From: a virus
Strand: one strand, 5' to 3'
Length of the DNA: 64,000 nt
IMG/VR virus record: IMGVR_UViG_3300045391_006990
Coordinates: 47,272 to 111,271 of that record
The notes below the pieces were generated by a model. It saw nothing but the letters and a program-made list of their open reading frames with translations. It ran no database searches and was not told where the DNA came from. Of this stretch, positions 1-64,000 are shown piece by piece. Within the stretch, counting starts at the first letter, position 1. Each line of letters opens with the position of its first letter. The translations under genes and the position numbers were made by a program.

Positions 1-1242
1 GTCCTTGATCGACTTACCGGCTTGGAAGGGTGACTTCTTAGGCACTGGCGGCAGTAGTGCGTCTACGCCCTTGCCCTTTTCCGGAACTGGCTTTTGTGTG
101 GCGGCAGCGACTGTACGCTCGTTTGACAAGACGATTTCGTGAAGCAGCATGACTTGCTTCTCGACCGTGGCCGTCACCTTACGCAGGCTCTCGATGTCCT
201 TAGCCACGCGATCCATATTCGGCAGCTTGAGCTTCACGTCCTTGGCAGGAACAACCTTCGTTGGTTTGCGCTCGAGCTGTTTCTCAGCCAGGTGGAGGTC
301 GGATTTGAGTTGAGCAATCTGCTTACGCAGTAGAACCGGGTTCTCCTGCGCCGCTTTGTCGATGGTCTCTTGAATGCGGCCCTTGAGCTTACCGACGTCC
401 ACGTCACGCAGCGTAGCCACCGGCCGGCCTCGCTTGCCCTTCGGCGTAGCGCCGCTATCGAAGGTCTGGCTCAGGTTGAACTTGAACCGCTTGAACTCCT
501 TCAGCAGGTGCGGCGACCAGATCCAGGCCTCGCCGTCTTCGAGCGAGGCCAGGGACTCAAGCATGCTGTCGTCGACCGCGTGGTACTTCACCCACTCCGA
601 GACAGCCTTGATGTCCTGAGGCCCGGTCGTGCGCAGCACGAACAAGTTCTCGACCTGCGTGAGCACGTCCTTGTTCACCACCGCCGAGCGCTGGGTGATG
701 ATGGTCATGCCCAGGCCACGAGAGCGCCCACGCCGCACGATGTTCTCCCAAGCGCGCTTCAGGTGGAGCTCGTCCCGCATCGGCTTCTGCGGGATGTAGT
801 CGTCCGCCTCTTCGAGGAAGAGGTGCAGCGGCTCGGTGTTGCGCTTGAACAGGCGCATCGCGAACTTGAGCAGGAAGTACTTCTTGTCGGCCTCCGTGTT
901 GAACTCGGTGAGGTCGAGGACGCAAGCCAGGCGCTGGTCGACGATGACATCCGCCACGAGCTCGCCAGACTCCCGGGTGAGCGGCACATCGCCGTGCTTG
1001 CCGCCGAAGATGAAGACGTCGAGACCGCCGCGTTTGGAACCGTCACGGCCAGCACGCAAGCCGTACCAGGACCCGACCGGGTCGACGGCGACGAACGGGT
1101 AGCCGGCGTGGAACATCTGCTCGGCCATGAGGCGCGAAGCGTTCGTCTTGCCGGCGCCGCGGACGGCAAGAACGCCACCCGTGCTGGTGACGTAGCTAGT
1201 CGGTAGCGACAGGCTTCGCGACAGATGTAGTTGGTTGGTCAT
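1..1242 (-). CDS. HerA/DUF87-like P-loop ATPase, 3' end outside the window
   Basis: Translated manually; absent from the ORF track because it runs off the edge. MTNQLHLSRSLSLP..., Walker A AVRGAGKT, Walker B LFLEEAD, RRGRSRGLG and TQRS motifs, coiled-coil-like C-terminal part. Confidence 0.8.
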   Translation of the reverse strand, partial: MTNQLHLSRSLSLPTSYVTSTGGVLAVRGAGKTNASRLMAEQMFHAGYPFVAVDPVGSWYGLRAGRDGSKRGGLDVFIFGGKHGDVPLTRESGELVADVIVDQRLACVLDLTEFNTEADKKYFLLKFAMRLFKRNTEPLHLFLEEADDYIPQKPMRDELHLKRAWENIVRRGRSRGLGMTIITQRSAVVNKDVLTQVENLFVLRTTGPQDIKAVSEWVKYHAVDDSMLESLASLEDGEAWIWSPHLLKEFKRFKFNLSQTFDSGATPKGKRGRPVATLRDVDVGKLKGRIQETIDKAAQENPVLLRKQIAQLKSDLHLAEKQLERKPTKVVPAKDVKLKLPNMDRVAKDIESLRKVTATVEKQVMLLHEIVLSNERTVAAATQKPVPEKGKGVDALLPPVPKKSPFQAGKSIKD

Positions 1243-1420
1243 TTCTATTCCATTCTGTGGGCGGGTACCCACCCAGCTTGAGCCAGCCGTCGAGGTCGTC
1301 GAACTTGTCCATCAAATCAAGAACTGCTTGCTCTTGCGCGGTCACCATCTTCTTATCGCGCAGAGGCTGAAGCTTCGTCAGCAGCTCACGTATTTCAGCC
1401 AAGGCGGTGTCCGGGTCCAT
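1196..1420 (-). CDS. small phage hypothetical protein
   Basis: MDPDTALAEIRELL...LDGWLKLGGYPP; ATG at 1420 overlaps the stop of the upstream gene. Confidence 0.6.
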   Translation of the reverse strand: MDPDTALAEIRELLTKLQPLRDKKMVTAQEQAVLDLMDKFDDLDGWLKLGGYPPTEWNRNDQPTTSVAKPVATD

Positions 1421-1812
1421 TAGGCTTCGGCCATGGCAAGGGTTTGCTGCAGCGGCGCGACGAGCTTGAAGCCTTTGCACGTCTTGCCGCAGAAGCGCTT
1501 GAGTGCAATGGACGAACGGCTGCCTGTGGTCAAGCTTTCGACCAGCACCTTCTCAGCTCCGACGGCCACCACGCGCACTTGGCGCGCTTGCCCGTCATAG
1601 ACGTCACGGGGGTCGAGCGACTCCCAAATCTGGTTGACGGCGACGCCGTACATGTTCGACGTCTCGTTCGCCGGCTTGAAGCTGCGAGGTAGACCGTTAG
1701 CGCTTCTTCTTGGTGTGAACTCGGCGCGTAGCGCGCTCACCAGATTTTTCGTCGCCTCCTTGGACAAGCGAAAGCCTTCGCCCAGGCGGCGTAGTTTGAT
1801 CACGTTTCCCAT
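1420..1812 (-). CDS. hypothetical protein
   Basis: MGNVIKLRRL...; AGGA upstream of ATG 1812; coupled to the next gene. Confidence 0.55.
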   Translation of the reverse strand: MGNVIKLRRLGEGFRLSKEATKNLVSALRAEFTPRRSANGLPRSFKPANETSNMYGVAVNQIWESLDPRDVYDGQARQVRVVAVGAEKVLVESLTTGSRSSIALKRFCGKTCKGFKLVAPLQQTLAMAEA

Positions 1813-2354
1813 TTGAGTCCTCGATGTAATCGCGAGCGAGCAGCGACTTGGCGCTGAGCTCGCTGGCAGTAACGATGCGTATGTGTGGCATGGCCTTCCT
1901 TCGTGGCTTGTACCGGTCTCAGACTCCGGTTTGCCGAAGGTACTCGGCCAGGCATTCAATGCAAGTGTGCTGGTTGTGAGAAGGCTGCAGGGAGGGCTGC
2001 AGGTCCCATCCTTGCTTCACCAGGCCGCAGAGCGATCTAGTGGTGATACCACCGCCAAGCTTCTGGCCTTGCTCGTCCAACCTTCGGATGTGCCAGGGCG
2101 AGGTGCTGGTGGCGTGGACGGACTCGCAGTAGCTGTACCCGAAGCTGTTGGTAGGAGCGGGGGTGGGCTTGGAGCTCGTCAGGTACTTTGCTCTTTCGTT
2201 CTTGCGAGAGGGCTTCATCTTTTTTGGTTGGGGGTTTGATCTATGCGCGCGTGCGCGAGGGGGGAGTGAAGAGAAAAAAAAGAAGAGGAGAGAGATAGAC
2301 GAGAGAAAGAGAAACAAACCAGCCTAAAACCCTCTCCAACCCCATACTGAACAC

Positions 2355-2825
2355 TCATACCACCATGGATTCTGGTTTTGTGACAAAGAACCCTGGCTCC
2401 AAAGAATCAGGGTGCCTGGCCCCTTTCCTGCAATTGCAAGTGATGCACGCACTCATCAAATTGGAAAGGTCGTCGGTACCTCCAAGCACCCGCGGTACGA
2501 AGTGGTCGATGGTCATCGTCTTCGGCGTAAGCGGGTCGGCGCAGTAAGCGCAGATACCACCGTCACGTTCCAGCAGTTGTGCTCGAAGCCTCTCCCGCTG
2601 CTTCCTGACCGCCGCTGCATTGCAACTCCTGCAAAACCGCCCCTTGTGGATCGGGACTGTGCACCACTCACAAACCTCCCGCCTGGGAAGCACCGGCACT
2701 GGCGGATGCGCGCAGCGCCGGCAAAGCTTGGCCGATACCCCCCGCCCAAGAATCCGCTCACCGCATTTCTTGCAGAAGCGGTTGACGAGCAGCTCGGGCA
2801 GCGCCTGGTAGCTGCGAATCTTCAT
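2355..2825 (-). CDS. HNH endonuclease with N-terminal CxxC zinc-binding pairs
   Basis: CAYC...TIDHFVPRVLGGTDDLSNLMSACITCNCRKG is a canonical HNH motif. Confidence 0.9.
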   Translation of the reverse strand: MKIRSYQALPELLVNRFCKKCGERILGRGVSAKLCRRCAHPPVPVLPRREVCEWCTVPIHKGRFCRSCNAAAVRKQRERLRAQLLERDGGICAYCADPLTPKTMTIDHFVPRVLGGTDDLSNLMSACITCNCRKGARHPDSLEPGFFVTKPESMVV

Positions 2826-2834
2826 GACCCCTAC

Positions 2835-3545
2835 TCACCACGGAGGGCTGAAGATTCCAAGACGATCTGCATCGCCTGGCTTCATCACGGTGACGAGATC
2901 ACCGACACGCGGGTAAGGCCTCCGCCTGGCCATTTCGTTGGTCCACTGACCCCAGGGCGTAAAGCTTTCGATCTCCGGCTCGTAGAAGTCCCAGTCGGTA
3001 CCGTCCTTAGCGGCGACGCGCCCCATCGACACGAACAGCGTCCAGCACTTCTGCCCTGGCAAGAGCTCGACCCGGTGGTACGAGTTGCGCTTCAGGTAGT
3101 TCACGTTCCCTGGCAGGAAGAGCCTAGACGTAGCCAGGTCGTGCGTGAAGCTCCAGCGGTGCTCGAGGTAGCCGCCAACGAGGATGAGGCTGAAGGCGCG
3201 CTGCCAGGGATGGTTGTGGTACGCCCGGTCGTCGTCACCCCGAAAGAAGTAGTGCAGGTACGGCCGTGGCGTAAACCTGGTTAGGGCGGCGTACGCTGGC
3301 GGCACGCCGAGGCCGCGCAGCTGCCCCTCGATGTCCTCGCGCGCCGGCGTCAGGTACACCCGCATCAGGTAGGGATCGGCCAGCACCTTCTCGTTGGTCG
3401 TGATGATGCGGGTCTGCTCGAAGGGGCTGGCTTCTGCCAGGTCCCACAAATTCTCTTCCATGGCGCCGAAGGGACGCAGGCGCCGTTCCTCGGCGCGGCA
3501 GTCGATCACGAAACGACGAACATCTTCACGGCTATGATTTTCCAT
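2835..3545 (-). CDS. cupin-like phage protein
   Basis: YLHYF..DDDRAYHNHPW..SLILVGGYLEH...YHRVEL...WTLF, a cupin-type His/Glu metal motif. Confidence 0.65.
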   Translation of the reverse strand: MENHSREDVRRFVIDCRAEERRLRPFGAMEENLWDLAEASPFEQTRIITTNEKVLADPYLMRVYLTPAREDIEGQLRGLGVPPAYAALTRFTPRPYLHYFFRGDDDRAYHNHPWQRAFSLILVGGYLEHRWSFTHDLATSRLFLPGNVNYLKRNSYHRVELLPGQKCWTLFVSMGRVAAKDGTDWDFYEPEIESFTPWGQWTNEMARRRPYPRVGDLVTVMKPGDADRLGIFSPPW

Positions 3546-3810
3546 TCAGCTCCTCTGCAAACCCAACCAGCTCCTGGCCGACTTCACGCAGGCGGGACTG
3601 CGCGCGTTTGAGCTTGGCCTCGAGCTCGGGCGCAGCCTGTTTCAATAGTGCAGCTTTCCAGCGCACCAGCACACCCTCGATGACACGTTGCTGTTCTGCT
3701 TCATCGTCAGGGGTCTGGCGCATGTATCCATGGACCACGACCGACAAATCGAACGCACCGGCGTTCTCGATGTCGTACTCCTCCAACTTCCTTCGCGCTT
3801 TGCTGCTCAT
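3532..3810 (-). CDS. hypothetical protein
   Basis: GAGGA SD; overlaps neighbours (coupled). Confidence 0.55.
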   Translation of the reverse strand: MSSKARRKLEEYDIENAGAFDLSVVVHGYMRQTPDDEAEQQRVIEGVLVRWKAALLKQAAPELEAKLKRAQSRLREVGQELVGFAEELNGKS

Positions 3811-4010
3811 GAGTTCCTCCTCGCGGTATAGGCGGCTGCCCGCTCCAGGTTTTCGTCTAGCGTGGCGCGCAAATCTGCGGCAGCCTTTTGGACGCCTGGG
3901 TCCTTGTGCGGCTTCAAGTTGCCGATCAGGTCGTTCAGGGCCGCTGCTTCATCGAGCGAAAGGGTCACGGAGATGAACACCTGGGAGTAGGGAACGATAC
4001 GACCGATCAT
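3807..4010 (-). CDS. hypothetical protein
   Basis: ATGA overlap with the downstream gene; first substantial gene after the GGGCATAAGA motif. Confidence 0.5.
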   Translation of the reverse strand: MIGRIVPYSQVFISVTLSLDEAAALNDLIGNLKPHKDPGVQKAAADLRATLDENLERAAAYTARRNS

Positions 4011-4059
4011 GGTTGCTTCAAGTAGTACCAGTTCTTCATAGTGAAGTCCTCTGCGTTGC

Positions 4060-4119
4060 TCTTATGCCCGATGAACTTGCCCGCTTGCGCGAAAGTTCAG
4101 CATGGATTCGGGGATAAGA
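4060..4119. promoter_or_regulatory. divergent pair of GGG(N)ATAAGA promoter-like motifs
   Basis: GGGCATAAGA on minus (4060-4069) and GGGGATAAGA on plus (4110-4119), between divergent gene blocks. Confidence 0.65.
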
Positions 4120-4162
4120 AAGCTAGAAGGAAAAGGGCTACACCAGGCCCAAGGAGAGAATC

Positions 4163-4387
4163 ATGGAAAAAGCTGAACTGATCGAGAGCATCAAGACCAA
4201 TACGCGTGCCCTCACCGACATGCTGAACCGTTCTACCGAACTGGCGGTAAGCAAAGTCGCTGATGACTCGGCAACCATCGAGAACCTGGACATGATGAAC
4301 ATGGCCCTCGAGCAGTTGAGAATCGCTGCTGAGCAACTCGAAATTGGAGCCAGCCGCCTCCATGAGATCGAGGAGAAGGTAGCGTGA
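4163..4387 (+). CDS. coiled-coil hypothetical protein
   Basis: AAGGAG SD; heptad-like sequence. Confidence 0.65.
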   Translation: MEKAELIESIKTNTRALTDMLNRSTELAVSKVADDSATIENLDMMNMALEQLRIAAEQLEIGASRLHEIEEKVA

Positions 4388-4833
4388 GCGACCCGTTCAA
4401 TGTGGCACGGGAGCGCCTGTGTCAGCTCGTCGGTAATCGGTTGGCCGAAAAGCTCATCGAAGATAACAAGAAGGCCGCCGCGGTGTACGCCAAGAACATC
4501 TCGGATGTCACTGTGAAGGCCTTTCAGGACCGTTACTCGCTGACAGCGGATGAGCTCACCGAACCCCGCTTCAACTTAGTGCGTGATGAAGCGGTCGAAT
4601 TGCTGAAGAGCTGCATCAGCGTCTTCATCTCTTGTGAGGTACTGAACCTCAGCTGCGTGTTGCACAACGCGCTGGAAGTCTCCATGGCTGCGTTCGTCAG
4701 TCATGCTGTCGGGCACTACGAGGTCGAGCAGAAGAAACGCCGAATCGAGAGCATCGTGGAAGCTCTCATCGACAACGAGCCAGACGAGAACGACATCCAC
4801 CACGCCGCCAAGGCGCACAGCTCAGGCAACTGA
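4384..4833 (+). CDS. hypothetical protein
   Basis: GTGA overlap with the upstream gene; followed by a terminator. Confidence 0.6.
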   Translation: MSDPFNVARERLCQLVGNRLAEKLIEDNKKAAAVYAKNISDVTVKAFQDRYSLTADELTEPRFNLVRDEAVELLKSCISVFISCEVLNLSCVLHNALEVSMAAFVSHAVGHYEVEQKKRRIESIVEALIDNEPDENDIHHAAKAHSSGN

Positions 4834-4834
4834 G

Positions 4835-5125
4835 CTACCTCGAAGAGCCGCCCTCGGGCTCTTTTCTAGCCCTCAGATCGCCCAGGTCCTCGACCATCAC
4901 GTAGCGTGTCGATTCTCGACGGTCCGGGGCCAGGACGGAAGGTGGTGGCTCGCTCTGCTTCTGGAGCACTTCGAGACGCACGCGGTGCATCCGGAAATCT
5001 TGCGCGGCCGCGCGCATGCTTTCACAGAGCTCCTCGGCTTTCTTCAACGTGTCGATGAGCTCAGCCAGGTCGCGGCGCGAGATGTGCACCGCCAGTATCT
5101 CTTTGTCGTTCGTCGAACCGCTCAC
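4835..5125 (-). CDS. hypothetical protein, likely leaderless
   Basis: TATCAT lies 6 nt upstream of the GTG start. Confidence 0.5.
   Translation of the reverse strand: MSGSTNDKEILAVHISRRDLAELIDTLKKAEELCESMRAAAQDFRMHRVRLEVLQKQSEPPPSVLAPDRRESTRYVMVEDLGDLRARKEPEGGSSR
4843..4870 (+). terminator. intrinsic terminator
   Basis: AAGAGCC..GGCTCTT stem followed by TTCTAGC, at a convergent junction. Confidence 0.55.
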
Positions 5126-5148
5126 GGCTACATGATAGCCTCGAGAGC

Positions 5149-5757
5149 ATGAAGAAACCGAGCTGGCTCCAACCCCTGGATCTGATTCCGTTGCTCATCC
5201 CTGTCATCGCGGCAGCGTATGCCTTCATCCATGGCTACGAAGCTGTGCACCACACGCAAGCCGGCGTCATGTTGGTAGCAGTCCCTGTTTTGATGTGGCT
5301 GCTCTGGGGTCGCGTGATGTACTACCGGAAGAAATTCCTCGACAGCTGCACCTGGTTTCCGCAGTACAAATTCATGGTAGCTCCCGATCCCAACCTACCG
5401 ACCAACGAGCAGTACCTACTACCTTCCGAGCAAGAATTCGACGCTGCCGTGGCTAGTACGGTACGGGATTGGGTTCCATTTCATCCTGCAGCTGACCGCC
5501 TCATGAAAAGCGGTGTGAAGTGGCTCACGTTCCGTAGGAATTTGAATGAGGTGCCGCTCACACCAAAAGTCGGTTTGGTGAAGGGTCTCACCACAGGCTG
5601 GGGTACTGAAATCTTCGTCGACTTTGACAGCCGTCTGGAAACGCTCGAGAGGACTGCGTTCGAGCATGAGCTCGGCCACGTCATCCACGGCCTCGCCACC
5701 GGCGGTTGGGACCAGGAAGAGCACCACGCCTTTGCCAAGAAGAATCACCTCCGATGA
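5149..5757 (+). CDS. membrane-anchored zinc metallopeptidase-like protein
   Basis: Two N-terminal hydrophobic segments and FEHELGHVIH (HExxH). Confidence 0.65.
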   Translation: MKKPSWLQPLDLIPLLIPVIAAAYAFIHGYEAVHHTQAGVMLVAVPVLMWLLWGRVMYYRKKFLDSCTWFPQYKFMVAPDPNLPTNEQYLLPSEQEFDAAVASTVRDWVPFHPAADRLMKSGVKWLTFRRNLNEVPLTPKVGLVKGLTTGWGTEIFVDFDSRLETLERTAFEHELGHVIHGLATGGWDQEEHHAFAKKNHLR

Positions 5758-6005
5758 ACGTCGAGCTCCTCCTGGAAGTGTTGCTCAACCTGCTCGTCGC
5801 CGGCGGGGCCGCGTACTTGTACTTCGACAACGCTCGCCAGAAATTGCGCTACCTGCGCAGCTGGTTGACGACGCGCGCCTGACGCGCTTCCATCGTCCTT
5901 GCCCCTGCCTCAGCGTTGACTCGGGTGAAGGGCCTTTGACCATGTTCGATTACATATCCGTGGTGCCAAAGCCGACCACGCCGGTGACGCCGGCAAGGAG
6001 AGCTC

Positions 6006-6170
6006 ATGCACCACAAACGAAAGCGACCTAAGAATCGGCGAGCGGGCTGCCTGTACTGCAAGGCCCACAAAGGCAACGGCATCAAAGGCGCGTTCCGCTC
6101 GCAGACCTACCAAGAGCAGCGTGCGCTGGTGGCCGACAAAGAGTTCGGCTTAAGCAGCCGCCCGCGCTGA
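6006..6170 (+). CDS. small basic CxxC protein (54 aa)
   Basis: MHHKRKRPKNRRAGCLYCKAHKGNG...; AAGGAG SD; below the ORF-track size cutoff. Confidence 0.55.
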   Translation: MHHKRKRPKNRRAGCLYCKAHKGNGIKGAFRSQTYQEQRALVADKEFGLSSRPR

Positions 6171-6485
6171 CTGAAAGGCAAGAGGGAGCTCGCGCAGCAA
6201 TGCGTTGGCTCCCGTGCCTACGATAGCCACTGCTGTCACCGCGTTAGCCAGGTCCGGCTCCTGGAAGCGCTCGACGACGCAGCGCCTATCCTCCGCCTTG
6301 TCCGCCAACGCCAGTAGCGCCGCCTCGTCCGGCACGTGCTTCACCACGACGTTGTTCGATTTCCTGTGCCAAATCGAAGATAGGTCGGGGCCTTCGATCA
6401 CCCATTGCACGGCGGCGTGGACGGCTTGCGCCATTTGCAAGCCAGGGTCGAGATCTGCGCGCACGACGATGAACAGCTTCAGCAT
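6150..6485 (-). CDS. PTH2-family peptidyl-tRNA hydrolase-like protein
   Basis: LFIVVRADL..G.QMAQAVHAA...VVVK...FQEPDL..AVTAVA...LPL pattern of the PTH2 fold. Confidence 0.8.
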   Translation of the reverse strand: MLKLFIVVRADLDPGLQMAQAVHAAVQWVIEGPDLSSIWHRKSNNVVVKHVPDEAALLALADKAEDRRCVVERFQEPDLANAVTAVAIVGTGANALLRELPLAFQSARAAA

Positions 6486-6500
6486 TTTCAGAGTCCTTTC

Positions 6501-6510
6501 GGGGATAAGA
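6501..6510 (+). promoter_or_regulatory. GGGGATAAGA promoter-like motif
   Basis: Exact motif copy 20 nt before ATG 6531 at the start of a plus-strand block. Confidence 0.65.
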
Positions 6511-6530
6511 GAGTGGAGAAGGAGAAGTGC

Positions 6531-6887
6531 ATGACCATCAAATCGATATCCGTTGAGCAAGCCAAGCCTTTGTCCAAATCGCAGCTAGAGTGCGTAGGGC
6601 GCTTCAACCTGAGATTGCTGGCTGATGAACTCGGAATGCTTGCCAACAAGGAGGCCTCAAGATCGTTCCTCTGCTGTTCGAACGCTGAGCAGGTGGATTT
6701 GGTGTACGCAAAGATGCACGACTTGGACCTAACGTCTCCCTTCGACAGGAGCACGACTATCGACATCCGCATCAAATCCGCCAAAGACGCCCTTGCGTCT
6801 TCGCTCATCGCGCTACGACATGCCCACGTCCGTGAGCTAACTGAAGAGGTGCGGAGGCGGGTGGAGGAAGAACTATGCGGCGCCTGA
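6531..6887 (+). CDS. GRFNLR-family hypothetical protein
   Basis: AAGGAG SD; VGRFNLRLLADELG...NAEQ shared with 7256-7831 and 27503-27844. Confidence 0.65.
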   Translation: MTIKSISVEQAKPLSKSQLECVGRFNLRLLADELGMLANKEASRSFLCCSNAEQVDLVYAKMHDLDLTSPFDRSTTIDIRIKSAKDALASSLIALRHAHVRELTEEVRRRVEEELCGA

Positions 6888-7255
6888 AAGTAGACATCGA
6901 CCTCGACAGCGGCTTCGTCGTTATGAAGATGCCGGTACGTGACTTCGAACAGATCGCCACCGCGGCTTGTTGCCATTGCTACGACAGAAGACGTGTGGCC
7001 GAAGCAGACGAGAGAGCTGGGGCCTCGAGAGAAGAAACAAAGAATTACTACAACGGGCTCCTGCACTTCGTGAAGGGAGTAGAGAAGCTCATCGAAATGC
7101 AAGAACGCCCATGGAAGTACGAAGATCCCATCCCGCTCATCACGCGAGACGCGAAGACGAGGCGCGCCGAAGTTGAGCAGGATCGATACGAGCGGCAGCT
7201 GCTCGATCGAATCGTTGAAGAGGCGCGCCTTGCACCAAGAAAGAAGGAGGATTGA
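6875..7255 (+). CDS. hypothetical protein
   Basis: GGAGG SD; coupled on both sides. Confidence 0.6.
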   Translation: MRRLKVDIDLDSGFVVMKMPVRDFEQIATAACCHCYDRRRVAEADERAGASREETKNYYNGLLHFVKGVEKLIEMQERPWKYEDPIPLITRDAKTRRAEVEQDRYERQLLDRIVEEARLAPRKKED

Positions 7256-7831
7256 ATGGGAGATCGACAAGTTGAAATGGCCAAGCTGATTAGTGAGGCT
7301 AGCCTGCTGAATCCAGAACAGCTTGCAGGACTTGGAAGATACCAACTGCGCATCATTGCCGCCGAATTGAATTTGATGAGCACAGAGGAAGAACGCCTCC
7401 ACTACATAAAGAAACCCGTGGGCGAGCAAGCCTTGTACCTGCACCAAATGCTCAGAGAGTTGCCAGGAGCAAAGTGGCCTGAGCTCCCGTTCGATGAGGA
7501 GTTCTTGCGCATCGTCCTTCTGGAGGCCCGCGTCATGGGAAAAGACGTTACCGTCGAGCCGTACAAGACTTGGAACAACGAGCTCGCGTGGAGGCGCACC
7601 GACAAATACATGGCCGGCGGTACCGAGGGGACGATGAACATAGAGCAGGTCTATGAGTTGCAGGCCACCATTGTTCGCATGAACCAAGCCTTCTCGAATC
7701 AGAAAGGCCTGATGGCCATGCACGTACGCAAGCACCTCTGCTCGCACAAGGACGCGGCGAGTAACACCAAAGCTATCGGAACTGGCCAAGGTGCGGACAT
7801 CTGCCCTGCGTGCGGAGCGCAGCTCGGCTGA
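7256..7831 (+). CDS. GRFNLR-family protein with C-terminal CxH..CxxC zinc ribbon
   Basis: LGRYQLRIIAAELN; CSH...CPACG; AGGAGG SD. Confidence 0.65.
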   Translation: MGDRQVEMAKLISEASLLNPEQLAGLGRYQLRIIAAELNLMSTEEERLHYIKKPVGEQALYLHQMLRELPGAKWPELPFDEEFLRIVLLEARVMGKDVTVEPYKTWNNELAWRRTDKYMAGGTEGTMNIEQVYELQATIVRMNQAFSNQKGLMAMHVRKHLCSHKDAASNTKAIGTGQGADICPACGAQLG

Positions 7832-8013
7832 GAGGAGGCCTGAATGTGGTGGCGCAGAAACCGTTACGTTGTACTCACGCTCGTGCTGCTGATCCCGGTA
7901 AACATCATCTGGATGTGGCCAGTCTGGTGGCGTGGCTTGTTCATCACGGCCATCTCCAGCGCGGTGATGCTCGGAGTCGATGCTTGGGCCTACCGCGACG
8001 TTGACTGACAACT

Positions 8014-8046
8014 TACGAAGAAGCGGCCCTCGCGCTTTTTCGTAGC
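8014..8046. terminator. bidirectional terminator-like hairpin
   Basis: TACGAAGAAGCG / CGCTTTTTCGTA inverted repeat between the plus-strand genes and the minus-strand tRNA cluster. Confidence 0.6.
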
Positions 8047-8052
8047 TCTCTG

Positions 8053-8127
8053 CGCACCCCGCTGGATTCGAACCAGCGACCTCCGAGATCTTCAGTCCCG
8101 ATGCTCTGCCAACTGAGCTAGGGGTGC
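8053..8127 (-). tRNA. tRNA-Phe (GAA), atypical, CCA not encoded
   Basis: GCACCCC/GGGGTGC acceptor, GCTC/GAGC D stem, loop CTGAAGA, GCTGG-TTCGAAT-CCAGC T arm; 75 nt. Confidence 0.85.
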
Positions 8128-8130
8128 ATG

Positions 8131-8172
8131 TGACGGCGGCGGCAAGGACAAGTCCGAGCACGGCCCGCCGTC
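8131..8172 (-). ncRNA. acceptor-stem-like minihelix between the tRNA elements
   Basis: GACGGCGG...CCGCCGTC-A hairpin. Confidence 0.3.
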
Positions 8173-8174
8173 GG

Positions 8175-8239
8175 TGGGGTGCGGTGGAATCGAACCACCT
8201 CGATCCGGGCTTGCGGCCCGCGCGCTGCCATTCACCCCA
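8175..8239 (-). ncRNA. D-arm-less tRNA-like element (possible GCA/Cys anticodon) or pseudo-tRNA
   Basis: TGGGGTG/CACCCCA acceptor, GGTGG-TTCGATT-CCACC T arm, CGGG-CCGCAAG-CCCG anticodon arm, no D stem. Confidence 0.55.
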
Positions 8240-8246
8240 GAAATAC

Positions 8247-8280
8247 AAAAACCCCGCTAGGCAAATTGCCCGCAGGGTTC
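8247..8280 (-). terminator. terminator/attenuator hairpin in the leader of the tRNA cluster
   Basis: GAACCCTGCGGGCAATTTGCCTAGCGGGGTTTTTGT on minus. Confidence 0.6.
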
Positions 8281-8333
8281 GAAAGACACTGGCCACGCCC
8301 GAAGGCTGTCGGTCAAAGCTTCATTGCCCAGCC

Positions 8334-8361
8334 ATCATATCCAACCCCGTGGCGCCGTCAA
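8334..8361 (-). promoter_or_regulatory. sigma70-type promoter for the tRNA cluster
   Basis: TTGACG-16 nt-TATGAT on minus. Confidence 0.65.
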
Positions 8362-8624
8362 GAGCCTCCCTGCTGGTCCAGCGGGCGGATGACCAGGACG
8401 GCCGCCTCCAGCGCCTGGCGCGCGGCTTCCTTGGCCGCCTCCTCGGTCTCCTTCAGGCCAGCGCCGAGCGGCGCCGTACCGTTCCACGCGCCCCATTGGT
8501 AGGCGGGGCCGTCGACGGCCTTCTCGACCTTGGCCAGGAGCATGGTGCCTTTCACGCGCCCGACCCAGCATGGAGTCTCGGTCCACTCAAGCCTGCGGGG
8601 GAATTCGATGAGCTTGCCGGTCAT
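8358..8624 (-). CDS. hypothetical protein, likely leaderless
   Basis: MTGKLIEFPRR...; TAGGCT 7 nt upstream of the ATG. Confidence 0.55.
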   Translation of the reverse strand: MTGKLIEFPRRLEWTETPCWVGRVKGTMLLAKVEKAVDGPAYQWGAWNGTAPLGAGLKETEEAAKEAARQALEAAVLVIRPLDQQGGS

Positions 8625-8675
8625 CCCCAAGAGCCTACCGCCGGCTTCGCGCGCCCACAAGTTCATCACCGTTTC

Positions 8676-8685
8676 GGGGATAAGA
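8676..8685 (+). promoter_or_regulatory. GGGGATAAGA promoter-like motif
   Basis: Exact copy upstream of the GGAGG SD and ATG 8702. Confidence 0.65.
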
Positions 8686-8701
8686 ATGACGGAGGACACC
8701 C

Positions 8702-9058
8702 ATGGCCGAAGCATCTGTTGAAGTGGATGAAGCTGCCCTACGCGCGGCCATTCGCGTATGGATTTACACGCCGATCATCCGTCTGCACACCGTCGCTGGA
8801 GAACGACAAGACCTCTATCTGAAGCTCGTCGCACATGCGGCGCAGCTTCCGTACGAAAAGGTCGTGGAGCTCTGGCATGCGCGCAACCGCGGCATCGTAG
8901 ACGCTCGCCGCCAATTGAAGCGCATGATCTTCGCCAAGCTGATGAACGACCCGCCGTCCATCCTTCGGGTTCACGATGAAGTCGTGGTTCATGAAGCCTC
9001 GCCTGTAGAATCAGAGGATGTTGCCGAAGAACAAGGTCATGAAGATCGTCCCCGGTGA
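8702..9058 (+). CDS. small protein with PolA-like fingers and motif C fragments
   Basis: DLY...A...RRQLKRMIF...RVHDEVVV; GGAGG SD. Confidence 0.5.
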   Translation: MAEASVEVDEAALRAAIRVWIYTPIIRLHTVAGERQDLYLKLVAHAAQLPYEKVVELWHARNRGIVDARRQLKRMIFAKLMNDPPSILRVHDEVVVHEASPVESEDVAEEQGHEDRPR

Positions 9059-9275
9059 AGCTTACATGCGTCGCAGGGACAAGAAAGTCGTGGTAGTCGA
9101 TCGCGTCACCGGTCAGGGGGTGGAATACCACCTCAAGTCCGACACTGCTGAAGCCAAGTTCAAGATCTCGCTGGACGGTTTCCGCAAAGGCATCCGCCCA
9201 CTCACAGCAGAGGAGAAGCAACGTGAAAATACTACTGCTGGCTCTGTTGCCGCTGCTGTTCCAAGCGAACAGTGA
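9018..9275 (+). CDS. small SH3-like hypothetical protein
   Basis: Basic, beta-strand-rich sequence; TAGAAT 6 nt upstream. Confidence 0.45.
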   Translation: MLPKNKVMKIVPGEAYMRRRDKKVVVVDRVTGQGVEYHLKSDTAEAKFKISLDGFRKGIRPLTAEEKQRENTTAGSVAAAVPSEQ

Positions 9276-9417
9276 TCGGTGCAGGGCCAAAGAATTTCGA
9301 TGTGAAATGCGCTGCAACGAAGATACCAAGGGCGGGACGATGTCCCGTCTCAAATGTTATGAGAGGTGCCGTGAAGACGAGACAGCCTGCCGTAAGTACG
9401 GCGACGACGAGCCCTAA
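9223..9417 (+). CDS. small secreted Cys-rich protein
   Basis: Signal-like MKILLLALLPLLF; six Cys including CxxxC pairs; GAGGAG SD. Confidence 0.5.
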   Translation: MKILLLALLPLLFQANSDRCRAKEFRCEMRCNEDTKGGTMSRLKCYERCREDETACRKYGDDEP

Positions 9418-9655
9418 GAAAAAGATGGTGCAGCAGGAGCTACCCTTTGAAGAGCCGCTGCAGCCAGGATGGCAGGGCAAGCGTTACTTGCTCTGCTCCG
9501 ACGGAATCTGGCACCTGGTGCTTTTCATCCACGACGCGGAAATGGCAGACACCCAGTGCTGCGCCGACGTGCACGTACAGCTTCCGCCGCCGAGCGGATC
9601 ACGCGAGCCAATGTGCGAAACGTGCGTGCAGCTCCACTTTGCTCCCAAGAAGTAG

Positions 9656-10009
9656 TCAACTAGCGTGGCGTATGCGGTGGATGGTGCCAGCTCGGCGCGA
9701 GGAGCGGAGCTTGGTGTACACCTCCATGTCGGTGTGCGCCCCGCGCGCTCTCCTCATGAGCTCGTCGTGTGCCAGGCGCAGACCGGTACCGACGGCGAAA
9801 ACCTCCTGGTCGATGTGCGGAATTTGCTCATACAAAAGCTCCACACTGAGGCGATTGCACGCGAGGAAGCCTTGTACCATGCGCGCAAGCAGTGGTTCGT
9901 CATCTATCGTCACTTCGAGCTCGCCGGCGTCCTTGTCCAGCGCGTCCACTACATCTTTGAGCTGTCCGAGTAGCAGCGCGGTGTGCTCGCATCGTTCTGA
10001 AAAATTCAT
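9656..10009 (-). CDS. hypothetical protein
   Basis: AAGGA SD; plausible composition. Confidence 0.5.
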   Translation of the reverse strand: MNFSERCEHTALLLGQLKDVVDALDKDAGELEVTIDDEPLLARMVQGFLACNRLSVELLYEQIPHIDQEVFAVGTGLRLAHDELMRRARGAHTDMEVYTKLRSSRRAGTIHRIRHAS

Positions 10010-10062
10010 CTACTGGTGTTCCTTCTGCCTGAGGCGCGACACGGTAGGCAAGGATTGAACCA

Positions 10063-10344
10063 ATGAAGGAGACGAGCTCCAACAAGTACCAGTTGCTGTC
10101 AGATGGACAGCGCGTTTGGGTGAACGGACTGCAGGGGGAGTCAGTCGCCCGCCTATCGCGGTTCGGCTCGGTTGTGATGATCGACATACACCAGCCGCTC
10201 TGCGCGCAAAAGACAAATGGCGAGTGCCTCGACTGCAGGCACGACCTGCAGGGGTATGAGGCGTGGTTGTACTTCATCTCGTCACTCAAACGAAACTTCA
10301 ACATCGATGTCGACGAAGCACATCGACCCAAATGGGCCAGCTAA
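10063..10344 (+). CDS. hypothetical protein
   Basis: VWVN...RLSRFG...IDIH...CLDC motif; starts a plus-strand block. Confidence 0.55.
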   Translation: MKETSSNKYQLLSDGQRVWVNGLQGESVARLSRFGSVVMIDIHQPLCAQKTNGECLDCRHDLQGYEAWLYFISSLKRNFNIDVDEAHRPKWAS

Positions 10345-10645
10345 CGGAGAAGGAAATGGAAGAGACGTTCGACCTAGGAAAAGCAACGGAGCAGACTCGT
10401 GAACTCACTGCGCTACTGTCACTCATGAAGCGTCAGCGCAAAAAGAGCAAACCCATCGAGACGGTGCTGGAAGCCCTAAACAAACTGGGGTCCCGCCGCC
10501 CAACGAAGCAACGTTTCAGCGTTCACTTCGACCGCGACCGCAGCAAGTTCATCGTGTACACAGCACACGAGGAGACCGTGCTGCCACTCGTACTGCACCA
10601 CACTGCAGAAGAGATCTACTGCAAGCCCACCAAGGAGAAGCTCAA

Positions 10646-11230
10646 GTGAAGTACTTTGCCAGCAAAGAAAGCAGCGTGCTGCTAGTAGCACTTATAGTTG
10701 GCTGCAGCGCGGCCGAGCCGCCCACATCCACGTCTACGCGCCCGACGCCGACCGAAGCTCACGTAGCAGACGTTGAAGTACAGGAAACACCAGAACCGCC
10801 GACGGTAGATCGCCTGCATGTGGAGTGGACGGTCGACGAGCAATTCACGTCAGACGAATTAGACGCCATACTGGTTGCCGGTGAGGACTGGGCTACAGTC
10901 ACTGAAGGACGTGTCGGTCTGACCTTCAAGGTAGCGGCTGTTGAAGTCGGTACACCATGGACCATTGCCAGGACCGATATACCGAACGCCAATGGCCGGA
11001 CCAGCATCTTCGATACCGGCACGTTCATCGAGATCGATGCCAACAACTTCGAGAACACCACGTGCGTAGGACAAGTCTGGTACGTAGCTGCGCATGAGCT
11101 CGGACACTCGCTCGGTATCCTGACGCACGGACCAACCGGTGTAATGAAGACAGGTGCAGGTGCTGCTAATTGTGCCGTGACGTTCACTCATAGCGACATA
11201 GACTTGTTCAACGCAGCCAACCCAAACTGA
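10646..11230 (+). CDS. lipoprotein, matrixin/metzincin-like metalloprotease
   Basis: Lipobox LIVGC, Pro/Thr linker, AAHELGHSLGILTH plus a downstream GVM Met-turn. Confidence 0.75.
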   Translation: MKYFASKESSVLLVALIVGCSAAEPPTSTSTRPTPTEAHVADVEVQETPEPPTVDRLHVEWTVDEQFTSDELDAILVAGEDWATVTEGRVGLTFKVAAVEVGTPWTIARTDIPNANGRTSIFDTGTFIEIDANNFENTTCVGQVWYVAAHELGHSLGILTHGPTGVMKTGAGAANCAVTFTHSDIDLFNAANPN

Positions 11231-11238
11231 AGAGCTAC

Positions 11239-11715
11239 ATGACCATACGCTATGTAAAAGGCGATGTGACCAAGCCCGAGGATACGGGTGGCATTCGTGT
11301 CATCGCCCACTCTTGCAATGACGTGGGCGGTTGGGGTCCAGAAGGGGGCAGCGTTGCCGATGCTATCGGCAAGCGTTGGCCAGAGGCGAGGAGCGAGTAC
11401 AAGTCGCAATTCCTAGAAGGCACTGGCTTGAAGCTCGGCGAGGTGCAGCTAGTCGACGTCGGCGACAAGCTGTGGGTCGCCAACTGCATCGCCCAGCGTG
11501 GCTACCGCCGCCCCGGCAATCTGCAGCCGTTCAAGTACGAGGCCTTCGAAACCTGCATGGGGTTTCTGGTGAAGAGCTTCGTCGGCCGCAACGCCAGCAT
11601 TCACATGCCGCGCGTGGGCACCAAACTTGGCGGCGCTGATTGGCACGCCATCGAATACATCATTGAAAGAACGCTCGGCGAAGCCGAGCTTAACGTCACG
11701 GTGTACGACCTATGA
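11239..11715 (+). CDS. macrodomain (Poa1p/TARG1/DarG-like ADP-ribose hydrolase)
   Basis: YVKGDVT..VIAHSCNDVGGWG..VANCIAQ..IHMPRVGTKLGGADW..VTVYDL. Confidence 0.85.
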   Translation: MTIRYVKGDVTKPEDTGGIRVIAHSCNDVGGWGPEGGSVADAIGKRWPEARSEYKSQFLEGTGLKLGEVQLVDVGDKLWVANCIAQRGYRRPGNLQPFKYEAFETCMGFLVKSFVGRNASIHMPRVGTKLGGADWHAIEYIIERTLGEAELNVTVYDL

Positions 11716-12095
11716 ACGACTGGAAGAAGTGCGTGGTCTGCGGAGAAGAGATCATCCCTCCCAGCCACTTGGAAGTACAAGATGTGCCTCGGCACTACCA
11801 CATTCACTGCGCCGAGCAAGCGAAGCAGCTGGCGGTGGTGTGGCGCGGCTTGGTGCTGCAAGGCACTGACGAAGACCTTTGCTGGGCACACGACAAGAGC
11901 GAAGAGACCGGGCTCTACCTGGGCGTTGCGTTCGAAGACGAGCGCGGGTTCTTCTCGGCTACCATCGCGGTCCATGGCGTCGAGAGCGAAGGCGAAGGTG
12001 CCACCGCGATCGAGGCGCTGGACAGCGCGTACATAGACCTGCAGCAAGAGACGCTGCGCATCACAGCCGAAGTCTGGCAGCTAGGACAGCGTTGA
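11712..12095 (+). CDS. hypothetical protein with N-terminal C2HC zinc finger
   Basis: CVVC...HIHC; ATGA coupling. Confidence 0.55.
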   Translation: MNDWKKCVVCGEEIIPPSHLEVQDVPRHYHIHCAEQAKQLAVVWRGLVLQGTDEDLCWAHDKSEETGLYLGVAFEDERGFFSATIAVHGVESEGEGATAIEALDSAYIDLQQETLRITAEVWQLGQR

Positions 12096-12508
12096 TGCTC
12101 ACCCTGTCACCCAAGCACGGAGTGAATCCGTCTGTCGGCCTTTGCTTTTTCTGCCAGAAGGCGAAAGAGGTGTTGCTGTTCGGCAGGATGAAAGGAGACG
12201 AGCAGGCACCACGTGAGGTGGTTGCCAACATGGAGCCTTGCGACGAGTGCGCGGGCTTGATGAAGCAAGGCATCATCCTCATCAGCGTCGACCCCGCGCA
12301 GTCCGAAGACAAGACTAATCCGTGGCGCAGTGGTGGCTGGTGCGTGGTGCGTGCCGAAGCACTCGAACGTTGGAAAGAAGCGGGCATGGACGCCGCGGTG
12401 GTGGACTCCATGCTGGATCACCGCTTCGGCTTCATCGAGGATCAGGTCTGGGATCTCATCGGTCTGCCGCGTGCTGAAGCACCGTCGACGGAAGAGGCCC
12501 CAGCCTGA
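12095..12508 (+). CDS. CxxC..CxxC phage hypothetical protein
   Basis: MLTLSPKHGVNPS..CFFC..PCDEC; TGATG coupling. Confidence 0.6.
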   Translation: MLTLSPKHGVNPSVGLCFFCQKAKEVLLFGRMKGDEQAPREVVANMEPCDECAGLMKQGIILISVDPAQSEDKTNPWRSGGWCVVRAEALERWKEAGMDAAVVDSMLDHRFGFIEDQVWDLIGLPRAEAPSTEEAPA

Positions 12509-12512
12509 GCTC

Positions 12513-12543
12513 GAGGGAAAGGGGCCTGCGCCCTTTCTTTAGC
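12513..12543 (+). terminator. intrinsic terminator
   Basis: GAAAGGG..CCCTTTC stem followed by TTTAGC, at a convergent junction. Confidence 0.55.
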
Positions 12544-13144
12544 CCCGCGACGTTGCCGCCAGCTTCAATCGCCGGAACTCGGCCGCGCGCTCCACGATGA
12601 GCCGCGCCTGGCTCAAGTTGAAGGGCTTGGGCAAGAAGGCGAAAGCGCCCATTTGGCGTGCCCGGTCGGCCTCCGTGTCAAAACCGGAGGTCATGACGAC
12701 CTCGATGATCGGGAAGTGCTTCCGAACGTGCTCGAGCAACGTGTAGCCGTTCTTTGGCATCGAGATGTCCGCCACGACGACCTCGATCGTAGGGTCCCCT
12801 TCCAGCAGTGCAGCTGCGCCCAGACCGGACAGCGCATGGCTTACAGCCATCCCTGCACTTTCGAAGATCCGTACGAACGCCCGGCACAGCTCCGGGTTGT
12901 CGTCCACCACCAGCACGCGTATCGGCGCCCCCTCTTTCTGGTCCATGCTTGCCCCCTTCAAATCCTCCAAAAGCCGTTTGGACGTCAGATCGTCCCGTAG
13001 CTGCCCTAGGTCCTTGCGCCAAAGCTGGCGTAGCGTCAGATCCCGCGCGTCGAGTTCCTCCCGCAAGCCCTCCCGTAGGCGCTGGGCGGTCTTTCCGGCC
13101 ACAGCCTCGGCGAGCTCGAGCTCGGCCGATCCTTCAGTTTCCAT
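12539..13144 (-). CDS. stand-alone response regulator receiver domain protein
   Basis: VLVVDD, ADISMP (phospho-Asp), MTSG, LPKPF; no output domain. Confidence 0.9.
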   Translation of the reverse strand: METEGSAELELAEAVAGKTAQRLREGLREELDARDLTLRQLWRKDLGQLRDDLTSKRLLEDLKGASMDQKEGAPIRVLVVDDNPELCRAFVRIFESAGMAVSHALSGLGAAALLEGDPTIEVVVADISMPKNGYTLLEHVRKHFPIIEVVMTSGFDTEADRARQMGAFAFLPKPFNLSQARLIVERAAEFRRLKLAATSRG

Positions 13145-13201
13145 AGTAAAAAGTTTACAAGACACCGCCGCGAAACCCCAAACCCACAGGGTTGCGGTGG
13201 G

Positions 13202-14413
13202 TTACGAGAGCGTGATGGCGCTCGACGGATCGCCGAGAAGAATCCAGCGGGGGGTGCCGTTGGCCTTAACGTCCATCGCCTTCCATCGGTAGGTCCGCGC
13301 CGTACCTGGCGGCGTACTGGTTGCCAGCACGCCATCGCCTCCCGTGATGCCAATGCCGGTCCAGGTATCGCCGACGTGTGTGTTGGCCACGGTCAGGACG
13401 AACTCCTGCCCAATGAACAGGATGTTCGGCAACGTGATGCTTGGGGCACCGCTGTTGACGTAGAAGCTCTGCGCTCGGTAACCCGTTGCGCAAGTGAGAA
13501 CCGACGTAGAGACACTGGAAGCAATTGGGTTGGAGAGGGTGAGCTCCGACCCCAACGCCAAATACCCGACACCGACCATGGTGTACGGATTGACGACGTC
13601 GAACTGGCTGCCCCTCTCCGTAATCAGCACGCCGCTTGTTGCAGCAATACAGGCACCACTACTGAAAGCACCTCTGAAAAGGTTGTCATTCAGCTGGTGA
13701 CCGCCCGTGGAGTTGAGATTGATGATGTTGGCGCTGCCGCCGTGTGCCGTTACATCGAAGAAGTTGTTGTTGGCGTACAGAGCCCCCTGATCGATGTCGA
13801 CGAGGTTGTGCGTGAACACGGACGGCATGGTCAAGGTGCTGTGGGACAGACGCAGCGCAGACGACGCAGCTAAGCTGAGGAGCAGGTCAGCATCGCCTTT
13901 GGCGCGTAGGTAGCAACGTTCGAACACGAAGTCGGACCCCGTGCCCGTGTTGTTCAAGATCCTGCCATTCAGATTGTCGTCGTAGGAAGGCGCATTCCAA
14001 GAACAATTGCGGTAGTGCACACGAACGCCAGCGCTGCAGTCGATTGCGTAGCCCGTATTACCAACCAACCCACCGAAGATGATGTTCTCGACCAGCGTGT
14101 AATCGATGCGCGAGCTGCCAGAGACCCAATCGTGATGGTTGCGCGTCGCGTGGTTGTTACGCCAAAAAGTTGCGTCTGGCACCCCATGCCAACTCACGTT
14201 GGGCTGCATGTGGATGATCTGGTCCGTGCGGTATTGCGTAGGGCCGAGAAACACCTTACCGCCGCTCACGTTGGCCATAGCGTCGTGCGCCGCCTGGAAG
14301 GCAACTGAGTCATCCACCGACGGACTGCCCTTGGCTCCGAAGTACTCGGGGGTTATCCATCCATCGCCACGAAGGCCTTTCCTGAAGCGAACGTTCCTGT
14401 TGAACTCGGTCAT
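13202..14413 (-). CDS. tail spike / pectate-lyase-like beta-helix protein
   Basis: N-terminal PEYFGAKG..DDSVAFQAAHDA..GGKVFL..QYR motif; Asn/Gly/Ser-rich beta-helix repeats. Confidence 0.75.
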   Translation of the reverse strand: MTEFNRNVRFRKGLRGDGWITPEYFGAKGSPSVDDSVAFQAAHDAMANVSGGKVFLGPTQYRTDQIIHMQPNVSWHGVPDATFWRNNHATRNHHDWVSGSSRIDYTLVENIIFGGLVGNTGYAIDCSAGVRVHYRNCSWNAPSYDDNLNGRILNNTGTGSDFVFERCYLRAKGDADLLLSLAASSALRLSHSTLTMPSVFTHNLVDIDQGALYANNNFFDVTAHGGSANIINLNSTGGHQLNDNLFRGAFSSGACIAATSGVLITERGSQFDVVNPYTMVGVGYLALGSELTLSNPIASSVSTSVLTCATGYRAQSFYVNSGAPSITLPNILFIGQEFVLTVANTHVGDTWTGIGITGGDGVLATSTPPGTARTYRWKAMDVKANGTPRWILLGDPSSAITLS

Positions 14414-14416
14414 AGG

Positions 14417-14463
14417 GCTAAGAAAAAGTCTACCACGGGCTGCCTCGTATGAAGCAGCCCGTG
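14417..14463 (-). terminator. terminator-like hairpin
   Basis: CACGGGCTGC..GCAGCCCGTG then TTTTTCTTAGC on minus. Confidence 0.5.
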
Positions 14464-14470
14464 CCAGTCC

Positions 14471-14866
14471 CTACTTGGAGCTCCGACGCTTCAGCTCCCG
14501 CAGGCGCTCCCGCTCCGAATTGAATGATCTCGCCGACGTGCCAAAGCAGAGCACCGTCTCGTCGAACGTAGGCTCTCCGCCATTGGCCGGTGGGTTGTCT
14601 CCCGGCTGTACGCCCAGGAGCGCAGCATCGATCGCCGAGAAGTTGGGCTTGGCGCCGTTCGAGCTCACCCAGTGCACACCTTCCTTGGGCGTGTTCTTCG
14701 GACTGCGGGTGATTTCATCCAGCAGGTCATTGAGCCGCCGTTGCTGGTCCTGCGTGATGTACGATGGGATGGCAAAGCTCACCTCGATGGCCAGCACTTC
14801 CACATCATTGTCGGCAGGATCTTCACACCTGTCGTTGAGGTCGATTTCCTTGATTTCGTAGTCCAT
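14471..14866 (-). CDS. hypothetical protein
   Basis: MDYEIKEIDLND...; GAGGA SD. Confidence 0.55.
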   Translation of the reverse strand: MDYEIKEIDLNDRCEDPADNDVEVLAIEVSFAIPSYITQDQQRRLNDLLDEITRSPKNTPKEGVHWVSSNGAKPNFSAIDAALLGVQPGDNPPANGGEPTFDETVLCFGTSARSFNSERERLRELKRRSSK

Positions 14867-15458
14867 GTATTTCCTCGCCTCGGCGGTGGGCCAACATTTG
14901 CAGCAGCACCGCTTGGTGAATTCTATTGGGATCGATGGTCTTGGAGATGAGGTCGTGCAGGTAGTCCTTCCCTTTACGGCCAGCACCGATGATGCCGTGG
15001 TGTTCGAGTAGCCGCACCGCACTGTCCTTCCAAAGCAGGCTCGCAACCGCCCGGGAGGTCGTGGTGGTGTTCAACTGCGGTACACGTACTTCCCGAACGG
15101 CGTGGTCTTCGTACACGTAGATGCCCCAGAACCCAGGTACGCGGCGCTTCACGCTGACCAGGTGCTTTGGCGTCACGATGACCGATAGCTGGTCCATGAG
15201 CTGCCCGTAGAGCTTCACCTGGATCTTCGACAGGCGCTCCAGCCCATTGGTGTCGCCGTCGCTCTTGATCTCAAAGCAGCGCAGCAGGCTGTTGACCACC
15301 ACGACGTCGCAACGTCCTTCCTTGGTGCCCACACGAAAGCAGAGCTCGTCGATGCGCACACTGTCTGGTTCTTGCATCACCGTGCTTTCGAGAAAGCTAT
15401 GGATCGACGAGCGCATGTGCTTGTCGAGGAGATTCTTCGTCGGGCTCATGTAGGCCAT
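14823..15458 (-). CDS. sce7726-like PD-(D/E)xK fold protein
   Basis: E..RCDVVVVN..FEIKSDGD..LERL..Q..Y..P.FWGI pattern. Confidence 0.75.
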   Translation of the reverse strand: MAYMSPTKNLLDKHMRSSIHSFLESTVMQEPDSVRIDELCFRVGTKEGRCDVVVVNSLLRCFEIKSDGDTNGLERLSKIQVKLYGQLMDQLSVIVTPKHLVSVKRRVPGFWGIYVYEDHAVREVRVPQLNTTTTSRAVASLLWKDSAVRLLEHHGIIGAGRKGKDYLHDLISKTIDPNRIHQAVLLQMLAHRRGEEIHGLRNQGNRPQRQV

Positions 15459-15480
15459 GCGGCAATACTACCCGTAGATC

Positions 15481-15490
15481 GGGGATAAGA
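15481..15490 (+). promoter_or_regulatory. GGGGATAAGA promoter-like motif
   Basis: Exact copy upstream of GAGGT SD and ATG 15507. Confidence 0.65.
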
Positions 15491-15506
15491 TAGGTAGAGG
15501 TGGAAC

Positions 15507-15944
15507 ATGAAATTCCAAGAGTTTGTCGGTGCTGCGGAGGTTCATCTACGAATGGCCGGGTGGTTGATGCACGGGCACAATGGGGTGTGGCGCAAGTACA
15601 AGAAAGCAGGTGTTTCAGACGTACAACCGCTACCTGCCGCGCTCATCAAGGAACTCGAGACCGACGGCGCTTTTGAGCCGACGGTCGAGGCTTACTTGAC
15701 GAACAACGGCTGGCGACGGAGCAGTAGTGGAGTATCAGGCGGGTGGCCTATGTTCAGCAAGAATGGGAAGTTCCGAAACTTGCCCATCGCAATGCTTCAA
15801 CAGCTACGCGATGACCGCATAGACCGGGCTGCGGTCGTCCCTCCTACAACGCCCAGCGAGATGAAGAACCTTCTCGATGTGCGTGCTGTGCGAAATAGCC
15901 CGCCTCCAAGTGGGACCGCTGACACCGCGATCTCGCGGAGGTAG
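15507..15944 (+). CDS. hypothetical protein with internal duplication
   Basis: E.HLRMAGW..W.KY and EAYLTNNGW..W..F segments resemble each other. Confidence 0.6.
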   Translation: MKFQEFVGAAEVHLRMAGWLMHGHNGVWRKYKKAGVSDVQPLPAALIKELETDGAFEPTVEAYLTNNGWRRSSSGVSGGWPMFSKNGKFRNLPIAMLQQLRDDRIDRAAVVPPTTPSEMKNLLDVRAVRNSPPPSGTADTAISRR

Positions 15945-15947
15945 CGG

Positions 15948-15981
15948 TAGAGAAAAGGCCCGTCAGGACCTTTTCTCTAGC
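15948..15981. terminator. bidirectional terminator
   Basis: TAGAGAAAAGG..CCTTTTCTCTA inverted repeat. Confidence 0.6.
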
Positions 15982-16481
15982 CCCCAGAGCAAGAGCTTTC
16001 TCACCAAGAGTGCCGTGCACAGCGTACACAATACGAACTTGGCGATGGTGAAAGCTGCCAACGTGATCTCTTCCATGTCGAGCTGCCAGCGTAGCCCATC
16101 ACTAGCAACTCGCTAGCCGACAGCTTCAACACCTTCCTGAATTCGAACATCCAGACGGTCCACCGATTCTGCAGCTGATCGTTGAACGGCGAGGCATCCA
16201 TGTGCCTCCAGATGAAGTACCAGCGTCGAACCCACCAATGTGCACCACAGAGGCAAGAGCGCACAGCGATACCCTGCCACCAATCACTGAAGGCGACTGC
16301 TATGACGCTGCTGAGCAACAGAGTCAACGCAACTACAAGCAGCATCAGTACCTCCCTAGTTCATCCATCTGCGTTTGAAAGCGCTGGGCACGCCCGCCGT
16401 AGTACATAAGAAAAACTCGGAAGAGACGGCGCTCCCTCGCAAAGTTGAACCGAGGGATGATGGCAGGCAGGCTGATGATGA

Positions 16482-17042
16482 TCACGGCGTTGTATCCTCC
16501 AACAACTCGACGGGAATCCAATCGGTGCCATTGTCCTTCAACTGCACTTTGCTCTCGTTGGAGGCAGCGACAGCCGCTACTACGAAGTCCTTCTCTGTAT
16601 TGTAACCGAGCTCGCGTGCCTCTTCCCTGAAGCGCACCTTCTGCCCCGTGTACAACAAAGACATGCCGGGCAGCAACGTAGGTAGGCCAACAACTGGTTT
16701 GCTACCTTCCGTAGGAGTTAGGGTCAGCTCTTCGTTCTTGTAACCTTTGAAGAACTGCACGCCGATGGATTCAACCGGCCCCGATGCCTGAAAGGTGAGG
16801 CCGCAGCCCTGACAGGCGTGATCCCTGTGCGGTTTGGTAGCAAGCCTGCCCTCGTCGACGTGCTGCAAGTGGCAACGCGGGCAAATGATGAGCAGCTCAA
16901 GTGGAGGCGTCGGCTTCTCGAGCTCGGCCTCGATGCGCTGGATGTGCGCGGTGACGTCATTCTTCATCTCCTGATCGGAGATGGTGTTACGCCAGCGCTT
17001 TGCGGCGTTGATGAGCCACACAACCTCTTCGTCACTCAGCAT
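16482..17042 (-). CDS. zinc-ribbon hypothetical protein
   Basis: CPRCHLQHVDEG..PHRDHACQGCG. Confidence 0.6.
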   Translation of the reverse strand: MLSDEEVVWLINAAKRWRNTISDQEMKNDVTAHIQRIEAELEKPTPPLELLIICPRCHLQHVDEGRLATKPHRDHACQGCGLTFQASGPVESIGVQFFKGYKNEELTLTPTEGSKPVVGLPTLLPGMSLLYTGQKVRFREEARELGYNTEKDFVVAAVAASNESKVQLKDNGTDWIPVELLEDTTP

Positions 17043-17427
17043 CGCTAGGCTTCCTTTGAGGCACCGGCGGCTGCTTCACGTGCCCGCGCGTGCGCCGCAC
17101 GTCACGGATGGTGTAACCCTGATCGTGCGCCGCACGGATGCAATCATCCATGTCCTCGTACTCGGCCGACACGATGCGCGGGTTCGCAACCTCGTGGAAG
17201 TACCAACCCTGGCGCTCCCAGAAGATGTCGACTTTGACACCGGTTTTGGTCGACTCCGTTCGGAGTCGTTCCAGAAGCCCCAGCGCGTCGTCCAATACCT
17301 GCATCGCCTGCAGAACCGTCACGGGCGAAAGGTCCGGGTTGATCAGCTTGGCACGGATGCCAAAGCGAGTGATAGCGTCGCTGAGCTTCTGCGCGGCCGT
17401 CGCTTGATCGTACGTGATGTCTGTCAT
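17032..17427 (-). CDS. hypothetical protein
   Basis: ATGA coupling; plausible composition. Confidence 0.55.
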   Translation of the reverse strand: MTDITYDQATAAQKLSDAITRFGIRAKLINPDLSPVTVLQAMQVLDDALGLLERLRTESTKTGVKVDIFWERQGWYFHEVANPRIVSAEYEDMDDCIRAAHDQGYTIRDVRRTRGHVKQPPVPQRKPSDAE

Positions 17428-17744
17428 TCTCTTGGGCTCCAATCCTTGCAGTCGTAAACGACCACGCGCAGGTCATAGCCGTGGTCTCTCTTGAAATCGC
17501 GTACGAGCCAGACGTCACCCATCGTGGAGGCGCCGGTCACGCGGAAACGTTTGCCCTCGTAGGTACAGAAGAGCTTCCGTTCCTTGATGAAAGGTTCGAA
17601 GGATGCCTTCTGCCATGCGGGTAGCCGGAAGTGCATGAACATCCAGCGGGCGTAGGCGTCCTGTGTCGGGTCGTCGATGAAACTGTCGACGTGAACTCGC
17701 TCTACCTCGTTTAAGAGGCTCGAGATGTGCGTTTCACCCTTCAT
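17424..17744 (-). CDS. phage hypothetical protein
   Basis: LFCTYEGKRFRVTGASTMGDVWL..GYDLRV motif. Confidence 0.6.
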   Translation of the reverse strand: MKGETHISSLLNEVERVHVDSFIDDPTQDAYARWMFMHFRLPAWQKASFEPFIKERKLFCTYEGKRFRVTGASTMGDVWLVRDFKRDHGYDLRVVVYDCKDWSPRE

Positions 17745-18353
17745 CACCGGCCGCACATATACCAGCCTTCTTCTCCACTTCGCGAGCCGCGTCCATGAGC
17801 CTGCGGTAACCAGGCCCGTTGAAAACGGAGCTCGACGCTAGTCGGCGCAAGTGGTGCGCCACCGTATGTGCGATGAGAGGCTGCACCGACGAGGTGACGT
17901 CGATCTTCTTGCCCACCACCTTCCGCACTTCGGGCCCGGCGCCGCCGAGCTTCTGAGAGACCGGTACGAAGTAGAACTTACCCGTTGTTTGGCTGAACAG
18001 GACTTGGTTCCGCTCCATCCCGAGCCACGCGCCCATTCCGCTTACGGCTTGGTCGGGGTGCGGCTGCTTCTGCTTTTGGCTTCTCCGCATTCTCTTCTTC
18101 AGGCTCAAGTCGGGCCCCGCAGAAGGGGCACCATTTGCAGAGGCCGTAGACCGTGTTCTTGAATTCGCTCTTGAAGCCATACTTGCTCTCGTCGCCTTTC
18201 TTGGCCTTGGGGAAGTAAATGACCACCGCCGTACGCACCTGCAACCGGCCACCCTTCGGCATGAACAACTGACCGGTTTGAATGCCGATGCGCTGGTTGT
18301 CGCTAGCACGACCGCAGGCGAGCTCCATCGCCGGGCAGCAGAACTTGAACTTC

Positions 18354-18629
18354 TTAGACATAGAGCGGTTCCTTGTGCACTATGGCCGCGGCCAAGGCCT
18401 CATCGAAGGCCTCGAACAAGATGGTGATGATCTCGATGCCCATGTTGGTCTCCGAGGCATTGCCGAGACCGCGGCGGTCGAGCTCATCGAAGATCTGGCG
18501 CTGCGTCATGCCGCATTTGTCGAGCGCCTCGTACATGTCGTCCTCGGTCGCATGCGGAGGCAACCGCTCACGTACCGCGTCTTCGTAAAGTTGGATGATG
18601 TCGCTGTCCTCAGGATTGTGGTTTTTCAT
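18354..18629 (-). CDS. hypothetical protein
   Basis: Preceded by GGGGATAAGA (18649-18658) and a GAGG SD. Confidence 0.55.
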   Translation of the reverse strand: MKNHNPEDSDIIQLYEDAVRERLPPHATEDDMYEALDKCGMTQRQIFDELDRRGLGNASETNMGIEIITILFEAFDEALAAAIVHKEPLYV

Positions 18630-19001
18630 CAGGTGTTCCCCTCAGGCTTCTTATCCCCCAGCAGCTCGAGCAGTTTCTCCGGGGAGCTAGGAGGAAGGCC
18701 CCCAAGGGAGGCCAGTTCCCGTTGCCCCTTCTCCCAGGCGCGCGCGGCTGCGGCGCCCGGGTCAGGAGCTTCTACGAAAGCGATGACGCCTGGTGTGGAA
18801 TCGAGCGCGATGAGCTCGAAGCACCATTCCATGGGCTCGACTTTGAACGTGTACTTCGCACCGTCTTTGTCGATGCGCACCGCGAACATCGCGGGCCTTG
18901 TCGGTGCACGTGGCTCGAAGCCAGGGCAGTCGGTGCAACCTTCAGCAAGACACGGCCTGTTACGCAGCGTGAAATGCGACCCCTCCTCATGGACGCAGTG
19001 C

Positions 19002-19715
19002 TTACATAGCAATGTCGGCTCCCCACTCGAAGTACTCGTTGGCGCGATGAATGGCCGCGTATTCCTCCGGCAGCAACCGCCGCTGGATGGGGTAGGTATG
19101 GCCGTACACGATCAGGCTGTTCCACTTGGCGGGAACGAGAGCGAGCACCTCACGCTGGCTCAAGTACTGAAACATCTCGACGCTGCCGCAAGCAGTACCG
19201 TCGAAGTTCGAACCCAAGTAGATGATGGTACGCGCCCCACGGAGCAGGTCGACAATGCGGCGCTGCCCGTGAACCTCCGGCCAGGACACGAAGGCCACAT
19301 CGATGAAGTGGCCGTGGCGTGCGTACTCCTCGAAGTACTCACCCACGAGTGTGATGCTCGGGTGCGGAGTAAAGACCATGTGGTGGCTGTACATCTTGTC
19401 GATGGCAGTCACCGTATGCGCGCCCAGCTCCTGCAGCTTCTTGGCCAGCGCCAGCTGCCCTGCCCCGATGTCGTGGACGTTGTAGCCCATCACGAACCTG
19501 CGGAGCACCGCTTCTTGTTCGTCGTTGAGCTTCCCGTGGGAGATGAAGTTCATGAGAGTACCGTCTGGGTTGTACATAGGCATGAAGCCGTAGCACCAGC
19601 AAGGGTTGTCGGGATCGTGCGCGTAGGCACAGGCATCGTTGCGAAGGAGAGTCTTGGCGGTATGGTCGACGCGCAGGTCGCCACACACGCAGCGATCAAT
19701 TTGCGACTGTGACAA
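19002..19715 (-). CDS. putative class I SAM-dependent methyltransferase
   Basis: VHDIGAG glycine loop, TAID, FVSWP, IYLG; start uncertain. Confidence 0.6.
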   Translation of the reverse strand: MSQSQIDRCVCGDLRVDHTAKTLLRNDACAYAHDPDNPCWCYGFMPMYNPDGTLMNFISHGKLNDEQEAVLRRFVMGYNVHDIGAGQLALAKKLQELGAHTVTAIDKMYSHHMVFTPHPSITLVGEYFEEYARHGHFIDVAFVSWPEVHGQRRIVDLLRGARTIIYLGSNFDGTACGSVEMFQYLSQREVLALVPAKWNSLIVYGHTYPIQRRLLPEEYAAIHRANEYFEWGADIAM

Positions 19716-19735
19716 TGTACGGTAGCCTTTTCTTC

Positions 19736-19873
19736 ATGAAGGAATATCTCTCCAAGGCCTGGCCCGTTCTTCTCTTCGGGCTCGTCATCATCGTCGGGTT
19801 GGAGATGGCGGTAACAGCCCACCAGTGCGCGTACACCGGTGGGCATTGGTATGTGTTCTGGTGCTCGCCGTAG
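19736..19873 (+). CDS. small membrane protein (45 aa), likely leaderless
   Basis: MKEYLSKAWPVLLFGLVIIVGLEM...; TAGCCT 7 nt upstream; not in the ORF track. Confidence 0.5.
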   Translation: MKEYLSKAWPVLLFGLVIIVGLEMAVTAHQCAYTGGHWYVFWCSP

Positions 19874-19875
19874 CT

Positions 19876-21684
19876 TCAGCCTTCCGGAACCTTGGCATCC
19901 ACGCCCTCTTTCACTTTGTAGTTTCGTAACAGCACGCGCCCTTCTTCGGGCCCCTTCCAGAAGCCTTCGATACGAATCTGCTTGCGGAGCGAGCGACCAG
20001 CACCGTGCGCTTGGTTGCGCCAATGCCCGCGCACGAAGTGCTGTACGGTCAGCGGCCCACCACCCGTACGCCTCTTGCCTTTGATGTAGTCGAGCAGGTG
20101 CTGCCGCAGGTCGATTTGCACCGGCGCGCTGAGCATGAAGCGGCTCACCGAGAAGTCGGGTACATCTGACTCGCGCTTCGGTTTCTTCGTGTTGGCTGCT
20201 TTGTCCTTGAACGACTGCCGCTTGTACTCATCGGGATTCGACAAGGCCAAGCAGGCGCCCTTCACGAGCAACCTCATCGCGTGGATGATGGCCACGGCCG
20301 CAGGCTCGGCCTGGACCTTCTTGTCACCCAGCAGCGCTGCGAACAGCTCCTCACTGAGCGGGCCTTGAATCTCGCCGTCGCCGCCCACCAAGAACTCGAT
20401 GTCCGTACCACGCACCCACATGCGCGTGTACGTCACCGCACCCTCAGGCTCACCGAACAAACCCGGCGGGATCACGAGGCTCCAGGCTTTCCATGGCGCC
20501 AGCACTTCGATGTCGTCTGGTACGTCGGTGAGAGCCAACGTGGCGGCGAGCTTGTGCCCAACCTCCAGCTTGGGAAAGCCAGCAGCGAGCCAGTCGTGGC
20601 CAAAGTCCTGCAGCTGGCCGGAGAACGGCTTCCCGCGCAGTACGCCGTTCATCTTCTCGAGCAGCTTTCGCACCTCTGGCGTCTTGTGCGAGTAGTAGCC
20701 GATGAGCGAACTGATGAGCTCGTTCACGCGCGTCGGCTCGAGGTCTGTGGCGAAGGAGTAGACCGGGTCGAACACGTAGGCTGCCGCCATCAGCAGCACC
20801 TCGACGTTCGTTGCGCTGGCACCGCCTGGAGGCACCGGCGCCTTGCGCGCTCGCTGCCGAACCTCTTCCCACTTCGTGTTGAAGCCCGGCAATAGCTTGG
20901 TGAGCTCGGCGTCCAGCCTGTCTCGCTCCTCCTCGTCACGAGCGAGCGTGTCGCGTAGTTCGATGAGGTCTTCGTTCTCGCGATGTATCTGCTCGAGTAT
21001 CTCTTTGGCCTGAGCCGGTGGGTAGCCGTCTAATGCCTTGAGCAGCTGCTTCGATACATCGGAAATCCGCTCTCTGTCGTCGCCAAGCTTCGCACGCTCA
21101 GCACGTATCTGCGCCAGCCGATCGACGATGGAGGACTCCTCCTTCTTGAGGTCCGCCATGCCCTGCTCCGGTGTCCTGTCGCCCAGCCACTTCTTCAGAT
21201 TGTACGTGCCGTTCAGAAGAGGCCTGTCCGCCAGCAAGTGGCCTCCGATGGATTCAAGCAGCGGGCTGCGTCCGTGAAGGCGAAGACGGCTGCCTGTGCC
21301 CGCGTCTTGTGCGTCGAGATGGATCTGCAACGTACCGTTGTGGCCCCTAGCCATGAACAGCACCCGCACGGCTCCGCTGGGCGTCGGCGCCAAGCAGCGG
21401 GCGATAAGGCTCTCACGCGGTACCTCAGGCAGCGCCGGTTCGCCAGCTACATTGCTTGCACCGATGTCGGCCAAGAACTTCCGTAGCTCGCTCTTTGCGA
21501 CAACGGAGTAGTGCATCGACTGCGGTGGTAGCCCGAGCACCACCACCGAGTCCTGCATGCTTTCGTGCGTCTCACCTTTCGCCCGCAGCTGAATCGCGAT
21601 CTCCCGCGACGCAGCGGTCAGTCTATCCATCAACTCTGGCGGAAGGTCGATCTCCGAGTCGTTGCGGAACAACGTCTCACTCAC
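19876..21684 (-). CDS. large phage hypothetical protein
   Basis: Central coiled coil; C-terminal HFVRGHWRNQ..FWKG motif; GTGA coupling. Confidence 0.7.
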   Translation of the reverse strand: MSETLFRNDSEIDLPPELMDRLTAASREIAIQLRAKGETHESMQDSVVVLGLPPQSMHYSVVAKSELRKFLADIGASNVAGEPALPEVPRESLIARCLAPTPSGAVRVLFMARGHNGTLQIHLDAQDAGTGSRLRLHGRSPLLESIGGHLLADRPLLNGTYNLKKWLGDRTPEQGMADLKKEESSIVDRLAQIRAERAKLGDDRERISDVSKQLLKALDGYPPAQAKEILEQIHRENEDLIELRDTLARDEEERDRLDAELTKLLPGFNTKWEEVRQRARKAPVPPGGASATNVEVLLMAAAYVFDPVYSFATDLEPTRVNELISSLIGYYSHKTPEVRKLLEKMNGVLRGKPFSGQLQDFGHDWLAAGFPKLEVGHKLAATLALTDVPDDIEVLAPWKAWSLVIPPGLFGEPEGAVTYTRMWVRGTDIEFLVGGDGEIQGPLSEELFAALLGDKKVQAEPAAVAIIHAMRLLVKGACLALSNPDEYKRQSFKDKAANTKKPKRESDVPDFSVSRFMLSAPVQIDLRQHLLDYIKGKRRTGGGPLTVQHFVRGHWRNQAHGAGRSLRKQIRIEGFWKGPEEGRVLLRNYKVKEGVDAKVPEG

Positions 21685-22763
21685 GAGCAATCTTCTTCCC
21701 AACTAGGAGAAGACCAAGCGCCGCGATCGTCGATACCAGGACGAGGGTCGAAGCGCGTCGGCTTTAGCACCGGAGGCAGGTACACCTTGCGCTTGGTGAA
21801 AACCAGGCTTCCCTGCACCGTGCGCTCAGTGCCCTGCTCAGCTTCGGCCTTGAGCTCGCATTCGCCGCACACCAGACCTTCGTCCCTGCCGAACGACAGG
21901 TTGGTCTTCAAGCTGCAACCGCAGCCAGAGCAGACCGGATTCAGTGGAGGGATGACGATGTCGTCCGCAGGCTTTTGCATAGCCTCGGAGACTCGTTGCT
22001 GCTGCTCTTTGTCCGCAGCAACCTGCCTTGCGATCTCCGCCTGCAGAGCCTCTTGCTTCTTCAGCATCACATCTTCCTCACCAGCATGGGCGAAGACCTC
22101 GGCGCGCGTGAAGATGTGGCTGCACTCCAACGCGTCCTTGGAGTCCTCACCGTCGTAGCGCAGCCAGCGGCTGCGTTCTCCACGGCCTTTCATACGGTAC
22201 GCCATACGGCTTGCGTTAGGGTCAGCCATCCAGGTGCAGCCGCTGACCGCATCCGTATTCTTGCGCACGAACATGAACGTACGCGGGGACGCCACAATGT
22301 TGGCGCGTTTGCCGATGTGCGTGATGCTCAAGAACTGGCTCATGACGCTGAGCATCATGCCGCCATGCGCTTCGAGGACCTGCTCGCGACTCTCCGCGTC
22401 GACGTTGTTGCTATTGGTGATGTACCGCACCATGTAGGCGTGCGGTGAATCATCCAGCCACGTTGAAGGAAGCCCGGTGTTGGGCTCGCCGTTGTTCATG
22501 CGCAGGTAGATCTCCAGCGCTTCCCTAACCGAGTCAGCCAGGTTGTTGTAGTTCCAGTTCTGATACTGGAACCAGCGGTGACGTACGGTACCGTCCTGCA
22601 GCTTGATAGTGAGGCAGTAGTCGTAGTGAAAGCCGCCGCTGGACTGTTCCTTGCGTTCGCACAGCGACAGGACCTCTGCGAAGTGCTGCAACAGGTCCTT
22701 CACCCATTGCTGCTTCGACCAGTGCTCGGGCCTGCCCTTATTGGTGTTGGTTGCGTAGGTCAT
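21681..22763 (-). CDS. hypothetical protein
   Basis: AAGGAG SD; AGGGATAAGA upstream (22802-22811); C-terminal CxxC pairs. Confidence 0.65.
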   Translation of the reverse strand: MTYATNTNKGRPEHWSKQQWVKDLLQHFAEVLSLCERKEQSSGGFHYDYCLTIKLQDGTVRHRWFQYQNWNYNNLADSVREALEIYLRMNNGEPNTGLPSTWLDDSPHAYMVRYITNSNNVDAESREQVLEAHGGMMLSVMSQFLSITHIGKRANIVASPRTFMFVRKNTDAVSGCTWMADPNASRMAYRMKGRGERSRWLRYDGEDSKDALECSHIFTRAEVFAHAGEEDVMLKKQEALQAEIARQVAADKEQQQRVSEAMQKPADDIVIPPLNPVCSGCGCSLKTNLSFGRDEGLVCGECELKAEAEQGTERTVQGSLVFTKRKVYLPPVLKPTRFDPRPGIDDRGAWSSPSWEEDCS

Positions 22764-22803
22764 GAAACTCCTTCTGGCTTCGTACGAAGCCTCTCAGTGT
22801 CTC

Positions 22804-23313
22804 TTATCCCTGGCAGCTGAACCAATCTGCGAGCTTGTAGCCAAGGGTTTCGAGTACGACGTTGTCGTCGGTGCGCAACTGGGCAAAACGCTGGAACCGC
22901 TTAGTGAGCTCGGACGACACCGTCTTTCTGGACAGTGCTGTCGCCTGCTCTCCGGCCCGGGTGATCACACTGCGATCGCGCAAAGACCATAGGTCAAGAG
23001 TAGCCCCCGCGATGTGCTCAACTACAAGCGCGTCGAACTCGAGCGACTCACGTGTAACCCCGCTGAAGATTCTGATCGCGTCACTCACTTCATCAGACAA
23101 GTGTAGCGGCAGGTCCGCTGGGGCTCGTCGCGTATCCAAGGTGAGCCAGTGCGCGGCTTCATGGAGGAAGTACTCCGTGCGTGCGAACTCGAGTCTGTTA
23201 ACAATGAGCTCGTCGAAGTCGAGTGAATACTTGTTGTAGAGGCCGACCGCGATCTTCTCGCACGTGTCCCAAGCCTTCAGCCGCATCATTCTGGAAGTCT
23301 GTTTAGCTGCCAT
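22804..23313 (-). CDS. HExxH-containing hypothetical protein
   Basis: FLHEAAHW...E; GGGAATAAGA 6 nt upstream of ATG 23313. Confidence 0.5.
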   Translation of the reverse strand: MAAKQTSRMMRLKAWDTCEKIAVGLYNKYSLDFDELIVNRLEFARTEYFLHEAAHWLTLDTRRAPADLPLHLSDEVSDAIRIFSGVTRESLEFDALVVEHIAGATLDLWSLRDRSVITRAGEQATALSRKTVSSELTKRFQRFAQLRTDDNVVLETLGYKLADWFSCQG

Positions 23314-23406
23314 CCTGTCTCTTATTCCCTGAGGAAGTACAAGCATGTCACGTCGAGGGACAATCTGCGACTTGTACGCAAGATGAACCACCCCTAGGCT
23401 AAAAAG

Positions 23407-23568
23407 ATGGTCATCGCCTGGTTCCCCATCCTCGTCGCCGTCATCGGTATCCTGCTCTGGTTCATCTCCGCGAACGGCAAGGTCCAGGAAGCAGGCCGCA
23501 TCATGTTCTTCTGCGGCCTGCTCGCTCTGTGCTTCGCGCTGTCGCGCGATACCGTCCGCCTACTCTGA
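23407..23568 (+). CDS. small two-TM membrane protein (53 aa), likely leaderless
   Basis: MVIAWFPILVAVIGILLWFISANGKVQEAGRIMFFCGLLALCF...; TAGGCT 6 nt upstream; not in the ORF track. Confidence 0.6.
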   Translation: MVIAWFPILVAVIGILLWFISANGKVQEAGRIMFFCGLLALCFALSRDTVRLL

Positions 23569-24090
23569 GCTCGGTTCGACCCGGCTCATCACCAAGGCGA
23601 CAGCCTTGTCGATGTCCCACTCGTAGCGAGCGCGCGTCTGCTTATTGAGCCGCACACGCCAGAGGTGGCCGATGTTGTGGTGGTCCAGCTTGTTCCTGAT
23701 GTCACTGGGCATGTCCTGCGCCTTCACATCGCGAGGCGACGTCTTGGGCGAGAACTTGATGATCTCGATGCCTGTGGGCAGAGCCTGCACGCGCTCCCAC
23801 ATCGAGTTGTAGTCGATGCCCTCAACGATAGCCGTCGGGTCCACGAATATGGGCGATGTGGGAGACACCTCTTCCACGAGGTTCATACTCCACTCGTAAG
23901 CAGAATCGGAGTGCTTGGCGTACTGTCCGTCAAGTGGATACAGGAAGCTCTTCGTATCGTGGATACGCAGACAGGCCATCAGTAGATTGGCGCTGTTTTC
24001 GGCGAAGCATACGTACTTGTGGCCAGCTCGGTCCCTATAGAAGCTTCCAAGCTGTAGATGTAGCTGGGGGAGGATAGTAGCTCTCGACAC
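23560..24090 (-). CDS. hypothetical protein
   Basis: AAGGAG SD before GTG. Confidence 0.55.
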   Translation of the reverse strand: MSRATILPQLHLQLGSFYRDRAGHKYVCFAENSANLLMACLRIHDTKSFLYPLDGQYAKHSDSAYEWSMNLVEEVSPTSPIFVDPTAIVEGIDYNSMWERVQALPTGIEIIKFSPKTSPRDVKAQDMPSDIRNKLDHHNIGHLWRVRLNKQTRARYEWDIDKAVALVMSRVEPSSE

Positions 24091-24452
24091 CGTAAATCTC
24101 CTTGTTCATACGAAGGCCTTCAACCACACGCAGCTCGAAGACCAACTCTTCGCAGAGCCGCTCGCACTCGTCGAGCTCCAGCGTCACGGTGTGGCAGGCA
24201 CAGCACGCACCAGGGTCCTTGCGTTCGATGTAGCGGGCAAGGACCTTGACGTACTTGGGGCTCAAGAAGCCCGAACAGCTCCGACACACGTAGATGATCG
24301 GAGCGTTATCGTAACCGGCTACCTCGGCATATCCCGCAGGTAGCCTTTCCACCATGCCCATAGCAAGAGCAGGGCGGCCAGGGTGTACAGCACGCCAACC
24401 TTCGTCACCAACCACTCCTGGTCGTTCATCCATGCGGGCCTCAGCAACTTCA

Positions 24453-25325
24453 TCATCGACGGTTATTATCGCGTGCCCTGATGGCTACATCCAAGCAGGC
24501 GCTGAGCGCGAGGATCTCGGAGCGATTCATGTCCCCGATGGAGTCGAAGGGGCGCGCCATGTTGTTGAGCTTTGGCAGTATCTCGGTATGGTAGAGCTCC
24601 ATGTTCAACCGCTGTTGCTCGTGCTTGTCCACTTCTGTCGGAGCCGGATCTGCCCCTTTGGTACCGCCAGGCATGAGCCGCTCCATGTCTTGATTGAACT
24701 CTTGAAGTGCCTGCCCGACTTCTTTGTGCTCGCCGTCGACCTTCTCCATGAACAGGAGCACCATGTTGACCAGCGAGCCGAGCGTTTGCATGCCCTGCTC
24801 GATTTTGCCGATAGCCACGTGCGATGGCATGTCGGCCAACGGCGTGGGGCCTCGCAGACTGGGGTCGATGACGTGCTTCTTGAACTCTTCGAATTCCGTG
24901 CGCGCATGACGAAGCCAGTCTTCGCCCTCCATGTCGGGCGCATCGTCGAGCTCCTGCTTCACCTCTTCGGTGCTGCGCCCTTCCAGTGGTACGGAGAGTG
25001 TGGCGATCCAACCACGAATGGCTGAACGCGAGAACCCGCGATTGCGGTTGACCAGGTCCTGCATGTACCCGAGCGCGTAGCTCAACCGGCGCGTCGTGTC
25101 TTTGCTGAGCTCCTGATAGTCCCTGTACTGCTTGGTATCCACCAATGTCTTGCCGTTGAGCAGCCCTTCGACCGTTTTGATGAACGCGGTTAGGTAACGC
25201 GGCGGTACCTCATGCAGGAAGGCGGTGCTGCTGTCTCGATTCTTTTCCCAAAGGTCGTCGAGCTTGGTCAGCAGCTCTTGGTCACCGCTGTACTTGAGCA
25301 GCTCATCGTTGAAAGTTCTAGGCAT
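24453..25325 (-). CDS. helical hypothetical protein
   Basis: 290 aa ORF with TAATG coupling. Confidence 0.65.
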   Translation of the reverse strand: MPRTFNDELLKYSGDQELLTKLDDLWEKNRDSSTAFLHEVPPRYLTAFIKTVEGLLNGKTLVDTKQYRDYQELSKDTTRRLSYALGYMQDLVNRNRGFSRSAIRGWIATLSVPLEGRSTEEVKQELDDAPDMEGEDWLRHARTEFEEFKKHVIDPSLRGPTPLADMPSHVAIGKIEQGMQTLGSLVNMVLLFMEKVDGEHKEVGQALQEFNQDMERLMPGGTKGADPAPTEVDKHEQQRLNMELYHTEILPKLNNMARPFDSIGDMNRSEILALSACLDVAIRARDNNRR

Positions 25326-26505
25326 TACTTCATCCTTGCGCGGGCTGCGCCCACGCGGGCATTGAGGATCCGGACGGCGTCGCGGAACTCACCGCGCATA
25401 GTGACGCCCTCAGTGGACGACAAAGGCCAGCCGGCGGCTTCGATGAATTCGAGCACCTTCTGCGCCGCGTCGACCAGGTCCTTTTGCTGTTTCTCTTCGT
25501 CCTCATCGGGTAGCAGCTGCCCGAAGCCCATGGAGGCTACGGTCTTGAGCGTTTCACGCCGTTTGGCGTACAACTCACTATTGCGCAGGTGCGCCGGCAC
25601 GTCGGCAATTTCCATGAACTCGGTCGCTGCGTTCATCACCGCCTGCAGCCGATCTCCCATAGCTTCACGATTCATCCACGTTCTCCTTCGCCAGTCATCC
25701 ACGTAAGCCCGCAGTCAGGGCACGTGTACATGAGGCAGATGTTGGACCAAGGCGGGCCTCTCCTTTTGCATTCGGAGCACGGCCCGCTCTTCATCCTACG
25801 GTGCGTACAGGTAAGGCCGCGCAGCACGAGCAGCGCAGCATGTAGTTTCACGCTCACGACAGGTTCTCGGTGAACACGCACCTCGTGAAGGCCAGCACTT
25901 GGCCGTGTACGAGCTGCCAATCCATGAGGAACCCGCGCTCCTTCCAGAAGTCGGTGACGAGCTCGATGACGTCGGGGCGCAAGTCACCGTTGGGCAGGCG
26001 CGCACAGTCCTGCACGAAGCGCACGAACTCTGTCCGATGCCTGCCCATGCGGCGAGCGTGCAGTGGCGCCTCGAGCGGCACGTGCGGCTCGCCCATCAGC
26101 CTCAGTGCGTCTCCCCAGAGGATTCGGTATCCGGGTTGTCCCGATCGATGCGCATGTACTCCCGAACACCGTCCATCCACCACACGTACCACGTGCTTCC
26201 TTCGACTCGAGCCTTTTCCACGATGCTTTCCCATGACTCACCATCCCAGAGCTGGCTGATCGCAGCCATGCTCGTCTTGTCCTGGCTCTCGATAGTTGCG
26301 TTGATCCAGGTGCTGAGCGAGAAGCTGTAGTACTCCTCGTCCTGACTTTCCAGCTGGATGATACTACCGTTTGGGAACTGTTCGTTTAGCGGCATCGACA
26401 TGCGGCTTCTCCTTGGACGCACCTTTCACCGAGCTGCGCACCAGCACGAACTCACGCATCCCCGGTGTGGTTGGAGGCACCTCTTCAAAGCGCAGGCCCT
26501 TCTTT

Positions 26506-26796
26506 CTACTTGCCATCGAACCTCCTCGGCAGGCGCTGGCGGTACTTTAGCTGCAGCACCAACACCACCCAGTAAAAGTTGCCGCCTACGAGCAGCAACC
26601 CTGCTCCAAACGAGAACCACTGCCCGAGACTCGGGTAGTAGAAGATGTTCCAAAGACCCCACGCTGTGAAGAAGGCGGTGGTGGGCCAATAGACTCCCTT
26701 GACTTCGCGCTCTTCCAGCAATTGGAAGTAGTTGCGCCAAGTGAAGTAGGCACCAACCAACTCGAAGAGCGCGTTCACGATGTCATTCCAACTCAT
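26506..26796 (-). CDS. PQ-loop/SemiSWEET-like three-TM membrane protein
   Basis: Three hydrophobic helices with an EVKGVYW loop and AWGLWNIFYY. Confidence 0.55.
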   Translation of the reverse strand: MSWNDIVNALFELVGAYFTWRNYFQLLEEREVKGVYWPTTAFFTAWGLWNIFYYPSLGQWFSFGAGLLLVGGNFYWVVLVLQLKYRQRLPRRFDGK

Positions 26797-27502
26797 CGGT
26801 TCTCCAGTTACTTGTGGGCGATGTAGCCGCTGAAGGCGTCACTCGGCCCCGTCTACTTCTGGTTTTCCGTCGTATCTGACCCATGCGATAGCCTCCGGTT
26901 TGACGCACACGACCTTGTCGATAAAGAGCAGCGGGTAGTTGCCGTCTGTACGACAGCGAGCAAAGAGCCGGTTACGCCGCTCCTGCACCAGCTGCCTGTA
27001 ACCTTCTTCGGCAAGTGCTACGGCCTTCCCGCGCTCAGCCTCCTGTGCGGACTTGTCTTTCTCGGCGGTACGCTCGATCTTCGCTAGGGCCCAGTATCGG
27101 CGGAACACGACGGTAGCTCCGATCACCACACTGAAGACGACGAACAACCAAACCCAAAGAGGGATGCCTGGTTCCTTGATGTAGCGCCGTTGCATGCGGT
27201 TGAGCTCTTGTTGGTTCATGTAGCAAAGTTCTCCTTGGGGCATGAAGGACGCTCGAATTCGCTGGGCGTGCAGTAGAAGCAGCCAGCGTCGAAGGCGCCG
27301 TCGCAGGCACAACCGTGCTCGGCGATCTTGCAGTTGTTGCACTTCCCACAGACGCCCTTGAGCGCGCGGCTCGTGCAGGTGCAGACAGCATAGTCCTCAC
27401 GCTCTTCTTCGGTCATCTTGAAGGCGACCGTGCGCGGCATGTTTTCTGGCAGCGTGTAGTACAGCTTACCGCCACAAAGGGCGCAGTGTTTGGTCAGGTC
27501 CA

Positions 27503-27844
27503 TCATGGTTTCCTCATCGTTCGAAGCAACTTGGCGAAGTCTCCGCAGGTGTAACGATACTTCTCGACGATGGCTGCTTCATTCATCTCTGCGATCAGCA
27601 GCTCATCTGGGCTTGGAACAAGGTCGCGTAGTTTCGGGTGTAGGTAGATGGCTTGCTCAGCATTTGCCATGCTGCCGTACTTCTCGAACTCTTTGGATTC
27701 GTGCTTGATGCCAACCATGTAAGCCAACATCCGCAAGTTGAATCTCCCGAGATTCGCAAGCTTATCAACCGAGAGCTTCTTGAGCTCTACAACCGGCACC
27801 TTCCTAACATCGGCTATACTTAGCGGCTTCTTACCGAAGGCCAT
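27503..27844 (-). CDS. GRFNLR-family hypothetical protein
   Basis: LGRFNLRMLAYMVG...NAEQAIYLH. Confidence 0.6.
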   Translation of the reverse strand: MAFGKKPLSIADVRKVPVVELKKLSVDKLANLGRFNLRMLAYMVGIKHESKEFEKYGSMANAEQAIYLHPKLRDLVPSPDELLIAEMNEAAIVEKYRYTCGDFAKLLRTMRKP

Positions 27845-28204
27845 TCAAGCATGCACTTCCTGCAGCTGCCTGCGCAGCACACGGCGGTCGACCTCGGTGA
27901 GCTCGCCGAGCTTCAACGTACGCTTCGGGCCGCCACCACGCTTCGCCAGGTTGATGAGGAAGCGGATGATGTAGAAGAACATGTAGCCGCACATCAAGAT
28001 GGTGCTCAGCGCCATGGTCTTCGCACTGTGCTCATCCCCCTTGTGGTCCAGGAAGCTGTACCAGCTGTAGGCATAGGCGCCCCAGAGTACGGAGAAGACG
28101 CGCCGGCTCGCACCCGTCAACGAGCAGATGCGGAGCCCACGCCAGTACGACCACATGAGGAAGAGTGCCAAGCCCAGCGCGATCAGCACCCTACCCAACA
28201 ACAT
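27845..28204 (-). CDS. membrane protein
   Basis: Three hydrophobic segments. Confidence 0.55.
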   Translation of the reverse strand: MLLGRVLIALGLALFLMWSYWRGLRICSLTGASRRVFSVLWGAYAYSWYSFLDHKGDEHSAKTMALSTILMCGYMFFYIIRFLINLAKRGGGPKRTLKLGELTEVDRRVLRRQLQEVHA

Positions 28205-28420
28205 GGCGCTCCAGCCAGTTGGTCACGAGCGGTAGAAGCTCGTCGACCTCGGCGCCCTCACATACCGGCGAGTAGGTGCCGAGGTCTATGCAGATTTGCT
28301 CTGGCGTCTGGTTCATCAGATCGACAGGGCCGTCGTTTTCGACACTGTTATCGAGCTCTGCGTCGATCAGTTCTTGTGTGATTCCCATGCGGGACTGCTC
28401 CTTCGAGCCTCTTATGCCCT

Positions 28421-28464
28421 AAAAAAGAAGGCCCTAGCACTGTTAGGTGCCAAGGCCTTTCTAG
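28421..28464. terminator. terminator-like hairpin
   Basis: AAAAAAGAAGGCC..GCAC..GTGC..GGCCTTTCTAGC; next to a GGGCATAAGA motif (28410-28419, minus). Confidence 0.55.
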
Positions 28465-28795
28465 CTGAGGCGGTGCCTGCTCTACGCTTCTTCGACCAAC
28501 ACGTCGCAGAAGCCGTTGCCAAGTGCTGTCTTGTAGACCATGCGGGCGAAGCCCTCTTCCGAAGGGCGTAGCACGCCTTCGTACTCGCCGGTGGACTTGA
28601 TGCCGTACGGAGCTAGATGATGGACCAGCTCGTTGCGGGGCATAGTCAGCAGCCCGCTGTCGAGGACAATGATCGCCGTAGGACGTTTGGTGTCCTGCAG
28701 CAAGTCGTTGGCGGTATCGAGATTCTTCGTGAGAAGTTCTTCGAGTTGCGCGGACAAACCACCGTGGCTGTCGTTTTTGAACAAAGCAGCGAGTT

Positions 28796-29254
28796 TCATT
28801 CGGATACTTCTTTCTTGGTGATGAGCTTCTCGACGGTCTCACGATTGCGGTGAGCATCGCAGAGGTAAAAATGTCGGTGGTTGCCCAGGAACGCAACGCC
28901 GGCCGTGAACTCCTTGCAACCATCGGCCTTGCAGCGATGAAGTTGGTCGGGTTCGGCCGGCGCCTCATGGAGCCGCAGCTGGTGATCGAGCTCGTACTGC
29001 CGGTAGCAGGCCTCGGCCTCCGCCGCAGTGGCGTGCCCATCCGAATGGAACTTGTCCTTGAACGGGCGCTTCTCTTCGATGTCGCGCTCGAGCGACTCCT
29101 TCAGGTTCTTGTCCCACGCGGCAGTGCCGTAGTCGGACATCTCCTTCCAGCCAGCACAGTAGCCAATGGGGTGCGGCTGCGTACTGCCGGTGGAGGAGGT
29201 GTAGTCGTAGCGTTGGTCAGACTTGCGCTGCAGAGCTTGGTAGTACGTGGTCAT
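28796..29254 (-). CDS. hypothetical protein, likely leaderless
   Basis: TACAAT 8 nt upstream; PIGYCAG, FHSDGH and C-terminal Cys/His cluster. Confidence 0.6.
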   Translation of the reverse strand: MTTYYQALQRKSDQRYDYTSSTGSTQPHPIGYCAGWKEMSDYGTAAWDKNLKESLERDIEEKRPFKDKFHSDGHATAAEAEACYRQYELDHQLRLHEAPAEPDQLHRCKADGCKEFTAGVAFLGNHRHFYLCDAHRNRETVEKLITKKEVSE

Positions 29255-30107
29255 GGGGTCTGATTGTAACCTCCACCACGCACAGAGCTCCAGCCGCGCT
29301 AACCATCGCTCTCCATCCTACCTTCTACCGGCAGAAGAACACCCACGCCACAAGAAGGGCACTCGCCCTTGCGCTTGATGGCATGGCGCTGCGTCTGTCC
29401 CTGCCAACCGCAACCGTCGACGCGCTCGCCGTTGGGCTTGACCGTCTTGCAGCGCACCAGGATTTGGCCTTCAGCCAGGGCTGCCTGGCCCAAAGCTTGT
29501 GCGCTGAGCGAGTACGCAGTCCAGCTCTGCTTGTCCTTGGAGTAGATGGTGATCTGGATGCCGTTGCCGCTGAGGTAGGGCTCGACGGTGACTCTGCGCC
29601 CGTCGGGCAAGTCCGCTGTTGCACCAACCTGGCGCATGGAGAGCGTGTTTTCAGTCACCAGCGCTTCAACGTGAAGCGTCGTCGTCCGTTCCGGTCTCTT
29701 GCTGCTTTCGTTCATTGATCCTCACCGGCATGGGGTCGTATCGGCATCTTGCACATTGATGATGGCAGAGGGGACGTGACGCATGCCGACGGCTGTGCCG
29801 CCAGCGATGTAGTGAAGAACGATCTTGGTGCCGTCCTTGAGCCAGGCACAGGTGAAGCTGTCGTCACGGACTTGACCCACTACTCTTGCGACACAGCCGG
29901 ATTCGTGGCGATCCCGCTTGACCTTCTCGAGAGCCCAGGCTTCTTCGAAGGAGTTCCAAGCCTCTAGTAGGTCGCTGGCATTCTCGCGACTTTCACCAGC
30001 CTCCTCTTCGTCGAGCAGGTGCTCGGCCTCGCCCACCTCAGCCGCGGACAGAAGATCGGCAACCGCGCTCTTTACGCAGATGCCGAGCCGCTTGATGACC
30101 TCTTCCA

Positions 30108-30518
30108 TCACGCATCCTTCTGAGGCTTGGGCTCGTTGGCGCACAAGTGCGGGTGGCTCTTGCAGCTCTCGCAGAAGGCGATGCGCACGATGTGCCCTGT
30201 GGGCGTGCCCAAGAAATGGTCGCGCTTGCGGTACCAACCCTCGTACGCTGCTTCATTGGGGCAACCAGGGAACTCGCACGGGATGACCGGCGGAGCAACG
30301 ACGGGAGCGCGCGTGTTCCACTTGCGAATCGCCTCACGCTTGAGCTGCTGAAGCTGCTCGTCGCTTTGACCACCTAGAAAGGGCGGACCGCCTGCACCTC
30401 CATCTGGCCCCATCATGCCGCAGCCATCGCCATTGCAAATGACGAAGCCTCCGTCATCGTCGTACTCGATTTCGTTGCTGCCGCAGAATGGGCAGGGAAG
30501 TAGCGAGGGTACGCTCAT
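30108..30518 (-). CDS. Lar-family restriction alleviation-like protein
   Basis: LLPCPFCGS..VIC..CG..GP..EAIRKWNTRA signature. Confidence 0.7.
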   Translation of the reverse strand: MSVPSLLPCPFCGSNEIEYDDDGGFVICNGDGCGMMGPDGGAGGPPFLGGQSDEQLQQLKREAIRKWNTRAPVVAPPVIPCEFPGCPNEAAYEGWYRKRDHFLGTPTGHIVRIAFCESCKSHPHLCANEPKPQKDA

Positions 30519-31400
30519 CGAGGTTTGATTCCTGACCGGTCAAGGTCGATGGCCAAGTTGCGTAGGTGCCCACGCAAGTTGCGCAGCGCAGCCTTGAAGC
30601 TGGACGAGGTGAGGCCGGGATTCACGTTGCAGCTGCTGAACAGCGCAACAGCCAGCCACTTGTGCGGGCCCTGCATGCCCAAGTTGATGGTGAAGCGGCC
30701 GTTGCTCCCGCTGTAGAACGGGGCTTCATACTCCTCGCGGCGCCTGAGGATCATCCCGAACGTGCGGATATTCTCCGGCAGCTCGAGCTTCTTGATGAGC
30801 TCTGCGTCGGTGGGCTCTTTGCTCATGAAGCTGCTGCTTTCTCACGCCAGAAGGGTGCGTAGGCGAAGGGGACGTCGAGCCACTGCTCATGGTCGATGTC
30901 GTCCTTGAATGGCGTGTACGTGTGCTTGTGCTTTTCGATGAGCTCGCGAGCCAGCGGGCTGTCTTTGACGTACAGGTCCGACTCGTGATGGTCGAGCGTG
31001 AAGCCCTCTTTGACGAGCTCGTCGTAGAGCTCGTCGGATTCCGGGCGCTTGCCGTTGTTGATCACGAAGCTACTTCTCCTTCCACGAGGTCGAGCATGTA
31101 GTCGCAGACGTTGGCTGGGCGCAGTTGACCAGGTGGAGGGGCCGTGGAGCAGCGGTACTGCGCCCAACCACCAGGCATGCCGCCTTTGTCACCTTGCTGG
31201 CGAGTGTGGTCGACGTAGCGAGCAATGGGTGCGCCGCACTGCGGGCACACGCCGTTGTAGAGCAGCTTGTACTCCTCGATGAAGCCGTCGATTTGCCTGT
31301 CGATCTCGGCCGTTGGGATGCCCATCTGCTTGTAGCGCTCGATGGCGTCCGCGTAGAACTCGCGCTTCGTACGCGATTCGAGAGCTTTATTCATCTTCGC

Positions 31401-31769
31401 TCACCTCATGAAGAACAGGTCGACCCTGCGGTTTTGGTACATCCACACCTCGACATGCTTGGCGTCTCTCGACCCCGAGTACTCCCACGCCCTAGCAACT
31501 TGCGCCCTGGTTTTGACGGGGCGCAGGCCAGCTTTGTGCAGCTGCTGCCAGACCTCCAGCACGTCGATCTTGGCTGTGCTGTTAGGGAAGAGCACCAAAT
31601 CGAGGTCGTTGCTCGACTGGCCCTTGATAAGTACGCTGCCGATGAGCCCTACGTGAAAACCAACAGGTGCCAGTGCTTCCTCGAGCACACGCGCGAGTAT
31701 CAAGGCGCCCGTCAACGTCCATGCCGTGGTTGACTCACTCACTGTACTTACCCTCGTCGCCGTCGTCAT
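31401..31769 (-). CDS. minimal nucleotidyltransferase-like protein
   Basis: GSVL..G.S.NDLDL..VDLF resembles the pol-beta GS..DxD motif; start uncertain. Confidence 0.5.
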   Translation of the reverse strand: MTTATRVSTVSESTTAWTLTGALILARVLEEALAPVGFHVGLIGSVLIKGQSSNDLDLVLFPNSTAKIDVLEVWQQLHKAGLRPVKTRAQVARAWEYSGSRDAKHVEVWMYQNRRVDLFFMR

Positions 31770-32516
31770 CGCCTATGGGGTTTTCGAAGCCGTACTTGAC
31801 GGCCACGGCCTTGAACAGCGGCAGGCCGTACTGCGCGTAGTCCTCGAAGCTCTGCAGCTCATCATCGAGGACCCACATCCACATCTTCACGCAGCTGTAC
31901 ATGAGCGACGACGAGATGCCGCGCTGGTTGAGCGCCTTCTCGAAGCCAAACTCTACATCCTGAGCGAGCTGCTTCTTCACCTCTTCTTCGGTGAAGTCGC
32001 GCACCTCCCACTCGGCGCCCTCTTTGAGCTCCATACCGAACTTGCCCAAGTCGGACTCGGGGAAGAACTGAGCGAGCCGTGAGAAGTCGCGACCATCAAT
32101 CGCGTTCGACTTCAGCTTCTCTTCTGCAATTGCTTCCAAGACCTGTTCACGTGTCTTCATTGTCATCTTCCTGCTCGAGCACCCATGGCTCAAACATCAC
32201 GTAGTAGATGCAGCGCAGCGCCTGCACCAGTTGATACACGCACCATGTGCCAAGGCCCGACCAGAACAGCTTGTCCAGCTGGGTCACACGTCGACTTCGC
32301 CTTCGTCGACCGATGCAAAGGTTGTCGTTGCTAGCCACACCCTGACTTGAATGGCCAAGTTCTCTAGCGCATCGGCCTTGGTGCGTCCCGGGTAGCCGAA
32401 GATGCGCATGCCACTCGGGGAGAGCCAACTGGCGGTGTACGGCTTCTCCGGGTGATAATCGACACCCTTAGCTTCTGCTTTGTCAGCATCGACCTTCGTG
32501 ACCGTTGCCGTGACCT

Positions 32517-33041
32517 TCACGGTAACTCCTGCCAACGCTTGCGCATGTGGTCGATGACGTCGGGAGGCACGCTGTGGATAGATTCGAACGGCCCCTTCGC
32601 TTCCACGATGTGAAACGGGAAGCCCAGCTCCATGTAGGGCCTGAGCTCTTCAAGGAGCACGAACGTGTTGGTGACCACCACGCGCTTGCCGTTGTTGAGC
32701 ATGACGCGTGTTGTATTCGCGCACCAAGAATGGGCTGCGAGAGCGCTCGTGGTCCGGTACACGTACCTGCCGCGCTCCATGTGGAACATGTCCGCTTCGA
32801 GGTGCATGTCGAAGTACCCGCGCTCCAGCAGGGACTTGGCCATGGTCGACTTGCCAGCACCGGGTAAGCCCCTGATGAGCAACAGCTGGGCTTGGCGCAC
32901 GTCTTCCGACGGTGCCTCGAGGCACCACATCGAGCACCACCAACGCCTCGTACCTGCGTGATTGTCGTTGTGGCCTATTGGGCTGCGGTCGGTCTTCTCC
33001 ACACCGCAGACCTCACAGAACTCTCGATCAAGTAGTGCCAT
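32517..33041 (-). CDS. P-loop kinase / AAA_33-type ATP-binding protein
   Basis: LIRGLPGAGKST, EADMF, AHSWC, VVVTNTF, SIHSVP..M..RWQ. Confidence 0.8.
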   Translation of the reverse strand: MALLDREFCEVCGVEKTDRSPIGHNDNHAGTRRWWCSMWCLEAPSEDVRQAQLLLIRGLPGAGKSTMAKSLLERGYFDMHLEADMFHMERGRYVYRTTSALAAHSWCANTTRVMLNNGKRVVVTNTFVLLEELRPYMELGFPFHIVEAKGPFESIHSVPPDVIDHMRKRWQELP

Positions 33042-33241
33042 CGCCCACCTCGTGCTGACGGCACAGCTTCCCCATGCAGGAGCTGCAGAGCCCCATGTCG
33101 ACTGCGTAAGAGCCAGTCACATCGAGGGCTGCCGAGCAAGAAGAGCAGGGGCTGGGCCGCGCCAGCCGGCGGTAGATCAACACCAGGAGTGCCGTTAGTA
33201 ACGCTGCGATGATGTATTTCATGGTCGTTGGTCCTCGTAGT

Positions 33242-36200
33242 TCAAAGGTTTTCGCCTGGGCTCGCCACATCGGGAGCCATGGGAATGTCAGGTTGCATGG
33301 GTGAATCAGCGTCGTCGCTCGAGAACTCGAAGTCCTTGTCGTCAGGCTGCGCGCCGATGAGCTTCTGCCCGGCGGTGTCGCGCCTGTTGAACTTCCTGAT
33401 GGGCAGGTCTTCGCGTGCAAGGTCACGCATGCCGCTCATCAGCGTGCCCGAGTAACTCACGCCGTCTACGTTGAGATTGAAGAAAGTGCTGAACTGACCT
33501 TCGAGCAAAAGGTCGATGGCCCTGTCAGCTCCCTTTTGCCTGAAAGTCGACAGCATTACGTCCACAGGCTCGACCGCGGGCGCTTCATACAGGTCGAACA
33601 CGGCGCCGAGCTCGGTGAGCGAAGCGGCCATATCCTCGAGCAGGTTCGTTGCATCGTTGATCATGGAAGGCGTGGGGTTGGCGTTGGTCACGATGGGGTT
33701 GAGCGCGCGCGCCAGGTTTCTGAAGAAGAGCTCTTGCTGCGGCGACTGACCGAGCCAGGTGGTTGAACCGTCCTTGAGCTCGGTGTAGTTGGCCACCTGC
33801 GCGATGCGGATGCGCCCGAAGGGATTGGGCACGCCGAAGTCGAAGGTGAGGCTGAACGTCGAGGCGACAGCTGCGCTCAGCTCGAGCACCTGCAACGTGC
33901 TGTCGATGGAGACGACCTCTTGCTCGACGTCCACCACGTTGTAGCTGCCCACATAGAACTGCACGAGGTCGCCCACCGTCACGCCCGCTGGGAACGTGTC
34001 GAAGCGGATGAACTTCGTGAAGCCCTTGATGGGCACACCCACGTCGATAGGGTCCAGGAAGTAATCGGCGCCATGGCTCGTGCCTGCGTTGTCGACCGTG
34101 ATCGCAGAAACCAGCGTGGTGTCACGCGAGACGAAGCTCACGTCTTCGGAGCCGAACTCCACGTTGAACCCAATGCTCTTATTCCCGTCTTTGAAGACGG
34201 GTAGCGAGCTCTCGATGACGAGCTCGAACGAGGCCGTGGTCTTCACCAACTGGTCCTCACCAATGTAGTAGTGTCCTTGGTTGGGCCCGTCGCTGATGAT
34301 CAGCACGTCGCCAAAGCCGAAAGTCACGTCTGGTCCCACCTCGATGGAGATGGCGCCGTCGGTGACAGGCACGGGGAATGTAACGCCCAACACACCAGAC
34401 GCGATGGTGTTGATGCTGCCTTCTACTCCGATGTCAGTTGGAGTAAGGCTTGAGCGAATCACCACGCGATCTCCCAGCTGCACAGAATCAGGAACGGCGA
34501 CCGCTAGTGCGATGTTGGTTCCGCCCGTACCTAGAAGGCCGTCGCAGACCAGCTTACTCAGCACCACGCGCGTCGGGTCCGTAGGCTCGGAGCGCGCGCT
34601 ACCGACGTACTCGAAGGGGTGAAACACCACCTTGGCGCTCAAGGCAGCAGTCGAGCCCGTGATGTTGTCGACCACGGCCTGGGCTGATACTGGGCGGCTC
34701 CGCACCTCGATGCCAGGGAAGAAGCCCAGGATGGCGTGGGTCAGGTCCTGCACCCCGTCGGTGCGTGGCAGCCGAATAGCCCTCCGCTGGACCACGCTGC
34801 CGAGTTCGTCCGTGTCCACGAGCTGCAGGGCGCGCGCGGCAGGCCCCGTTTCGATGGAGTCGTCGCTCGCAGGCACAACAGGCGCCACGCCGGCGGTATC
34901 CACGTACTGGCCCAGAGGGTCGACCGCCGTGATGCCCCACGTCGTACCAGCGTTGGTCCCTGCCACCACATCGAGGTCGTCGCCCACTACAACGCCCAGC
35001 GCGTTCAGATCGCCGGCCAAGATGGTGAAGCGTGCGTTGTTGCCACCCAGGCTCGTCGTGGTGACGGGCCCGCTGTAGCGCAAGGGCACGAAGCGCTTCT
35101 GCATACGTAGCGATGAAGCACCCAGGCCTGCGTTCACCTCGGTCACGATCTGCTGGGCAGAACGTGTACCGATGGTGAGGGGAATGTCGAAAGTTGCGCC
35201 GCCCGTGTCGAGCTGCCCGAACACGATGCGCATGGCGTTGCTGTCTGCCGTGATGGCGAAGGGCTCCTGCAGCGTGCCCAAGAGCTCAGCCACGTACGAC
35301 AGGGGCAACGGGAAGTCGAAGGGCGTCCCGCCGTCCAAGGTGAAGCGGATGAGCTGATTGGCAGCCAGGATGGGGTAGGGGCCCGAGCTCGAGCTCTCAC
35401 GCACCGCTGGCACGGCCAGGTGCTGGGTGTCGGCGTAGGCCGTGGCCAAGCCCGAGGTGGTGATGAACTCGCTCGGAGCCGTGGCCGCCCCGTACTTCGT
35501 GACCAGCGGGCGCTGGGTGAGCAGGTCCAGCGTGACCGCGCGCAGGTTGTCGAGGCGGCTGTTCTCGTCCAGCGCCGCCAGGTCGTTGTAGTGGCTGTCG
35601 AGCACGTCGCGCGCGCGGCTGATGACACCCTGGGCAGCGATGCGGGGCAGGTTCAAGCTCGCAAAGTCGTCGATGGCGCCCGCCAGCAGCTTCACCCGCC
35701 TGATGAGCTCGTTCTGCTGGTCCACCAGCTGGCGCACGAGCCCTGGGATCTTCCCCCGGGCCCCACTCGGCGTGTCCACGATGGTAGCCGAGCCGTCGGC
35801 ACCCGTCTTCCTGATATTCGAGCCCGTGGCACCGAGGAAGCCGTCGAGGTTCTGGACGTAGCGTCGGTACGCTGGGACCTTGCTGATGTCGCTGAAGCCT
35901 TGGTCACGGGATGAAACAGCGGCTTCGAGCTCCTCCAGGGCGCTGCGTGCGTTGGCAAGCAGGCTGATGTCAGTGATAGGGGTCGTGAGCCTATCGGTAG
36001 CCTCCACTGCGTCGATGAGGCTTGCGATGGTTTGAGCCTGTGAATCAAGGGCATCCTGCAGCCTCTTCACCCCGAGCTTGAGCACATAGAAGGGGGCGTT
36101 GAAGTACAGGATGAAGCACCCTGCGGCGGCCTCTTGGATGTCGCTGAAGGATACGTCAATCTTCCTTTCCCCGAGAATACCCGTTGGATGTCGAACACTT

Positions 36201-36256
36201 GACCGTACAATCTTCTCGACGGCGTCCTGCACTTCTTGGTCGGTGTAGTTGCTCAT
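33242..36256 (-). CDS. large putative virion structural protein (1004 aa)
   Basis: Helical termini flanking a long Thr/Val/Gly-rich beta region with GDxxxI..G.N.G repeats. Confidence 0.6.
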   Translation of the reverse strand: MSNYTDQEVQDAVEKIVRSSVRHPTGILGERKIDVSFSDIQEAAAGCFILYFNAPFYVLKLGVKRLQDALDSQAQTIASLIDAVEATDRLTTPITDISLLANARSALEELEAAVSSRDQGFSDISKVPAYRRYVQNLDGFLGATGSNIRKTGADGSATIVDTPSGARGKIPGLVRQLVDQQNELIRRVKLLAGAIDDFASLNLPRIAAQGVISRARDVLDSHYNDLAALDENSRLDNLRAVTLDLLTQRPLVTKYGAATAPSEFITTSGLATAYADTQHLAVPAVRESSSSGPYPILAANQLIRFTLDGGTPFDFPLPLSYVAELLGTLQEPFAITADSNAMRIVFGQLDTGGATFDIPLTIGTRSAQQIVTEVNAGLGASSLRMQKRFVPLRYSGPVTTTSLGGNNARFTILAGDLNALGVVVGDDLDVVAGTNAGTTWGITAVDPLGQYVDTAGVAPVVPASDDSIETGPAARALQLVDTDELGSVVQRRAIRLPRTDGVQDLTHAILGFFPGIEVRSRPVSAQAVVDNITGSTAALSAKVVFHPFEYVGSARSEPTDPTRVVLSKLVCDGLLGTGGTNIALAVAVPDSVQLGDRVVIRSSLTPTDIGVEGSINTIASGVLGVTFPVPVTDGAISIEVGPDVTFGFGDVLIISDGPNQGHYYIGEDQLVKTTASFELVIESSLPVFKDGNKSIGFNVEFGSEDVSFVSRDTTLVSAITVDNAGTSHGADYFLDPIDVGVPIKGFTKFIRFDTFPAGVTVGDLVQFYVGSYNVVDVEQEVVSIDSTLQVLELSAAVASTFSLTFDFGVPNPFGRIRIAQVANYTELKDGSTTWLGQSPQQELFFRNLARALNPIVTNANPTPSMINDATNLLEDMAASLTELGAVFDLYEAPAVEPVDVMLSTFRQKGADRAIDLLLEGQFSTFFNLNVDGVSYSGTLMSGMRDLAREDLPIRKFNRRDTAGQKLIGAQPDDKDFEFSSDDADSPMQPDIPMAPDVASPGENL

Positions 36257-36528
36257 TTGCTGGGGTCTTTCTCGAGGCTGAAGCGTGCGGTAGGCACCTT
36301 GTACTTACCAAAAACGTCTGGGTGAAATTGGTTGGGCTGCAACCCACTTTGCAGGGCATTCTCCATGTCCTGCGCCATCTCGTCCTCGTAGGCTTTGGTC
36401 TTGATGCAGCGGACGCAGCTGACCAGGGTGTGGTCGGTGGTGCTTCGCATGAACCCGCGGTCTCGAGTCGCACCACAGACCGCGGCATTGTCCCCGTGTT
36501 TGAACCTCCAATGCATCACGTGGCTCAT
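36253..36528 (-). CDS. Zn-finger plus AxxMExAL tag protein
   Basis: H..VCG..VSCVRC..EMAQDMENAL. Confidence 0.65.
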   Translation of the reverse strand: MSHVMHWRFKHGDNAAVCGATRDRGFMRSTTDHTLVSCVRCIKTKAYEDEMAQDMENALQSGLQPNQFHPDVFGKYKVPTARFSLEKDPSK

Positions 36529-37642
36529 GTAGTGGGGTCTTTCTCAGGCATATCGATGCCGCTGAAGTATCTACGGATGGCCACGTCCAGGTCGAGGAAG
36601 GGGCCGTGATTTTCGCCCTGTTCGCCCAGCTCTTCCCACCAGACGATGATGGCGTACTCGGTGGTCTTCAGGAGGTGGCCACGCCACTCGAGGCGCCAGC
36701 CATGGGCGCGGGTGAGGTGAAGCTGCTGGTTGCGGGCGCCGATGCACCATGTAGCGGCTGCCTCGACATCGGGGAAGAGCAGGACGGTGTGCTCGACGCG
36801 TACGGCGCGCCAGGCTTTGGGCTCACCGGTCTCGGTCAGGGTGAAGACAGTTGTGCCGGGCACCAGGTCGATGATCTCCCAGTAATTGCCACGTGTGGGT
36901 TGGATGATGGCGCTCATGTACTTGCCTTTGCTGCTGCGCGTAGGAGCTCCACTTCACGGGGCGTGAAGGGGCCGTTGCCCGAGTGTTTGATGCAGGTTTC
37001 TACGGCCGTGACCAGGCTTTCCTCTTCGCCATGGACCAGGAGCTGCTTGGCCACATTGAGCTCGTGCTGTAGGAGGGAGGGGAGGGGTTGGGCAGGTGCT
37101 GTTCGCGGGCGCCGAAAAGTCATGTAGGGGGTGCTTTCCCTGAGCCTCGGCACCTAGCGCAGACGCCGTTGAACTGGGAGGGTATCGGACTTCTTGAGCC
37201 TGAGCCATGGCAGCTTTCGCACAGCTTGGGCTGGGTCAGGATGCGCATGACTTCTTGGTAGGTTTTGTCCTGCACAGCGAGGACGGGGTGCTCATGCTGG
37301 TCGAGGATGTAGACGATGTCGAACAGCTGCTTGGTGGTGAAGGGGGCCTTGGCTTGGAGCACGGTGGCCAGGGTGGTGAGGAAGTCGGGATGAACGCTGT
37401 TGGCTGGCGCCGAAGGTTCATTTTCTGGGTGGAGCGGGGTGCTCATGTATTGGTGACTTTCGTTGGGGTCTGAGGCAGAGAGAACACGAGGGAGCCAGGC
37501 TGGATGTGCTTACCGTCGACGGCGAGCTTAGCCGAAGAAGTGAGCTCGGTGCGCAGCCTGTGTTGGAGGATGAGCCAGCTGTGGCGCTCGGTGGCGTGAT
37601 TGGGGAATTTGTCGAGGGTGAAGGCAGGTAGGCGGTGCGGGA

Positions 37643-37915
37643 TCATGTTGGTCGAGCCTTCCTTGGCAGGTTCACCACTTTTTTGAGCGCGAGGGCTAGG
37701 CTGTTGTTTCGGAAAGTAGATGGCATCCTAAAATCTGTCAGCTTGGGCGCATCAGGGGTCAGAGCATCTTCCATCTTCTGAGCGATTCGGTCCTCGTGCG
37801 TGATGTTGGGTGTGAAGGGTTTCCCGTCGTAGGTGCGGCACACACCTTCGTGGCTGTGTTCCAAGTAGCAGCGTTTTTTGTAATTTGGCAGCACGAGCCT
37901 GTTCATACAACGCAT
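37643..37915 (-). CDS. AxxMExAL tag protein
   Basis: C..CYLEHSHEG.C..RIAQKMEDAL. Confidence 0.6.
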   Translation of the reverse strand: MRCMNRLVLPNYKKRCYLEHSHEGVCRTYDGKPFTPNITHEDRIAQKMEDALTPDAPKLTDFRMPSTFRNNSLALALKKVVNLPRKARPT

Positions 37916-37919
37916 GGCT

Positions 37920-38156
37920 TCAACCTAGTTTTGGCAGCAGCGCGATGCACGCAGGGCACGAGACGTTCTCGTCGTCGAAGGTGTAGAGCGGGGTCTTGTC
38001 GGAGAGGGGCGTGCCCTTCGACCAGTCAGCTCGGTACACGCCTTCAGGCAAGCCCTCTGGCTGCGCGTAGACGTAGTACTCCTTGTTCTGACAGAGGATG
38101 GTTACGTAGGGCTGCGAGGAGCTGTGGCAGGCGTGAACGACTTGCTCGGTGTTCAT
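37920..38156 (-). CDS. Zn-finger protein without the tag
   Basis: H..LC..VSCPAC. Confidence 0.55.
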   Translation of the reverse strand: MNTEQVVHACHSSSQPYVTILCQNKEYYVYAQPEGLPEGVYRADWSKGTPLSDKTPLYTFDDENVSCPACIALLPKLG

Positions 38157-38362
38157 GTGGTTGCTGCTTTCTGTAGTGCATGTTCCATGATTTCAGCGCG
38201 CTCGTCTCGGTACCGAGCAGTGCGCATGCAGCTCTTGCACGTCACCCAGTCGGCAAGCGAGGTCCACTGCACACGGCCTTCAGGGTCTTTGGTATTGCAT
38301 ACCTGCATGCGCTTACCGCAAGCTGTGGTGCGGTTCATGCCAAGGAAGAGGTGGACAGACAT
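38153..38362 (-). CDS. Zn-finger plus AxxMExAL tag protein
   Basis: H..TACG..VTCKSC..RAEIMEHAL. Confidence 0.65.
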   Translation of the reverse strand: MSVHLFLGMNRTTACGKRMQVCNTKDPEGRVQWTSLADWVTCKSCMRTARYRDERAEIMEHALQKAATT

Positions 38363-38637
38363 AGCTTCACGATCTTTTCGGTCAGCTCGTCGGTAAAGGC
38401 CCTGAAGCTGGCGACGGTACTGGGCGTGGTGAGCGACTCTTCCATCCGCTGGGCTTGGCACTCATCTGAGATCAGGCAGGCTTCGCAGTCCACGATGTCC
38501 AAGCTGCTAGAGAGGCGCGCGTCGTCGGGCAATTCACGTACCAGCTTGCCGCAGCCTGTACGAAACGGCATGTGCTGCTTGGGCGTGGGGAGCCAGTAAT
38601 GAATCACGATGAGCTGGTCGTTTTCGTCGACGTTCAT
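38335..38637 (-). CDS. Zn-finger plus AxxMExAL tag protein
   Basis: H..TGCG..VDCEAC..QAQRMEESL. Confidence 0.65.
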   Translation of the reverse strand: MNVDENDQLIVIHYWLPTPKQHMPFRTGCGKLVRELPDDARLSSSLDIVDCEACLISDECQAQRMEESLTTPSTVASFRAFTDELTEKIVKLCLSTSSLA

Positions 38638-39098
38638 GTGGTGCCTATCAGTAGCTGCCGTTGTGCGGATGGATTCCACTTCATGTGCTGCCCGGGCGGG
38701 AGGGTGAACTGCAGGATGATGAAGCCGTCAGCGCGCTTGACCATGTACTTGCGGTTCGCAAAGGACTCGTTGTACACGGTGAACTCTTCGATGCGCTCGC
38801 CAGCCGCCCACACGCGGTACACGCTTCCCGTCTCATCGACCAGCGTGGCAGCAGGGGCTTGGAGCGCTTCCTCCATCGCCTGTGCCTTACACTCGTCGGA
38901 CCTGAGGCAGGCGGGGCAGTCCACTTCCTTGAGCTTGCTGGTGAGCGAAGCGGGCTGCCGTAAGTCGTAGAAGCCAAGGCCGCAGGCTGTGTGCACGGGC
39001 CCACGCCTTTCGACGTAGTAGTGGTGCGCGGTAGGGAGCACACGAGTAGTGAATGAGCGGGCTGCCTCCGCAATCTTTTCTTTTAGCTCAGCGCTCAT
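38634..39098 (-). CDS. Zn-finger plus AxxMExAL tag protein
   Basis: H..TACG..VDCPAC..KAQAMEEAL and a C-terminal extension. Confidence 0.65.
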   Translation of the reverse strand: MSAELKEKIAEAARSFTTRVLPTAHHYYVERRGPVHTACGLGFYDLRQPASLTSKLKEVDCPACLRSDECKAQAMEEALQAPAATLVDETGSVYRVWAAGERIEEFTVYNESFANRKYMVKRADGFIILQFTLPPGQHMKWNPSAQRQLLIGTT

Positions 39099-39342
39099 AC
39101 ATGTCCGTACCGAACATCGACACGACGCCCTCGGTTGCTTGCCGGATGTTCGATTTGATGAGGGCACGCTCCATGCCCGTGGCCAGGTACTCGTCCGAGC
39201 ACAGGCAGCCAGGGCACGTTACTTCCTTGAGGCTGTTGGTGCCGCATACGCCGGGTTCAGTGCCCAGGGGTTGGCCGCAGGCTGGGATGTAGTTGGCACC
39301 GCGGGTGACATAGCAGACGGGCATGCGTACCTCCTGCAGCAT
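39088..39342 (-). CDS. Zn-finger plus AxxMExAL tag protein
   Basis: C..PACG..VTCPGC..LATGMERAL. Confidence 0.65.
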   Translation of the reverse strand: MLQEVRMPVCYVTRGANYIPACGQPLGTEPGVCGTNSLKEVTCPGCLCSDEYLATGMERALIKSNIRQATEGVVSMFGTDMYER

Positions 39343-39659
39343 TACGTAATCTCCAGCTTCTTCAGGTACTCGGCAGAGACCATGAGCTTGCTGAATTCCT
39401 TCTCGAGAAGTTCATTTGGATACAGTACATTCATGAAATCACCTGCCTCCACACCACGGTTGACGAAGTCAGGCTCGCGCAGCGAATCCTCCATGGATTG
39501 AGCCAAGGCATCGAGGTACTGGGCGGACTCGAGGCAGCTCTCGCAGTTGATGCGCTCGACCCAGCGCGTGGCGTACATATCGTGGGTGATGCGCACGCCA
39601 CATCCCGTACGCTTGCTGTCACCGTTCTTGGCGAAGTGGGAGGTGCCCTCGAACTTCAT
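39342..39659 (-). CDS. Zn-finger plus AxxMExAL tag protein
   Basis: H..TGCG..INCESC..LAQSMEDSL. Confidence 0.65.
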   Translation of the reverse strand: MKFEGTSHFAKNGDSKRTGCGVRITHDMYATRWVERINCESCLESAQYLDALAQSMEDSLREPDFVNRGVEAGDFMNVLYPNELLEKEFSKLMVSAEYLKKLEIT

Positions 39660-40012
39660 GGACCACCACCTTCCGCTGTGATCGCCAGCTTGCGTACGAC
39701 ACCATCCGAGCTCATCACGCAGATTTCGTCTGTAGTCGTGTCCATCCACAGAAAGCAACCGCTGACAGGTGCAGTGGTTGGGGCGCCCGGCAGCCAGGTA
39801 TTCGAGCTCGCGGGCAGCGGGATGGTAGGCGCGCTCTTGCCGGAGATGGTGAACACATCCGTGCGCAGCGCATCTTCCATGGACTGCGCGACGCCTTCGA
39901 GGCACGTGACACAATCCACCTCGTAGGGTGCGCTGCTGCAGAAGTCAGCCTTCACCTGACTCAAGCCGCAGAAGGTGCGCGCTCTACCTGGAGGGACGTA
40001 GCAAGTAATCAT
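39656..40012 (-). CDS. Zn-finger plus AxxMExAL tag protein with tail-fibre-like C-terminus
   Basis: C..TFCG..VDCVTC..VAQSMEDAL; AGGAG SD. Confidence 0.65.
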   Translation of the reverse strand: MITCYVPPGRARTFCGLSQVKADFCSSAPYEVDCVTCLEGVAQSMEDALRTDVFTISGKSAPTIPLPASSNTWLPGAPTTAPVSGCFLWMDTTTDEICVMSSDGVVRKLAITAEGGGP

Positions 40013-40018
40013 GGGCTC

Positions 40019-40402
40019 CTAGTAGGGTTGGAAGTCGCGCTTACGCTTGGGTGCACTCTTCAGCGTCTTGAAGTAGGTCTCGAGCGTGAGTCGATACGCA
40101 TCGAGTTGTTCGAGCCCTTCGAAGTACCACCAGTAGGCCTTGTACTCGTAGAGCACCCAGTAGGGCGGGTTCTTGTGCTCGTAGCTGACCATGGTCTGCG
40201 TCTTGGTGCGCATGCCATCAGGAAATGGGGTGAACGAGAGCACGGCAATGGACATGGCCTTGGTACGCCACACGCGGTACTGCTGGTTGGCCAGAACGGC
40301 GCCGTGCGTGCCGCGTGTGGTGTAAGGCTTGCCTTTGCCGAAGGTCAGCGCGTCCTCCATGGCTTGCGCGATTTCATCTTCGGTCAGCTCTTCCATGGTC
40401 AA
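40019..40402 (-). CDS. AxxMExAL tag protein
   Basis: N-terminal EDEIAQAMEDAL. Confidence 0.6.
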   Translation of the reverse strand: MTMEELTEDEIAQAMEDALTFGKGKPYTTRGTHGAVLANQQYRVWRTKAMSIAVLSFTPFPDGMRTKTQTMVSYEHKNPPYWVLYEYKAYWWYFEGLEQLDAYRLTLETYFKTLKSAPKRKRDFQPY

Positions 40403-40647
40403 TCCCAGTAGTAGAGTACAAGCTCGCTGGTGTGGCGTCCTTCGTGACCGAATGGGAGCTCGCAGAAGACGGTCTGCCCTTTGTTCGTGAAGTGCATGTG
40501 CTTGCAGCGCAAGTCACGGGCTGGAGTGCCTCCGAGTGCCTGCTCGAGGCGGTCTAGGGCTAGCTCTTCGTTGATCTTACGAGCCCTGCGCTCCTCGAGC
40601 TTCTTGCGCCTCCGCGCCTCGCGCTTGAAGCTGCGCGCGGTAGCCAT
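40399..40647 (-). CDS. basic protein with LDRLExAL variant tag and C2H2 module
   Basis: ALDRLEQAL..C..CELPFGHEGRH..W. Confidence 0.6.
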   Translation of the reverse strand: MATARSFKREARRRKKLEERRARKINEELALDRLEQALGGTPARDLRCKHMHFTNKGQTVFCELPFGHEGRHTSELVLYYWD

Positions 40648-40988
40648 CTACACCCCGAGCTTGAGCCTGGCTTCTTTGATGGACTCGAGCGAGATCCACG
40701 CAGGCTTACGGTACCGTGCAGTGGCAATGTCATTGCAGAACTTATGCCAAGCCTCGGTCAAGATCTTGTGCTCCGTACGTTGCTCCAAGCTGAGCCACAC
40801 GGTGCCGCGGCCTTCGGCTTGCAGCGTCTCGAGGTCGAAGCGCCCTCTTGGTGCGATGAAGCGCGAGTTCTCGTAGTTGTACTCCACCCACTTGCGCCCA
40901 ATCTTGGTGATCACGTACTCGGTAGGCTTGCCACGGTCGAAGTCGTGCTCGACGAAGACATGCTGCCCTACCTTCAGGTTGTGCTTGT

Positions 40989-41366
40989 TCATGATGCCCA
41001 CTCGAAGGCGATGCCTTCACGCTCACACATTTCAGAGAACATTCGGCGCACGGCGATACATTGCCGGTCACCAGGTTTGAGTGCCTTGCGGCACACGTCG
41101 GGGCGCTTTTCGTAGATGGAGCAACTCACTTGGCTACCGATGGAGCCACGCAGCGAGACGCACCTGCAGTCCTCACAGCCTTTGAGCGGGCCCGTCTTGT
41201 TGACCGTTGGCCGTGTACGTATCTCGCTGCGAATGACGTGCAGCTTCACGTAACGTTTGCCCAGAAGCTCTTCATCTTTGGGCGTGAGGTTGACGTAGGT
41301 GTCCTCCCAGGTAAGGGAGGTACAACAGATGCCGCACTTGCGGCAGTCAGGCTTGCGCATGATCAC
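40989..41366 (-). CDS. YkgJ-like CxxCxxCC cysteine-cluster protein
   Basis: CRKCGICC...C..L...CSIYEKRPDVCR. Confidence 0.8.
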   Translation of the reverse strand: MIMRKPDCRKCGICCTSLTWEDTYVNLTPKDEELLGKRYVKLHVIRSEIRTRPTVNKTGPLKGCEDCRCVSLRGSIGSQVSCSIYEKRPDVCRKALKPGDRQCIAVRRMFSEMCEREGIAFEWAS

Positions 41367-41822
41367 TCCAAGTGGTGAGGCCCCACGTGCTTGTAGCGCC
41401 TGAGTTCCTGCGGGGTAGCGCCAGTGAGGCGGCGCTTGGTCGCACCGGCGCTGCGCTCGCTGCGTGCCTTGTCACGGCGCCATTCTTCAGCCTCGGCTTC
41501 GGTAGCCACGTACTGCGTGGAGCCCCACGAAGGGATGTTGATTGTCCACACGGCCACTTCATGAGGGTCGTGCTGCCTTTCAGGATCGAGGTCTGCGTCT
41601 TCCTTGACCAAACCTTCGGCGATTTCGATGAGAGCTACCTCGCCGTCGGCAAAGGGCTCCACAGTGACGCTGGTCGAGCTGAACTTGGGCGCGCGCCAGC
41701 GCGGACAGTCTGCACCGTCCACACGGCTCATGTACGGATGAAAGACAGGGAAGGGCGGCGTGATGCCGTCATGCTTGCGCGCCCAGTTGAGCAGGATGCG
41801 CACAGCACGGATGAGCTTCTGT

Positions 41823-42062
41823 TCATGGGGGTTCATACGAGGGATCACTCCAGGAAATGACGGCCAGCGATGGTGTGACGCACATGTGATCAGTGCCTCG
41901 GTGGCCGCGCTTGAGGGTGCAGCGGTGCCCTTCGGATACCGACTGGCACTGGGCGGTGGCGATGGCCGCTTCGAGTCTGTCGAGCGGCGCTTCGTACTTC
42001 AGGTATTGCTGACGAGCGTGGCGCTTCTTGCGAAGCTCACGCTTCTGTTTTCGGTTTGCCAG
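41823..42062 (-). CDS. paralog of 40399-40647 with a probable CTG start
   Basis: Manual translation (M)ANRKQKRELRKK..PLDRLEAAI..C..CTLKRGHRGTDH..W; GGAGG 9 nt upstream of CTG; no in-frame ATG/GTG/TTG upstream. Confidence 0.55.
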   Translation of the reverse strand: MANRKQKRELRKKRHARQQYLKYEAPLDRLEAAIATAQCQSVSEGHRCTLKRGHRGTDHMCVTPSLAVISWSDPSYEPP

Positions 42063-42427
42063 TTGAGATGACCTCCAACTCCTGTTCTCCGGCGAACTTG
42101 TGCTGAAGCAGCGTTGGGTTGTGGTCAGGTACGTGCTGAAGATCTTCAGGCAGGTCTTCTATAGCTAGGGTAGGCTTCCACACGAAGATGAGCGTATCGG
42201 CCTGTGCGTTGTAGTGGGTCTCTACGAGTTCGCAAAGGTACAGCTTGTCCCTGTTGTCCCTCACCACCGGAGACTCGATCTTGTACCCAATCTTCTTCGG
42301 GTCGGGGTAGGCGTAGTTGCCGTCCTTGCTGTGCGCACACGACCAGTCGCCGAGTGCCATCTGCACTTCGGCTATTGAGCGGGGCAGCGTCGTAACGATG
42401 TAGTTCATTCTCCAAGACATGGGATCC

Positions 42428-42679
42428 TCACACGGGTTTGGTTTCGCTCACGATGACGGTGGGTGGGAAAAGGTCGAGCAGGTTGTACTTCTCAGCCAAG
42501 GTGTAGCTGTTTGCCTTTCGAAACTTCTGCTCTTCGCGAGCTCGTTTAGCTCGGATGTCACGCATGGCGTCCTTCAAGCTGAGCGGACCACGCAACGATT
42601 CTTCCATGCTCTGCGCCGCACGCGCTTCATCAACTACTTGCTGTAGTTCTACTGGGAGCTGTGGTTGCTTAGCAGTCAT
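42428..42679 (-). CDS. AxxMExAL tag protein
   Basis: RAAQSMEESL. Confidence 0.6.
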   Translation of the reverse strand: MTAKQPQLPVELQQVVDEARAAQSMEESLRGPLSLKDAMRDIRAKRAREEQKFRKANSYTLAEKYNLLDLFPPTVIVSETKPV

Positions 42680-43088
42680 CGATAGGGGCGAACAAGCTGG
42701 CGCGAGGCTCTGGTCTGAAGCGGTATTTGGGCTCTAACCCAATCGACTCCCGCAGCCTATTGAATTCCATGATGAGGTCGTCGAGTGCTTTCTCGGAGTC
42801 GAAGTTGGGGTCATCCAAGAAGCGGTAGATGGGGAACGGCAGGAACAGCTGCAGCCACGGTCGCGTCTCGTTGAGGCGCAGGTACAGCGCATCGTCGTAC
42901 ATGTTCATGATGCGCGCGATGTCGGCTGCGTTGAAGAAGAAATAGGTTGGGCGTTGCCAATCACCCAGGTACTGCGCTGTCCACGTACGAGCCTGTGCCT
43001 GCCCTTTATCCCACGCATAGAAGGGCACCAGCACCTTCTCCATGCGGTCTGCCAGCAGATCCTCGAATGGAAAGATGAGCTGGTACAT
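42669..43088 (-). CDS. AxxMExAL tag protein
   Basis: EDLLADRMEKVL. Confidence 0.6.
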   Translation of the reverse strand: MYQLIFPFEDLLADRMEKVLVPFYAWDKGQAQARTWTAQYLGDWQRPTYFFFNAADIARIMNMYDDALYLRLNETRPWLQLFLPFPIYRFLDDPNFDSEKALDDLIMEFNRLRESIGLEPKYRFRPEPRASLFAPIDDC

Positions 43089-43417
43089 CAGTACGGCCTC
43101 AGCTTTTTGGGAGCAACTTCACGCCGACTACGCGCGTCGTCCTCGCGCTCGAGACCAGGGAAGAACCACAAGTCTAGCTCGACTTCCATGTAGTCCCAGC
43201 CGTTTGTCTTTTCTCGGCGTACCTCAACCTCCACCATGGCCGTGTTCGGGTAACGAAAGCGAACCTCTACAGTCGACCCGAACAGACCCTTGTGCTTGCT
43301 CTGGACTTTGTACTCGCTCCAGTCTGTCCAGCCACCGAGCAGCGCCAGCTCCATGCGCTCGGCCATCAAGTCTTCAACGTCTTCGATGATGGCAGCGAGG
43401 TTGTCGAGCTTCTTCAA
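43088..43417 (-). CDS. AxxMExAL tag protein
   Basis: EDLMAERMELAL; C-terminus (VRF..EV..WFFPG.E.E) resembles that of the neighbour 43414-43902. Confidence 0.6.
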   Translation of the reverse strand: MKKLDNLAAIIEDVEDLMAERMELALLGGWTDWSEYKVQSKHKGLFGSTVEVRFRYPNTAMVEVEVRREKTNGWDYMEVELDLWFFPGLEREDDARSRREVAPKKLRPY

Positions 43418-43902
43418 AATGCACTCATCCTGATCTTGGTTGGTTTGCCATTTGCCAGCCTGCCCTCGTACGCCTCACGCACCAGCTTTTCCTTCTCGAT
43501 GCCGGGGAAGAACCATTGGTGGCGTCGTGGGCTGTACAGGCGTGAGTACTCGTCGTTGCCGGTGCCCCAAATGAGCGGGTCCTGTTCAGGCGGTTTCTTC
43601 TTGGGCACGTCGACCTTGAAGAAGCGCACCTCGATGCAAGGATTACCTGTGGCGTAGGTTCGAAAGCGCACCGCACACTTCTGCCCAACGCGGGCTAGTC
43701 TCTCCTCTCCAAAATCCACGTGGTGGTCTGAGCGCAGCGTGTACACGTGCCAACCGTTGGTGAAGAGCGATTCGGTGTGTGCCTCGGGCTTGATGATGCT
43801 GTCACGCACCATCTTGTGTAGGTAAGCCCTCAGCCTTTGGTTGTCCTTCTTCGTGACCGCCCAGCCTGGCGGGAGTCGCTTTGTCTTACGGCTTTGTGCC
43901 AC
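43414..43902 (-). CDS. hypothetical protein
   Basis: VRFR..IEVR..WFFPGIEKE shared with 43088-43417. Confidence 0.55.
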   Translation of the reverse strand: MAQSRKTKRLPPGWAVTKKDNQRLRAYLHKMVRDSIIKPEAHTESLFTNGWHVYTLRSDHHVDFGEERLARVGQKCAVRFRTYATGNPCIEVRFFKVDVPKKKPPEQDPLIWGTGNDEYSRLYSPRRHQWFFPGIEKEKLVREAYEGRLANGKPTKIRMSAF

Positions 43903-44183
43903 CTCTTCATACCCTCCTTGACGCGTACTGATCTTTCCTCGAGCGTGGCGATCAGCCTGTCGGCAGTAGCTGCGGACACGCTGTCGAGCATAAGTCGACC
44001 TCCCGAAGTGGAAGCAGCCGTAGCTGTGCCAGTGCGTAGGCTCACGTCATCCCCAATAGAACGTTGCGATGGTGGAGGCTCGGTGACGGTCAGCGCATCC
44101 TCCATAGCCTGCGCTATAGCAGCCTTCTTGTGGTACCAAGGTTGGTACTTGCGCACGTGGAGCTTCTTCTTGCGCTTACTCAA
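43830..44183 (-). CDS. AxxMExAL tag protein
   Basis: Basic N-terminus then AIAQAMEDAL. Confidence 0.6.
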   Translation of the reverse strand: MSKRKKKLHVRKYQPWYHKKAAIAQAMEDALTVTEPPPSQRSIGDDVSLRTGTATAASTSGGRLMLDSVSAATADRLIATLEERSVRVKEGMKRWHKAVRQSDSRQAGRSRRRTTKG

Positions 44184-44592
44184 TTGAGATCGAAACCTTT
44201 TTCAGCTCGATTATTGGGGTAATGCCAGCGGAGATGTGTAGGTGCTGCTTGAGCTCCGCTTCAAGCAGTACGCTACCGTCTAGGATTAGTTGAACCTTCG
44301 ACAAGATCGCTGACCCCCCTATACACGCAGGGAAGCAGATGGGTCTTACGGTACTGAGAAGTCCGTGGGCGACAGCCCATTGATTCGTGTCACGCGCGAG
44401 GGAAACCCGCGCATAACCAGCGTAGGTCACCTCATTCCCGTCAATATCCAGAAGGCTTGCTGTCATCCCTGTAGTAGGAGTCAGCGCAGCTTCCATGCGT
44501 GCGGCAGCTAAATCACACTCACGCTTTTGCTTAAGTAACGACTCAACCAACTTCCACTGGTGCTTGGCCCACCGAACCGAATTCCTCTTCAT
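44176..44592 (-). CDS. AxxMExAL tag protein carrying a tail-fibre-like domain
   Basis: AAARMEAAL then NEVTYAGYARVSL..W..ICFP pattern. Confidence 0.6.
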   Translation of the reverse strand: MKRNSVRWAKHQWKLVESLLKQKRECDLAAARMEAALTPTTGMTASLLDIDGNEVTYAGYARVSLARDTNQWAVAHGLLSTVRPICFPACIGGSAILSKVQLILDGSVLLEAELKQHLHISAGITPIIELKKVSISIE

Positions 44593-45182
44593 GGTCTGCG
44601 CAGCCGTCCTAGCCCGTAAGCCGGGCCTGTGCCATTGATCTTGCCTCCAATCAATTTAAGGGGAGGTCCGCCGTAGACTGCCGCGAATGATGCGATCTTT
44701 GCGGCGGCGCGCGCTACATCCGCGCTTATGCCATCGGCAACCACCTTCTCGAACACCTGCTCGATGTCGTCCGGCAGCTCATCGCCGTAGCTGCTGAGCA
44801 CCAAGGCCGTGTTTGCTTTGGATTCGCCAAACGCTTGCTCGAGCACGCGCCGCTCGAGCTCAGCGTAGTCCGTACGCGCCAATGGGTCGTCAACGATGAC
44901 GAGCGTACCTGGACCTCCAAGCCGTTGTGGCGTCGGCAGGCCACGCGAAGCGTACCTGTGCTCCAAGGCCATATCTTGAAGCTGGGCGTAGAAGTCGTCG
45001 AGGCGTGGGATGTACTGCAAGTTCGGCTGTGATGAACCTCTGCGCCCAGTGATTGGGCCCAGAGTTTCGAGGTCGAACGCCACCGGATCGAAGCTGAGCG
45101 CCGCCTCCATTGCGTGTGCCTGCGCATCTTCGTACGCCTTGTTGCGCCGTTGATTGCGGGTAAGTCGCTTCTGCCTACGCAT
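44589..45182 (-). CDS. AxxMExAL tag protein that is a mosaic of family A DNA polymerase motifs
   Basis: QAHAMEAAL; VAFDLET; TGRRGSSQPNLQYIPR; DYAELERRVL; RAAAKIASFAAVYGG. Confidence 0.65.
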   Translation of the reverse strand: MRRQKRLTRNQRRNKAYEDAQAHAMEAALSFDPVAFDLETLGPITGRRGSSQPNLQYIPRLDDFYAQLQDMALEHRYASRGLPTPQRLGGPGTLVIVDDPLARTDYAELERRVLEQAFGESKANTALVLSSYGDELPDDIEQVFEKVVADGISADVARAAAKIASFAAVYGGPPLKLIGGKINGTGPAYGLGRLRRP

Positions 45183-45381
45183 TCTTCCTCCTAGCCTTCA
45201 CCCGCTTGGCGTCTTCGAAGCAGGCACGAGCCTCGTCCTTGGATTTACCGGTGGCTCGCATCCAAATCTCCATCAGCGTGGACTCTCCGCTGAGTGCTTC
45301 TTCCATGTCCCGCGCTTGCTCATCAACCGAGGCGGCTCTTTGGTCCCTTGTGCTTGGGTCGGACGACAGGGGTTGTGTCAT
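45175..45381 (-). CDS. AxxMExAL tag protein
   Basis: DEQARDMEEAL; GAGGT SD. Confidence 0.6.
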   Translation of the reverse strand: MTQPLSSDPSTRDQRAASVDEQARDMEEALSGESTLMEIWMRATGKSKDEARACFEDAKRVKARRKNA

Positions 45382-45684
45382 CGTTCACCTCACGTTCACC
45401 AAGAAAGGCCTTAGCACGCAGCACGGTCTCTTGCTCACCACGCGAGATCTTGGCTCCTAAGATGCTGGTGGATTCTGGCTGCAGCTCGATGATGTGTACC
45501 AGCGCCTTGATGAGACTGGGGGCTTCATCGATACGCCAAGTCTCAGCCTTGTAGGCCTTGACCGCCCGAAGCAGCTCACGCGTGGCTTTGGTGTGGATGC
45601 GTGGTGCGCCATCTTCGAGCTCATCCGCCGCAGCTAGCGCTGCACGGATCACACGCTCCTTCAGCAGATTCACGGATGCAGTAC

Positions 45685-46575
45685 TCATTTTCTTAGCTCC
45701 AGGGATTTGACGACTTCAGGGCTCAGGTAGGGGTTGCGGGCGCAAGCATCTTCGATGAGCCGCTCCATGGCCACCTCGAACTTGCCCTTGTCGTCGCGCC
45801 CCTCGGCGCCAACAACGCAGCGGTCGCGCGGATGAAGCTGCAGCTTGGTCTCAATACGCAGGAGCCTGCCTTCCGGAAAGCTCATGGAGCTCGAGCCCGT
45901 CTGATACAGGCCTTGGTAGATGTACAGGTTACCGAGGTCTTTGTTGACGCGCTCGGCATTGGCCTTCGCTGCGGCTACATCCAAGGCGCGGGCGACGCTC
46001 GTCCTGCGACGGTCGTGCTCCCAGCGGCGCAGCACCTCAGCCGGCTTCAGCTCTTGGATCTCGATGACATACGAGGCGTAGTGCACGTCGTATTCGACCG
46101 TCTCCCAGCCAGTCTTACTCACCTCAGGCTCTGGGTGCGCCACACAGAAGGGTTGGCCAGGGGCGATGCCGTTTTGTAAGGCCCACTGCCGCCATGGCTC
46201 ATGCCACTCGTGGTCGTACTCGAAGCAGTCCCCGTCGCCGTAGCTGATGCCCAGCGCCTCCCGCAAATCCAAGTCGCTCAGCCACCAAGGGAACCACTTG
46301 GGCTCCTGCGACGCGGGCCTCAGCTGATTGCCCATGGCGTCCCATTCACCCTCGTCGGTATCCCACGCAGGGCCTTGCCCGATCTTCACCGGATGCAGGT
46401 CGTAGAAGTCACCCCAATACAGGCGGTACCATTCTCGTACCAATTTGATGCCATAGAGGTTTACGGCATCGCTGTCGTAGCGCACGGGTGGGATGAGTTT
46501 GCGCAGCTTCTTGAGCGTGCGACGCGTCTTGGTTGTAGGCACCAACGCTGCTGGAGGCACGGGCTCGCTAGGCAT
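45685..46575 (-). CDS. hypothetical protein
   Basis: Long Trp-rich ORF with WALQNGIAPGQPF; start uncertain. Confidence 0.6.
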   Translation of the reverse strand: MPSEPVPPAALVPTTKTRRTLKKLRKLIPPVRYDSDAVNLYGIKLVREWYRLYWGDFYDLHPVKIGQGPAWDTDEGEWDAMGNQLRPASQEPKWFPWWLSDLDLREALGISYGDGDCFEYDHEWHEPWRQWALQNGIAPGQPFCVAHPEPEVSKTGWETVEYDVHYASYVIEIQELKPAEVLRRWEHDRRRTSVARALDVAAAKANAERVNKDLGNLYIYQGLYQTGSSSMSFPEGRLLRIETKLQLHPRDRCVVGAEGRDDKGKFEVAMERLIEDACARNPYLSPEVVKSLELRK

Positions 46576-46597
46576 GCCATCCCACCACAACTCTGCT

Positions 46598-47476
46598 TCA
46601 CTCAAGCTTTGGCTTCTCCTTTCTTGCTGGCACACGGAAGGTCACGCCCTTGATGAACGTGGGGTCGTTGGCATCGTTGGCGAACTCGATGTCCTCGGTC
46701 GAGTCTTTGCCCACGCGCGTTGTGGTCTTGGTGAAGATGCCACAGCGCCCGCACTCCCAACTCTTCTTGTGAATGAACGGGATGTCGTCGCTGAACAGGG
46801 CTTCGAGCTCAGCCTCAGTCATTGGCTGCGTGAAGTCCTTGATCACCTGCGTCTGCTCTTCACTGTCCTTGCTTTCGCTCCAGCCGTTACAGCGAGGGCA
46901 GTACATGCCTTCAGCCTTGAACGTACCAGCGATCTGCGCCTCGAACTGACTGAGGTCGGTCATGTCGTAGCGCCGTACGATTTCAGCCTTGGGCATCCTG
47001 CGTATTTGCTCGGCAGTGGTAACGAAGATGAGCTTGGCGCGCAGGGAGGCGTAACGCACCTCGTGCTCGTTGACCAAGAAGTCGACGGTCTCACCAGCCC
47101 TTTCCGAGGCCCAGGCGCAGGCGGCATCGATAGCGCGCTCGAGGTGCTCGTTGGCCACGGCGGTGGCGTCGAAGTCTTCGAGCTCGTCATCAGTAGGCGC
47201 ATGCCCTACCGCTTGCTCGACGAGCCAACGTGGGGCGTCGGCGAAGCCCATGAACCTAGGGCTGCTCAGAAAGCGCACTGCCCTCACGTACGACTTGCGC
47301 AAGAGCTTCGTGTACGAGTCGTCGTCCTCACCACCCTTGGGCCTGGTGCCGATGCAGAGCGGAAAGCGCGAGCAGCCAAAGAAGCTGCCTTTGGCGCCGT
47401 GCCGCTCCATCATGGGCACGCCGCATTCAGGGCAGCGCACGTGCGGAAGCAGCACGCGCTGCTTGAACTTACCCAT
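46598..47476 (-). CDS. protein with topoisomerase-type C4 zinc ribbon
   Basis: CPECGVPMMERHGAKGSFFGCSRFPLC.GT; GGAGGAG SD. Confidence 0.7.
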   Translation of the reverse strand: MGKFKQRVLLPHVRCPECGVPMMERHGAKGSFFGCSRFPLCIGTRPKGGEDDDSYTKLLRKSYVRAVRFLSSPRFMGFADAPRWLVEQAVGHAPTDDELEDFDATAVANEHLERAIDAACAWASERAGETVDFLVNEHEVRYASLRAKLIFVTTAEQIRRMPKAEIVRRYDMTDLSQFEAQIAGTFKAEGMYCPRCNGWSESKDSEEQTQVIKDFTQPMTEAELEALFSDDIPFIHKKSWECGRCGIFTKTTTRVGKDSTEDIEFANDANDPTFIKGVTFRVPARKEKPKLE

Positions 47477-47485
47477 CTCTCCTCC

Positions 47486-47869
47486 CTAGCAATCTTCGTT
47501 GACGAGCACACCGCACTCGTCGCAATGGCGGTCGAGCGCTTCCTTGGTGTTACTCCAGAGCGTCATCATGTAGCCACTCAAGTAGCTGAGCCGCGGGTAG
47601 TTGGTAGCCACTGGCTCGTTCTTGAGCGCGCTTTCCATCGCCGGGGCGATTGTGTTGATGCGATGACAACGCCAACACAGGACGCAGCCGTGACTGAAGG
47701 TGTAGCCGATGATCCACGCTGCAGTAGAAAGCACTCCGCCCCATCGAATCTCTCCACAGCCAGTGCATTCCCAGCCACTGTGGTATCGAGGGGGCGGATG
47801 TACTTCCAGGCAAGGTGCCTGGGTCTTGCAATTCGGACAGCGCTGAACCGGCTTGACTTGCCGACTCAT
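47486..47869 (-). CDS. Cys-rich protein with AxxMExAL tag
   Basis: Four CxxC pairs; IAPAMESAL. Confidence 0.55.
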   Translation of the reverse strand: MSRQVKPVQRCPNCKTQAPCLEVHPPPRYHSGWECTGCGEIRWGGVLSTAAWIIGYTFSHGCVLCWRCHRINTIAPAMESALKNEPVATNYPRLSYLSGYMMTLWSNTKEALDRHCDECGVLVNEDC

Positions 47870-48888
47870 GAACTGGTCGGAGGCACGACGCGTTCTTCCT
47901 CGATTTCGATAGCGCGTTGTACTTGCTGCGTGGGCAGACCCTGCGGCAGCTTGAACGCGTCGAATTGCTCGAGAAGCTGCACGCAAGGCAGCAGCTCTTG
48001 GTAGAGCTCTACGGCCTTGGTGTGATCGCCACGCGCTTTCGCCTCGGTTGCCCCGTCCTGGAGCCTTATGGCCACCGCCATCAGGTCGTCGAGAAGAATG
48101 TACCCACCCCGGTAAGGGATGAGTCCTCGCCCAGAAGCTCCAACGTGATCGAGCATGCAATCAGAATTAGCCATGCAACGCCTACCAATACTTTCAGTGC
48201 GTCCGTCATTCGAGCCTTTCTTCCGCACCGTTGAAGCCAGGCTCGCCCGTAATGGGGAACCTCACTCCGACGAGTCGTCTTCTTGTAGCTGCGCGCCTAG
48301 CACCACTTTGGGCAGCGCAGGAGCCCGCAAAGCATCGGGCGGTACCGCCATTTCAGGCGGCGGGTTTGAAGAGATGGGCGATAGAGGCGGGGATGGCCAG
48401 GTTGGGTGGTCCTCTGGCGGCTCCGGGGCTGGCTGCCCAACCAGCGTCTTGTCGTCCTCTTCATTCAGTTGGTTCATCGATCCCGTTGACTTGGTACTGC
48501 TCGGCCATCTCCGAAGCTTGCCGCATCAATTCCTTGGCAGCCGCGTGGCCCATGATGATGCGGTAGTTGCCCACCACTGCCTTCAGCACGAGGCGAAGCG
48601 CAGCAAGCTGTACGAGTGTCGAATCCACTTCGCCGGCGATGATTTCTGTCAGCTCGGACTTCAGCTTGCTCGCGAGTATCAGCACCCGATCTTCGGGAAC
48701 GTCTTCGAGCGCCTGCTTGCGCTGCCACTGCGGTGGCTTCGGGTCGAGAACATCTCCCATCGCGGTTCTTATACCTCCGACGTCCGAGAGTATTACGCCC
48801 GCCCGTTCGAGCAACGTGAAGGAATGTCCAGTGGTGCATCGAGCGCGAGGGATCAGTGTGCCCCCACCGGCAAACGAAAGGGAAGATC

Positions 48889-48898
48889 GGGGATAAGA
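48889..48898 (+). promoter_or_regulatory. GGGGATAAGA promoter-like motif
   Basis: Exact copy upstream of AAGGAGG SD and ATG 48922. Confidence 0.65.
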
Positions 48899-48921
48899 GA
48901 AGTAGAAGGAGGTACGGCTTC

Positions 48922-49407
48922 ATGATTCAACTGCGCGATGTGACTGACAAAGAAGTGGTCGAGATGGCACCGGACACCAAGTGCCACCTCATCGACGGAC
49001 TGCTCTTCGTCGAGACGAAAGAGGTGAAGCGGATTGGAGCGGAGACGACGCTTCAAGAGCTTCGTGCTTTCGAGATGGTGCAAGTGGACACGGGCGTTGA
49101 TGACGACGAGCAACCCCGCATCATGTCCATCTTGCCCAAGAAGAAAAGCGGCGTGGCCATGTTCATCGCCACAGGGCTGATGGCCCTCGCCACGTTTGGT
49201 TGTAGCGGAGCGACGTACAGCTACAGCTATTCTTGTTTCGGACAGGGATGTGCGCCGCCTCCCATGCGTATCGGCTACATGTACCCGCCTTCGATACCTC
49301 AGCAGGCTCAGGTCGTGTACGTGGACCGACCAATGGAAGTGCGCGTGCTGCGTGATGGGACACCACAAATGAGAAGGGCGGCAATGCCGCGAAGGAGTTT
49401 CAAATGA
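48922..49407 (+). CDS. membrane-associated hypothetical protein
   Basis: Internal hydrophobic segment ending in ATFGC. Confidence 0.55.
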
Positions 49408-50126
49408 AGAACTACATCAAGATTCTGGGCGTGCTTTCGATGACTGCGTTGTTCGTTGCATGTGGCGGTGCAGAGGTTTCCTTTGCGCCGTCGGCACGCG
49501 CTGATGAACCTGCTGCCGCCGGCCAAGCCAACGGTGGTGGTGATAGCTGTACGTGCCAGCCTGGCGCCAAAGGCGACATGGGTGCTCAGGGCATCCAAGG
49601 TCCTGCTGGCCCCCAGGGCGCGCCGGGCAAGGACGGTACTTCAGCCGTCTGCGTGAACGACCTCAACAGCTGCCCGCCCGGCGTTCCTGGCGCTCAAGGC
49701 CCGGCTGGACCTGCGGGGCCGCAAGGTCCCAAGGGCGACACGGGCGCGCCGGGAAAGGACGGCATCGGCACGCAAGGACCACAAGGCCCCGTCGGGCCGA
49801 TGGGCCCTGCTGGCCAACCGGGAGCTCAAGGCCCGGCTGGACCGAAGGGTGCCGATGGCGCGGACGGTACTTTGATCACGAAGAGCTCGATGTACGTGCG
49901 CGCCTCAAGCCTAGCAACATCCGCAGCCAACGACGCCATTGCGTTTTGTGATGATGCCAACGACGTCGTGTTGACCGGTACATGCTCAAGCGAAGGCTCC
50001 ATTTGGGCGACCATCGGCGCGTACTTGCCGACCAACCCCAATTCCAAGTCGGGTTGGGAGTGCAAGGTCTCGAACATCGGTGGCAACCCGGTCAGCGCGA
50101 GCGCTGTCTGTCTGGTGGTGCCATGA
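49404..50126 (+). CDS. collagen-like lipoprotein
   Basis: Signal peptide with lipobox FVAC; long Gly-X-Y repeats; Cys-containing C-terminal domain. Confidence 0.85.
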
Positions 50127-50476
50127 ACGCTGCCAGTCAACTAACAGACGAGGAAGGAAGGTTCTGTATTGAGCTTGCTCCGCCATTTACGGACAAGCTC
50201 AGCAAGCTGAAAGAATTCGTGGATGAGCACGACCTACTCGGCGGGCTCGACAAGAAGTACCTGCGTCAATTCCTTGAGCACCTCGACGAGCAAGGGCTCA
50301 TGGTCACCAAGTTCAAGGCAGGCGTGAAGAGTGAGAAACGCGTCCAATCATGGAAGCTGTCGTTCACCATCAACAACAGGAAGGACTTCGAAGGCGAAGC
50401 ACATGACTTCGCCGACGCGTTCCTGGCCATGGCCGAGAGTTTCGAGACGTACTTGAACAACGCATTGAAGAGCTGA
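50123..50476 (+). CDS. hypothetical protein
   Basis: ATGA coupling; followed by a terminator-like hairpin at ~50484-50512. Confidence 0.55.
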
Positions 50477-50507
50477 GAGAGCGCGGGGCTTTGCCCCGTC
50501 CTCTTTC

Positions 50508-51272
50508 TTAGCCCTCCATCGAGTACAACGGATCGAACGTTGCGATGCTGCCCACGTCGACGTCGAACACGTTCAGGTCGTCGCTGTGCATCACTTCATC
50601 GGAGCTCGGCTTGTAGCGTCGCTTCTCCGCAGGACGCCCTGCCCCCATGATGTCGCGCTCGGTGAGGGAGCGGATGCGATCACGCATACGGTCAGGGTCG
50701 ACGCCGACGGCTTCGCAGATCGAAGTGAAGCCGGTGAGCTCCTTGCCGCTGAGCTCGCGCTGGCGCCATGCGCTGGTGTCCGGCTCTTCGACGAACAGCC
50801 AGTTGTACGCGTTGTCGGCCAGCATGCGGTTGGGCAGCTTCGAGCTCGTCCGGTACAGCACCCAATCGAAAGCGGCGCGCCGGACAATTTCCAGTAGGAG
50901 TGCACGGCAGTTGCCCGACTCGAGTTGGGGGTCGGAGTCTGGGCTGTACGGACGCTCGTCCGGGTCCCAGGCGCTGTCCAGGTCGAAGCCGTCGAGCTTT
51001 GGCGGCGCCGGCAGCTGGCCGGGCGCCAGCGCCTGCACTGAGGTCTTCCGCGCCTTCCTGCGCTTGCGCGGGCGGCGCGCGCGGGGCCGTGGGAGCTCCT
51101 CGCCCAAGAGCAGCGACAGTCGGGTCAGCGGCCCCGTCACGGTCTGGTAGGTGAAGTCGGCAGACACGCCCACAGTCGGCGCGGCGTCAGACGCGCGGCC
51201 GGCATGGAGCAAGGCGATGGCCCCCTCGGACACTTCCCGGAGGGCCAGCTGGAGCTGGCTGTTGTCGAACAT
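50508..51272 (-). CDS. hypothetical protein
   Basis: RALLLEIVRRAAFDW..AYNWLF..FTSICEAVGVDP motif. Confidence 0.6.
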   Translation of the reverse strand: MFDNSQLQLALREVSEGAIALLHAGRASDAAPTVGVSADFTYQTVTGPLTRLSLLLGEELPRPRARRPRKRRKARKTSVQALAPGQLPAPPKLDGFDLDSAWDPDERPYSPDSDPQLESGNCRALLLEIVRRAAFDWVLYRTSSKLPNRMLADNAYNWLFVEEPDTSAWRQRELSGKELTGFTSICEAVGVDPDRMRDRIRSLTERDIMGAGRPAEKRRYKPSSDEVMHSDDLNVFDVDVGSIATFDPLYSMEG

Positions 51273-51274
51273 GG

Positions 51275-52183
51275 CTAACTCACCGAAACGTTTGCGGGTA
51301 CGTCCCCTTGTACGGGCGTGTTGGGAATCCGGATGATGGAACTGTCGGCGCGCAGCGCCTGCAGCTGGGCCGCGCCGGGCGCCAAGCCGCGTAGGATGAC
51401 CTTCTCCGAGGTCACCTCGACTCCAAGCACGTTCGTGTCGGAGCTGCGCCACATGACGTCGACGAGCGCCGTCCCTGGCAGCTGGCGGCCGCTGGAGTCC
51501 CACACCGTGGGCGTCACCTGAATCTCGTTGGCCACGCCGATGCCGATGTTGTACGGGCCGGGCGGGTCCAGCTCGACGCGGTCGATCACCGGGAACAGCA
51601 GGTCCGGTAGGTTCGAGCTCGGATAGTCGGGGATGGTGATACAGCGCTGCTGGTCTTCGAAGCCTTCCACCGTCACGTCGTATTGGCCGAAACGTACGAG
51701 GTCGATTTCGAAGTAGCCCTGCTCATCAGTGCGGCCGCTCACGCGCTCTTTGAGCATCGCATCGCCTTCGAACAAGAGAGGGTCAAACTTGGCGATGAAT
51801 TGGATGTCGTGGTTGGGTGCGCGCGCACCGTTGGGCTTGAGGAAGAAACCAGAGCAGCGGCAGAGCCGCGGATGCACAGCCTCTGGCGGCTTGTACACGT
51901 GACCCACGATCGGAAACTCGTTGGTGCTGGGAGCTACCGGAGCTTCGAGCACGCTGAAGCTCTGCACGGGGTAGAGCGAGAACTTCGGCTTGAAGAAACG
52001 CGCTTGGTAGGTGACCGGCGCCAAAAGGTTGAACACCACCTCGCCGTCGGCATCGGTGGTGCTTTGCATGATGAAGTTCGTGCCCGTGCTGTCGAAGACT
52101 CGAACCACCACACCAGGCACCGGCGTCTTGGCTGAATCGTCGTCGGTTACGGTGATGGTGACGAGCTCGAAAGACGACATCAA
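51275..52183 (-). CDS. putative structural protein with transthyretin-like/Ig-like beta domains
   Basis: Repeated TTDADG / RTDEQG motifs; WRSSDTNV Big-2-like end. Confidence 0.6.
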   Translation of the reverse strand: MMSSFELVTITVTDDDSAKTPVPGVVVRVFDSTGTNFIMQSTTDADGEVVFNLLAPVTYQARFFKPKFSLYPVQSFSVLEAPVAPSTNEFPIVGHVYKPPEAVHPRLCRCSGFFLKPNGARAPNHDIQFIAKFDPLLFEGDAMLKERVSGRTDEQGYFEIDLVRFGQYDVTVEGFEDQQRCITIPDYPSSNLPDLLFPVIDRVELDPPGPYNIGIGVANEIQVTPTVWDSSGRQLPGTALVDVMWRSSDTNVLGVEVTSEKVILRGLAPGAAQLQALRADSSIIRIPNTPVQGDVPANVSVS

Positions 52184-52605
52184 GCACTCCTTAGCTGCAT
52201 CAACGGGCGCTGTGGCGACACCATGTTCAACGTTTCACCAGCGCGGGGCACGTACGACATCTGCACGCGCCGAACGCCGTCGATATTGAGAGCCAGGCGC
52301 ATACGTGCGCCGATGAGCCCCGCTTCCTTCAAGTAATGCTTGAGCGACAAGCCAGCGCGGTGCGTCAGGCGGTGCGTGCGCACCTGGCCCGCTACGACCA
52401 GCTTGATGAAAAGGGCGGGGGGCACGTCCGAGGCGTGCGTGTCGTCAGACTCCGGATAACCCTCCAGAGCTGGCTGCACACGTAAAGGGATGAACGCGAC
52501 ATCGCTTGCGGGCGGTGTTGGTCGACCTGCGTCGTTGGTGAAGTAGCTGGCCGGAGCCTGCTCAGCCCACATCCCACCGTTTCTCGGAGTGCCCCCCATA
52601 GTCAT
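52180..52605 (-). CDS. hypothetical protein, possible beta-grasp domain
   Basis: GLSLKHYLKEAGL..LNIDG..GETLNM; coupled on both sides. Confidence 0.45.
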   Translation of the reverse strand: MTMGGTPRNGGMWAEQAPASYFTNDAGRPTPPASDVAFIPLRVQPALEGYPESDDTHASDVPPALFIKLVVAGQVRTHRLTHRAGLSLKHYLKEAGLIGARMRLALNIDGVRRVQMSYVPRAGETLNMVSPQRPLMQLRSA

Positions 52606-53636
52606 AAACTCCTGCGCTCCATGGTTGGTATCAAGGGGACGCGCGCGCGGAAGTAGTCATCTTGAGTAGCGAAGTTATCGTCGACGAGCAAGAACGAAGT
52701 GACGCTCTGATCCGTCGGTGACACGATTTCCTTGGCAATGTTGGTACCGCTAATGGCGAGCGTGTACGTCTGGCCACGCACGAGCGTGAACTCGACATGG
52801 CCGTTCGCGTCGGTCTTCTGCACTAGGTCGCTACCGGCCACCAACTTGCCTGCGATGAGTGCGCCGACGAATGGCGTGCGAAGAGATACCTCGATGCCGG
52901 TAATCGGCTTACCAGCGCTGTCGATGAGGTCGAGGTATCCGACCACTACGTTGATTGGGTCGACGCCGATTACAGACGACGCACTGTACGTCGGCCCGAA
53001 TTCACTCACCGTGTTGCTCAGACGATTACGAAAACGTGTCTTGTAAAAGTAGGCAGAAGAACCGCCCTTGTCTGAAAACGTGTACGAGTTTTGCCCCTGC
53101 ACCAGTGTGGGGCGCGCTTCGACGCCATACGCCATGCTAGCTGGCGAGGTCAAAGGCAGACCTAGAAAAGAGGCTGCGTCGCTGGTAACGACGCGGAGCG
53201 TGGCGGCGGTGCCAGGCTCCATTGTTTCGATGACCAACTGAGTGCTGCTGTCGACCCATGCGCGCAGGCGGCCCAGGCTCTGCGTCTGAATCTGGGCCGC
53301 GGCTTGCGCACGTGTCAACGGATCGACGCCAGTGAACGTCACGGCGATGGTGCTCGTCTCATTGAGGATGAGCTCGAGCGTCAGGCCTACAATGTTCACG
53401 TTCGGGCCGGTAAGAGGAGGTACTGGTGGTTCTCCTCCGAGGCGTGGAAGACGGGCGCCGCGCCAAGCAGGGCCCGTCACCTCTTCGTACGCCCCGCCCT
53501 CAGCCACGCGCGATCTCCATACCTCCAGCGAGTCGAAAAGACCGACAAAGTCTTCGTCACGCGCCAAGATGTTGAGGGTCACAACCTCGAAGGCTTGCGA
53601 TACCTGTGACTGAGCGGGGCTGAGGGTGAGGATCAT
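52602..53636 (-). CDS. putative structural protein
   Basis: Beta-rich; YFYKTRF and KTDANGHVEFTL motifs. Confidence 0.6.
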   Translation of the reverse strand: MILTLSPAQSQVSQAFEVVTLNILARDEDFVGLFDSLEVWRSRVAEGGAYEEVTGPAWRGARLPRLGGEPPVPPLTGPNVNIVGLTLELILNETSTIAVTFTGVDPLTRAQAAAQIQTQSLGRLRAWVDSSTQLVIETMEPGTAATLRVVTSDAASFLGLPLTSPASMAYGVEARPTLVQGQNSYTFSDKGGSSAYFYKTRFRNRLSNTVSEFGPTYSASSVIGVDPINVVVGYLDLIDSAGKPITGIEVSLRTPFVGALIAGKLVAGSDLVQKTDANGHVEFTLVRGQTYTLAISGTNIAKEIVSPTDQSVTSFLLVDDNFATQDDYFRARVPLIPTMERRSL

Positions 53637-53639
53637 GGC

Positions 53640-54053
53640 CTATTTTCGCATCAAGGCCTGACGTTGATCGATCGGGCGTTGAACGAGATAGCCGTCCTCG
53701 GTGATCATGAAGAGACGCAGGTCGGTCTTGTATTTGGCCTCTAGCAGCTTCATGAAGTTGGCAGCTTCGTGTGCGATGGTGTTGGCGTCAGCCTGTGACC
53801 GTTGTAGCTCCCGCGAATACATCGTGACCTGAAGCTCTGCGTTGGCGGCACGTTGCCCCAGCAATTTGTACTCCAGAAGATCTTCGCGTTCAACCTGCGT
53901 TGGCGTGGAGGGTGATGTAGGCGCCTCTTGTACGCCAGACTCGGCGATCACCCGCTCCATCTCGGTTACGCGGGTATCGAGGTTCACGTCGAAGTGAGCC
54001 TGTTCTTCGGGGGTGGGAGGACCGCCGCCCAGCTTTTGCGCTGCGTTTTCCAT
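53640..54053 (-). CDS. coiled-coil hypothetical protein
   Basis: AGGA SD; in the operon after 54056-54271. Confidence 0.55.
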   Translation of the reverse strand: MENAAQKLGGGPPTPEEQAHFDVNLDTRVTEMERVIAESGVQEAPTSPSTPTQVEREDLLEYKLLGQRAANAELQVTMYSRELQRSQADANTIAHEAANFMKLLEAKYKTDLRLFMITEDGYLVQRPIDQRQALMRK

Positions 54054-54055
54054 GT

Positions 54056-54271
54056 TTATCCTGTCAGAAACTCGTTGATTTGTGTCACTACCAGGCCCGA
54101 GGCCTGCTGAACTGAGGCTTGGGCCAGACGGTCCGCGCCGGTGCGGCCGCGCAGGATGCGCTTGCAGGTATCTACCCGGTGGGTGAGCTGCTTGCGCTGC
54201 GCGGCCGCGTACTGTTTCACCGCTTGTTCGAGTTGGTCGAGACGCGCATTCCGCTCGGCAGTGGTCGCCAT
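54056..54271 (-). CDS. small helical protein, likely leaderless
   Basis: TAGGAT 6 nt upstream of the ATG. Confidence 0.55.
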   Translation of the reverse strand: MATTAERNARLDQLEQAVKQYAAAQRKQLTHRVDTCKRILRGRTGADRLAQASVQQASGLVVTQINEFLTG

Positions 54272-54975
54272 CCTGAGATCCTAGCCGGCTGGCTCTTCTT
54301 TTGCGATGGTTTTGGTGAGCTGCCCGCCTTGTCGCCGAATTTCGCAGCCACTTCTTGGATGTTCCGGTAGCTGAAACGGTGGATAGGGCACGGGCCGTAC
54401 CGAGCCAACGCCGAGTTGTGCTGCCCTGTTCCGTAGCCCTTGTGGTTGGAAAAACCGTACATCGGCCAGAGCTGATGCAGCTCCTTCATGCAAGCATCCC
54501 GGTCTTCCTTGGCCAAGATGGAGGCTGCGCTCACTGCCGTGACGAGCACGTCGGCCTTGGGCAGGCACACCATGTTGTCGAGCTTGAACGGCAGCTCATT
54601 GCCATCCATGACGACTAGGGCATGCGGGTAGAGCGCACGGCAGCGCAGTACCACCTGCTTCACCAAATCATCGCGTGCGTGGTGCACCCCCATCTTGTCG
54701 ATGTCCTGGCTGGTGTGTCCCAGGATTACGGAAAAGGCCAGGTTGGGTGGGACGAGTGCGTCTCGTATCGCGCGCTGGCGTTGCTGGTGGTCTAGCTGTT
54801 TTGAGTCGCGCACGCGCGGGTCTTTCCAACCAGCACGCACTACAGCCGCACCTACGAACACCGGTCCGGCGATGCAGCCATAGCCCACCTCATCCACGCC
54901 GATGATGAACGAACCTTGTGGTTGTGCGGCCACAGCTTCTAGCGCGTAACGCTGCGGGTTGGTCAATTGCTTCAT
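54217..54975 (-). CDS. rnhB: ribonuclease HII
   Basis: GVDEVGYGCIAGP, RDSKQL, MDGN, KAD..VSAASILAK..RD, HKGYGT, PIHRFSY; start uncertain. Confidence 0.92.
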   Translation of the reverse strand: MKQLTNPQRYALEAVAAQPQGSFIIGVDEVGYGCIAGPVFVGAAVVRAGWKDPRVRDSKQLDHQQRQRAIRDALVPPNLAFSVILGHTSQDIDKMGVHHARDDLVKQVVLRCRALYPHALVVMDGNELPFKLDNMVCLPKADVLVTAVSAASILAKEDRDACMKELHQLWPMYGFSNHKGYGTGQHNSALARYGPCPIHRFSYRNIQEVAAKFGDKAGSSPKPSQKKSQPARISGWRPLPSGMRVSTNSNKR

Positions 54976-55299
54976 ATGCTTAGTAAAGAGCGCCGGCGAA
55001 GGCCACCGGCGCCACATGGGTTGCTAGCTACGTCTTTCCTTCCCAAGCGATGATACTGCGCTCATCGGCAAACGCAATTTCACCGGTGTCTTCGAAGCGC
55101 GCCTCAAAACCGATACAACCGTTGACGTGTTGCATGCGCACGGACGTGATGGTGATGCGTACCACAGGCCCCGCATGATCACCTTCAGCAGCGTCTTTAC
55201 TCGGTTGATACTTCTGCCAAAGACAGATGTCTCCAACTTGCAAAGCCACGTCCTTTGCGTTTCTCAAGCCTGGAGTAAACCTACTACGATTAATTTCCA

Positions 55300-56283
55300 T
55301 TACTTCTTGTCGACCTTGGGTACGTACTTCGCGTGCTCTGCTGCGAAGTACTCAGCCGTCTTCGCATTGGCGTAGTCGAGCTTGAACACTTCAGGGGCAA
55401 ACGGGTCAGTGTCGCTCGTTGCGAAGACTTGAAAAAGCTCATCTACTTCGCGTTTCGACATTCCGATGTTCAGCATGCCTGCTTTTGTGGCTATTGAAGT
55501 AGCTCGCGGTTCCAACGCGCCACTACTGTCGAAGATGAGATGGCGTAACAGCTGCATCTCCATGCGGCTGAATGTCTTCGATTGGTACTTGTAGTCGACG
55601 AAGGCCTCGAAAGCATTCGGCGCCACGACGTTGCAGATACCTGCTTTCACCCGCGCCGTCTCTTGGATCTCCCACTGCGCATGCTTGTCGACGCGCAGCT
55701 TCAAGAAGTCGAGGCAGTTCTTGAGGTCGATCTTCCAGTACCACTCGGTGTAGAGCGAGAGCGGTAGGTGCAGCCGAGCAAGCTCGCGTGCCAAGTCTAT
55801 GCCTTCCCCGACGCACAACTCATAGAGCGCGGCCGCTTCTTCCTGCAGGTGCTTCCACTTGTAGCGAATGCGTTCGCCGACCACTACGTCGATGGGCTCC
55901 GCTCGCCCTTGGCGGTTCTTCTTACTCTGCGAGCCCATGTGCTCGAGCTCTGGCATGTAGAACTGCATCGACGGTAACGAATACCTTAGTGAGTACTCAT
56001 TCACGCTGGCCGTACGATGGCGGATTAGCTGCCTTGCCACGAAGATGGGCAGGCGCACGTGGAACTTGAGCTCCACCATTTCGAAGGGTGACGTGTGGGT
56101 ATGCCGCATCATGTAGCGCAGCAAGCCACGATCATCACTCGGTGTTTTGGTACCTGCACCGTAGCTGGTGCGCGCCGCCTGCACAATGGCAGCGTCGTCA
56201 CCCATGTAGTCCACCAAGGCCACGAAGCCGTGATCGAGGACAGGGAAGTACTTGCCAACTAGTTCGTCTGCTTCTTGAGTCAT
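55300..56283 (-). CDS. thyX: flavin-dependent thymidylate synthase
   Basis: AARTSYG, HTSPFE, PIFVARQLIRHRTASVNEYSLRYS, ARELAR..LP, LRVDKHAQWEI. Confidence 0.95.
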   Translation of the reverse strand: MTQEADELVGKYFPVLDHGFVALVDYMGDDAAIVQAARTSYGAGTKTPSDDRGLLRYMMRHTHTSPFEMVELKFHVRLPIFVARQLIRHRTASVNEYSLRYSLPSMQFYMPELEHMGSQSKKNRQGRAEPIDVVVGERIRYKWKHLQEEAAALYELCVGEGIDLARELARLHLPLSLYTEWYWKIDLKNCLDFLKLRVDKHAQWEIQETARVKAGICNVVAPNAFEAFVDYKYQSKTFSRMEMQLLRHLIFDSSGALEPRATSIATKAGMLNIGMSKREVDELFQVFATSDTDPFAPEVFKLDYANAKTAEYFAAEHAKYVPKVDKK

Positions 56284-56637
56284 TTCTTCACCAGGTCTTT
56301 CGTCAATTCGTCTTTCAAGTAAATGTCGGTGTGGTTCCACTGCGACTCGAGCGAGCTCCACTGAACAGAGAAACGCCCTACGTCTTCGCTGTCGGATGGG
56401 CTGCGTTGTGTACCAACCAGGATGATGGTGCCTCGCGCCACCTGTACCTGGTTCACGTCTTCGTCCAGCAGTGCGCCTTCGAGCTCCTCGAGCATCTCGC
56501 ACGAGAGCGGCATCTTGCCCGTGCACTCAGGAGGCTGCGAGCAGACCTTGTCCGGTACTGGAGAGGTCCGCCCGCACATCTTGCACACGAAGAGCTGCTT
56601 GCCGCTCGGCGAGGTTGCGTACAGCTCAACCCACCTG

Positions 56638-56955
56638 CTATGCGCCCGTGGCAGGCTGACCTCCCGCCGTCTCGAGCGCTTGCGCTGCCGCTCTGCGTGC
56701 GAGCTCGGCCATACCCTCCATGCTCTTGGCGCCGAGGAGCGTGGGGTTGAAGGCCACGATGTCGTAGAGGCCCTTGGGCGGCGTCGGATGCCCAACGTCG
56801 AAGTAGGCCGTAGCCGGATCGTTGAAGCGCTCGAGGCGAAAGACTTGGTAGCCCTTGTCCGCCACTTCGTTGAGCTTCTTCTCGAGCTCGGCGTGCGGGA
56901 CGTTGCTGATGACGAGCCAGATCTTCTCCGGCTCGTCCTGCTTCTTTTCTTGCAT
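56638..56955 (-). CDS. hypothetical protein
   Basis: GAGGA SD; LEKKLNE..GYQV motif. Confidence 0.55.
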   Translation of the reverse strand: MQEKKQDEPEKIWLVISNVPHAELEKKLNEVADKGYQVFRLERFNDPATAYFDVGHPTPPKGLYDIVAFNPTLLGAKSMEGMAELARRAAAQALETAGGQPATGA

Positions 56956-56970
56956 GTAGTTCCTCTACCG

Positions 56971-58155
56971 CTATTCGCCGGGTGGCTTCAAGAAAGTACC
57001 GGCAGCCTGCTTCAACTGCATGCTTTCGCCGGCGTCCACGCTCTTCTCGGCAAGGTGCGCCAGCACGGATGAAGCCCACCACTTCGAGAGCAGCGGGTTG
57101 CCTGCGCTGTCCACGCCGGCCGGAGGCAGGTCTTGGATGCGCTCGTTCATCATGGTCTCCACCGTGGTCAGGTCCTTCTTGGACAAGAACTTGGCCAAGT
57201 GGTTCTTGAGCTCGTGCCATGGCACCTTCTCATTGTGCGCGGCCGTGATGGCATCGAGCACCTTCTTCACCTGCTCGGGCTTGAGCACCTCGCGCACCGC
57301 GCTCATCGTCGCCGCAGCCACAGCCTCAAGCTCCTTCTTGGCCACGAGATCATCGAGCTGCAGGTCGGTTTCTTCGACCACCGAGCTCAGGTGCACGCGG
57401 CTGAAGGTGTCGTCAGTGACGAGATTGCCGAAGCCGTTGAGGCGCATCACGGTGTGGCTGATCTTGAGCTTGCCCTGCCCGAAGTCGCTGTTGCTCCAAG
57501 CCACGCCCATCGCTACGTACTCGCCAGGGATCGGCATGAATACGTACGGCAGGTAGCACTGCAGGTGAACCCGCATGTCCGTGATGGTGGCCTTTGCCGG
57601 CTTCGCACCCACCTCCGTGATGGCAGCCAAGAAGGGTTGGAGCATCGTGGCGCTGAGCAAGTGGCGGTTGTAGCTCTGCGTGAGTACAGCACGCAGCTCA
57701 TCACCCACCAGTCGGTGTAGAAACTTGGCTGGCTGCTTCTTGCGGTTGGTGAAGAGCTGGTGTGAGAACAGCATGTTGAAGTTGTGCGCCAGGAGATACC
57801 GGCGCCATGCGTCCTTGCTCGTGACGTTCAGCTTGCCGGCGTACATGCGCGGCATATCGAAGAGGTCGCACAACTGTCCAATCGCGTGCTGGTGCACTTT
57901 GATGGGCTCGGACTTACCGTCGCGGTTGTAGTTGATGCAGAGTGGGTTGTTGTCCCCGCTACCCCAAGTGTCGGCCGAGAAGTTCATGAACTTCTGGTCC
58001 ATCGGTACGTACCGATCACGAGGGATGTTCTTGGTGCAGTACTCGATAAGCCTCTGCTGTTCGTCGGTACCGATCTTGATGTAAGAAAGCACACGCTGGC
58101 GTGCAGCGCGCGAGGCCTCATTGTCCTCTGCTCCGTATTCAGCGGCTGTGATCAT
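56971..58155 (-). CDS. DUF932-like phage protein
   Basis: HAIGQLC..P..Y, LRAVLTQSY, SNSDFGQG..R..H pattern; AAGGAG SD. Confidence 0.6.
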   Translation of the reverse strand: MITAAEYGAEDNEASRAARQRVLSYIKIGTDEQQRLIEYCTKNIPRDRYVPMDQKFMNFSADTWGSGDNNPLCINYNRDGKSEPIKVHQHAIGQLCDLFDMPRMYAGKLNVTSKDAWRRYLLAHNFNMLFSHQLFTNRKKQPAKFLHRLVGDELRAVLTQSYNRHLLSATMLQPFLAAITEVGAKPAKATITDMRVHLQCYLPYVFMPIPGEYVAMGVAWSNSDFGQGKLKISHTVMRLNGFGNLVTDDTFSRVHLSSVVEETDLQLDDLVAKKELEAVAAATMSAVREVLKPEQVKKVLDAITAAHNEKVPWHELKNHLAKFLSKKDLTTVETMMNERIQDLPPAGVDSAGNPLLSKWWASSVLAHLAEKSVDAGESMQLKQAAGTFLKPPGE

Positions 58156-58194
58156 GCCGCTCCTTTCACGTAGTCACCGCTTGCGCGGCTACGT

Positions 58195-58956
58195 TCACAT
58201 GTGTTTTTTGATCTTGTCAGCGATGGAGGTCTTGAGGCGGCTCACCTTTGGTTGTGAGTGCCCAAGCTCCGACGCTAGCGTCGTCGTGTCTGTGATCTTG
58301 CGCGCGCCATTCACACCAAAGATGTGGTTGAACACCTGCGCTTCAGCTGGCGTGAGGTAGTCGTTCGGGCGCTTCTGGATGAGTCGCACCACATCCGCTT
58401 CACGTGAAGTGGCAAAGCCTGCGGGGTCGGTCTCGAACGAGCTCGAGGGCACGTCCTTGCGCATGGCCTTGAGCAGGCTCGTGACCTTGTTCTCGGGCAT
58501 GTCGAGGTGCTCACCCAGCTCGGCATGCGTCGGCGCGCGGCCGAACTCCTCGGTCAGCTGGTTCTGCATCTGCTGCAGCGGGCCGATGTTCTTCGCCTGC
58601 CCTTCGGGGATGTACCCCACGTTCTGGTGCTTGGCGTTGAAGCGCTTGGCCTTCTGAATGCGGTTCTGTACGTGCGTGTTGAAGGCCACGCCCCTGTCCG
58701 GGTCGAACGTCTCTGCCGCACCGATGAAGTGCTTGGTGAGCTCGGCCTTGAAGGCTGCAGGCGCCACTGCGGGCGCGCGCCACTCCTTCTCTTTGCGGTT
58801 GATGAGCGGCTGGTAGCGCTGCATCAGCGGCTGCAAGAGCTCGGGCGTTCGCCCTCCGCTGTTCCAATCGTGCCAGAGCTTCAGGTCGCCAGCGGCTCTT
58901 TCCGCAGCGACCTTCGTCTTGAGCGCCAGGAACTCTTCGGCGCTGTTCTTGGGCAT
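58195..58956 (-). CDS. phage sigma-70-family factor (group 3, FliA/SigF-like)
   Basis: Region 2 AAETFDPDRGVAFNTH, region 3 LTEEFGRAPTHAELGEHLDM, region 4 HTH LASELGHSQPKVSRLK. Confidence 0.85.
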   Translation of the reverse strand: MPKNSAEEFLALKTKVAAERAAGDLKLWHDWNSGGRTPELLQPLMQRYQPLINRKEKEWRAPAVAPAAFKAELTKHFIGAAETFDPDRGVAFNTHVQNRIQKAKRFNAKHQNVGYIPEGQAKNIGPLQQMQNQLTEEFGRAPTHAELGEHLDMPENKVTSLLKAMRKDVPSSSFETDPAGFATSREADVVRLIQKRPNDYLTPAEAQVFNHIFGVNGARKITDTTTLASELGHSQPKVSRLKTSIADKIKKHM

Positions 58957-59429
58957 TACCGCCGGCCGGTGAGGTTGCGCACGCGATCTGCGAGCGTGGG
59001 CGCGGGAGCCGCGAGCTTGGCCTTGCCCAAAAGCTCTGCGCTGTGCGCGGTGAACTGGCCCGAACGACCGTGGTCGAACAGCTGCGAGACTGCGCTGCCC
59101 GCCTGCGCCTGAGCCGCCGGCAACTTGGTGAAGGCCTTGCCGAGCGCGCCGAGCCGGTCCTTCTTGGTCTCGTCGTAGGTGCTGTCGTTGTGGTGGTTGA
59201 GTTCGCCCTGCGTCTCCTCACCCCAACGCGCGTCCTCGTTCTGACCGTCTTGGCGGCCAGGTGGATCGGCGTACAGGTCGACGACCGGTTTCTTCTGCGT
59301 GGCCTCGTTGCTGTCTGGCTTGATGCCGCCTTCGGCCTCTTTCATGAGCCAGTCCTGGAGCTCGCTCCGGTGCGAGGGGCGGTAGTCCGGGGAGGTGACT
59401 TGAATTGGGGTTTCGTCGGTGCGCGCCAT
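58956..59429 (-). CDS. hypothetical protein
   Basis: GAGG SD and an upstream TATCAT; TAATG coupling to the sigma gene. Confidence 0.55.
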   Translation of the reverse strand: MARTDETPIQVTSPDYRPSHRSELQDWLMKEAEGGIKPDSNEATQKKPVVDLYADPPGRQDGQNEDARWGEETQGELNHHNDSTYDETKKDRLGALGKAFTKLPAAQAQAGSAVSQLFDHGRSGQFTAHSAELLGKAKLAAPAPTLADRVRNLTGRR

Positions 59430-59455
59430 GGTGCCTCTCTTGGGATGATACACCG

Positions 59456-59848
59456 TTACTTGATGTCGTTAAAAACGGCCTCGCCACGGCTGTCGAGCTC
59501 GTCGTCGATGCCCTGTAGAAGACCGCGTAGCCGCGAGATTTCCTCTTCCAGCTCGTGGTTCTTCGCGACCAGGCCCTCGTTGTTGGCGAGCGCATCCTTC
59601 AGCTGCTGGTCCGTGCTGTCGAGCTCGGCGCCGAGCGCGTCGGTGATCTCTTCGGCCAGCTCGCTGAACATCTTGAAGCCGTTCAGCTTCTCAATGGCAG
59701 CGTTGTAGAGCTTGATTTCCTTGAACTCGCAAATCAACGTGATCTTGCCGCGCTGCAGGCCTGAGGCGCCGGCGCTCATGCGGGCGTTCGACTCGACTCG
59801 AAACTGCAGTCCCGGCAGTCGCTCCTTCACGTCGTTGGTATTTGCCAT
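59456..59848 (-). CDS. coiled-coil hypothetical protein
   Basis: Heptad-rich C-terminus. Confidence 0.6.
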   Translation of the reverse strand: MANTNDVKERLPGLQFRVESNARMSAGASGLQRGKITLICEFKEIKLYNAAIEKLNGFKMFSELAEEITDALGAELDSTDQQLKDALANNEGLVAKNHELEEEISRLRGLLQGIDDELDSRGEAVFNDIK

Positions 59849-60453
59849 GCTCGTCTTGTCGTTCCTTCTGTGTGCAGTAGCAGCTCATCCCCCATAGCCA
59901 GCATGTCCCCGATGTAGTGCCGCGACACGTTGGCAGCCAAAGCCAAGCGCTTGCCCACCCGCGACAGCGGCACCTCCGGGTTTCGCAGCGATTGGCGTAG
60001 CAGCACGCACGCTTCGCAGATGAGTTTGTAGAGCTCCGCGTTCGTCTGGTTGTCCGCGTGGCGCAGCTGGTCGGTGTTGAGCTTCTTGTCGGGCAGGTAG
60101 TAGTACTCGGTCACTTCGGCCAGGATGTCGTCCCGCTTCTCTTCGAAGTACTTGAGCACGTGGTTGAGGCCTTCGCGAGAACGCGACCATGAGAGCACGG
60201 GCTTCTCGGTCTCTTTGATGTAGTAGCCAGGTCGCACCTTCACCACGAAGCGAAAGACCATGAGCTCCAGGCAGTAGAAGGCGCGTTGGTGTTGGCGCAC
60301 GCGCGCGGCGTTGTCGTGGCTGGCTCGCTCGATCAGCTCTTGCAGCGGCTCGGCGTACGTTTCATGCTGGATCAAGCTGAAGTCGTAGAGGTTTCGCACC
60401 GCATACAAGTACGCGCGCGTTACCGGACAAACGGTGTCCATGGGAGCCTCCAT
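59827..60453 (-). CDS. hypothetical protein
   Basis: TGGGATAAGA (60481-60490) upstream. Confidence 0.55.
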   Translation of the reverse strand: MEAPMDTVCPVTRAYLYAVRNLYDFSLIQHETYAEPLQELIERASHDNAARVRQHQRAFYCLELMVFRFVVKVRPGYYIKETEKPVLSWSRSREGLNHVLKYFEEKRDDILAEVTEYYYLPDKKLNTDQLRHADNQTNAELYKLICEACVLLRQSLRNPEVPLSRVGKRLALAANVSRHYIGDMLAMGDELLLHTEGTTRRAWQIPTT

Positions 60454-60482
60454 GACGAAGCAAAAGGCTTCGTTCCCGGTTC

Positions 60483-60887
60483 TTATCCCATGGGTGCGGA
60501 AGTTGTTGCCAGAGGCGCGATGCGGTCGATGGCCTTCTCGAGGCCACGCTTTGCGCCAAAGTACGCGAGCGAAGCACCAGGCACGGGCACTGCGTTGGCC
60601 GCGAGCGCGCCGACCGGGTCTTGCGCCACCAGCTTGGCACCGCTCGTAGCTACGTTCTTGAGCTTGCCTTCAGGCAACCTGCTCAGGCCCTTGTTGGCAA
60701 CGCCCATGATGGGCTCGGTCACCTTCTTGCCCCACCAGTTGGCGACGCCATGCTGCAGGCCTGCCAGCTCTTGGGGCGAGCGCTTCTTCATGAGCAGGCG
60801 CGGGGTGCCCGGTACATCCGTAGCCCCCAAGCGCACGAGGCGCTCGATGAGCGCCGTCTTCATGAAGGTGAACGCCTGCGCATCCAT
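60483..60887 (-). CDS. putative head-associated protein
   Basis: MDAQAFTFMKTA...; TGATG coupling. Confidence 0.55.
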   Translation of the reverse strand: MDAQAFTFMKTALIERLVRLGATDVPGTPRLLMKKRSPQELAGLQHGVANWWGKKVTEPIMGVANKGLSRLPEGKLKNVATSGAKLVAQDPVGALAANAVPVPGASLAYFGAKRGLEKAIDRIAPLATTSAPMG

Positions 60888-62701
60888 CAGAGCTGGTTCT
60901 TCTGCGCGCCGGGCATCGGTGTACCGAAACCCTTGGGTTTTGCGACGTCGGCGATCGAGGGGCCAGCAAAACCGGTGACTTTTGGAGCTCCGACGCGCTG
61001 CGAGGTGTTGAGCTTTCCAGCAGCACCCATGGCGCCGGTGGCCGCCGTCGAAGCCTCTTTCAAGCCGGCTTCGAACCCAGCGAGGAGCGCGGCCGCTTCC
61101 TTGTTGCCGCCTGTCTGCCACGCCGCGCCCTCGAGTGAGTCGTCGTTTTTGGTCATGGCCTGCCGCCGAAAAGGCGGGATGCCGCTGGTCATTTTGAACG
61201 GGCCGTACGACAGCGGACCCGAGTACTGGCTCGTCGTCATACCCGCACCAACGCCGACGCCACCCTCTTTGACGCGGTCGTGGAGGCCCTTCGCATCGGA
61301 GGCAGCGCCGAGCGCGGCCGCGCCCACGAGCGCGCCCTGCGTCTTACCCACCTTGGACTCTTCGACCTTGGCCATGCCGCGCAGCTTGCGCGCGCTCTTT
61401 CCAGTGTGGCGTGCTGCGGCGTCGCGAATGCGCGAAGCTTTGGAGCCCGTGACGAGCTCGCCGACACGCTTCAACGGACCGCCCACCTTCACCTGCAGGC
61501 TCGGCACCTGAAACGGTGGCAGTGGGCTGTGCGACTTCGCACCCGGGCCGTTCTGGGCAGGGTTCCCGCCGTAAGCTGACGCGGCGAACGCGTGCTTGAG
61601 CTTCGCCAGCGCCGGGGCTGCCAACATGCCCAGGCCGCCCACGTCGAGCGCTGCGTGAGCACCCTCACCCAACAGCTGGCGCTTCTCGGCGCCGTGCTCG
61701 GACTTGTCGCCGGCGAGGCGCGCGCGCAGTTTCGACTGCAGCGTATCGAGACCAGGCACCGCCAGCACACCGAGACCTGCCACTTCATTCAGGTGACCGA
61801 AATGCTCATTCGGCGCCGTCATGAGGTTCTTGGCCATCGTCGGCGCTGCGTGGATCGCCTGCGGCACGCGCTGCACCATGTTGCTCACGAGGCCGGCTTG
61901 CTTCGCGATCTCGACGATGACGGAGCCCACCTTGATGTTGAGCGGATGAAGTCCCTTCTCGGTGTTCACGGTGCCCATGTTCATCGACTTCTTCAGCCGC
62001 TGCGCGGCGGTGAGCATGCCCGGCGGCGTGAAGCCAGCCTGCGAGCGCCAGAGGGGTGCGGCGCCGAGCGCGGCGAGCTTCGGGCTGTCGAGCCCACCGG
62101 GGTTGGCGCGCTGTTCGTCGTCCTTCGGCGTGTCGTACTTCGCCTTGGCCGTCGCCTTACCCTCGCTGGTGCCGAAGCCTTTGGGCGTATGCCCGGTAGC
62201 GTGCGCCTGCTGCGTAGCGATGGCAAAAGCTTCGCCCTTATCCATCGACGGGTTCTTTGCGAGGATGTGCTCGGCCCGTGAGTGCAGCCAGCGGCCTGCC
62301 ACCTTGTCCTGGTTCATGAAGCTGCGGAGCGTGCCCATCTCCGCGCGCCGGTCGCTGTGGGAGCGCAGGAGCGGCAGCGCGCCGCCGCCGATCGCACCCT
62401 TCGCCGCCGAGGCCGCCAGGTTCAGCACCTTGGCCTTGGGGGTTGCCCCCTTCAGCGCGGTGCCGTGCTCGATGGCATTGCCGACGGCACCCGCCGCCGC
62501 GCCGCCCAGCGCGCCGATGCTTCCGTAGCGCGCGACCTGCCCTGCCGTCGGCTTGTTGCGCTCGAGCGTGTCCAGCCGGTCGAGGCTGCGGCGCGCCTGC
62601 TCCACCGAGACGGACGCGCTCTTGATCCATTCGGCGGCGTTCTCAGCGTCCACGCGGAGGATTTCGAGGCCTTCTGTTTCAAGCGCGCTGGAATTGTCCA
62701 T
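60887..62701 (-). CDS. Gly/Ala-rich putative internal head protein with repeated K-x-A/G sites
   Basis: 604 aa; about 10 K-x-(A/G) sites between Gly/Ala-rich segments; AFAIATQQ motif. Confidence 0.6.
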   Translation of the reverse strand: MDNSSALETEGLEILRVDAENAAEWIKSASVSVEQARRSLDRLDTLERNKPTAGQVARYGSIGALGGAAAGAVGNAIEHGTALKGATPKAKVLNLAASAAKGAIGGGALPLLRSHSDRRAEMGTLRSFMNQDKVAGRWLHSRAEHILAKNPSMDKGEAFAIATQQAHATGHTPKGFGTSEGKATAKAKYDTPKDDEQRANPGGLDSPKLAALGAAPLWRSQAGFTPPGMLTAAQRLKKSMNMGTVNTEKGLHPLNIKVGSVIVEIAKQAGLVSNMVQRVPQAIHAAPTMAKNLMTAPNEHFGHLNEVAGLGVLAVPGLDTLQSKLRARLAGDKSEHGAEKRQLLGEGAHAALDVGGLGMLAAPALAKLKHAFAASAYGGNPAQNGPGAKSHSPLPPFQVPSLQVKVGGPLKRVGELVTGSKASRIRDAAARHTGKSARKLRGMAKVEESKVGKTQGALVGAAALGAASDAKGLHDRVKEGGVGVGAGMTTSQYSGPLSYGPFKMTSGIPPFRRQAMTKNDDSLEGAAWQTGGNKEAAALLAGFEAGLKEASTAATGAMGAAGKLNTSQRVGAPKVTGFAGPSIADVAKPKGFGTPMPGAQKNQL

Positions 62702-62702
62702 T

Positions 62703-63470
62703 TCAGGCTCCGGCCGCCATCGGGGGCGGCATCACGCTGTAGCCGGTACGGGGCATGGGTGCTTGCTTGGGGACCAGGCCTACGGCTTTGCGCGCCTTGT
62801 CCGCCAGACCGTGGGCTGCGTTGCCGACGACGTCGTGTGCCGCATGCGCAACAGTGTGGCCGGCGCTATGGAGGGCCTCGCCGACGGCGGGCAGGGCCGT
62901 CGAGGCTCCGCCGAGCATCTTGCCGCCGACGGCGCCAGCGACGGACAGGGGCGCATGCACGGCGCTACCCAGGCCGGCTAGCCCGGCAACCTCGCCGGCC
63001 ATGCCCATCGGCTTCGCCGCGCGCTGCAAGCCTTTGCCTGCCGTCTGCATGGCGCCACCCACGCGCCCGCCGAGCCCGGTACCAGCTCCATGGAGCTCCT
63101 TGCCAGCCGATCGCGTGAGGCCTTCGCTGATCCCACCGAGCGCGCCACCCAGCGGGTTCATGATGTTGCCGAGGGTGCTCTTATGTGCGTAATGGTGGCC
63201 CGCCGACTGCGCCACCTCGCCGGCGACGCGTGCGCCGAGGCCTGCAGGTGCGAACTTGCCAGGAGCCACCAGCTTGTTGCCGGCCAGCATCTTGCCGCCA
63301 GCCATCAGGTCCTTGCCGAAGCTCTGGAAGAGACCGGGTCCGCCTTTGAACGGGTTGCTGCCGCCACCGAGGATGGCGATCTTCTCGAGCCCCGGCAGGG
63401 TACCGCCGTGCGCGACCGCAATCTTCTGGAGCTCGTCGAGAAATGCCTGGTGAATTACTTCTTGCATCAC
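62703..63470 (-). CDS. Gly/Ala-rich putative internal head protein
   Basis: AFLDELQKIA...LEKIA followed by glycine-zipper-like sequence. Confidence 0.6.
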   Translation of the reverse strand: MMQEVIHQAFLDELQKIAVAHGGTLPGLEKIAILGGGSNPFKGGPGLFQSFGKDLMAGGKMLAGNKLVAPGKFAPAGLGARVAGEVAQSAGHHYAHKSTLGNIMNPLGGALGGISEGLTRSAGKELHGAGTGLGGRVGGAMQTAGKGLQRAAKPMGMAGEVAGLAGLGSAVHAPLSVAGAVGGKMLGGASTALPAVGEALHSAGHTVAHAAHDVVGNAAHGLADKARKAVGLVPKQAPMPRTGYSVMPPPMAAGA

Positions 63471-64000
63471 AGCCTCGTGGTCGCACCGGTACCAGACGAT
63501 GCTAGCGCGCCGTTGGTGGGAATGGTGGTTGCGTTGCCGCGTCCGTCTTCGTTCTTCTCGATGCCAGCCGCGCCGGGATTGGTGCCGTCGCGGGACGGTA
63601 CATCACCAGACTTTGCGGGTTCTGCCTTCTCCACACTGTCGACGTAGGAGGCCATCGCAAGCTTCGTGTGTTTGCGCTTCTCATCGAGCTTGCGCTTGAG
63701 CTCATCGACCGTGATGGTGGAGATGGGGCCGAGAAGTTTGGGGCCGACTTTGTTGTAGTGGTCGAGGTAAGCAGACTTGGCGTCGGCTTTTGATTTGAAG
63801 CCGAGCATCACCTTGTCTTCGTCGTGCTTGCCGTTATCGAGGCGGCGCTGGTGCACAACGAAGGCATGCGGAGCTTCAGCGTGAGGACCGACATACGCAT
63901 CGATCTCCTCGCCGTCGTTGCCCTCGGTGCCCTTGATGTAACCGTACTGGTGTTTGAAGATGGTGCGCCACTTCTTGCCGTCGCTGTCGACGCCTTTGCG
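63467..64000 (-). CDS. InPase-like (inorganic pyrophosphatase-related) domain protein, 5' end outside the window
   Basis: Manual extension: RKGVDSDGKKW..YGYIKGTEGNDGEEIDAYVGP..VVHQ..DEDKVMLGF..AYL.HY. Confidence 0.75.
   Translation of the reverse strand, partial: RKGVDSDGKKWRTIFKHQYGYIKGTEGNDGEEIDAYVGPHAEAPHAFVVHQRRLDNGKHDEDKVMLGFKSKADAKSAYLDHYNKVGPKLLGPISTITVDELKRKLDEKRKHTKLAMASYVDSVEKAEPAKSGDVPSRDGTNPGAAGIEKNEDGRGNATTIPTNGALASSGTGATTRL

Follow-up and report, generated by a model that had tools for sequence, protein, structure and literature searches.

A peptide motif shared by an array of small proteins in a giant soil phage: a candidate address label

The gene array

Every copy of the motif found in the window (the whole 64-kb stretch of DNA analysed here) lies in one co-directional block of about 35 tightly packed genes on the minus strand (36253..48814), with many ATGA-type start/stop overlaps. 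A frame signature of GC3 > GC2 runs along the minus strand throughout the block, no strong intrinsic terminator was detected within it, and its last gene overlaps the start of a 1004-aa gene (33242-36256) by 4 nt. A six-frame regular-expression scan for A..ME..[LIVM] returned 17 matches, all on the minus strand between 36,352 and 47,647, and none in the other frames or the rest of the window. Each of the 17 carriers holds one tag, as an earlier sequence-only reading had reported, and the 17 strings listed there are all present in the open reading frames to which it had assigned them by their low coordinates. Its statement that the tag was not seen elsewhere in the window agrees with our scan; the full 111,271-bp record holds a single extra match (AQEMEDSI, genome position 9402, plus strand).

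Seven of these minus-strand genes encode a predicted Zn ribbon together with the tag: 36253..36528 (91 aa; AQDMENAL, 36352-36375), 38153..38338 (61 aa; AEIMEHAL, 38174-38197), 38335..38637 (P0073, 100 aa; AQRMEESL, 38431-38454), 38634..39098 (154 aa; AQAMEEAL, 38862-38885), 39088..39342 (84 aa; ATGMERAL, 39160-39183), 39342..39659 (105 aa; AQSMEDSL, 39480-39503) and 39656..40012 (P0126, 118 aa; AQSMEDAL, 39866-39889). Close to them lie a 90-aa Cys/His-rich gene with a central AQKMEDAL (37643..37915; tag at 37760-37783) and an untagged 78-aa Zn-ribbon gene that ends six residues past its CxxC (37920..38156). The untagged gene is 68% identical to its ortholog in the relative G001 and is therefore better conserved than its tagged paralogs. 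A 127-aa Cys-rich gene of the Zn-ribbon type (47486..47869; APAMESAL, 47624-47647) shares 65% identity with its ortholog in G001, where the tag is ARSMEIAL.

The remaining carriers, also on the minus strand, are more varied. A 125-aa gene with an N-terminal tag (40019..40396; AQAMEDAL, 40346-40369) shows at its C-terminus a weak resemblance to a beta-domain family (W-x-F-x-G-L-E ... P-Y end). That family is represented by a 109-aa tagged gene (43088..43417; AERMELAL, 43340-43363) and its 162-aa paralog (43414..43902), whose tag is now the degenerate EAHTESLF (43762-43785), the G001 ortholog still having AARMEAAL. Both LDRLExA[LI] variants described previously are present: an 82-aa gene with an Arg/Lys-rich leader, LDRLEQAL (40534-40557) and a Cys/His-rich tail (40399..40647), and its paralog, again with an Arg/Lys-rich leader, carrying LDRLEAAI at 41961-41984 (41823..42032), where no ATG, GTG or TTG precedes the motif. 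Further tags are found in an 83-aa gene (42428..42679; AQSMEESL, 42593-42616), near the N-terminus of a 139-aa gene (42669..43088; ADRMEKVL, 43029-43052) and in a 68-aa gene (45175..45381; ARDMEEAL, 45292-45315).

Three further carriers have basic leaders: a 117-aa protein of pI 11.2 with an Arg/Lys-rich leader (43830..44183; AQAMEDAL, 44091-44114), a 138-aa protein (44176..44592; AARMEAAL, 44482-44505) and a 197-aa protein with an Arg-rich leader (44589..45182; AHAMEAAL, 45096-45119). At another place the genome has an untagged 142-aa gene, a weak member of the Gp80 fibre-protein family, which shares 33% identity with the tail of the second carrier (residues 38-137). In the third, the segment after the tag aligns colinearly with part of the phage's own family-A DNA polymerase (residues 413-467). 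Untagged neighbours in the array include ProQ-like, YkgJ-like and Top1-Zn-ribbon proteins, which are not head genes.

Selection on the peptide

From composition, 0.15 matches would be expected over 34 array proteins, against the 17 observed. Shuffling each protein 5000 times gave a mean of 0.14 matches and never more than 3; a similar frequency in shuffled sequences, which the sequence-only reading had named as a possible refutation, was thus not seen. Our own Poisson estimate from the expected and observed counts is p ~4e-29. Within the 17 tags, Ala-1 is encoded by GCG/GCC/GCT/GCA in a 6/5/3/3 ratio, Glu-5 by GAG/GAA in a 9/8 ratio and Leu-8 by four different codons. The free variation of third codon positions noted before is borne out by these counts, and since synonymous codons vary, the constraint acts on the peptide. 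Judged from sequence, the motif is a peptide-level module kept under strong selection.

A nucleotide-level element translated by chance (a recombination site, an internal start with its ribosome-binding site, or an RNA structure) would account for the ATG in every tag and for the purine-rich GAG/GAC codons upstream. We give this idea almost no chance: four Ala, both Glu and four Leu codons are used, the acidic codons stop about 15 nt before the ATG, too distant for a ribosome-binding site, and the amino acids upstream of Met are conserved across relatives.

Acidic residues do precede the tag, at positions -4 and -3, as had been remarked. The tag was also said to sit N-terminally, centrally or C-terminally; within the window, the extreme C-terminus is never used. 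Tags start at 10-84% of protein length, at residue 10-30 in nine carriers and at residue 42-75 in eight.

Relationships among the carriers

With the tag masked, BLAST linked only three small groups in the array. Eight tag carriers are Zn-ribbon paralogs, three proteins have a C-terminal beta domain in common, and the two LDRLE genes form a paralogous pair; seven carriers have no BLAST similarity to anything else in the array. The description of the carriers as unrelated proteins thus holds in that there are several families BLAST cannot connect, but it fails for these eight, three and two genes. The tag follows a Zn ribbon in eight genes and an Arg/Lys-rich leader in about five; elsewhere it stands near the N-terminus before the beta domain. 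It also comes ahead of the fibre-protein paralog and of the polymerase-like fragment. For the eight Zn-ribbon members, the picture of a free-standing tag on unrelated proteins has to be given up, their tag being the final helix within a conserved Zn-ribbon domain.

None of the 19 carriers reached the curated threshold in Pfam, four of them giving sub-threshold matches of 13-16 bits against cut-offs of 27-34. PHROGs returned no credible match for any of the 19 (one marginal, phrog_30413, E 0.009), and a NCBIfam search with seven carriers and P0070 gave no match. A PDB fold search with the model of the Zn ribbon plus tag likewise found no match (Foldseek best E 0.68; VIA Z <=2.3). The earlier remark that no described system was known to have this tag is in line with the outcome of these searches.

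The predicted Zn-ribbon-plus-helix domain

A profile search of 1.84 billion proteins yielded 54 small proteins (54 clusters at 50% identity) in which a CxxC is followed, after 7 or 10 residues, by an almost invariant A-Q-x-M-E-x-A-L. These proteins hold 57 tags, with A1 conserved in 56, M4 in 56, E5 in all 57, A7 in 51 and L8 in 54. Some carry a second tag, an arrangement suggestive of multivalent binding. A Zn ribbon or treble-clef-like zinc finger would have four metal ligands in two knuckles, the second of them opening a helix; in 11 of the sequences examined here C-G and C-x-x-C never vary, and a His or Cys lies upstream. Zn ribbons without the tag also occur, namely the gene at 37920, the middle unit of P0070 and the eight-repeat protein P0078.

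Two carriers were modelled with AF2. In the 38634 protein, residues 1-80 have a block-mean pLDDT of about 90 (one block at 70), followed by a low-confidence tail; beta hairpins lead into helices 62-66 and 68-80, and the tag falls in the latter, just after the CxxC. In the 43088 protein the tag lies in an N-terminal helix (residues 5-26, pLDDT 48-62), followed by a beta domain at pLDDT 70-79. The tag is therefore predicted to be helical in both models. Since the Zn-ribbon helix keeps a fixed spacing after the CxxC at pLDDT ~90, its conservation is possibly in part structural. The combination of Zn ribbon and A-Q-x-M-E-x-A-L makes up a new, well-defined domain family, whatever its function, and merits its own family model.

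Conservation and drift in related phages

A syntenic array is found in G001, a 195-kb relative, which has about 12 copies compared with 17+2 here. That array retains the tag, its flanks having fallen to 30-45% identity; in the G001 orthologs the tag is kept and the remaining sequence is 22-47% identical, in agreement with the expectation of conservation in homologous genes. M-E is kept in 12 of 12 members of the beta-domain family, E being invariant, and A..ME in all ARM-family homologs. G001 also carries the tag at the C-terminus of a 251-aa cysteine-dioxygenase-like (cupin) protein.

Across non-homologous carriers, the residue at position 8 varies with the clade. The present genome (G000) has L there in 17/17 tags and G001 in 11/12; in more distant relatives it becomes I/F (8/8 in G003) or I/V (4/5 in G006). 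As sequence patterns, such clade-specific versions fit a shared partner, although the clade difference could be shared ancestry, because only two or three lineages with small counts are involved. Position 7 shows no consistent co-variation: array tags in G006 have A/T/S, and the tag-like motif of its replication protein has R. This motif in a replication-module protein is the sole link to replication.

Could the tag have no common partner at all? It might instead be the conserved core of one rapidly diversifying, lineage-specific family shaped by duplication, head loss and fusion, its helix kept for the stability of a treble-clef-like Zn fold or for homo- or hetero-oligomeric self-association. 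Eight carriers are clear tandem paralogs, the tag always follows CxxC after 7 or 10 residues, the Zn ribbon and helix are modelled together at high confidence, and positions 1 and 7 hold small residues of the kind that lets helices pack tightly; 17+2 copies against ~12 in close relatives is also what duplication-driven expansion predicts. We nevertheless consider this unlikely. Zn ribbons exist without the helix, and the helix exists without a Zn ribbon on at least seven proteins that have no detectable similarity to others in the array. The tag is also found on the cupin enzyme and ahead of a segment paralogous to an untagged gene, the helix is modelled at low confidence as an N-terminal extension of the beta-domain protein, and the polar Q2 and E5 are as fixed as the hydrophobic positions.

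Comparison with phage head proteins

By analogy, the closest concept to the tag is the T4 capsid targeting sequence (CTS). The T4 internal proteins (IPs) and Alt carry propeptides of 10-20 residues, while those of SPN3US head proteins run to 111-130 residues and have been proposed to act in targeting; the SPN3US cleavage motif is A-X-E (PMC7411985). As in the T-even hypervariable internal-protein loci, a short peptide is here common to diverse, fast-evolving small proteins and an enzyme (Alt in T4), the genes are clustered, and the peptide would be an address and not the active part (PMC3012670, PMC7411985). Unlike the CTS, which is confined to the N-terminus, spans ~10-20 residues and terminates at the gp21 site (L/I)-x-E, the tag is also internal or C-terminal, differs in sequence and has conserved residues past Glu. 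Its start at residue 42-75 in eight carriers and its C-terminal place on the 251-aa G001 protein depart from the extreme N-terminal location of the CTS; P3 is D, K, I, R, A, G or S, with Leu/Ile in 1/17 tags, which departs from its ending.

A capsid-loading signal of the CTS type would bind the prohead scaffold or core, so that carriers are packaged and ejected with the DNA, possibly after removal of the signal by a head protease behind Glu. The propeptides of T4 IPs/Alt and SPN3US head proteins are a precedent (PMC7411985), and the tagged enzyme of G001 recalls Alt. Many carriers are basic proteins of pI 9-11 whose Arg/Lys leaders might attach to DNA. Where the tag is N-terminal, it is a short helix of acidic and hydrophobic character, and the array is translationally coupled to the 1004-aa protein, which is conserved and beta-rich. 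We regard capsid loading as quite improbable all the same: half of the carriers do not have the tag N-terminally, it fits neither (L/I)-x-E nor A-x-E, the A and L conserved after Glu would be needless in a removed signal, and the untagged neighbours are not head genes.

The tag could alternatively be just a recognition or cleavage site of the phiKZ/SPN3US or T4 type that parts head from cargo, with no docking. As with the phiKZ/SPN3US head proteins (PMC7411985), the phage is a giant one and several of its proteins share a short motif whose Glu never varies, and S, A or G does occupy P3 in about half of the tags. Here, however, P3 is Ala in only 5/17 tags, P2 is invariably Met, and the carriers are small (60-200 aa), with Zn ribbons or Arg-rich leaders. 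Compared with an (A/S/G)-X-E motif, P3 is S/A/G in 9/17 tags here and 30/57 in the wider family and Arg in 4/17 and 12/57, while P2 is Met in 56/57. With Met fixed, A-L conserved after Glu, four more conserved positions flanking Glu on both sides and the site inside a confidently predicted helix, the protease site put forward by the sequence-only reading fits poorly, and we hold it to be very improbable. In the complete relatives G001 and G003, the S78 head protease (PF04586) gave no match, though controls matched; the S77 head protease (PF03420) gave none either, control genomes being likewise blank.

Discussion

The reading that we favour, with a probability of roughly 0.45, is that the tag is a portable helix by which diverse cargo would be docked on one receptor. 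Mechanistically, the tag would be a helix of 12-14 residues, [DE][DE]-aromatic-x-A-Q-x-M-E-x-A-L-x-x-P, with A1, M4, E5 and L8 on one face and the variable positions 3 and 6 opposite. It would be placed between an N-terminal head (Zn ribbon, Arg-rich leader or short acidic stretch) and a variable C-terminal cargo. The conserved face would act as an address label, docking every carrier on a single receptor, a phage or a host protein, and in turn bringing a fast-evolving accessory set to the same place; this set would comprise the fibre-protein paralog, the polymerase-like fragment and, in a relative, the cupin enzyme. Such diversity of cargo, a paralog of a phage gene as well as an enzyme, fits an address label better than a shared "warhead". 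The short amphipathic docking helix proposed by the sequence-only reading stands as far as the predicted helix and the clade versions that fit a shared partner; docking, the single receptor and any identity given to it are what we infer.

A fuller form of the docking proposal is possible but doubtful. In it, an uncleaved 12-residue helix, at any position, would route 15-20 cargo proteins, including captured polymerase and fibre pieces and an enzyme, to one receptor; co-drift of receptor and tag would give lineage-specific tags, the Zn-ribbon-tag unit would be a dedicated new family, and the whole would be a previously undescribed phage system.

Short peptides with comparable roles are familiar elsewhere. 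Encapsulin and bacterial microcompartment peptides are short amphipathic helices that, through a poorly conserved linker and at either cargo end, bring unrelated cargo to one shell protein. The likeness to our tag is of logic only, the sequences being unrelated and no shell or compartment gene being known here. T4 gp43, gp33 and gp55 use clamp-binding C-terminal peptides to dock different proteins on one hub, so that several phage proteins share one short peptide, as here; those peptides are C-terminal, aromatic and few, whereas we find 17-19 carriers of an acidic Ala/Met/Leu helix. In lambda N-type antiterminators, an Arg-rich N-terminal motif forms a helix that binds an RNA hairpin. About five carriers similarly begin with an Arg/Lys-rich leader and then a helix, a likeness by leader composition; there is no detectable homology, and the leader is one of three kinds of head.

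The clade consists of widespread uncultured soil giant phages; its anchor protein has at least 59 homologs, of which many come from contigs of 186-203 kb. If confirmed, the address label would make some twenty "dark matter" genes accessible together, and it would mean that a common peptide steers a changeable accessory set to one place in phages beyond the T4 group. It would also offer a compact, transferable tag with which foreign proteins could be brought to the receptor, whether capsid, replication factory or host machine.

Tag occurrence and array anatomy

A six-frame scan of the 64-kb window for A..ME..[LIVM] returned 17 matches, every one of them within 36.35-47.65 kb on the minus strand, with none elsewhere. 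The sequence-only reading had listed 17 tag strings with their host ORFs and two LDRLExA[LI] variants. All were recovered as listed. It had not noticed the motif in genes elsewhere in the window, and the scan gave 0 further matches there. The virus record is 111,271 bp long (58% completeness per CheckV); the window is its final 64 kb, and the remaining 47 kb hold one additional match, in an ORF of the replication module. From the composition of the 34 array proteins 0.15 matches would be expected, and 5000 shuffles of the array proteins gave a mean of 0.14 and a maximum of 3; our own Poisson estimate for 17 matches, taken from these figures, is about 4e-29.

The tag, A-Q-x-M-E-x-A-L (positions 1 to 8), extends to [DE][DE]-[YF]-x-A-Q-x-M-E-x-A-L-x-x-P. 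On a helical wheel, A1, M4, E5 and L8 would share one face with the acidic residues at -4/-3, while the variable positions 3 and 6 would point the opposite way. At the fixed positions Ala is encoded by all four of its codons, Glu by both and Leu by four, so that selection acts on the peptide and not on a DNA repeat, as had been proposed from the sequence. An element operating at the nucleotide level fits the data poorly and is extremely improbable. An internal translation start at the ATG of the tag was ruled out, since the upstream residues are conserved as amino acids.

The array comprises about 35 tightly packed minus-strand genes running from about 48.8 to 36.25 kb, as delimited by their GC3-over-GC2 frame signature. 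Most are joined by ATGA-type overlaps, the final gene shares 4 nt with the start of a conserved 1004-aa protein, and no convincing terminator was found within the block. Every carrier has the same layout, a head followed by the tag and a variable tail, and the head is of one of three kinds: Zn ribbon, Arg/Lys-rich leader or short acidic stretch.

The carriers had been described as unrelated, which proved true of only part of them (genes are named by their low window coordinate). The related genes form three groups. Genes 36253, 38153, 38335, 38634, 39088, 39342, 39656 and 47486 are paralogs with a common Zn ribbon, [H/C]...C-G...C-x-x-C, which the tag follows after 7 or 10 residues; 40019, 43088 and 43414 share a C-terminal beta domain ending in W-F-F-x-G-L-E...P-Y; and the LDRLE variants 40399 and 41823 are mutual paralogs. 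The description stands for 37643, 42428, 42669, 43830, 44176, 44589 and 45175, which have no similarity to the rest of the array once the tag is masked.

The untagged genes interspersed among the carriers are more conserved and more ordinary, and include a phage ProQ-C-like protein, a CxxCxxCC (YkgJ-type) protein, a DnaJ-type CXXCXGXG finger and a Top1-type Zn ribbon. Two adjacent untagged genes at 40648-41360 (minus strand) are 61% and 83% identical to their orthologs in the relative G001; one of the pair has a domain like the C-terminal part of phage ProQ (PF24203, E 1e-13), and one is of the CxxCxxCC (YkgJ-type) kind. The LDRLEAAI gene at 41823-42039 (minus strand) has no ATG, GTG or TTG ahead of its motif and is in frame -1 relative to the gene upstream, 42037-42420 (stop at 42037-42039). 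Its G001 ortholog starts with ATG. An unusual start codon, frameshifting or decay of the window copy may account for this.

A Zn-ribbon-tag family

With a 50-position profile of the Zn ribbon and tag, we searched 1.84 billion representative proteins and obtained 90 at E <=1e-3. In 54 small proteins a CxxC is followed, after 7 or 10 residues, by the tag, and the 57 tags of these proteins are strongly constrained (A1 in 56, Q2 in 40, M4 in 56, E5 in 57, A7 in 51 and L8 in 54), with a frequent Pro at +11. Judged by these matches, Zn ribbon and tag together make up a new family of considerable size. Among its members, P0070, P0071 and P0077 carry two tandem tagged units; P0107, P0127 and P0134 fuse the unit to a DnaJ-type finger; and P0135 combines it with a homolog of gene 42428 that bears its own tag.

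The same Zn ribbon also occurs without A-Q-x-M-E-x-A-L, in up to eight copies in larger proteins (P0078 and others) and also in gene 37920 and the middle unit of P0070; therefore ribbon and helix do not need each other. The Zn ribbon seems to be an older and wider module that the phage clade joined to the helix. The large untagged metagenomic proteins P0078, P0082, P0104 and P0119 are built of 3-8 tandem HY...ACG...CxxC ribbons.

AlphaFold2 modelled residues 1-80 of gene 38634 with block-mean pLDDT of about 90, apart from one block at 70, as an N-terminal helix, beta hairpins, a CxxC at 61-64 and the tag within a helix at 68-80; the tail beyond the Pro has low confidence. For gene 43088 the tag was placed in a long N-terminal helix modelled with low confidence (pLDDT 48-62), and the beta domain behind it was modelled better. 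The Zn-ribbon model had no significant match in the PDB (Foldseek), VIA wide or BFVD (best E in BFVD 0.02, to uncharacterised phage proteins), and the ESM Atlas returned nothing beyond unnamed viral clusters with low scores. For the carriers there was no credible match in Pfam, PHROGs or NCBIfam, PHROGs gave almost nothing for 20 flanking ORFs, and no description of the motif was found in the literature searched. Motif and Zn-ribbon-tag domain are thus new relative to these three libraries and that literature.

Cargo of the carriers

The tail of gene 44176 (44176-44592, minus strand) shares 33% identity (tblastn E 1.6e-12) with a 142-aa paralog that lies elsewhere in the record and has no tag (G000:C1:16120-16563, minus strand), which has a weak likeness to the Gp80 fibre-protein family. 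Relative to this paralog, the first 35 or so residues of 44176 are replaced by a basic leader and the tag. The part of gene 44589 (44589-45182, minus strand; 197 aa) that comes after the tag is colinear with PolA residues 413-467 of the same phage (L001:3436-5553), the two having in common TGR..SS.PNLQ and, behind it, DY..LE.R.L. This likeness is weak (pairwise E 0.018) but is conserved in the orthologs of G001 and the more distant relative G002, which retain the Arg-rich leader, the tag and the PolA-like motifs. The product of 44589 could act on the polymerase as a regulator, or be a decoy.

Far from its array, G001 encodes a cysteine-dioxygenase-like protein (G001:C1:5631-6383, L056:2631-3383, minus strand; phrog_4786, E 1.8e-29) with a perfect tag at its C-terminus, ending DDVAAKMEQALTP. 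In no other case seen was the tag C-terminal or carried by an enzyme-like protein. From such diverse cargo (a fibre-family paralog, a PolA-like segment and a cupin enzyme) we infer that the tag would be an address and not the active part.

Relatives and drift of the tag

Neither the region nor the 1004-aa protein matched any of 50,697 phage records (megablast, tblastn), and the phage PolA is less than 30% identical to that of any cultured phage. The 1004-aa protein (33242-36256, minus strand) is an ORFan with 59 metagenomic homologs, many of them encoded by terminally repeated contigs of 186-203 kb; these homologs define an uncultured giant-phage clade, for which the protein is a good marker. 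A 408-aa thymidylate-synthase-like protein is encoded at 55300-56526 (minus strand), its PHROG match covering only residues 80-315, and may be a sign that the phage DNA contains modified pyrimidines.

Scanning IMG/VR with the AQxMEDAL DNA pattern gave 36 single chance matches and one real array, that of G001 (195,580 bp, direct terminal repeats, rated complete). In prokaryote genomes the pattern gave 120 single matches and no array; two loci with two regex matches each proved to be unrelated proteins. G001 has a syntenic array with about 12 tags, and the 1004-aa proteins of the two phages are orthologs with 65% identity. Between carrier orthologs of the two phages 4-7 of the 8 tag residues are kept and the remainder is 22-47% identical, as against 47-83% for untagged neighbours, so that at this locus it is the carriers that evolve fast, with the tag as their fixed point. 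By these comparisons tags are gained and lost over evolution; that of gene 43414 is decayed and its G001 counterpart is intact.

Clade members whose 1004-aa protein shares only 47-50% identity lack the Zn-ribbon-tag family, and the tag and Zn-ribbon profiles found nothing convincing in the distant relatives G002-G006. In these more distant clade members tag-like helices persist on small proteins of other kinds, and they end differently: the eight tags of G003 have I or F as their last residue, mostly after K, R or T, and four of the five in G006 end in I or V. Position 8 is L in 17/17 tags of our phage and in 11/12 of G001. The shift is also seen within orthologs, of the beta-domain group (MEAKF vs ME-x-AL) and of the ARM family (AKIMERKI vs AQAMEDAL). 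Such concerted, clade-specific drift across different proteins is the pattern that a shared receptor would be expected to produce, although the lineages are few and position 7 is inconsistent. The main rival dispenses with a shared partner and takes the helix as the conserved core or self-association element of one diversifying family; we consider it unlikely.

A tag-like motif occurs outside the window in the replication module, in a 241-aa coiled-coil ORF (G000:C1:8925-9650, plus strand; L001), which follows a Cas4-like nuclease and a UvsX-like recombinase. Its A-x-x-M-E-D-x-I, present in 6/8 related genomes, may be an endogenous motif that the array tags resemble, or chance. A co-variation of this motif with the array tags at position 7 was dropped, as G006 breaks the pattern.

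A proposed portable docking helix

Loading into the capsid has the closest precedent among the readings considered. However, the tag is often internal, it fits neither (L/I)-x-E nor A-x-E, the residues after the Glu are conserved, and no S77/S78 protease was detected in G001 or G003 (the S77 control had no match in any genome). A capsid-loading signal is rather improbable. A pure protease site, another option of the sequence-only reading, fits the data poorly and is highly unlikely. That the tagless Zn ribbon 37920 is itself the receptor is speculation; the gene is absent from G003, where tags remain.

The best reading, to which we give a probability of roughly 45%, is that the tag is a portable docking helix that would take diverse cargo to one putative receptor, for which an intracellular hub of phage or host, or the prohead core, are candidates. 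By concept, this would be of a kind already known, in which diverse cargo has a targeting or docking peptide in common; compared with the known cases, the position independence of the tag, the 17-19 carriers in one operon and the clade-specific tag versions are unusual.

Follow-up and report, generated by a model that had tools for sequence, protein, structure and literature searches.

Family A DNA polymerases (PolA; Pfam PF00476), which include E. coli Pol I/Klenow and T7 gp5, are among the best-studied enzymes. Within their active site, R668 (E. coli Pol I numbering) contacts the primer 3' end, D705 and E710 are the catalytic metal and sugar-gate residues, and R754, K758, F762 and Y766 contact the incoming dNTP. 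Bacterial ImuB is a catalytically dead polymerase homologue which acts as an adaptor and comprises a whole Y-family fold. PolA-derived open reading frames shorter than a full polymerase have been described in T7-like cyanophages, where split exonuclease and polymerase genes together make up the whole enzyme (PMC10201439). These exonuclease/polymerase splits are the only ones described in the PolA reclassification of Czernecki et al. (2023), which left out sequences shorter than 350 aa, so that a family of small proteins like the one analysed here would have gone unseen (PMC10201439). No account came to our notice of a free-standing family, about 170-235 aa in length, that stems from the PolA active-site core, and surveys left out short sequences.

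Here we analyse a 197-aa protein, P0001, encoded within a 64,000-nucleotide window that corresponds to positions 47272-111271 of an IMG/VR phage record of 111,271 bp (60% GC; CheckV completeness estimate 58%), together with ten relatives. P0001 shares with family A polymerases the TGR...PNLQ hairpin, motif A and the O-helix, and differs from them in size, as no more than about 140 aa correspond to a polymerase-plus-exonuclease core that exceeds 550 aa, and in its N-terminus, a foreign addition made up of an Arg-rich stretch and a tag helix. Unlike the split cyanophage genes, it has no complementary piece in the 111-kb contig, where a complete PolA is present. It may be compared with ImuB in being polymerase-derived, in having lost catalysis and in probably being retained for a non-catalytic role; unlike ImuB, it is a fragment of an A-family fold in which the acidic residues of motif A are still present. 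Judged by sequence comparison, P0001 is very probably a reused PolA fragment.

The P0001 gene lies on the minus strand at 44589..45182 (stop codon 44589-44591), and the sequence read directly has a Shine-Dalgarno element, AGGAGG (45187..45192, minus strand), 4 nt 5' of the ATG. Its start overlaps the stop of the upstream gene (ATGCGTAG), and its stop overlaps the start of the downstream gene (ATGA). An earlier sequence-only reading of this DNA, which had reported a 197-aa frame with a Shine-Dalgarno element and coupling on both sides, was correct on these points, and all the strings that it quoted are found at their places in P0001. GC content by codon position is 0.68/0.47/0.68, with the minimum at the second position, a coding signature like that of the phage's other genes; the GC3 of 0.68 compares with 0.81-0.85 in the phage core genes. 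Neither a sigma-70-like promoter nor a convincing minus-strand terminator was found between about 43.9 and 47.5 kb. Given the Shine-Dalgarno element, the gene overlaps and this lack of an internal promoter or convincing terminator, P0001 is likely to belong to a polycistronic run of small genes. The phage's complete PolA (686 aa, all motifs) is encoded at contig positions 3496-5556, and the P0001 gene is about 87 kb away from the replication module.

When P0001 was compared with PF00476, a match was obtained with E=0.0055 and 16.1 bits, covering aa 41-174 and positions 114-223 of the 381-position profile. The profile match that had been proposed as a check was thus found, albeit at a score under the gathering cut-off of 34.3 bits. 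The same profile weakly matches 5 of 7 family members (best member, E=0.0011), as do the NCBIfam Pol I models in 3 of 9 and PHROG 17 (DNA polymerase) in 4 of 9. When the family profile was searched against all solved structures, PolA chains were the strongest matches (best 7r0k, E=2.3e-5). An alignment of ten PolA sequences was assembled from E. coli Pol I, T7 gp5, the resident PolA and seven phage PolAs. Compared with it by hhalign, the family fell on E. coli Pol I residues 639-767 (Prob 96.5%, P=7.9e-10). Against an HMM built from 60 PolA sequences, P0001 scored 25.6 bits, a value reached by none of 300 shuffles. Using 300 composition-preserving shuffles per member, all 11 members outscored their shuffles on this HMM (0/300 exceeding for ten members and 1/300 for one). 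Finally, within the phage's own proteome the best match to P0001 after itself is the resident PolA. The PolA likeness noted earlier therefore stands above chance, as judged by PF00476, hhalign and the shuffles, and on these profile comparisons the relatedness of the P0001 family to PolA is real, yet remote and weak.

The polymerase-like part of P0001 begins behind an Arg/Lys-rich N-terminus (aa 1-15; 45138..45182, minus strand, as for all features below), which the family alignments show in every relative, and a tag helix (aa 16-29; 45096..45137) that ends in AxxMExAL and is also found in 16 neighbouring minus-strand ORFs. The tag string itself, AHAMEAAL, spans aa 22-29, and the Arg-rich stretch and tag account for the 33 residues that precede the PolA match. 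The payload opens with a strand, VAFDLET (aa 34-40; 45063..45083), which is colinear with HTDLK of the PolA encoded at one phage locus, L073, and of PolAs of its type. The TGR...PNLQ..IP motif, TGRRGSSQPNLQYIPR, follows at aa 45-60 (45003..45050), with R47 equivalent to R668 of E. coli Pol I. Between it and motif A lie a segment with a native IR..F element (aa 61-93; 44904..45002) and LVIVDDP (aa 94-100; 44883..44903), a hydrophobic strand with an acidic end whose place is taken by IHDE or VDES in relatives. Motif A, DYAELERRVL, occupies aa 105-114 (44841..44870), its first eight residues (aa 105-112) including the catalytic Asp; D105, E110 and R112 correspond to D705, E710 and R712, and D105 and E110 are invariant in 11 of 11 members. 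The equivalent of finger helices L-N (aa 115-157; 44712..44840) has G133 in 9 of 11 members, with D134 at the place of D732, and has lost the histidine of the DIH element (L136 for H734). Motif B, or the O-helix, RAAAKIASFAAVYGG, covers aa 158-172 (44667..44711), where R158, K162, F166, Y170 and G171 correspond to R754, K758, F762, Y766 and G767; the pattern (RxxxKxxxFxxxYG) occurs in 3 of the 11 members, P0001, P0009 and P0002. A Gly-rich C-terminal tail (aa 173-197; 44592..44666) is common to P0009 only. AlphaFold2 with an alignment predicts helices at 106-120, 122-131 and 138-169, in models of low confidence (pLDDT 45 and pTM 0.30 from the single sequence; pLDDT 56 and pTM 0.23 from a nine-sequence alignment).

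By both hhalign and HMMER, TGR, motif A and motif B come in native order and at near-native spacing, making up a single colinear block, the counterpart of E. coli Pol I residues ~650-767. From TGR to motif A there are 60 aa in P0001, compared with 39-41 in E. coli Pol I and the resident PolA, and from motif A to motif B 53 aa, compared with 49 in E. coli. The roughly 20 extra residues between TGR and motif A match an insertion found in L073-type PolAs, equal in length and position. Since the spacing is near native and the insertion is matched in the nearest PolA lineage, the polymerase motifs read as one contiguous fragment: aa ~34-172 is, by this alignment, a single contiguous and strongly diverged piece of PolA rather than a patchwork of isolated motifs. 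It would run from the TGR...PNLQ beta-hairpin through the lineage-specific insertion, motif A and finger helices L-N to the O-helix. The sequence-only reading had described a minimised mosaic keeping conserved epitopes only, with hundreds of intervening residues missing between the motifs. Intervals of 60 and 53 aa do not agree with such a loss, and the payload is one colinear PolA segment in which signature columns are barely favoured: PolA's 20 most conserved columns average 2.63 bits, compared with 2.19 for the other aligned columns (Spearman rho 0.19, p 0.04).

The family comprises P0001 and ten relatives of 167-235 aa at 21-52% identity, all with open frames, and all ten relatives sit in large phage contigs. 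Six of them (P0002-P0007, 167-235 aa) were found by an exhaustive phmmer search of 1.84 billion representatives, P0009 was added by a profile search and P0008 is a cluster mate of P0004; P0002-P0009 come from Logan/ENA assemblies, with contigs of up to 203 kb. Using the resident PolA as a probe, we found a clade of 160-195-kb IMG/VR phages, in which G001 and G002 each carry a P0001 homologue among the same neighbours at the syntenic place. G001 is complete, with terminal repeats, and its PolA is 84% identical to the resident PolA; that of G002 is 64% identical. A word-based homologue search returned P0001 itself only, the ESM Atlas gave no usable match for P0001, and no relative was found in the INPHARED public phage genomes, among longer proteins, or at any locus in pattern scans of IMG/VR and JGI with P0002, P0007 and alignments A1/A2. 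That the gene is not simply decaying, as had been suggested from its intact frame, is upheld by 11 of 11 open frames at 21-52% identity and by invariant D105 and E110. The random disruption across homologs that had been named as a refuting outcome was not seen, as frames are intact in all 11 members; random decay, as the earlier note defined it, is thereby ruled out.

Conservation within the family is highest outside the polymerase-like part: N-terminal residues 1-33, the Arg-rich stretch and tag, average 2.96 bits per column, compared with 2.24 for the payload, so the core function may lie there. Within the payload, D105, E110 and G46 are invariant in the family and R47 and R112 nearly invariant, a pattern as expected of a partial constraint with its focus at motif A. 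In G001, the closest sister genome, the TGR motif is eroded. Given this erosion and the presence of motif B in no more than 3 of 11 members, a role in DNA or dNTP binding may not hold across the family. An isolated palm-and-finger fragment would, moreover, expose hydrophobic surface and might adopt another fold.

Turning to the origin of the payload, the closest polymerases to P0001 are PolAs of 800-836 aa from other large IMG/VR phages (L038, L041, L042, L047, L073 and L074), loci to which the resident PolA led as a probe. These reach 36-39 bits with the family HMM, versus 12 bits for the phage's own 686-aa PolA. With phmmer, P0001 matches the L073 PolA at 24.4 bits, residues 14-122 aligning to L073 484-592 with one 3-residue gap; the two remain colinear for 109 residues and have an LP..R...P pattern in common within the insertion. 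Like P0001, the 800-836-aa PolAs have the TGR-to-motif A insertion of the same length and an HTDLK-type strand before TGR; unlike P0001, they are complete replicative polymerases, and they reside in other phages. The proposed alignment with the phage's own polymerase did produce matches to the resident PolA, although these were of motif length only (BLASTP). A recent duplication of the phage's own polA was considered and rejected on the basis of these motif-length matches and the family HMM score of 12 bits. Among the records searched, phages with the 800-836-aa PolA type gave matches in their PolA genes only and no mini-protein, and the mini-protein carriers G000, G001 and G002 have PolA of the 686-aa type. 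As its nearest full-length relatives are of the other PolA type, the payload derives from a PolA lineage other than the one that the phage now uses; whether captured or left behind, it was then kept.

P0001 lacks motif C (HDE), and nothing PolA-like follows motif B. The thumb and the 3'-5' exonuclease domain, or a vestige of it, are likewise absent, the PF00476 match being limited to positions 114-223 of 381, and a PF00476 search of the 111-kb contig found no piece of PolA besides the resident PolA and P0001. The earlier judgement that P0001 is very unlikely to be an active polymerase is therefore supported, since without motif C, thumb and exonuclease domain it cannot polymerise alone; nor does the phage need it as a polymerase, as its own PolA carries all motifs.

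Two strings had been given readings outside this colinear block. VAFDLET had been assigned to ExoI of the exonuclease domain, and there is a weak likeness: the N-terminal 44 residues alone have ExoI as their best match (P=0.026 over 9 columns), and a VAFDLET/FDxET sub-profile goes to ExoI in 38 of 50 PolAs, which is equalled by 1 of 150 column shuffles. Of the elements that define a DEDD 3'-5' exonuclease, however, P0001 has the ExoI-like string only, with neither ExoII nor ExoIII. In the nearest PolA lineage, HTDLK stands at the identical distance before TGR, with 6 of 13 positions identical to P0001, and explains VAFDLET equally well. Since only the ExoI assignment requires a deletion of some 300 residues, whereas the native-strand reading requires none, VAFDLET is most simply seen as the native beta-strand that precedes the TGR hairpin; ExoI is possible but unnecessary. 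LVIVDDP had been likened to the Walker B motif of large terminases, a suggestion that found no echo in the profile searches: no terminase family was matched in Pfam or PHROGs at E up to 10.

The tag motif, AxxMEx[ASV]L, is present in 17 minus-strand ORFs (P0001 and 16 neighbours) between 36253 and 47647. Outside this array it does not occur in the crude gene set of the 111-kb contig, a set in which some small ORFs were missed and in which 0.1 occurrences would be expected by composition. The third codon positions of the tag vary, which points to conservation at the level of the protein or peptide. In about eight of the 17 ORFs, the tag helix is preceded by a CxxC zinc knuckle, and in P0001 and two downstream neighbours by a basic N-terminus. 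A PolA origin of the tag helix was rejected, because a profile built from the tags of the 16 neighbours fails to map to PolA, and it follows that tag and payload have separate origins. The tag was also considered as a prohead-protease site common to structural proteins; this was rejected as well, the motif being confined to the array within the 111-kb contig. Searched against solved structures, the tag profile gave chance matches to caspase-4 only. The payloads of the tagged ORFs show no significant paralogy with each other or with the phage's own proteins. One neighbouring ORF, at 44176-44592, has a payload weakly like a podophage tail-fibre protein (Pfam Gp80, E=0.022).

The active-site residues retained in P0001, together with the Arg-rich N-terminus added to it, favour a non-catalytic binder, competitor or regulator. 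P0001 would most likely be non-catalytic and either occupy primer ends or bind nucleotide; alternatively, it could compete with or regulate an A-family polymerase. In either case it would act alongside the other small tagged proteins of an operon-like run. We hold this mode of action, as a non-catalytic binder or as a competitor or regulator of an A-family polymerase, only tentatively, and take the broader statement that combines identity with mode of action, namely that P0001 is a kept PolA fragment acting without catalysis, to be somewhat on the probable side.

Other explanations were weighed against this reading. One might suppose that P0001 is an unrelated small protein whose likeness to PolA motifs arose by chance, as each single-library score falls under its curated cut-off. 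This is, however, exceedingly improbable, and is effectively refuted by the hhalign P value of 7.9e-10, by shuffles that exceed the true score in 0/300 cases for ten members and 1/300 for one, by the resident PolA being the best own-proteome match after self and by an L073-type alignment that is colinear over 109 residues. A second explanation accepts the PolA likeness and supposes a true rearrangement of motifs, giving a re-wired mini-palm with catalytic or metal-binding activity. Its elements would run in the order ExoI-like DxE, TGR, post-motif-B helix, motif C-like hhhHDE/DD, motif A and O-helix, and three acidic clusters brought together would make a minimal nucleotidyl-transfer or metal site. 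Sub-profiles do hit PolA signature sites out of native order, and are rarely equalled by shuffles (0-4/150). An hhhD[DE] sub-profile around LVIVDDP goes to motif C in 53 of 57 PolAs (0/150 column shuffles), and relatives have IHDE before motif A. The helix that lies between TGR and motif A (F...YPGL..YF) is, in several relatives, similar to the post-motif-B helix of PolA; its sub-profile goes to the latter in 12 of 37 PolAs (shuffles reach 4/150 for the top-bin count and 1/150 for the mean score), and HMMER independently aligns it there in three members (E ~0.02). In the G002 homologue, in addition, motif A is followed by a string like ExoIII (15.5 bits). Against this, hhhhD[DE] and hhDxE are generic strand-plus-acid patterns which column shuffling destroys, making the shuffle control a lenient one; the out-of-order matches score negative or near zero bits, and a colinear reading suffices for most of the score and, in P0001, even for the insertion. 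We consider such a rearrangement improbable.

If the payload is a colinear PolA fragment, it could still be a remnant without function: part of a polymerase gene, replaced or foreign, that chanced to stand in frame after a working N-terminal module and is slowly decaying. A nearest PolA lineage that differs from the resident one is what would be expected after the polymerase swapping that occurs in phages (PMC11348598), conservation is higher in the N-terminus than in the payload, motif B and TGR have been lost in some members, and the GC3 of 0.68 lies under the 0.81-0.85 of the core genes. Yet the 11 members, at 21-52% identity and 167-235 aa, are all open, D105 and E110 are invariant and G46 and R47 almost invariant, the PolA score of every member is still far higher than those of its shuffles, and the gene lies 87 kb from the replication module, so that a remnant seems unlikely. 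A decoy or mimic, as had first been proposed, would instead present signature surfaces of PolA, by which an immune sensor of the host that detects phage polymerase is drawn away or a polymerase-binding factor is misled. The protein does keep several PolA hallmark residues without the rest of the enzyme, its gene is in an array of tagged small genes of an arrangement typical of host-takeover regions, and the weak Gp80 likeness of the neighbour (E=0.022) would fit a set of 'captured fragments'. The retained residues, however, are buried in the PolA active site and are not surface epitopes, the subsets of motifs kept differ between members, signature columns are scarcely better conserved than the remainder and no defence-related context was found; we consider a decoy improbable. 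We also regard as doubtful a wider proposal, in which either the shared helix of a tag-plus-cargo array recruits or delivers fragments of conserved rival-phage proteins, P0001 being a PolA poison or decoy, or the fragment is a re-wired minimal palm with metal and nucleotide binding retained and with a new reaction. Under the tag-plus-cargo version, the fragment would be the active-site core of a rival lineage's PolA, aimed at that polymerase class or at its sensor.

If P0001 does bind primer ends or nucleotide, or does interfere with A-family polymerases, it would represent a minimal polymerase module, or an inhibitor, of natural origin, and a clear instance in which a phage has put to new use part of an essential gene from another lineage. 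Finally, as the first payload of recognisable origin in the 17-gene tag array, P0001 offers a handle on the role of the tag.

On the minus strand of the window, between positions 36253 and 47647, lies an array of 17 small ORFs, each bearing the peptide AxxMEx[ASV]L, in most cases with [ED][DE]xx just ahead of it. Because the third codon positions vary within the tag, AxxMEx[ASV]L is a motif at the level of the protein. When a crude gene set for the 111-kb contig was searched, the peptide was not found outside the array, where 0.1 occurrences were expected by composition, and the payloads that lie C-terminal to it in the 17 tagged ORFs show no kinship to one another.

About eight of the tagged ORFs (minus strand, 36253-40012 and 47486-48160) carry an [HC]xxC...CxxC zinc-knuckle directly N-terminal to the tag helix, and these gave no Pfam match at E-values up to 0.1. 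Two of them, at 38335-38679 and 38634-39167 (both minus strand), contain CxxCLxSDEC, a C-x2-C-x5-C arrangement whose spacing is similar to that of WhiB-type proteins. The tagged ORF immediately downstream of the polymerase-derived ORF (44176-44592, minus strand) has a weak match to the podophage fibre protein Gp80 (PF23140, E=0.022), in which residues 51-123 align with profile positions 40-115 of 128; its counterpart appears to be missing from the syntenic array of the sister phage G001. A 292-aa ORF at 46598-47476 (minus strand) has a C4 zinc ribbon of the topoisomerase type in its N-terminal part (PF01396, E=2e-9), along with further CxxC pairs.

In a second sister phage, G002, the homologue of the polymerase-derived ORF (L076:1426-2007, plus strand) lacks FDxET. 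Its elements follow the order TGR, a motif B-like K..NFGL, a helix like that after motif B, and motif A (ADWSALETR), directly after which comes an ExoIII-like Y-A-x-x-D-A-x-x-T-x-x-L-Y string that scores 15.5 bits against the PolA HMM. As for the nearest full-length relatives, the 800-836-aa PolAs of other large IMG/VR phages (L038, L041, L042, L047, L073 and L074), an insertion of about 20-25 residues containing Cys and Trp lies between TGR...PNLQ and motif A, and the strand ahead of TGR reads HTDLK.

Elsewhere in the window, a ThyX thymidylate synthase (55300-56526, minus strand; PF02511, E=1e-48) bears an N-terminal extension of about 100 residues. The replication module of the phage, which lies outside the window (G000:C1:17-9012), encodes a DnaB-like helicase, a primase, a 403-aa ORF, a 686-aa PolA, a UvsX-like recombinase and a Cas4-like exonuclease. 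This resident PolA is less than 30% identical to every PolA in 50,697 GenBank phage records, and IMG/VR contains relatives, 160-195 kb in size, some of which carry terminal repeats. The phage therefore belongs to a clade of large phages that is little known.
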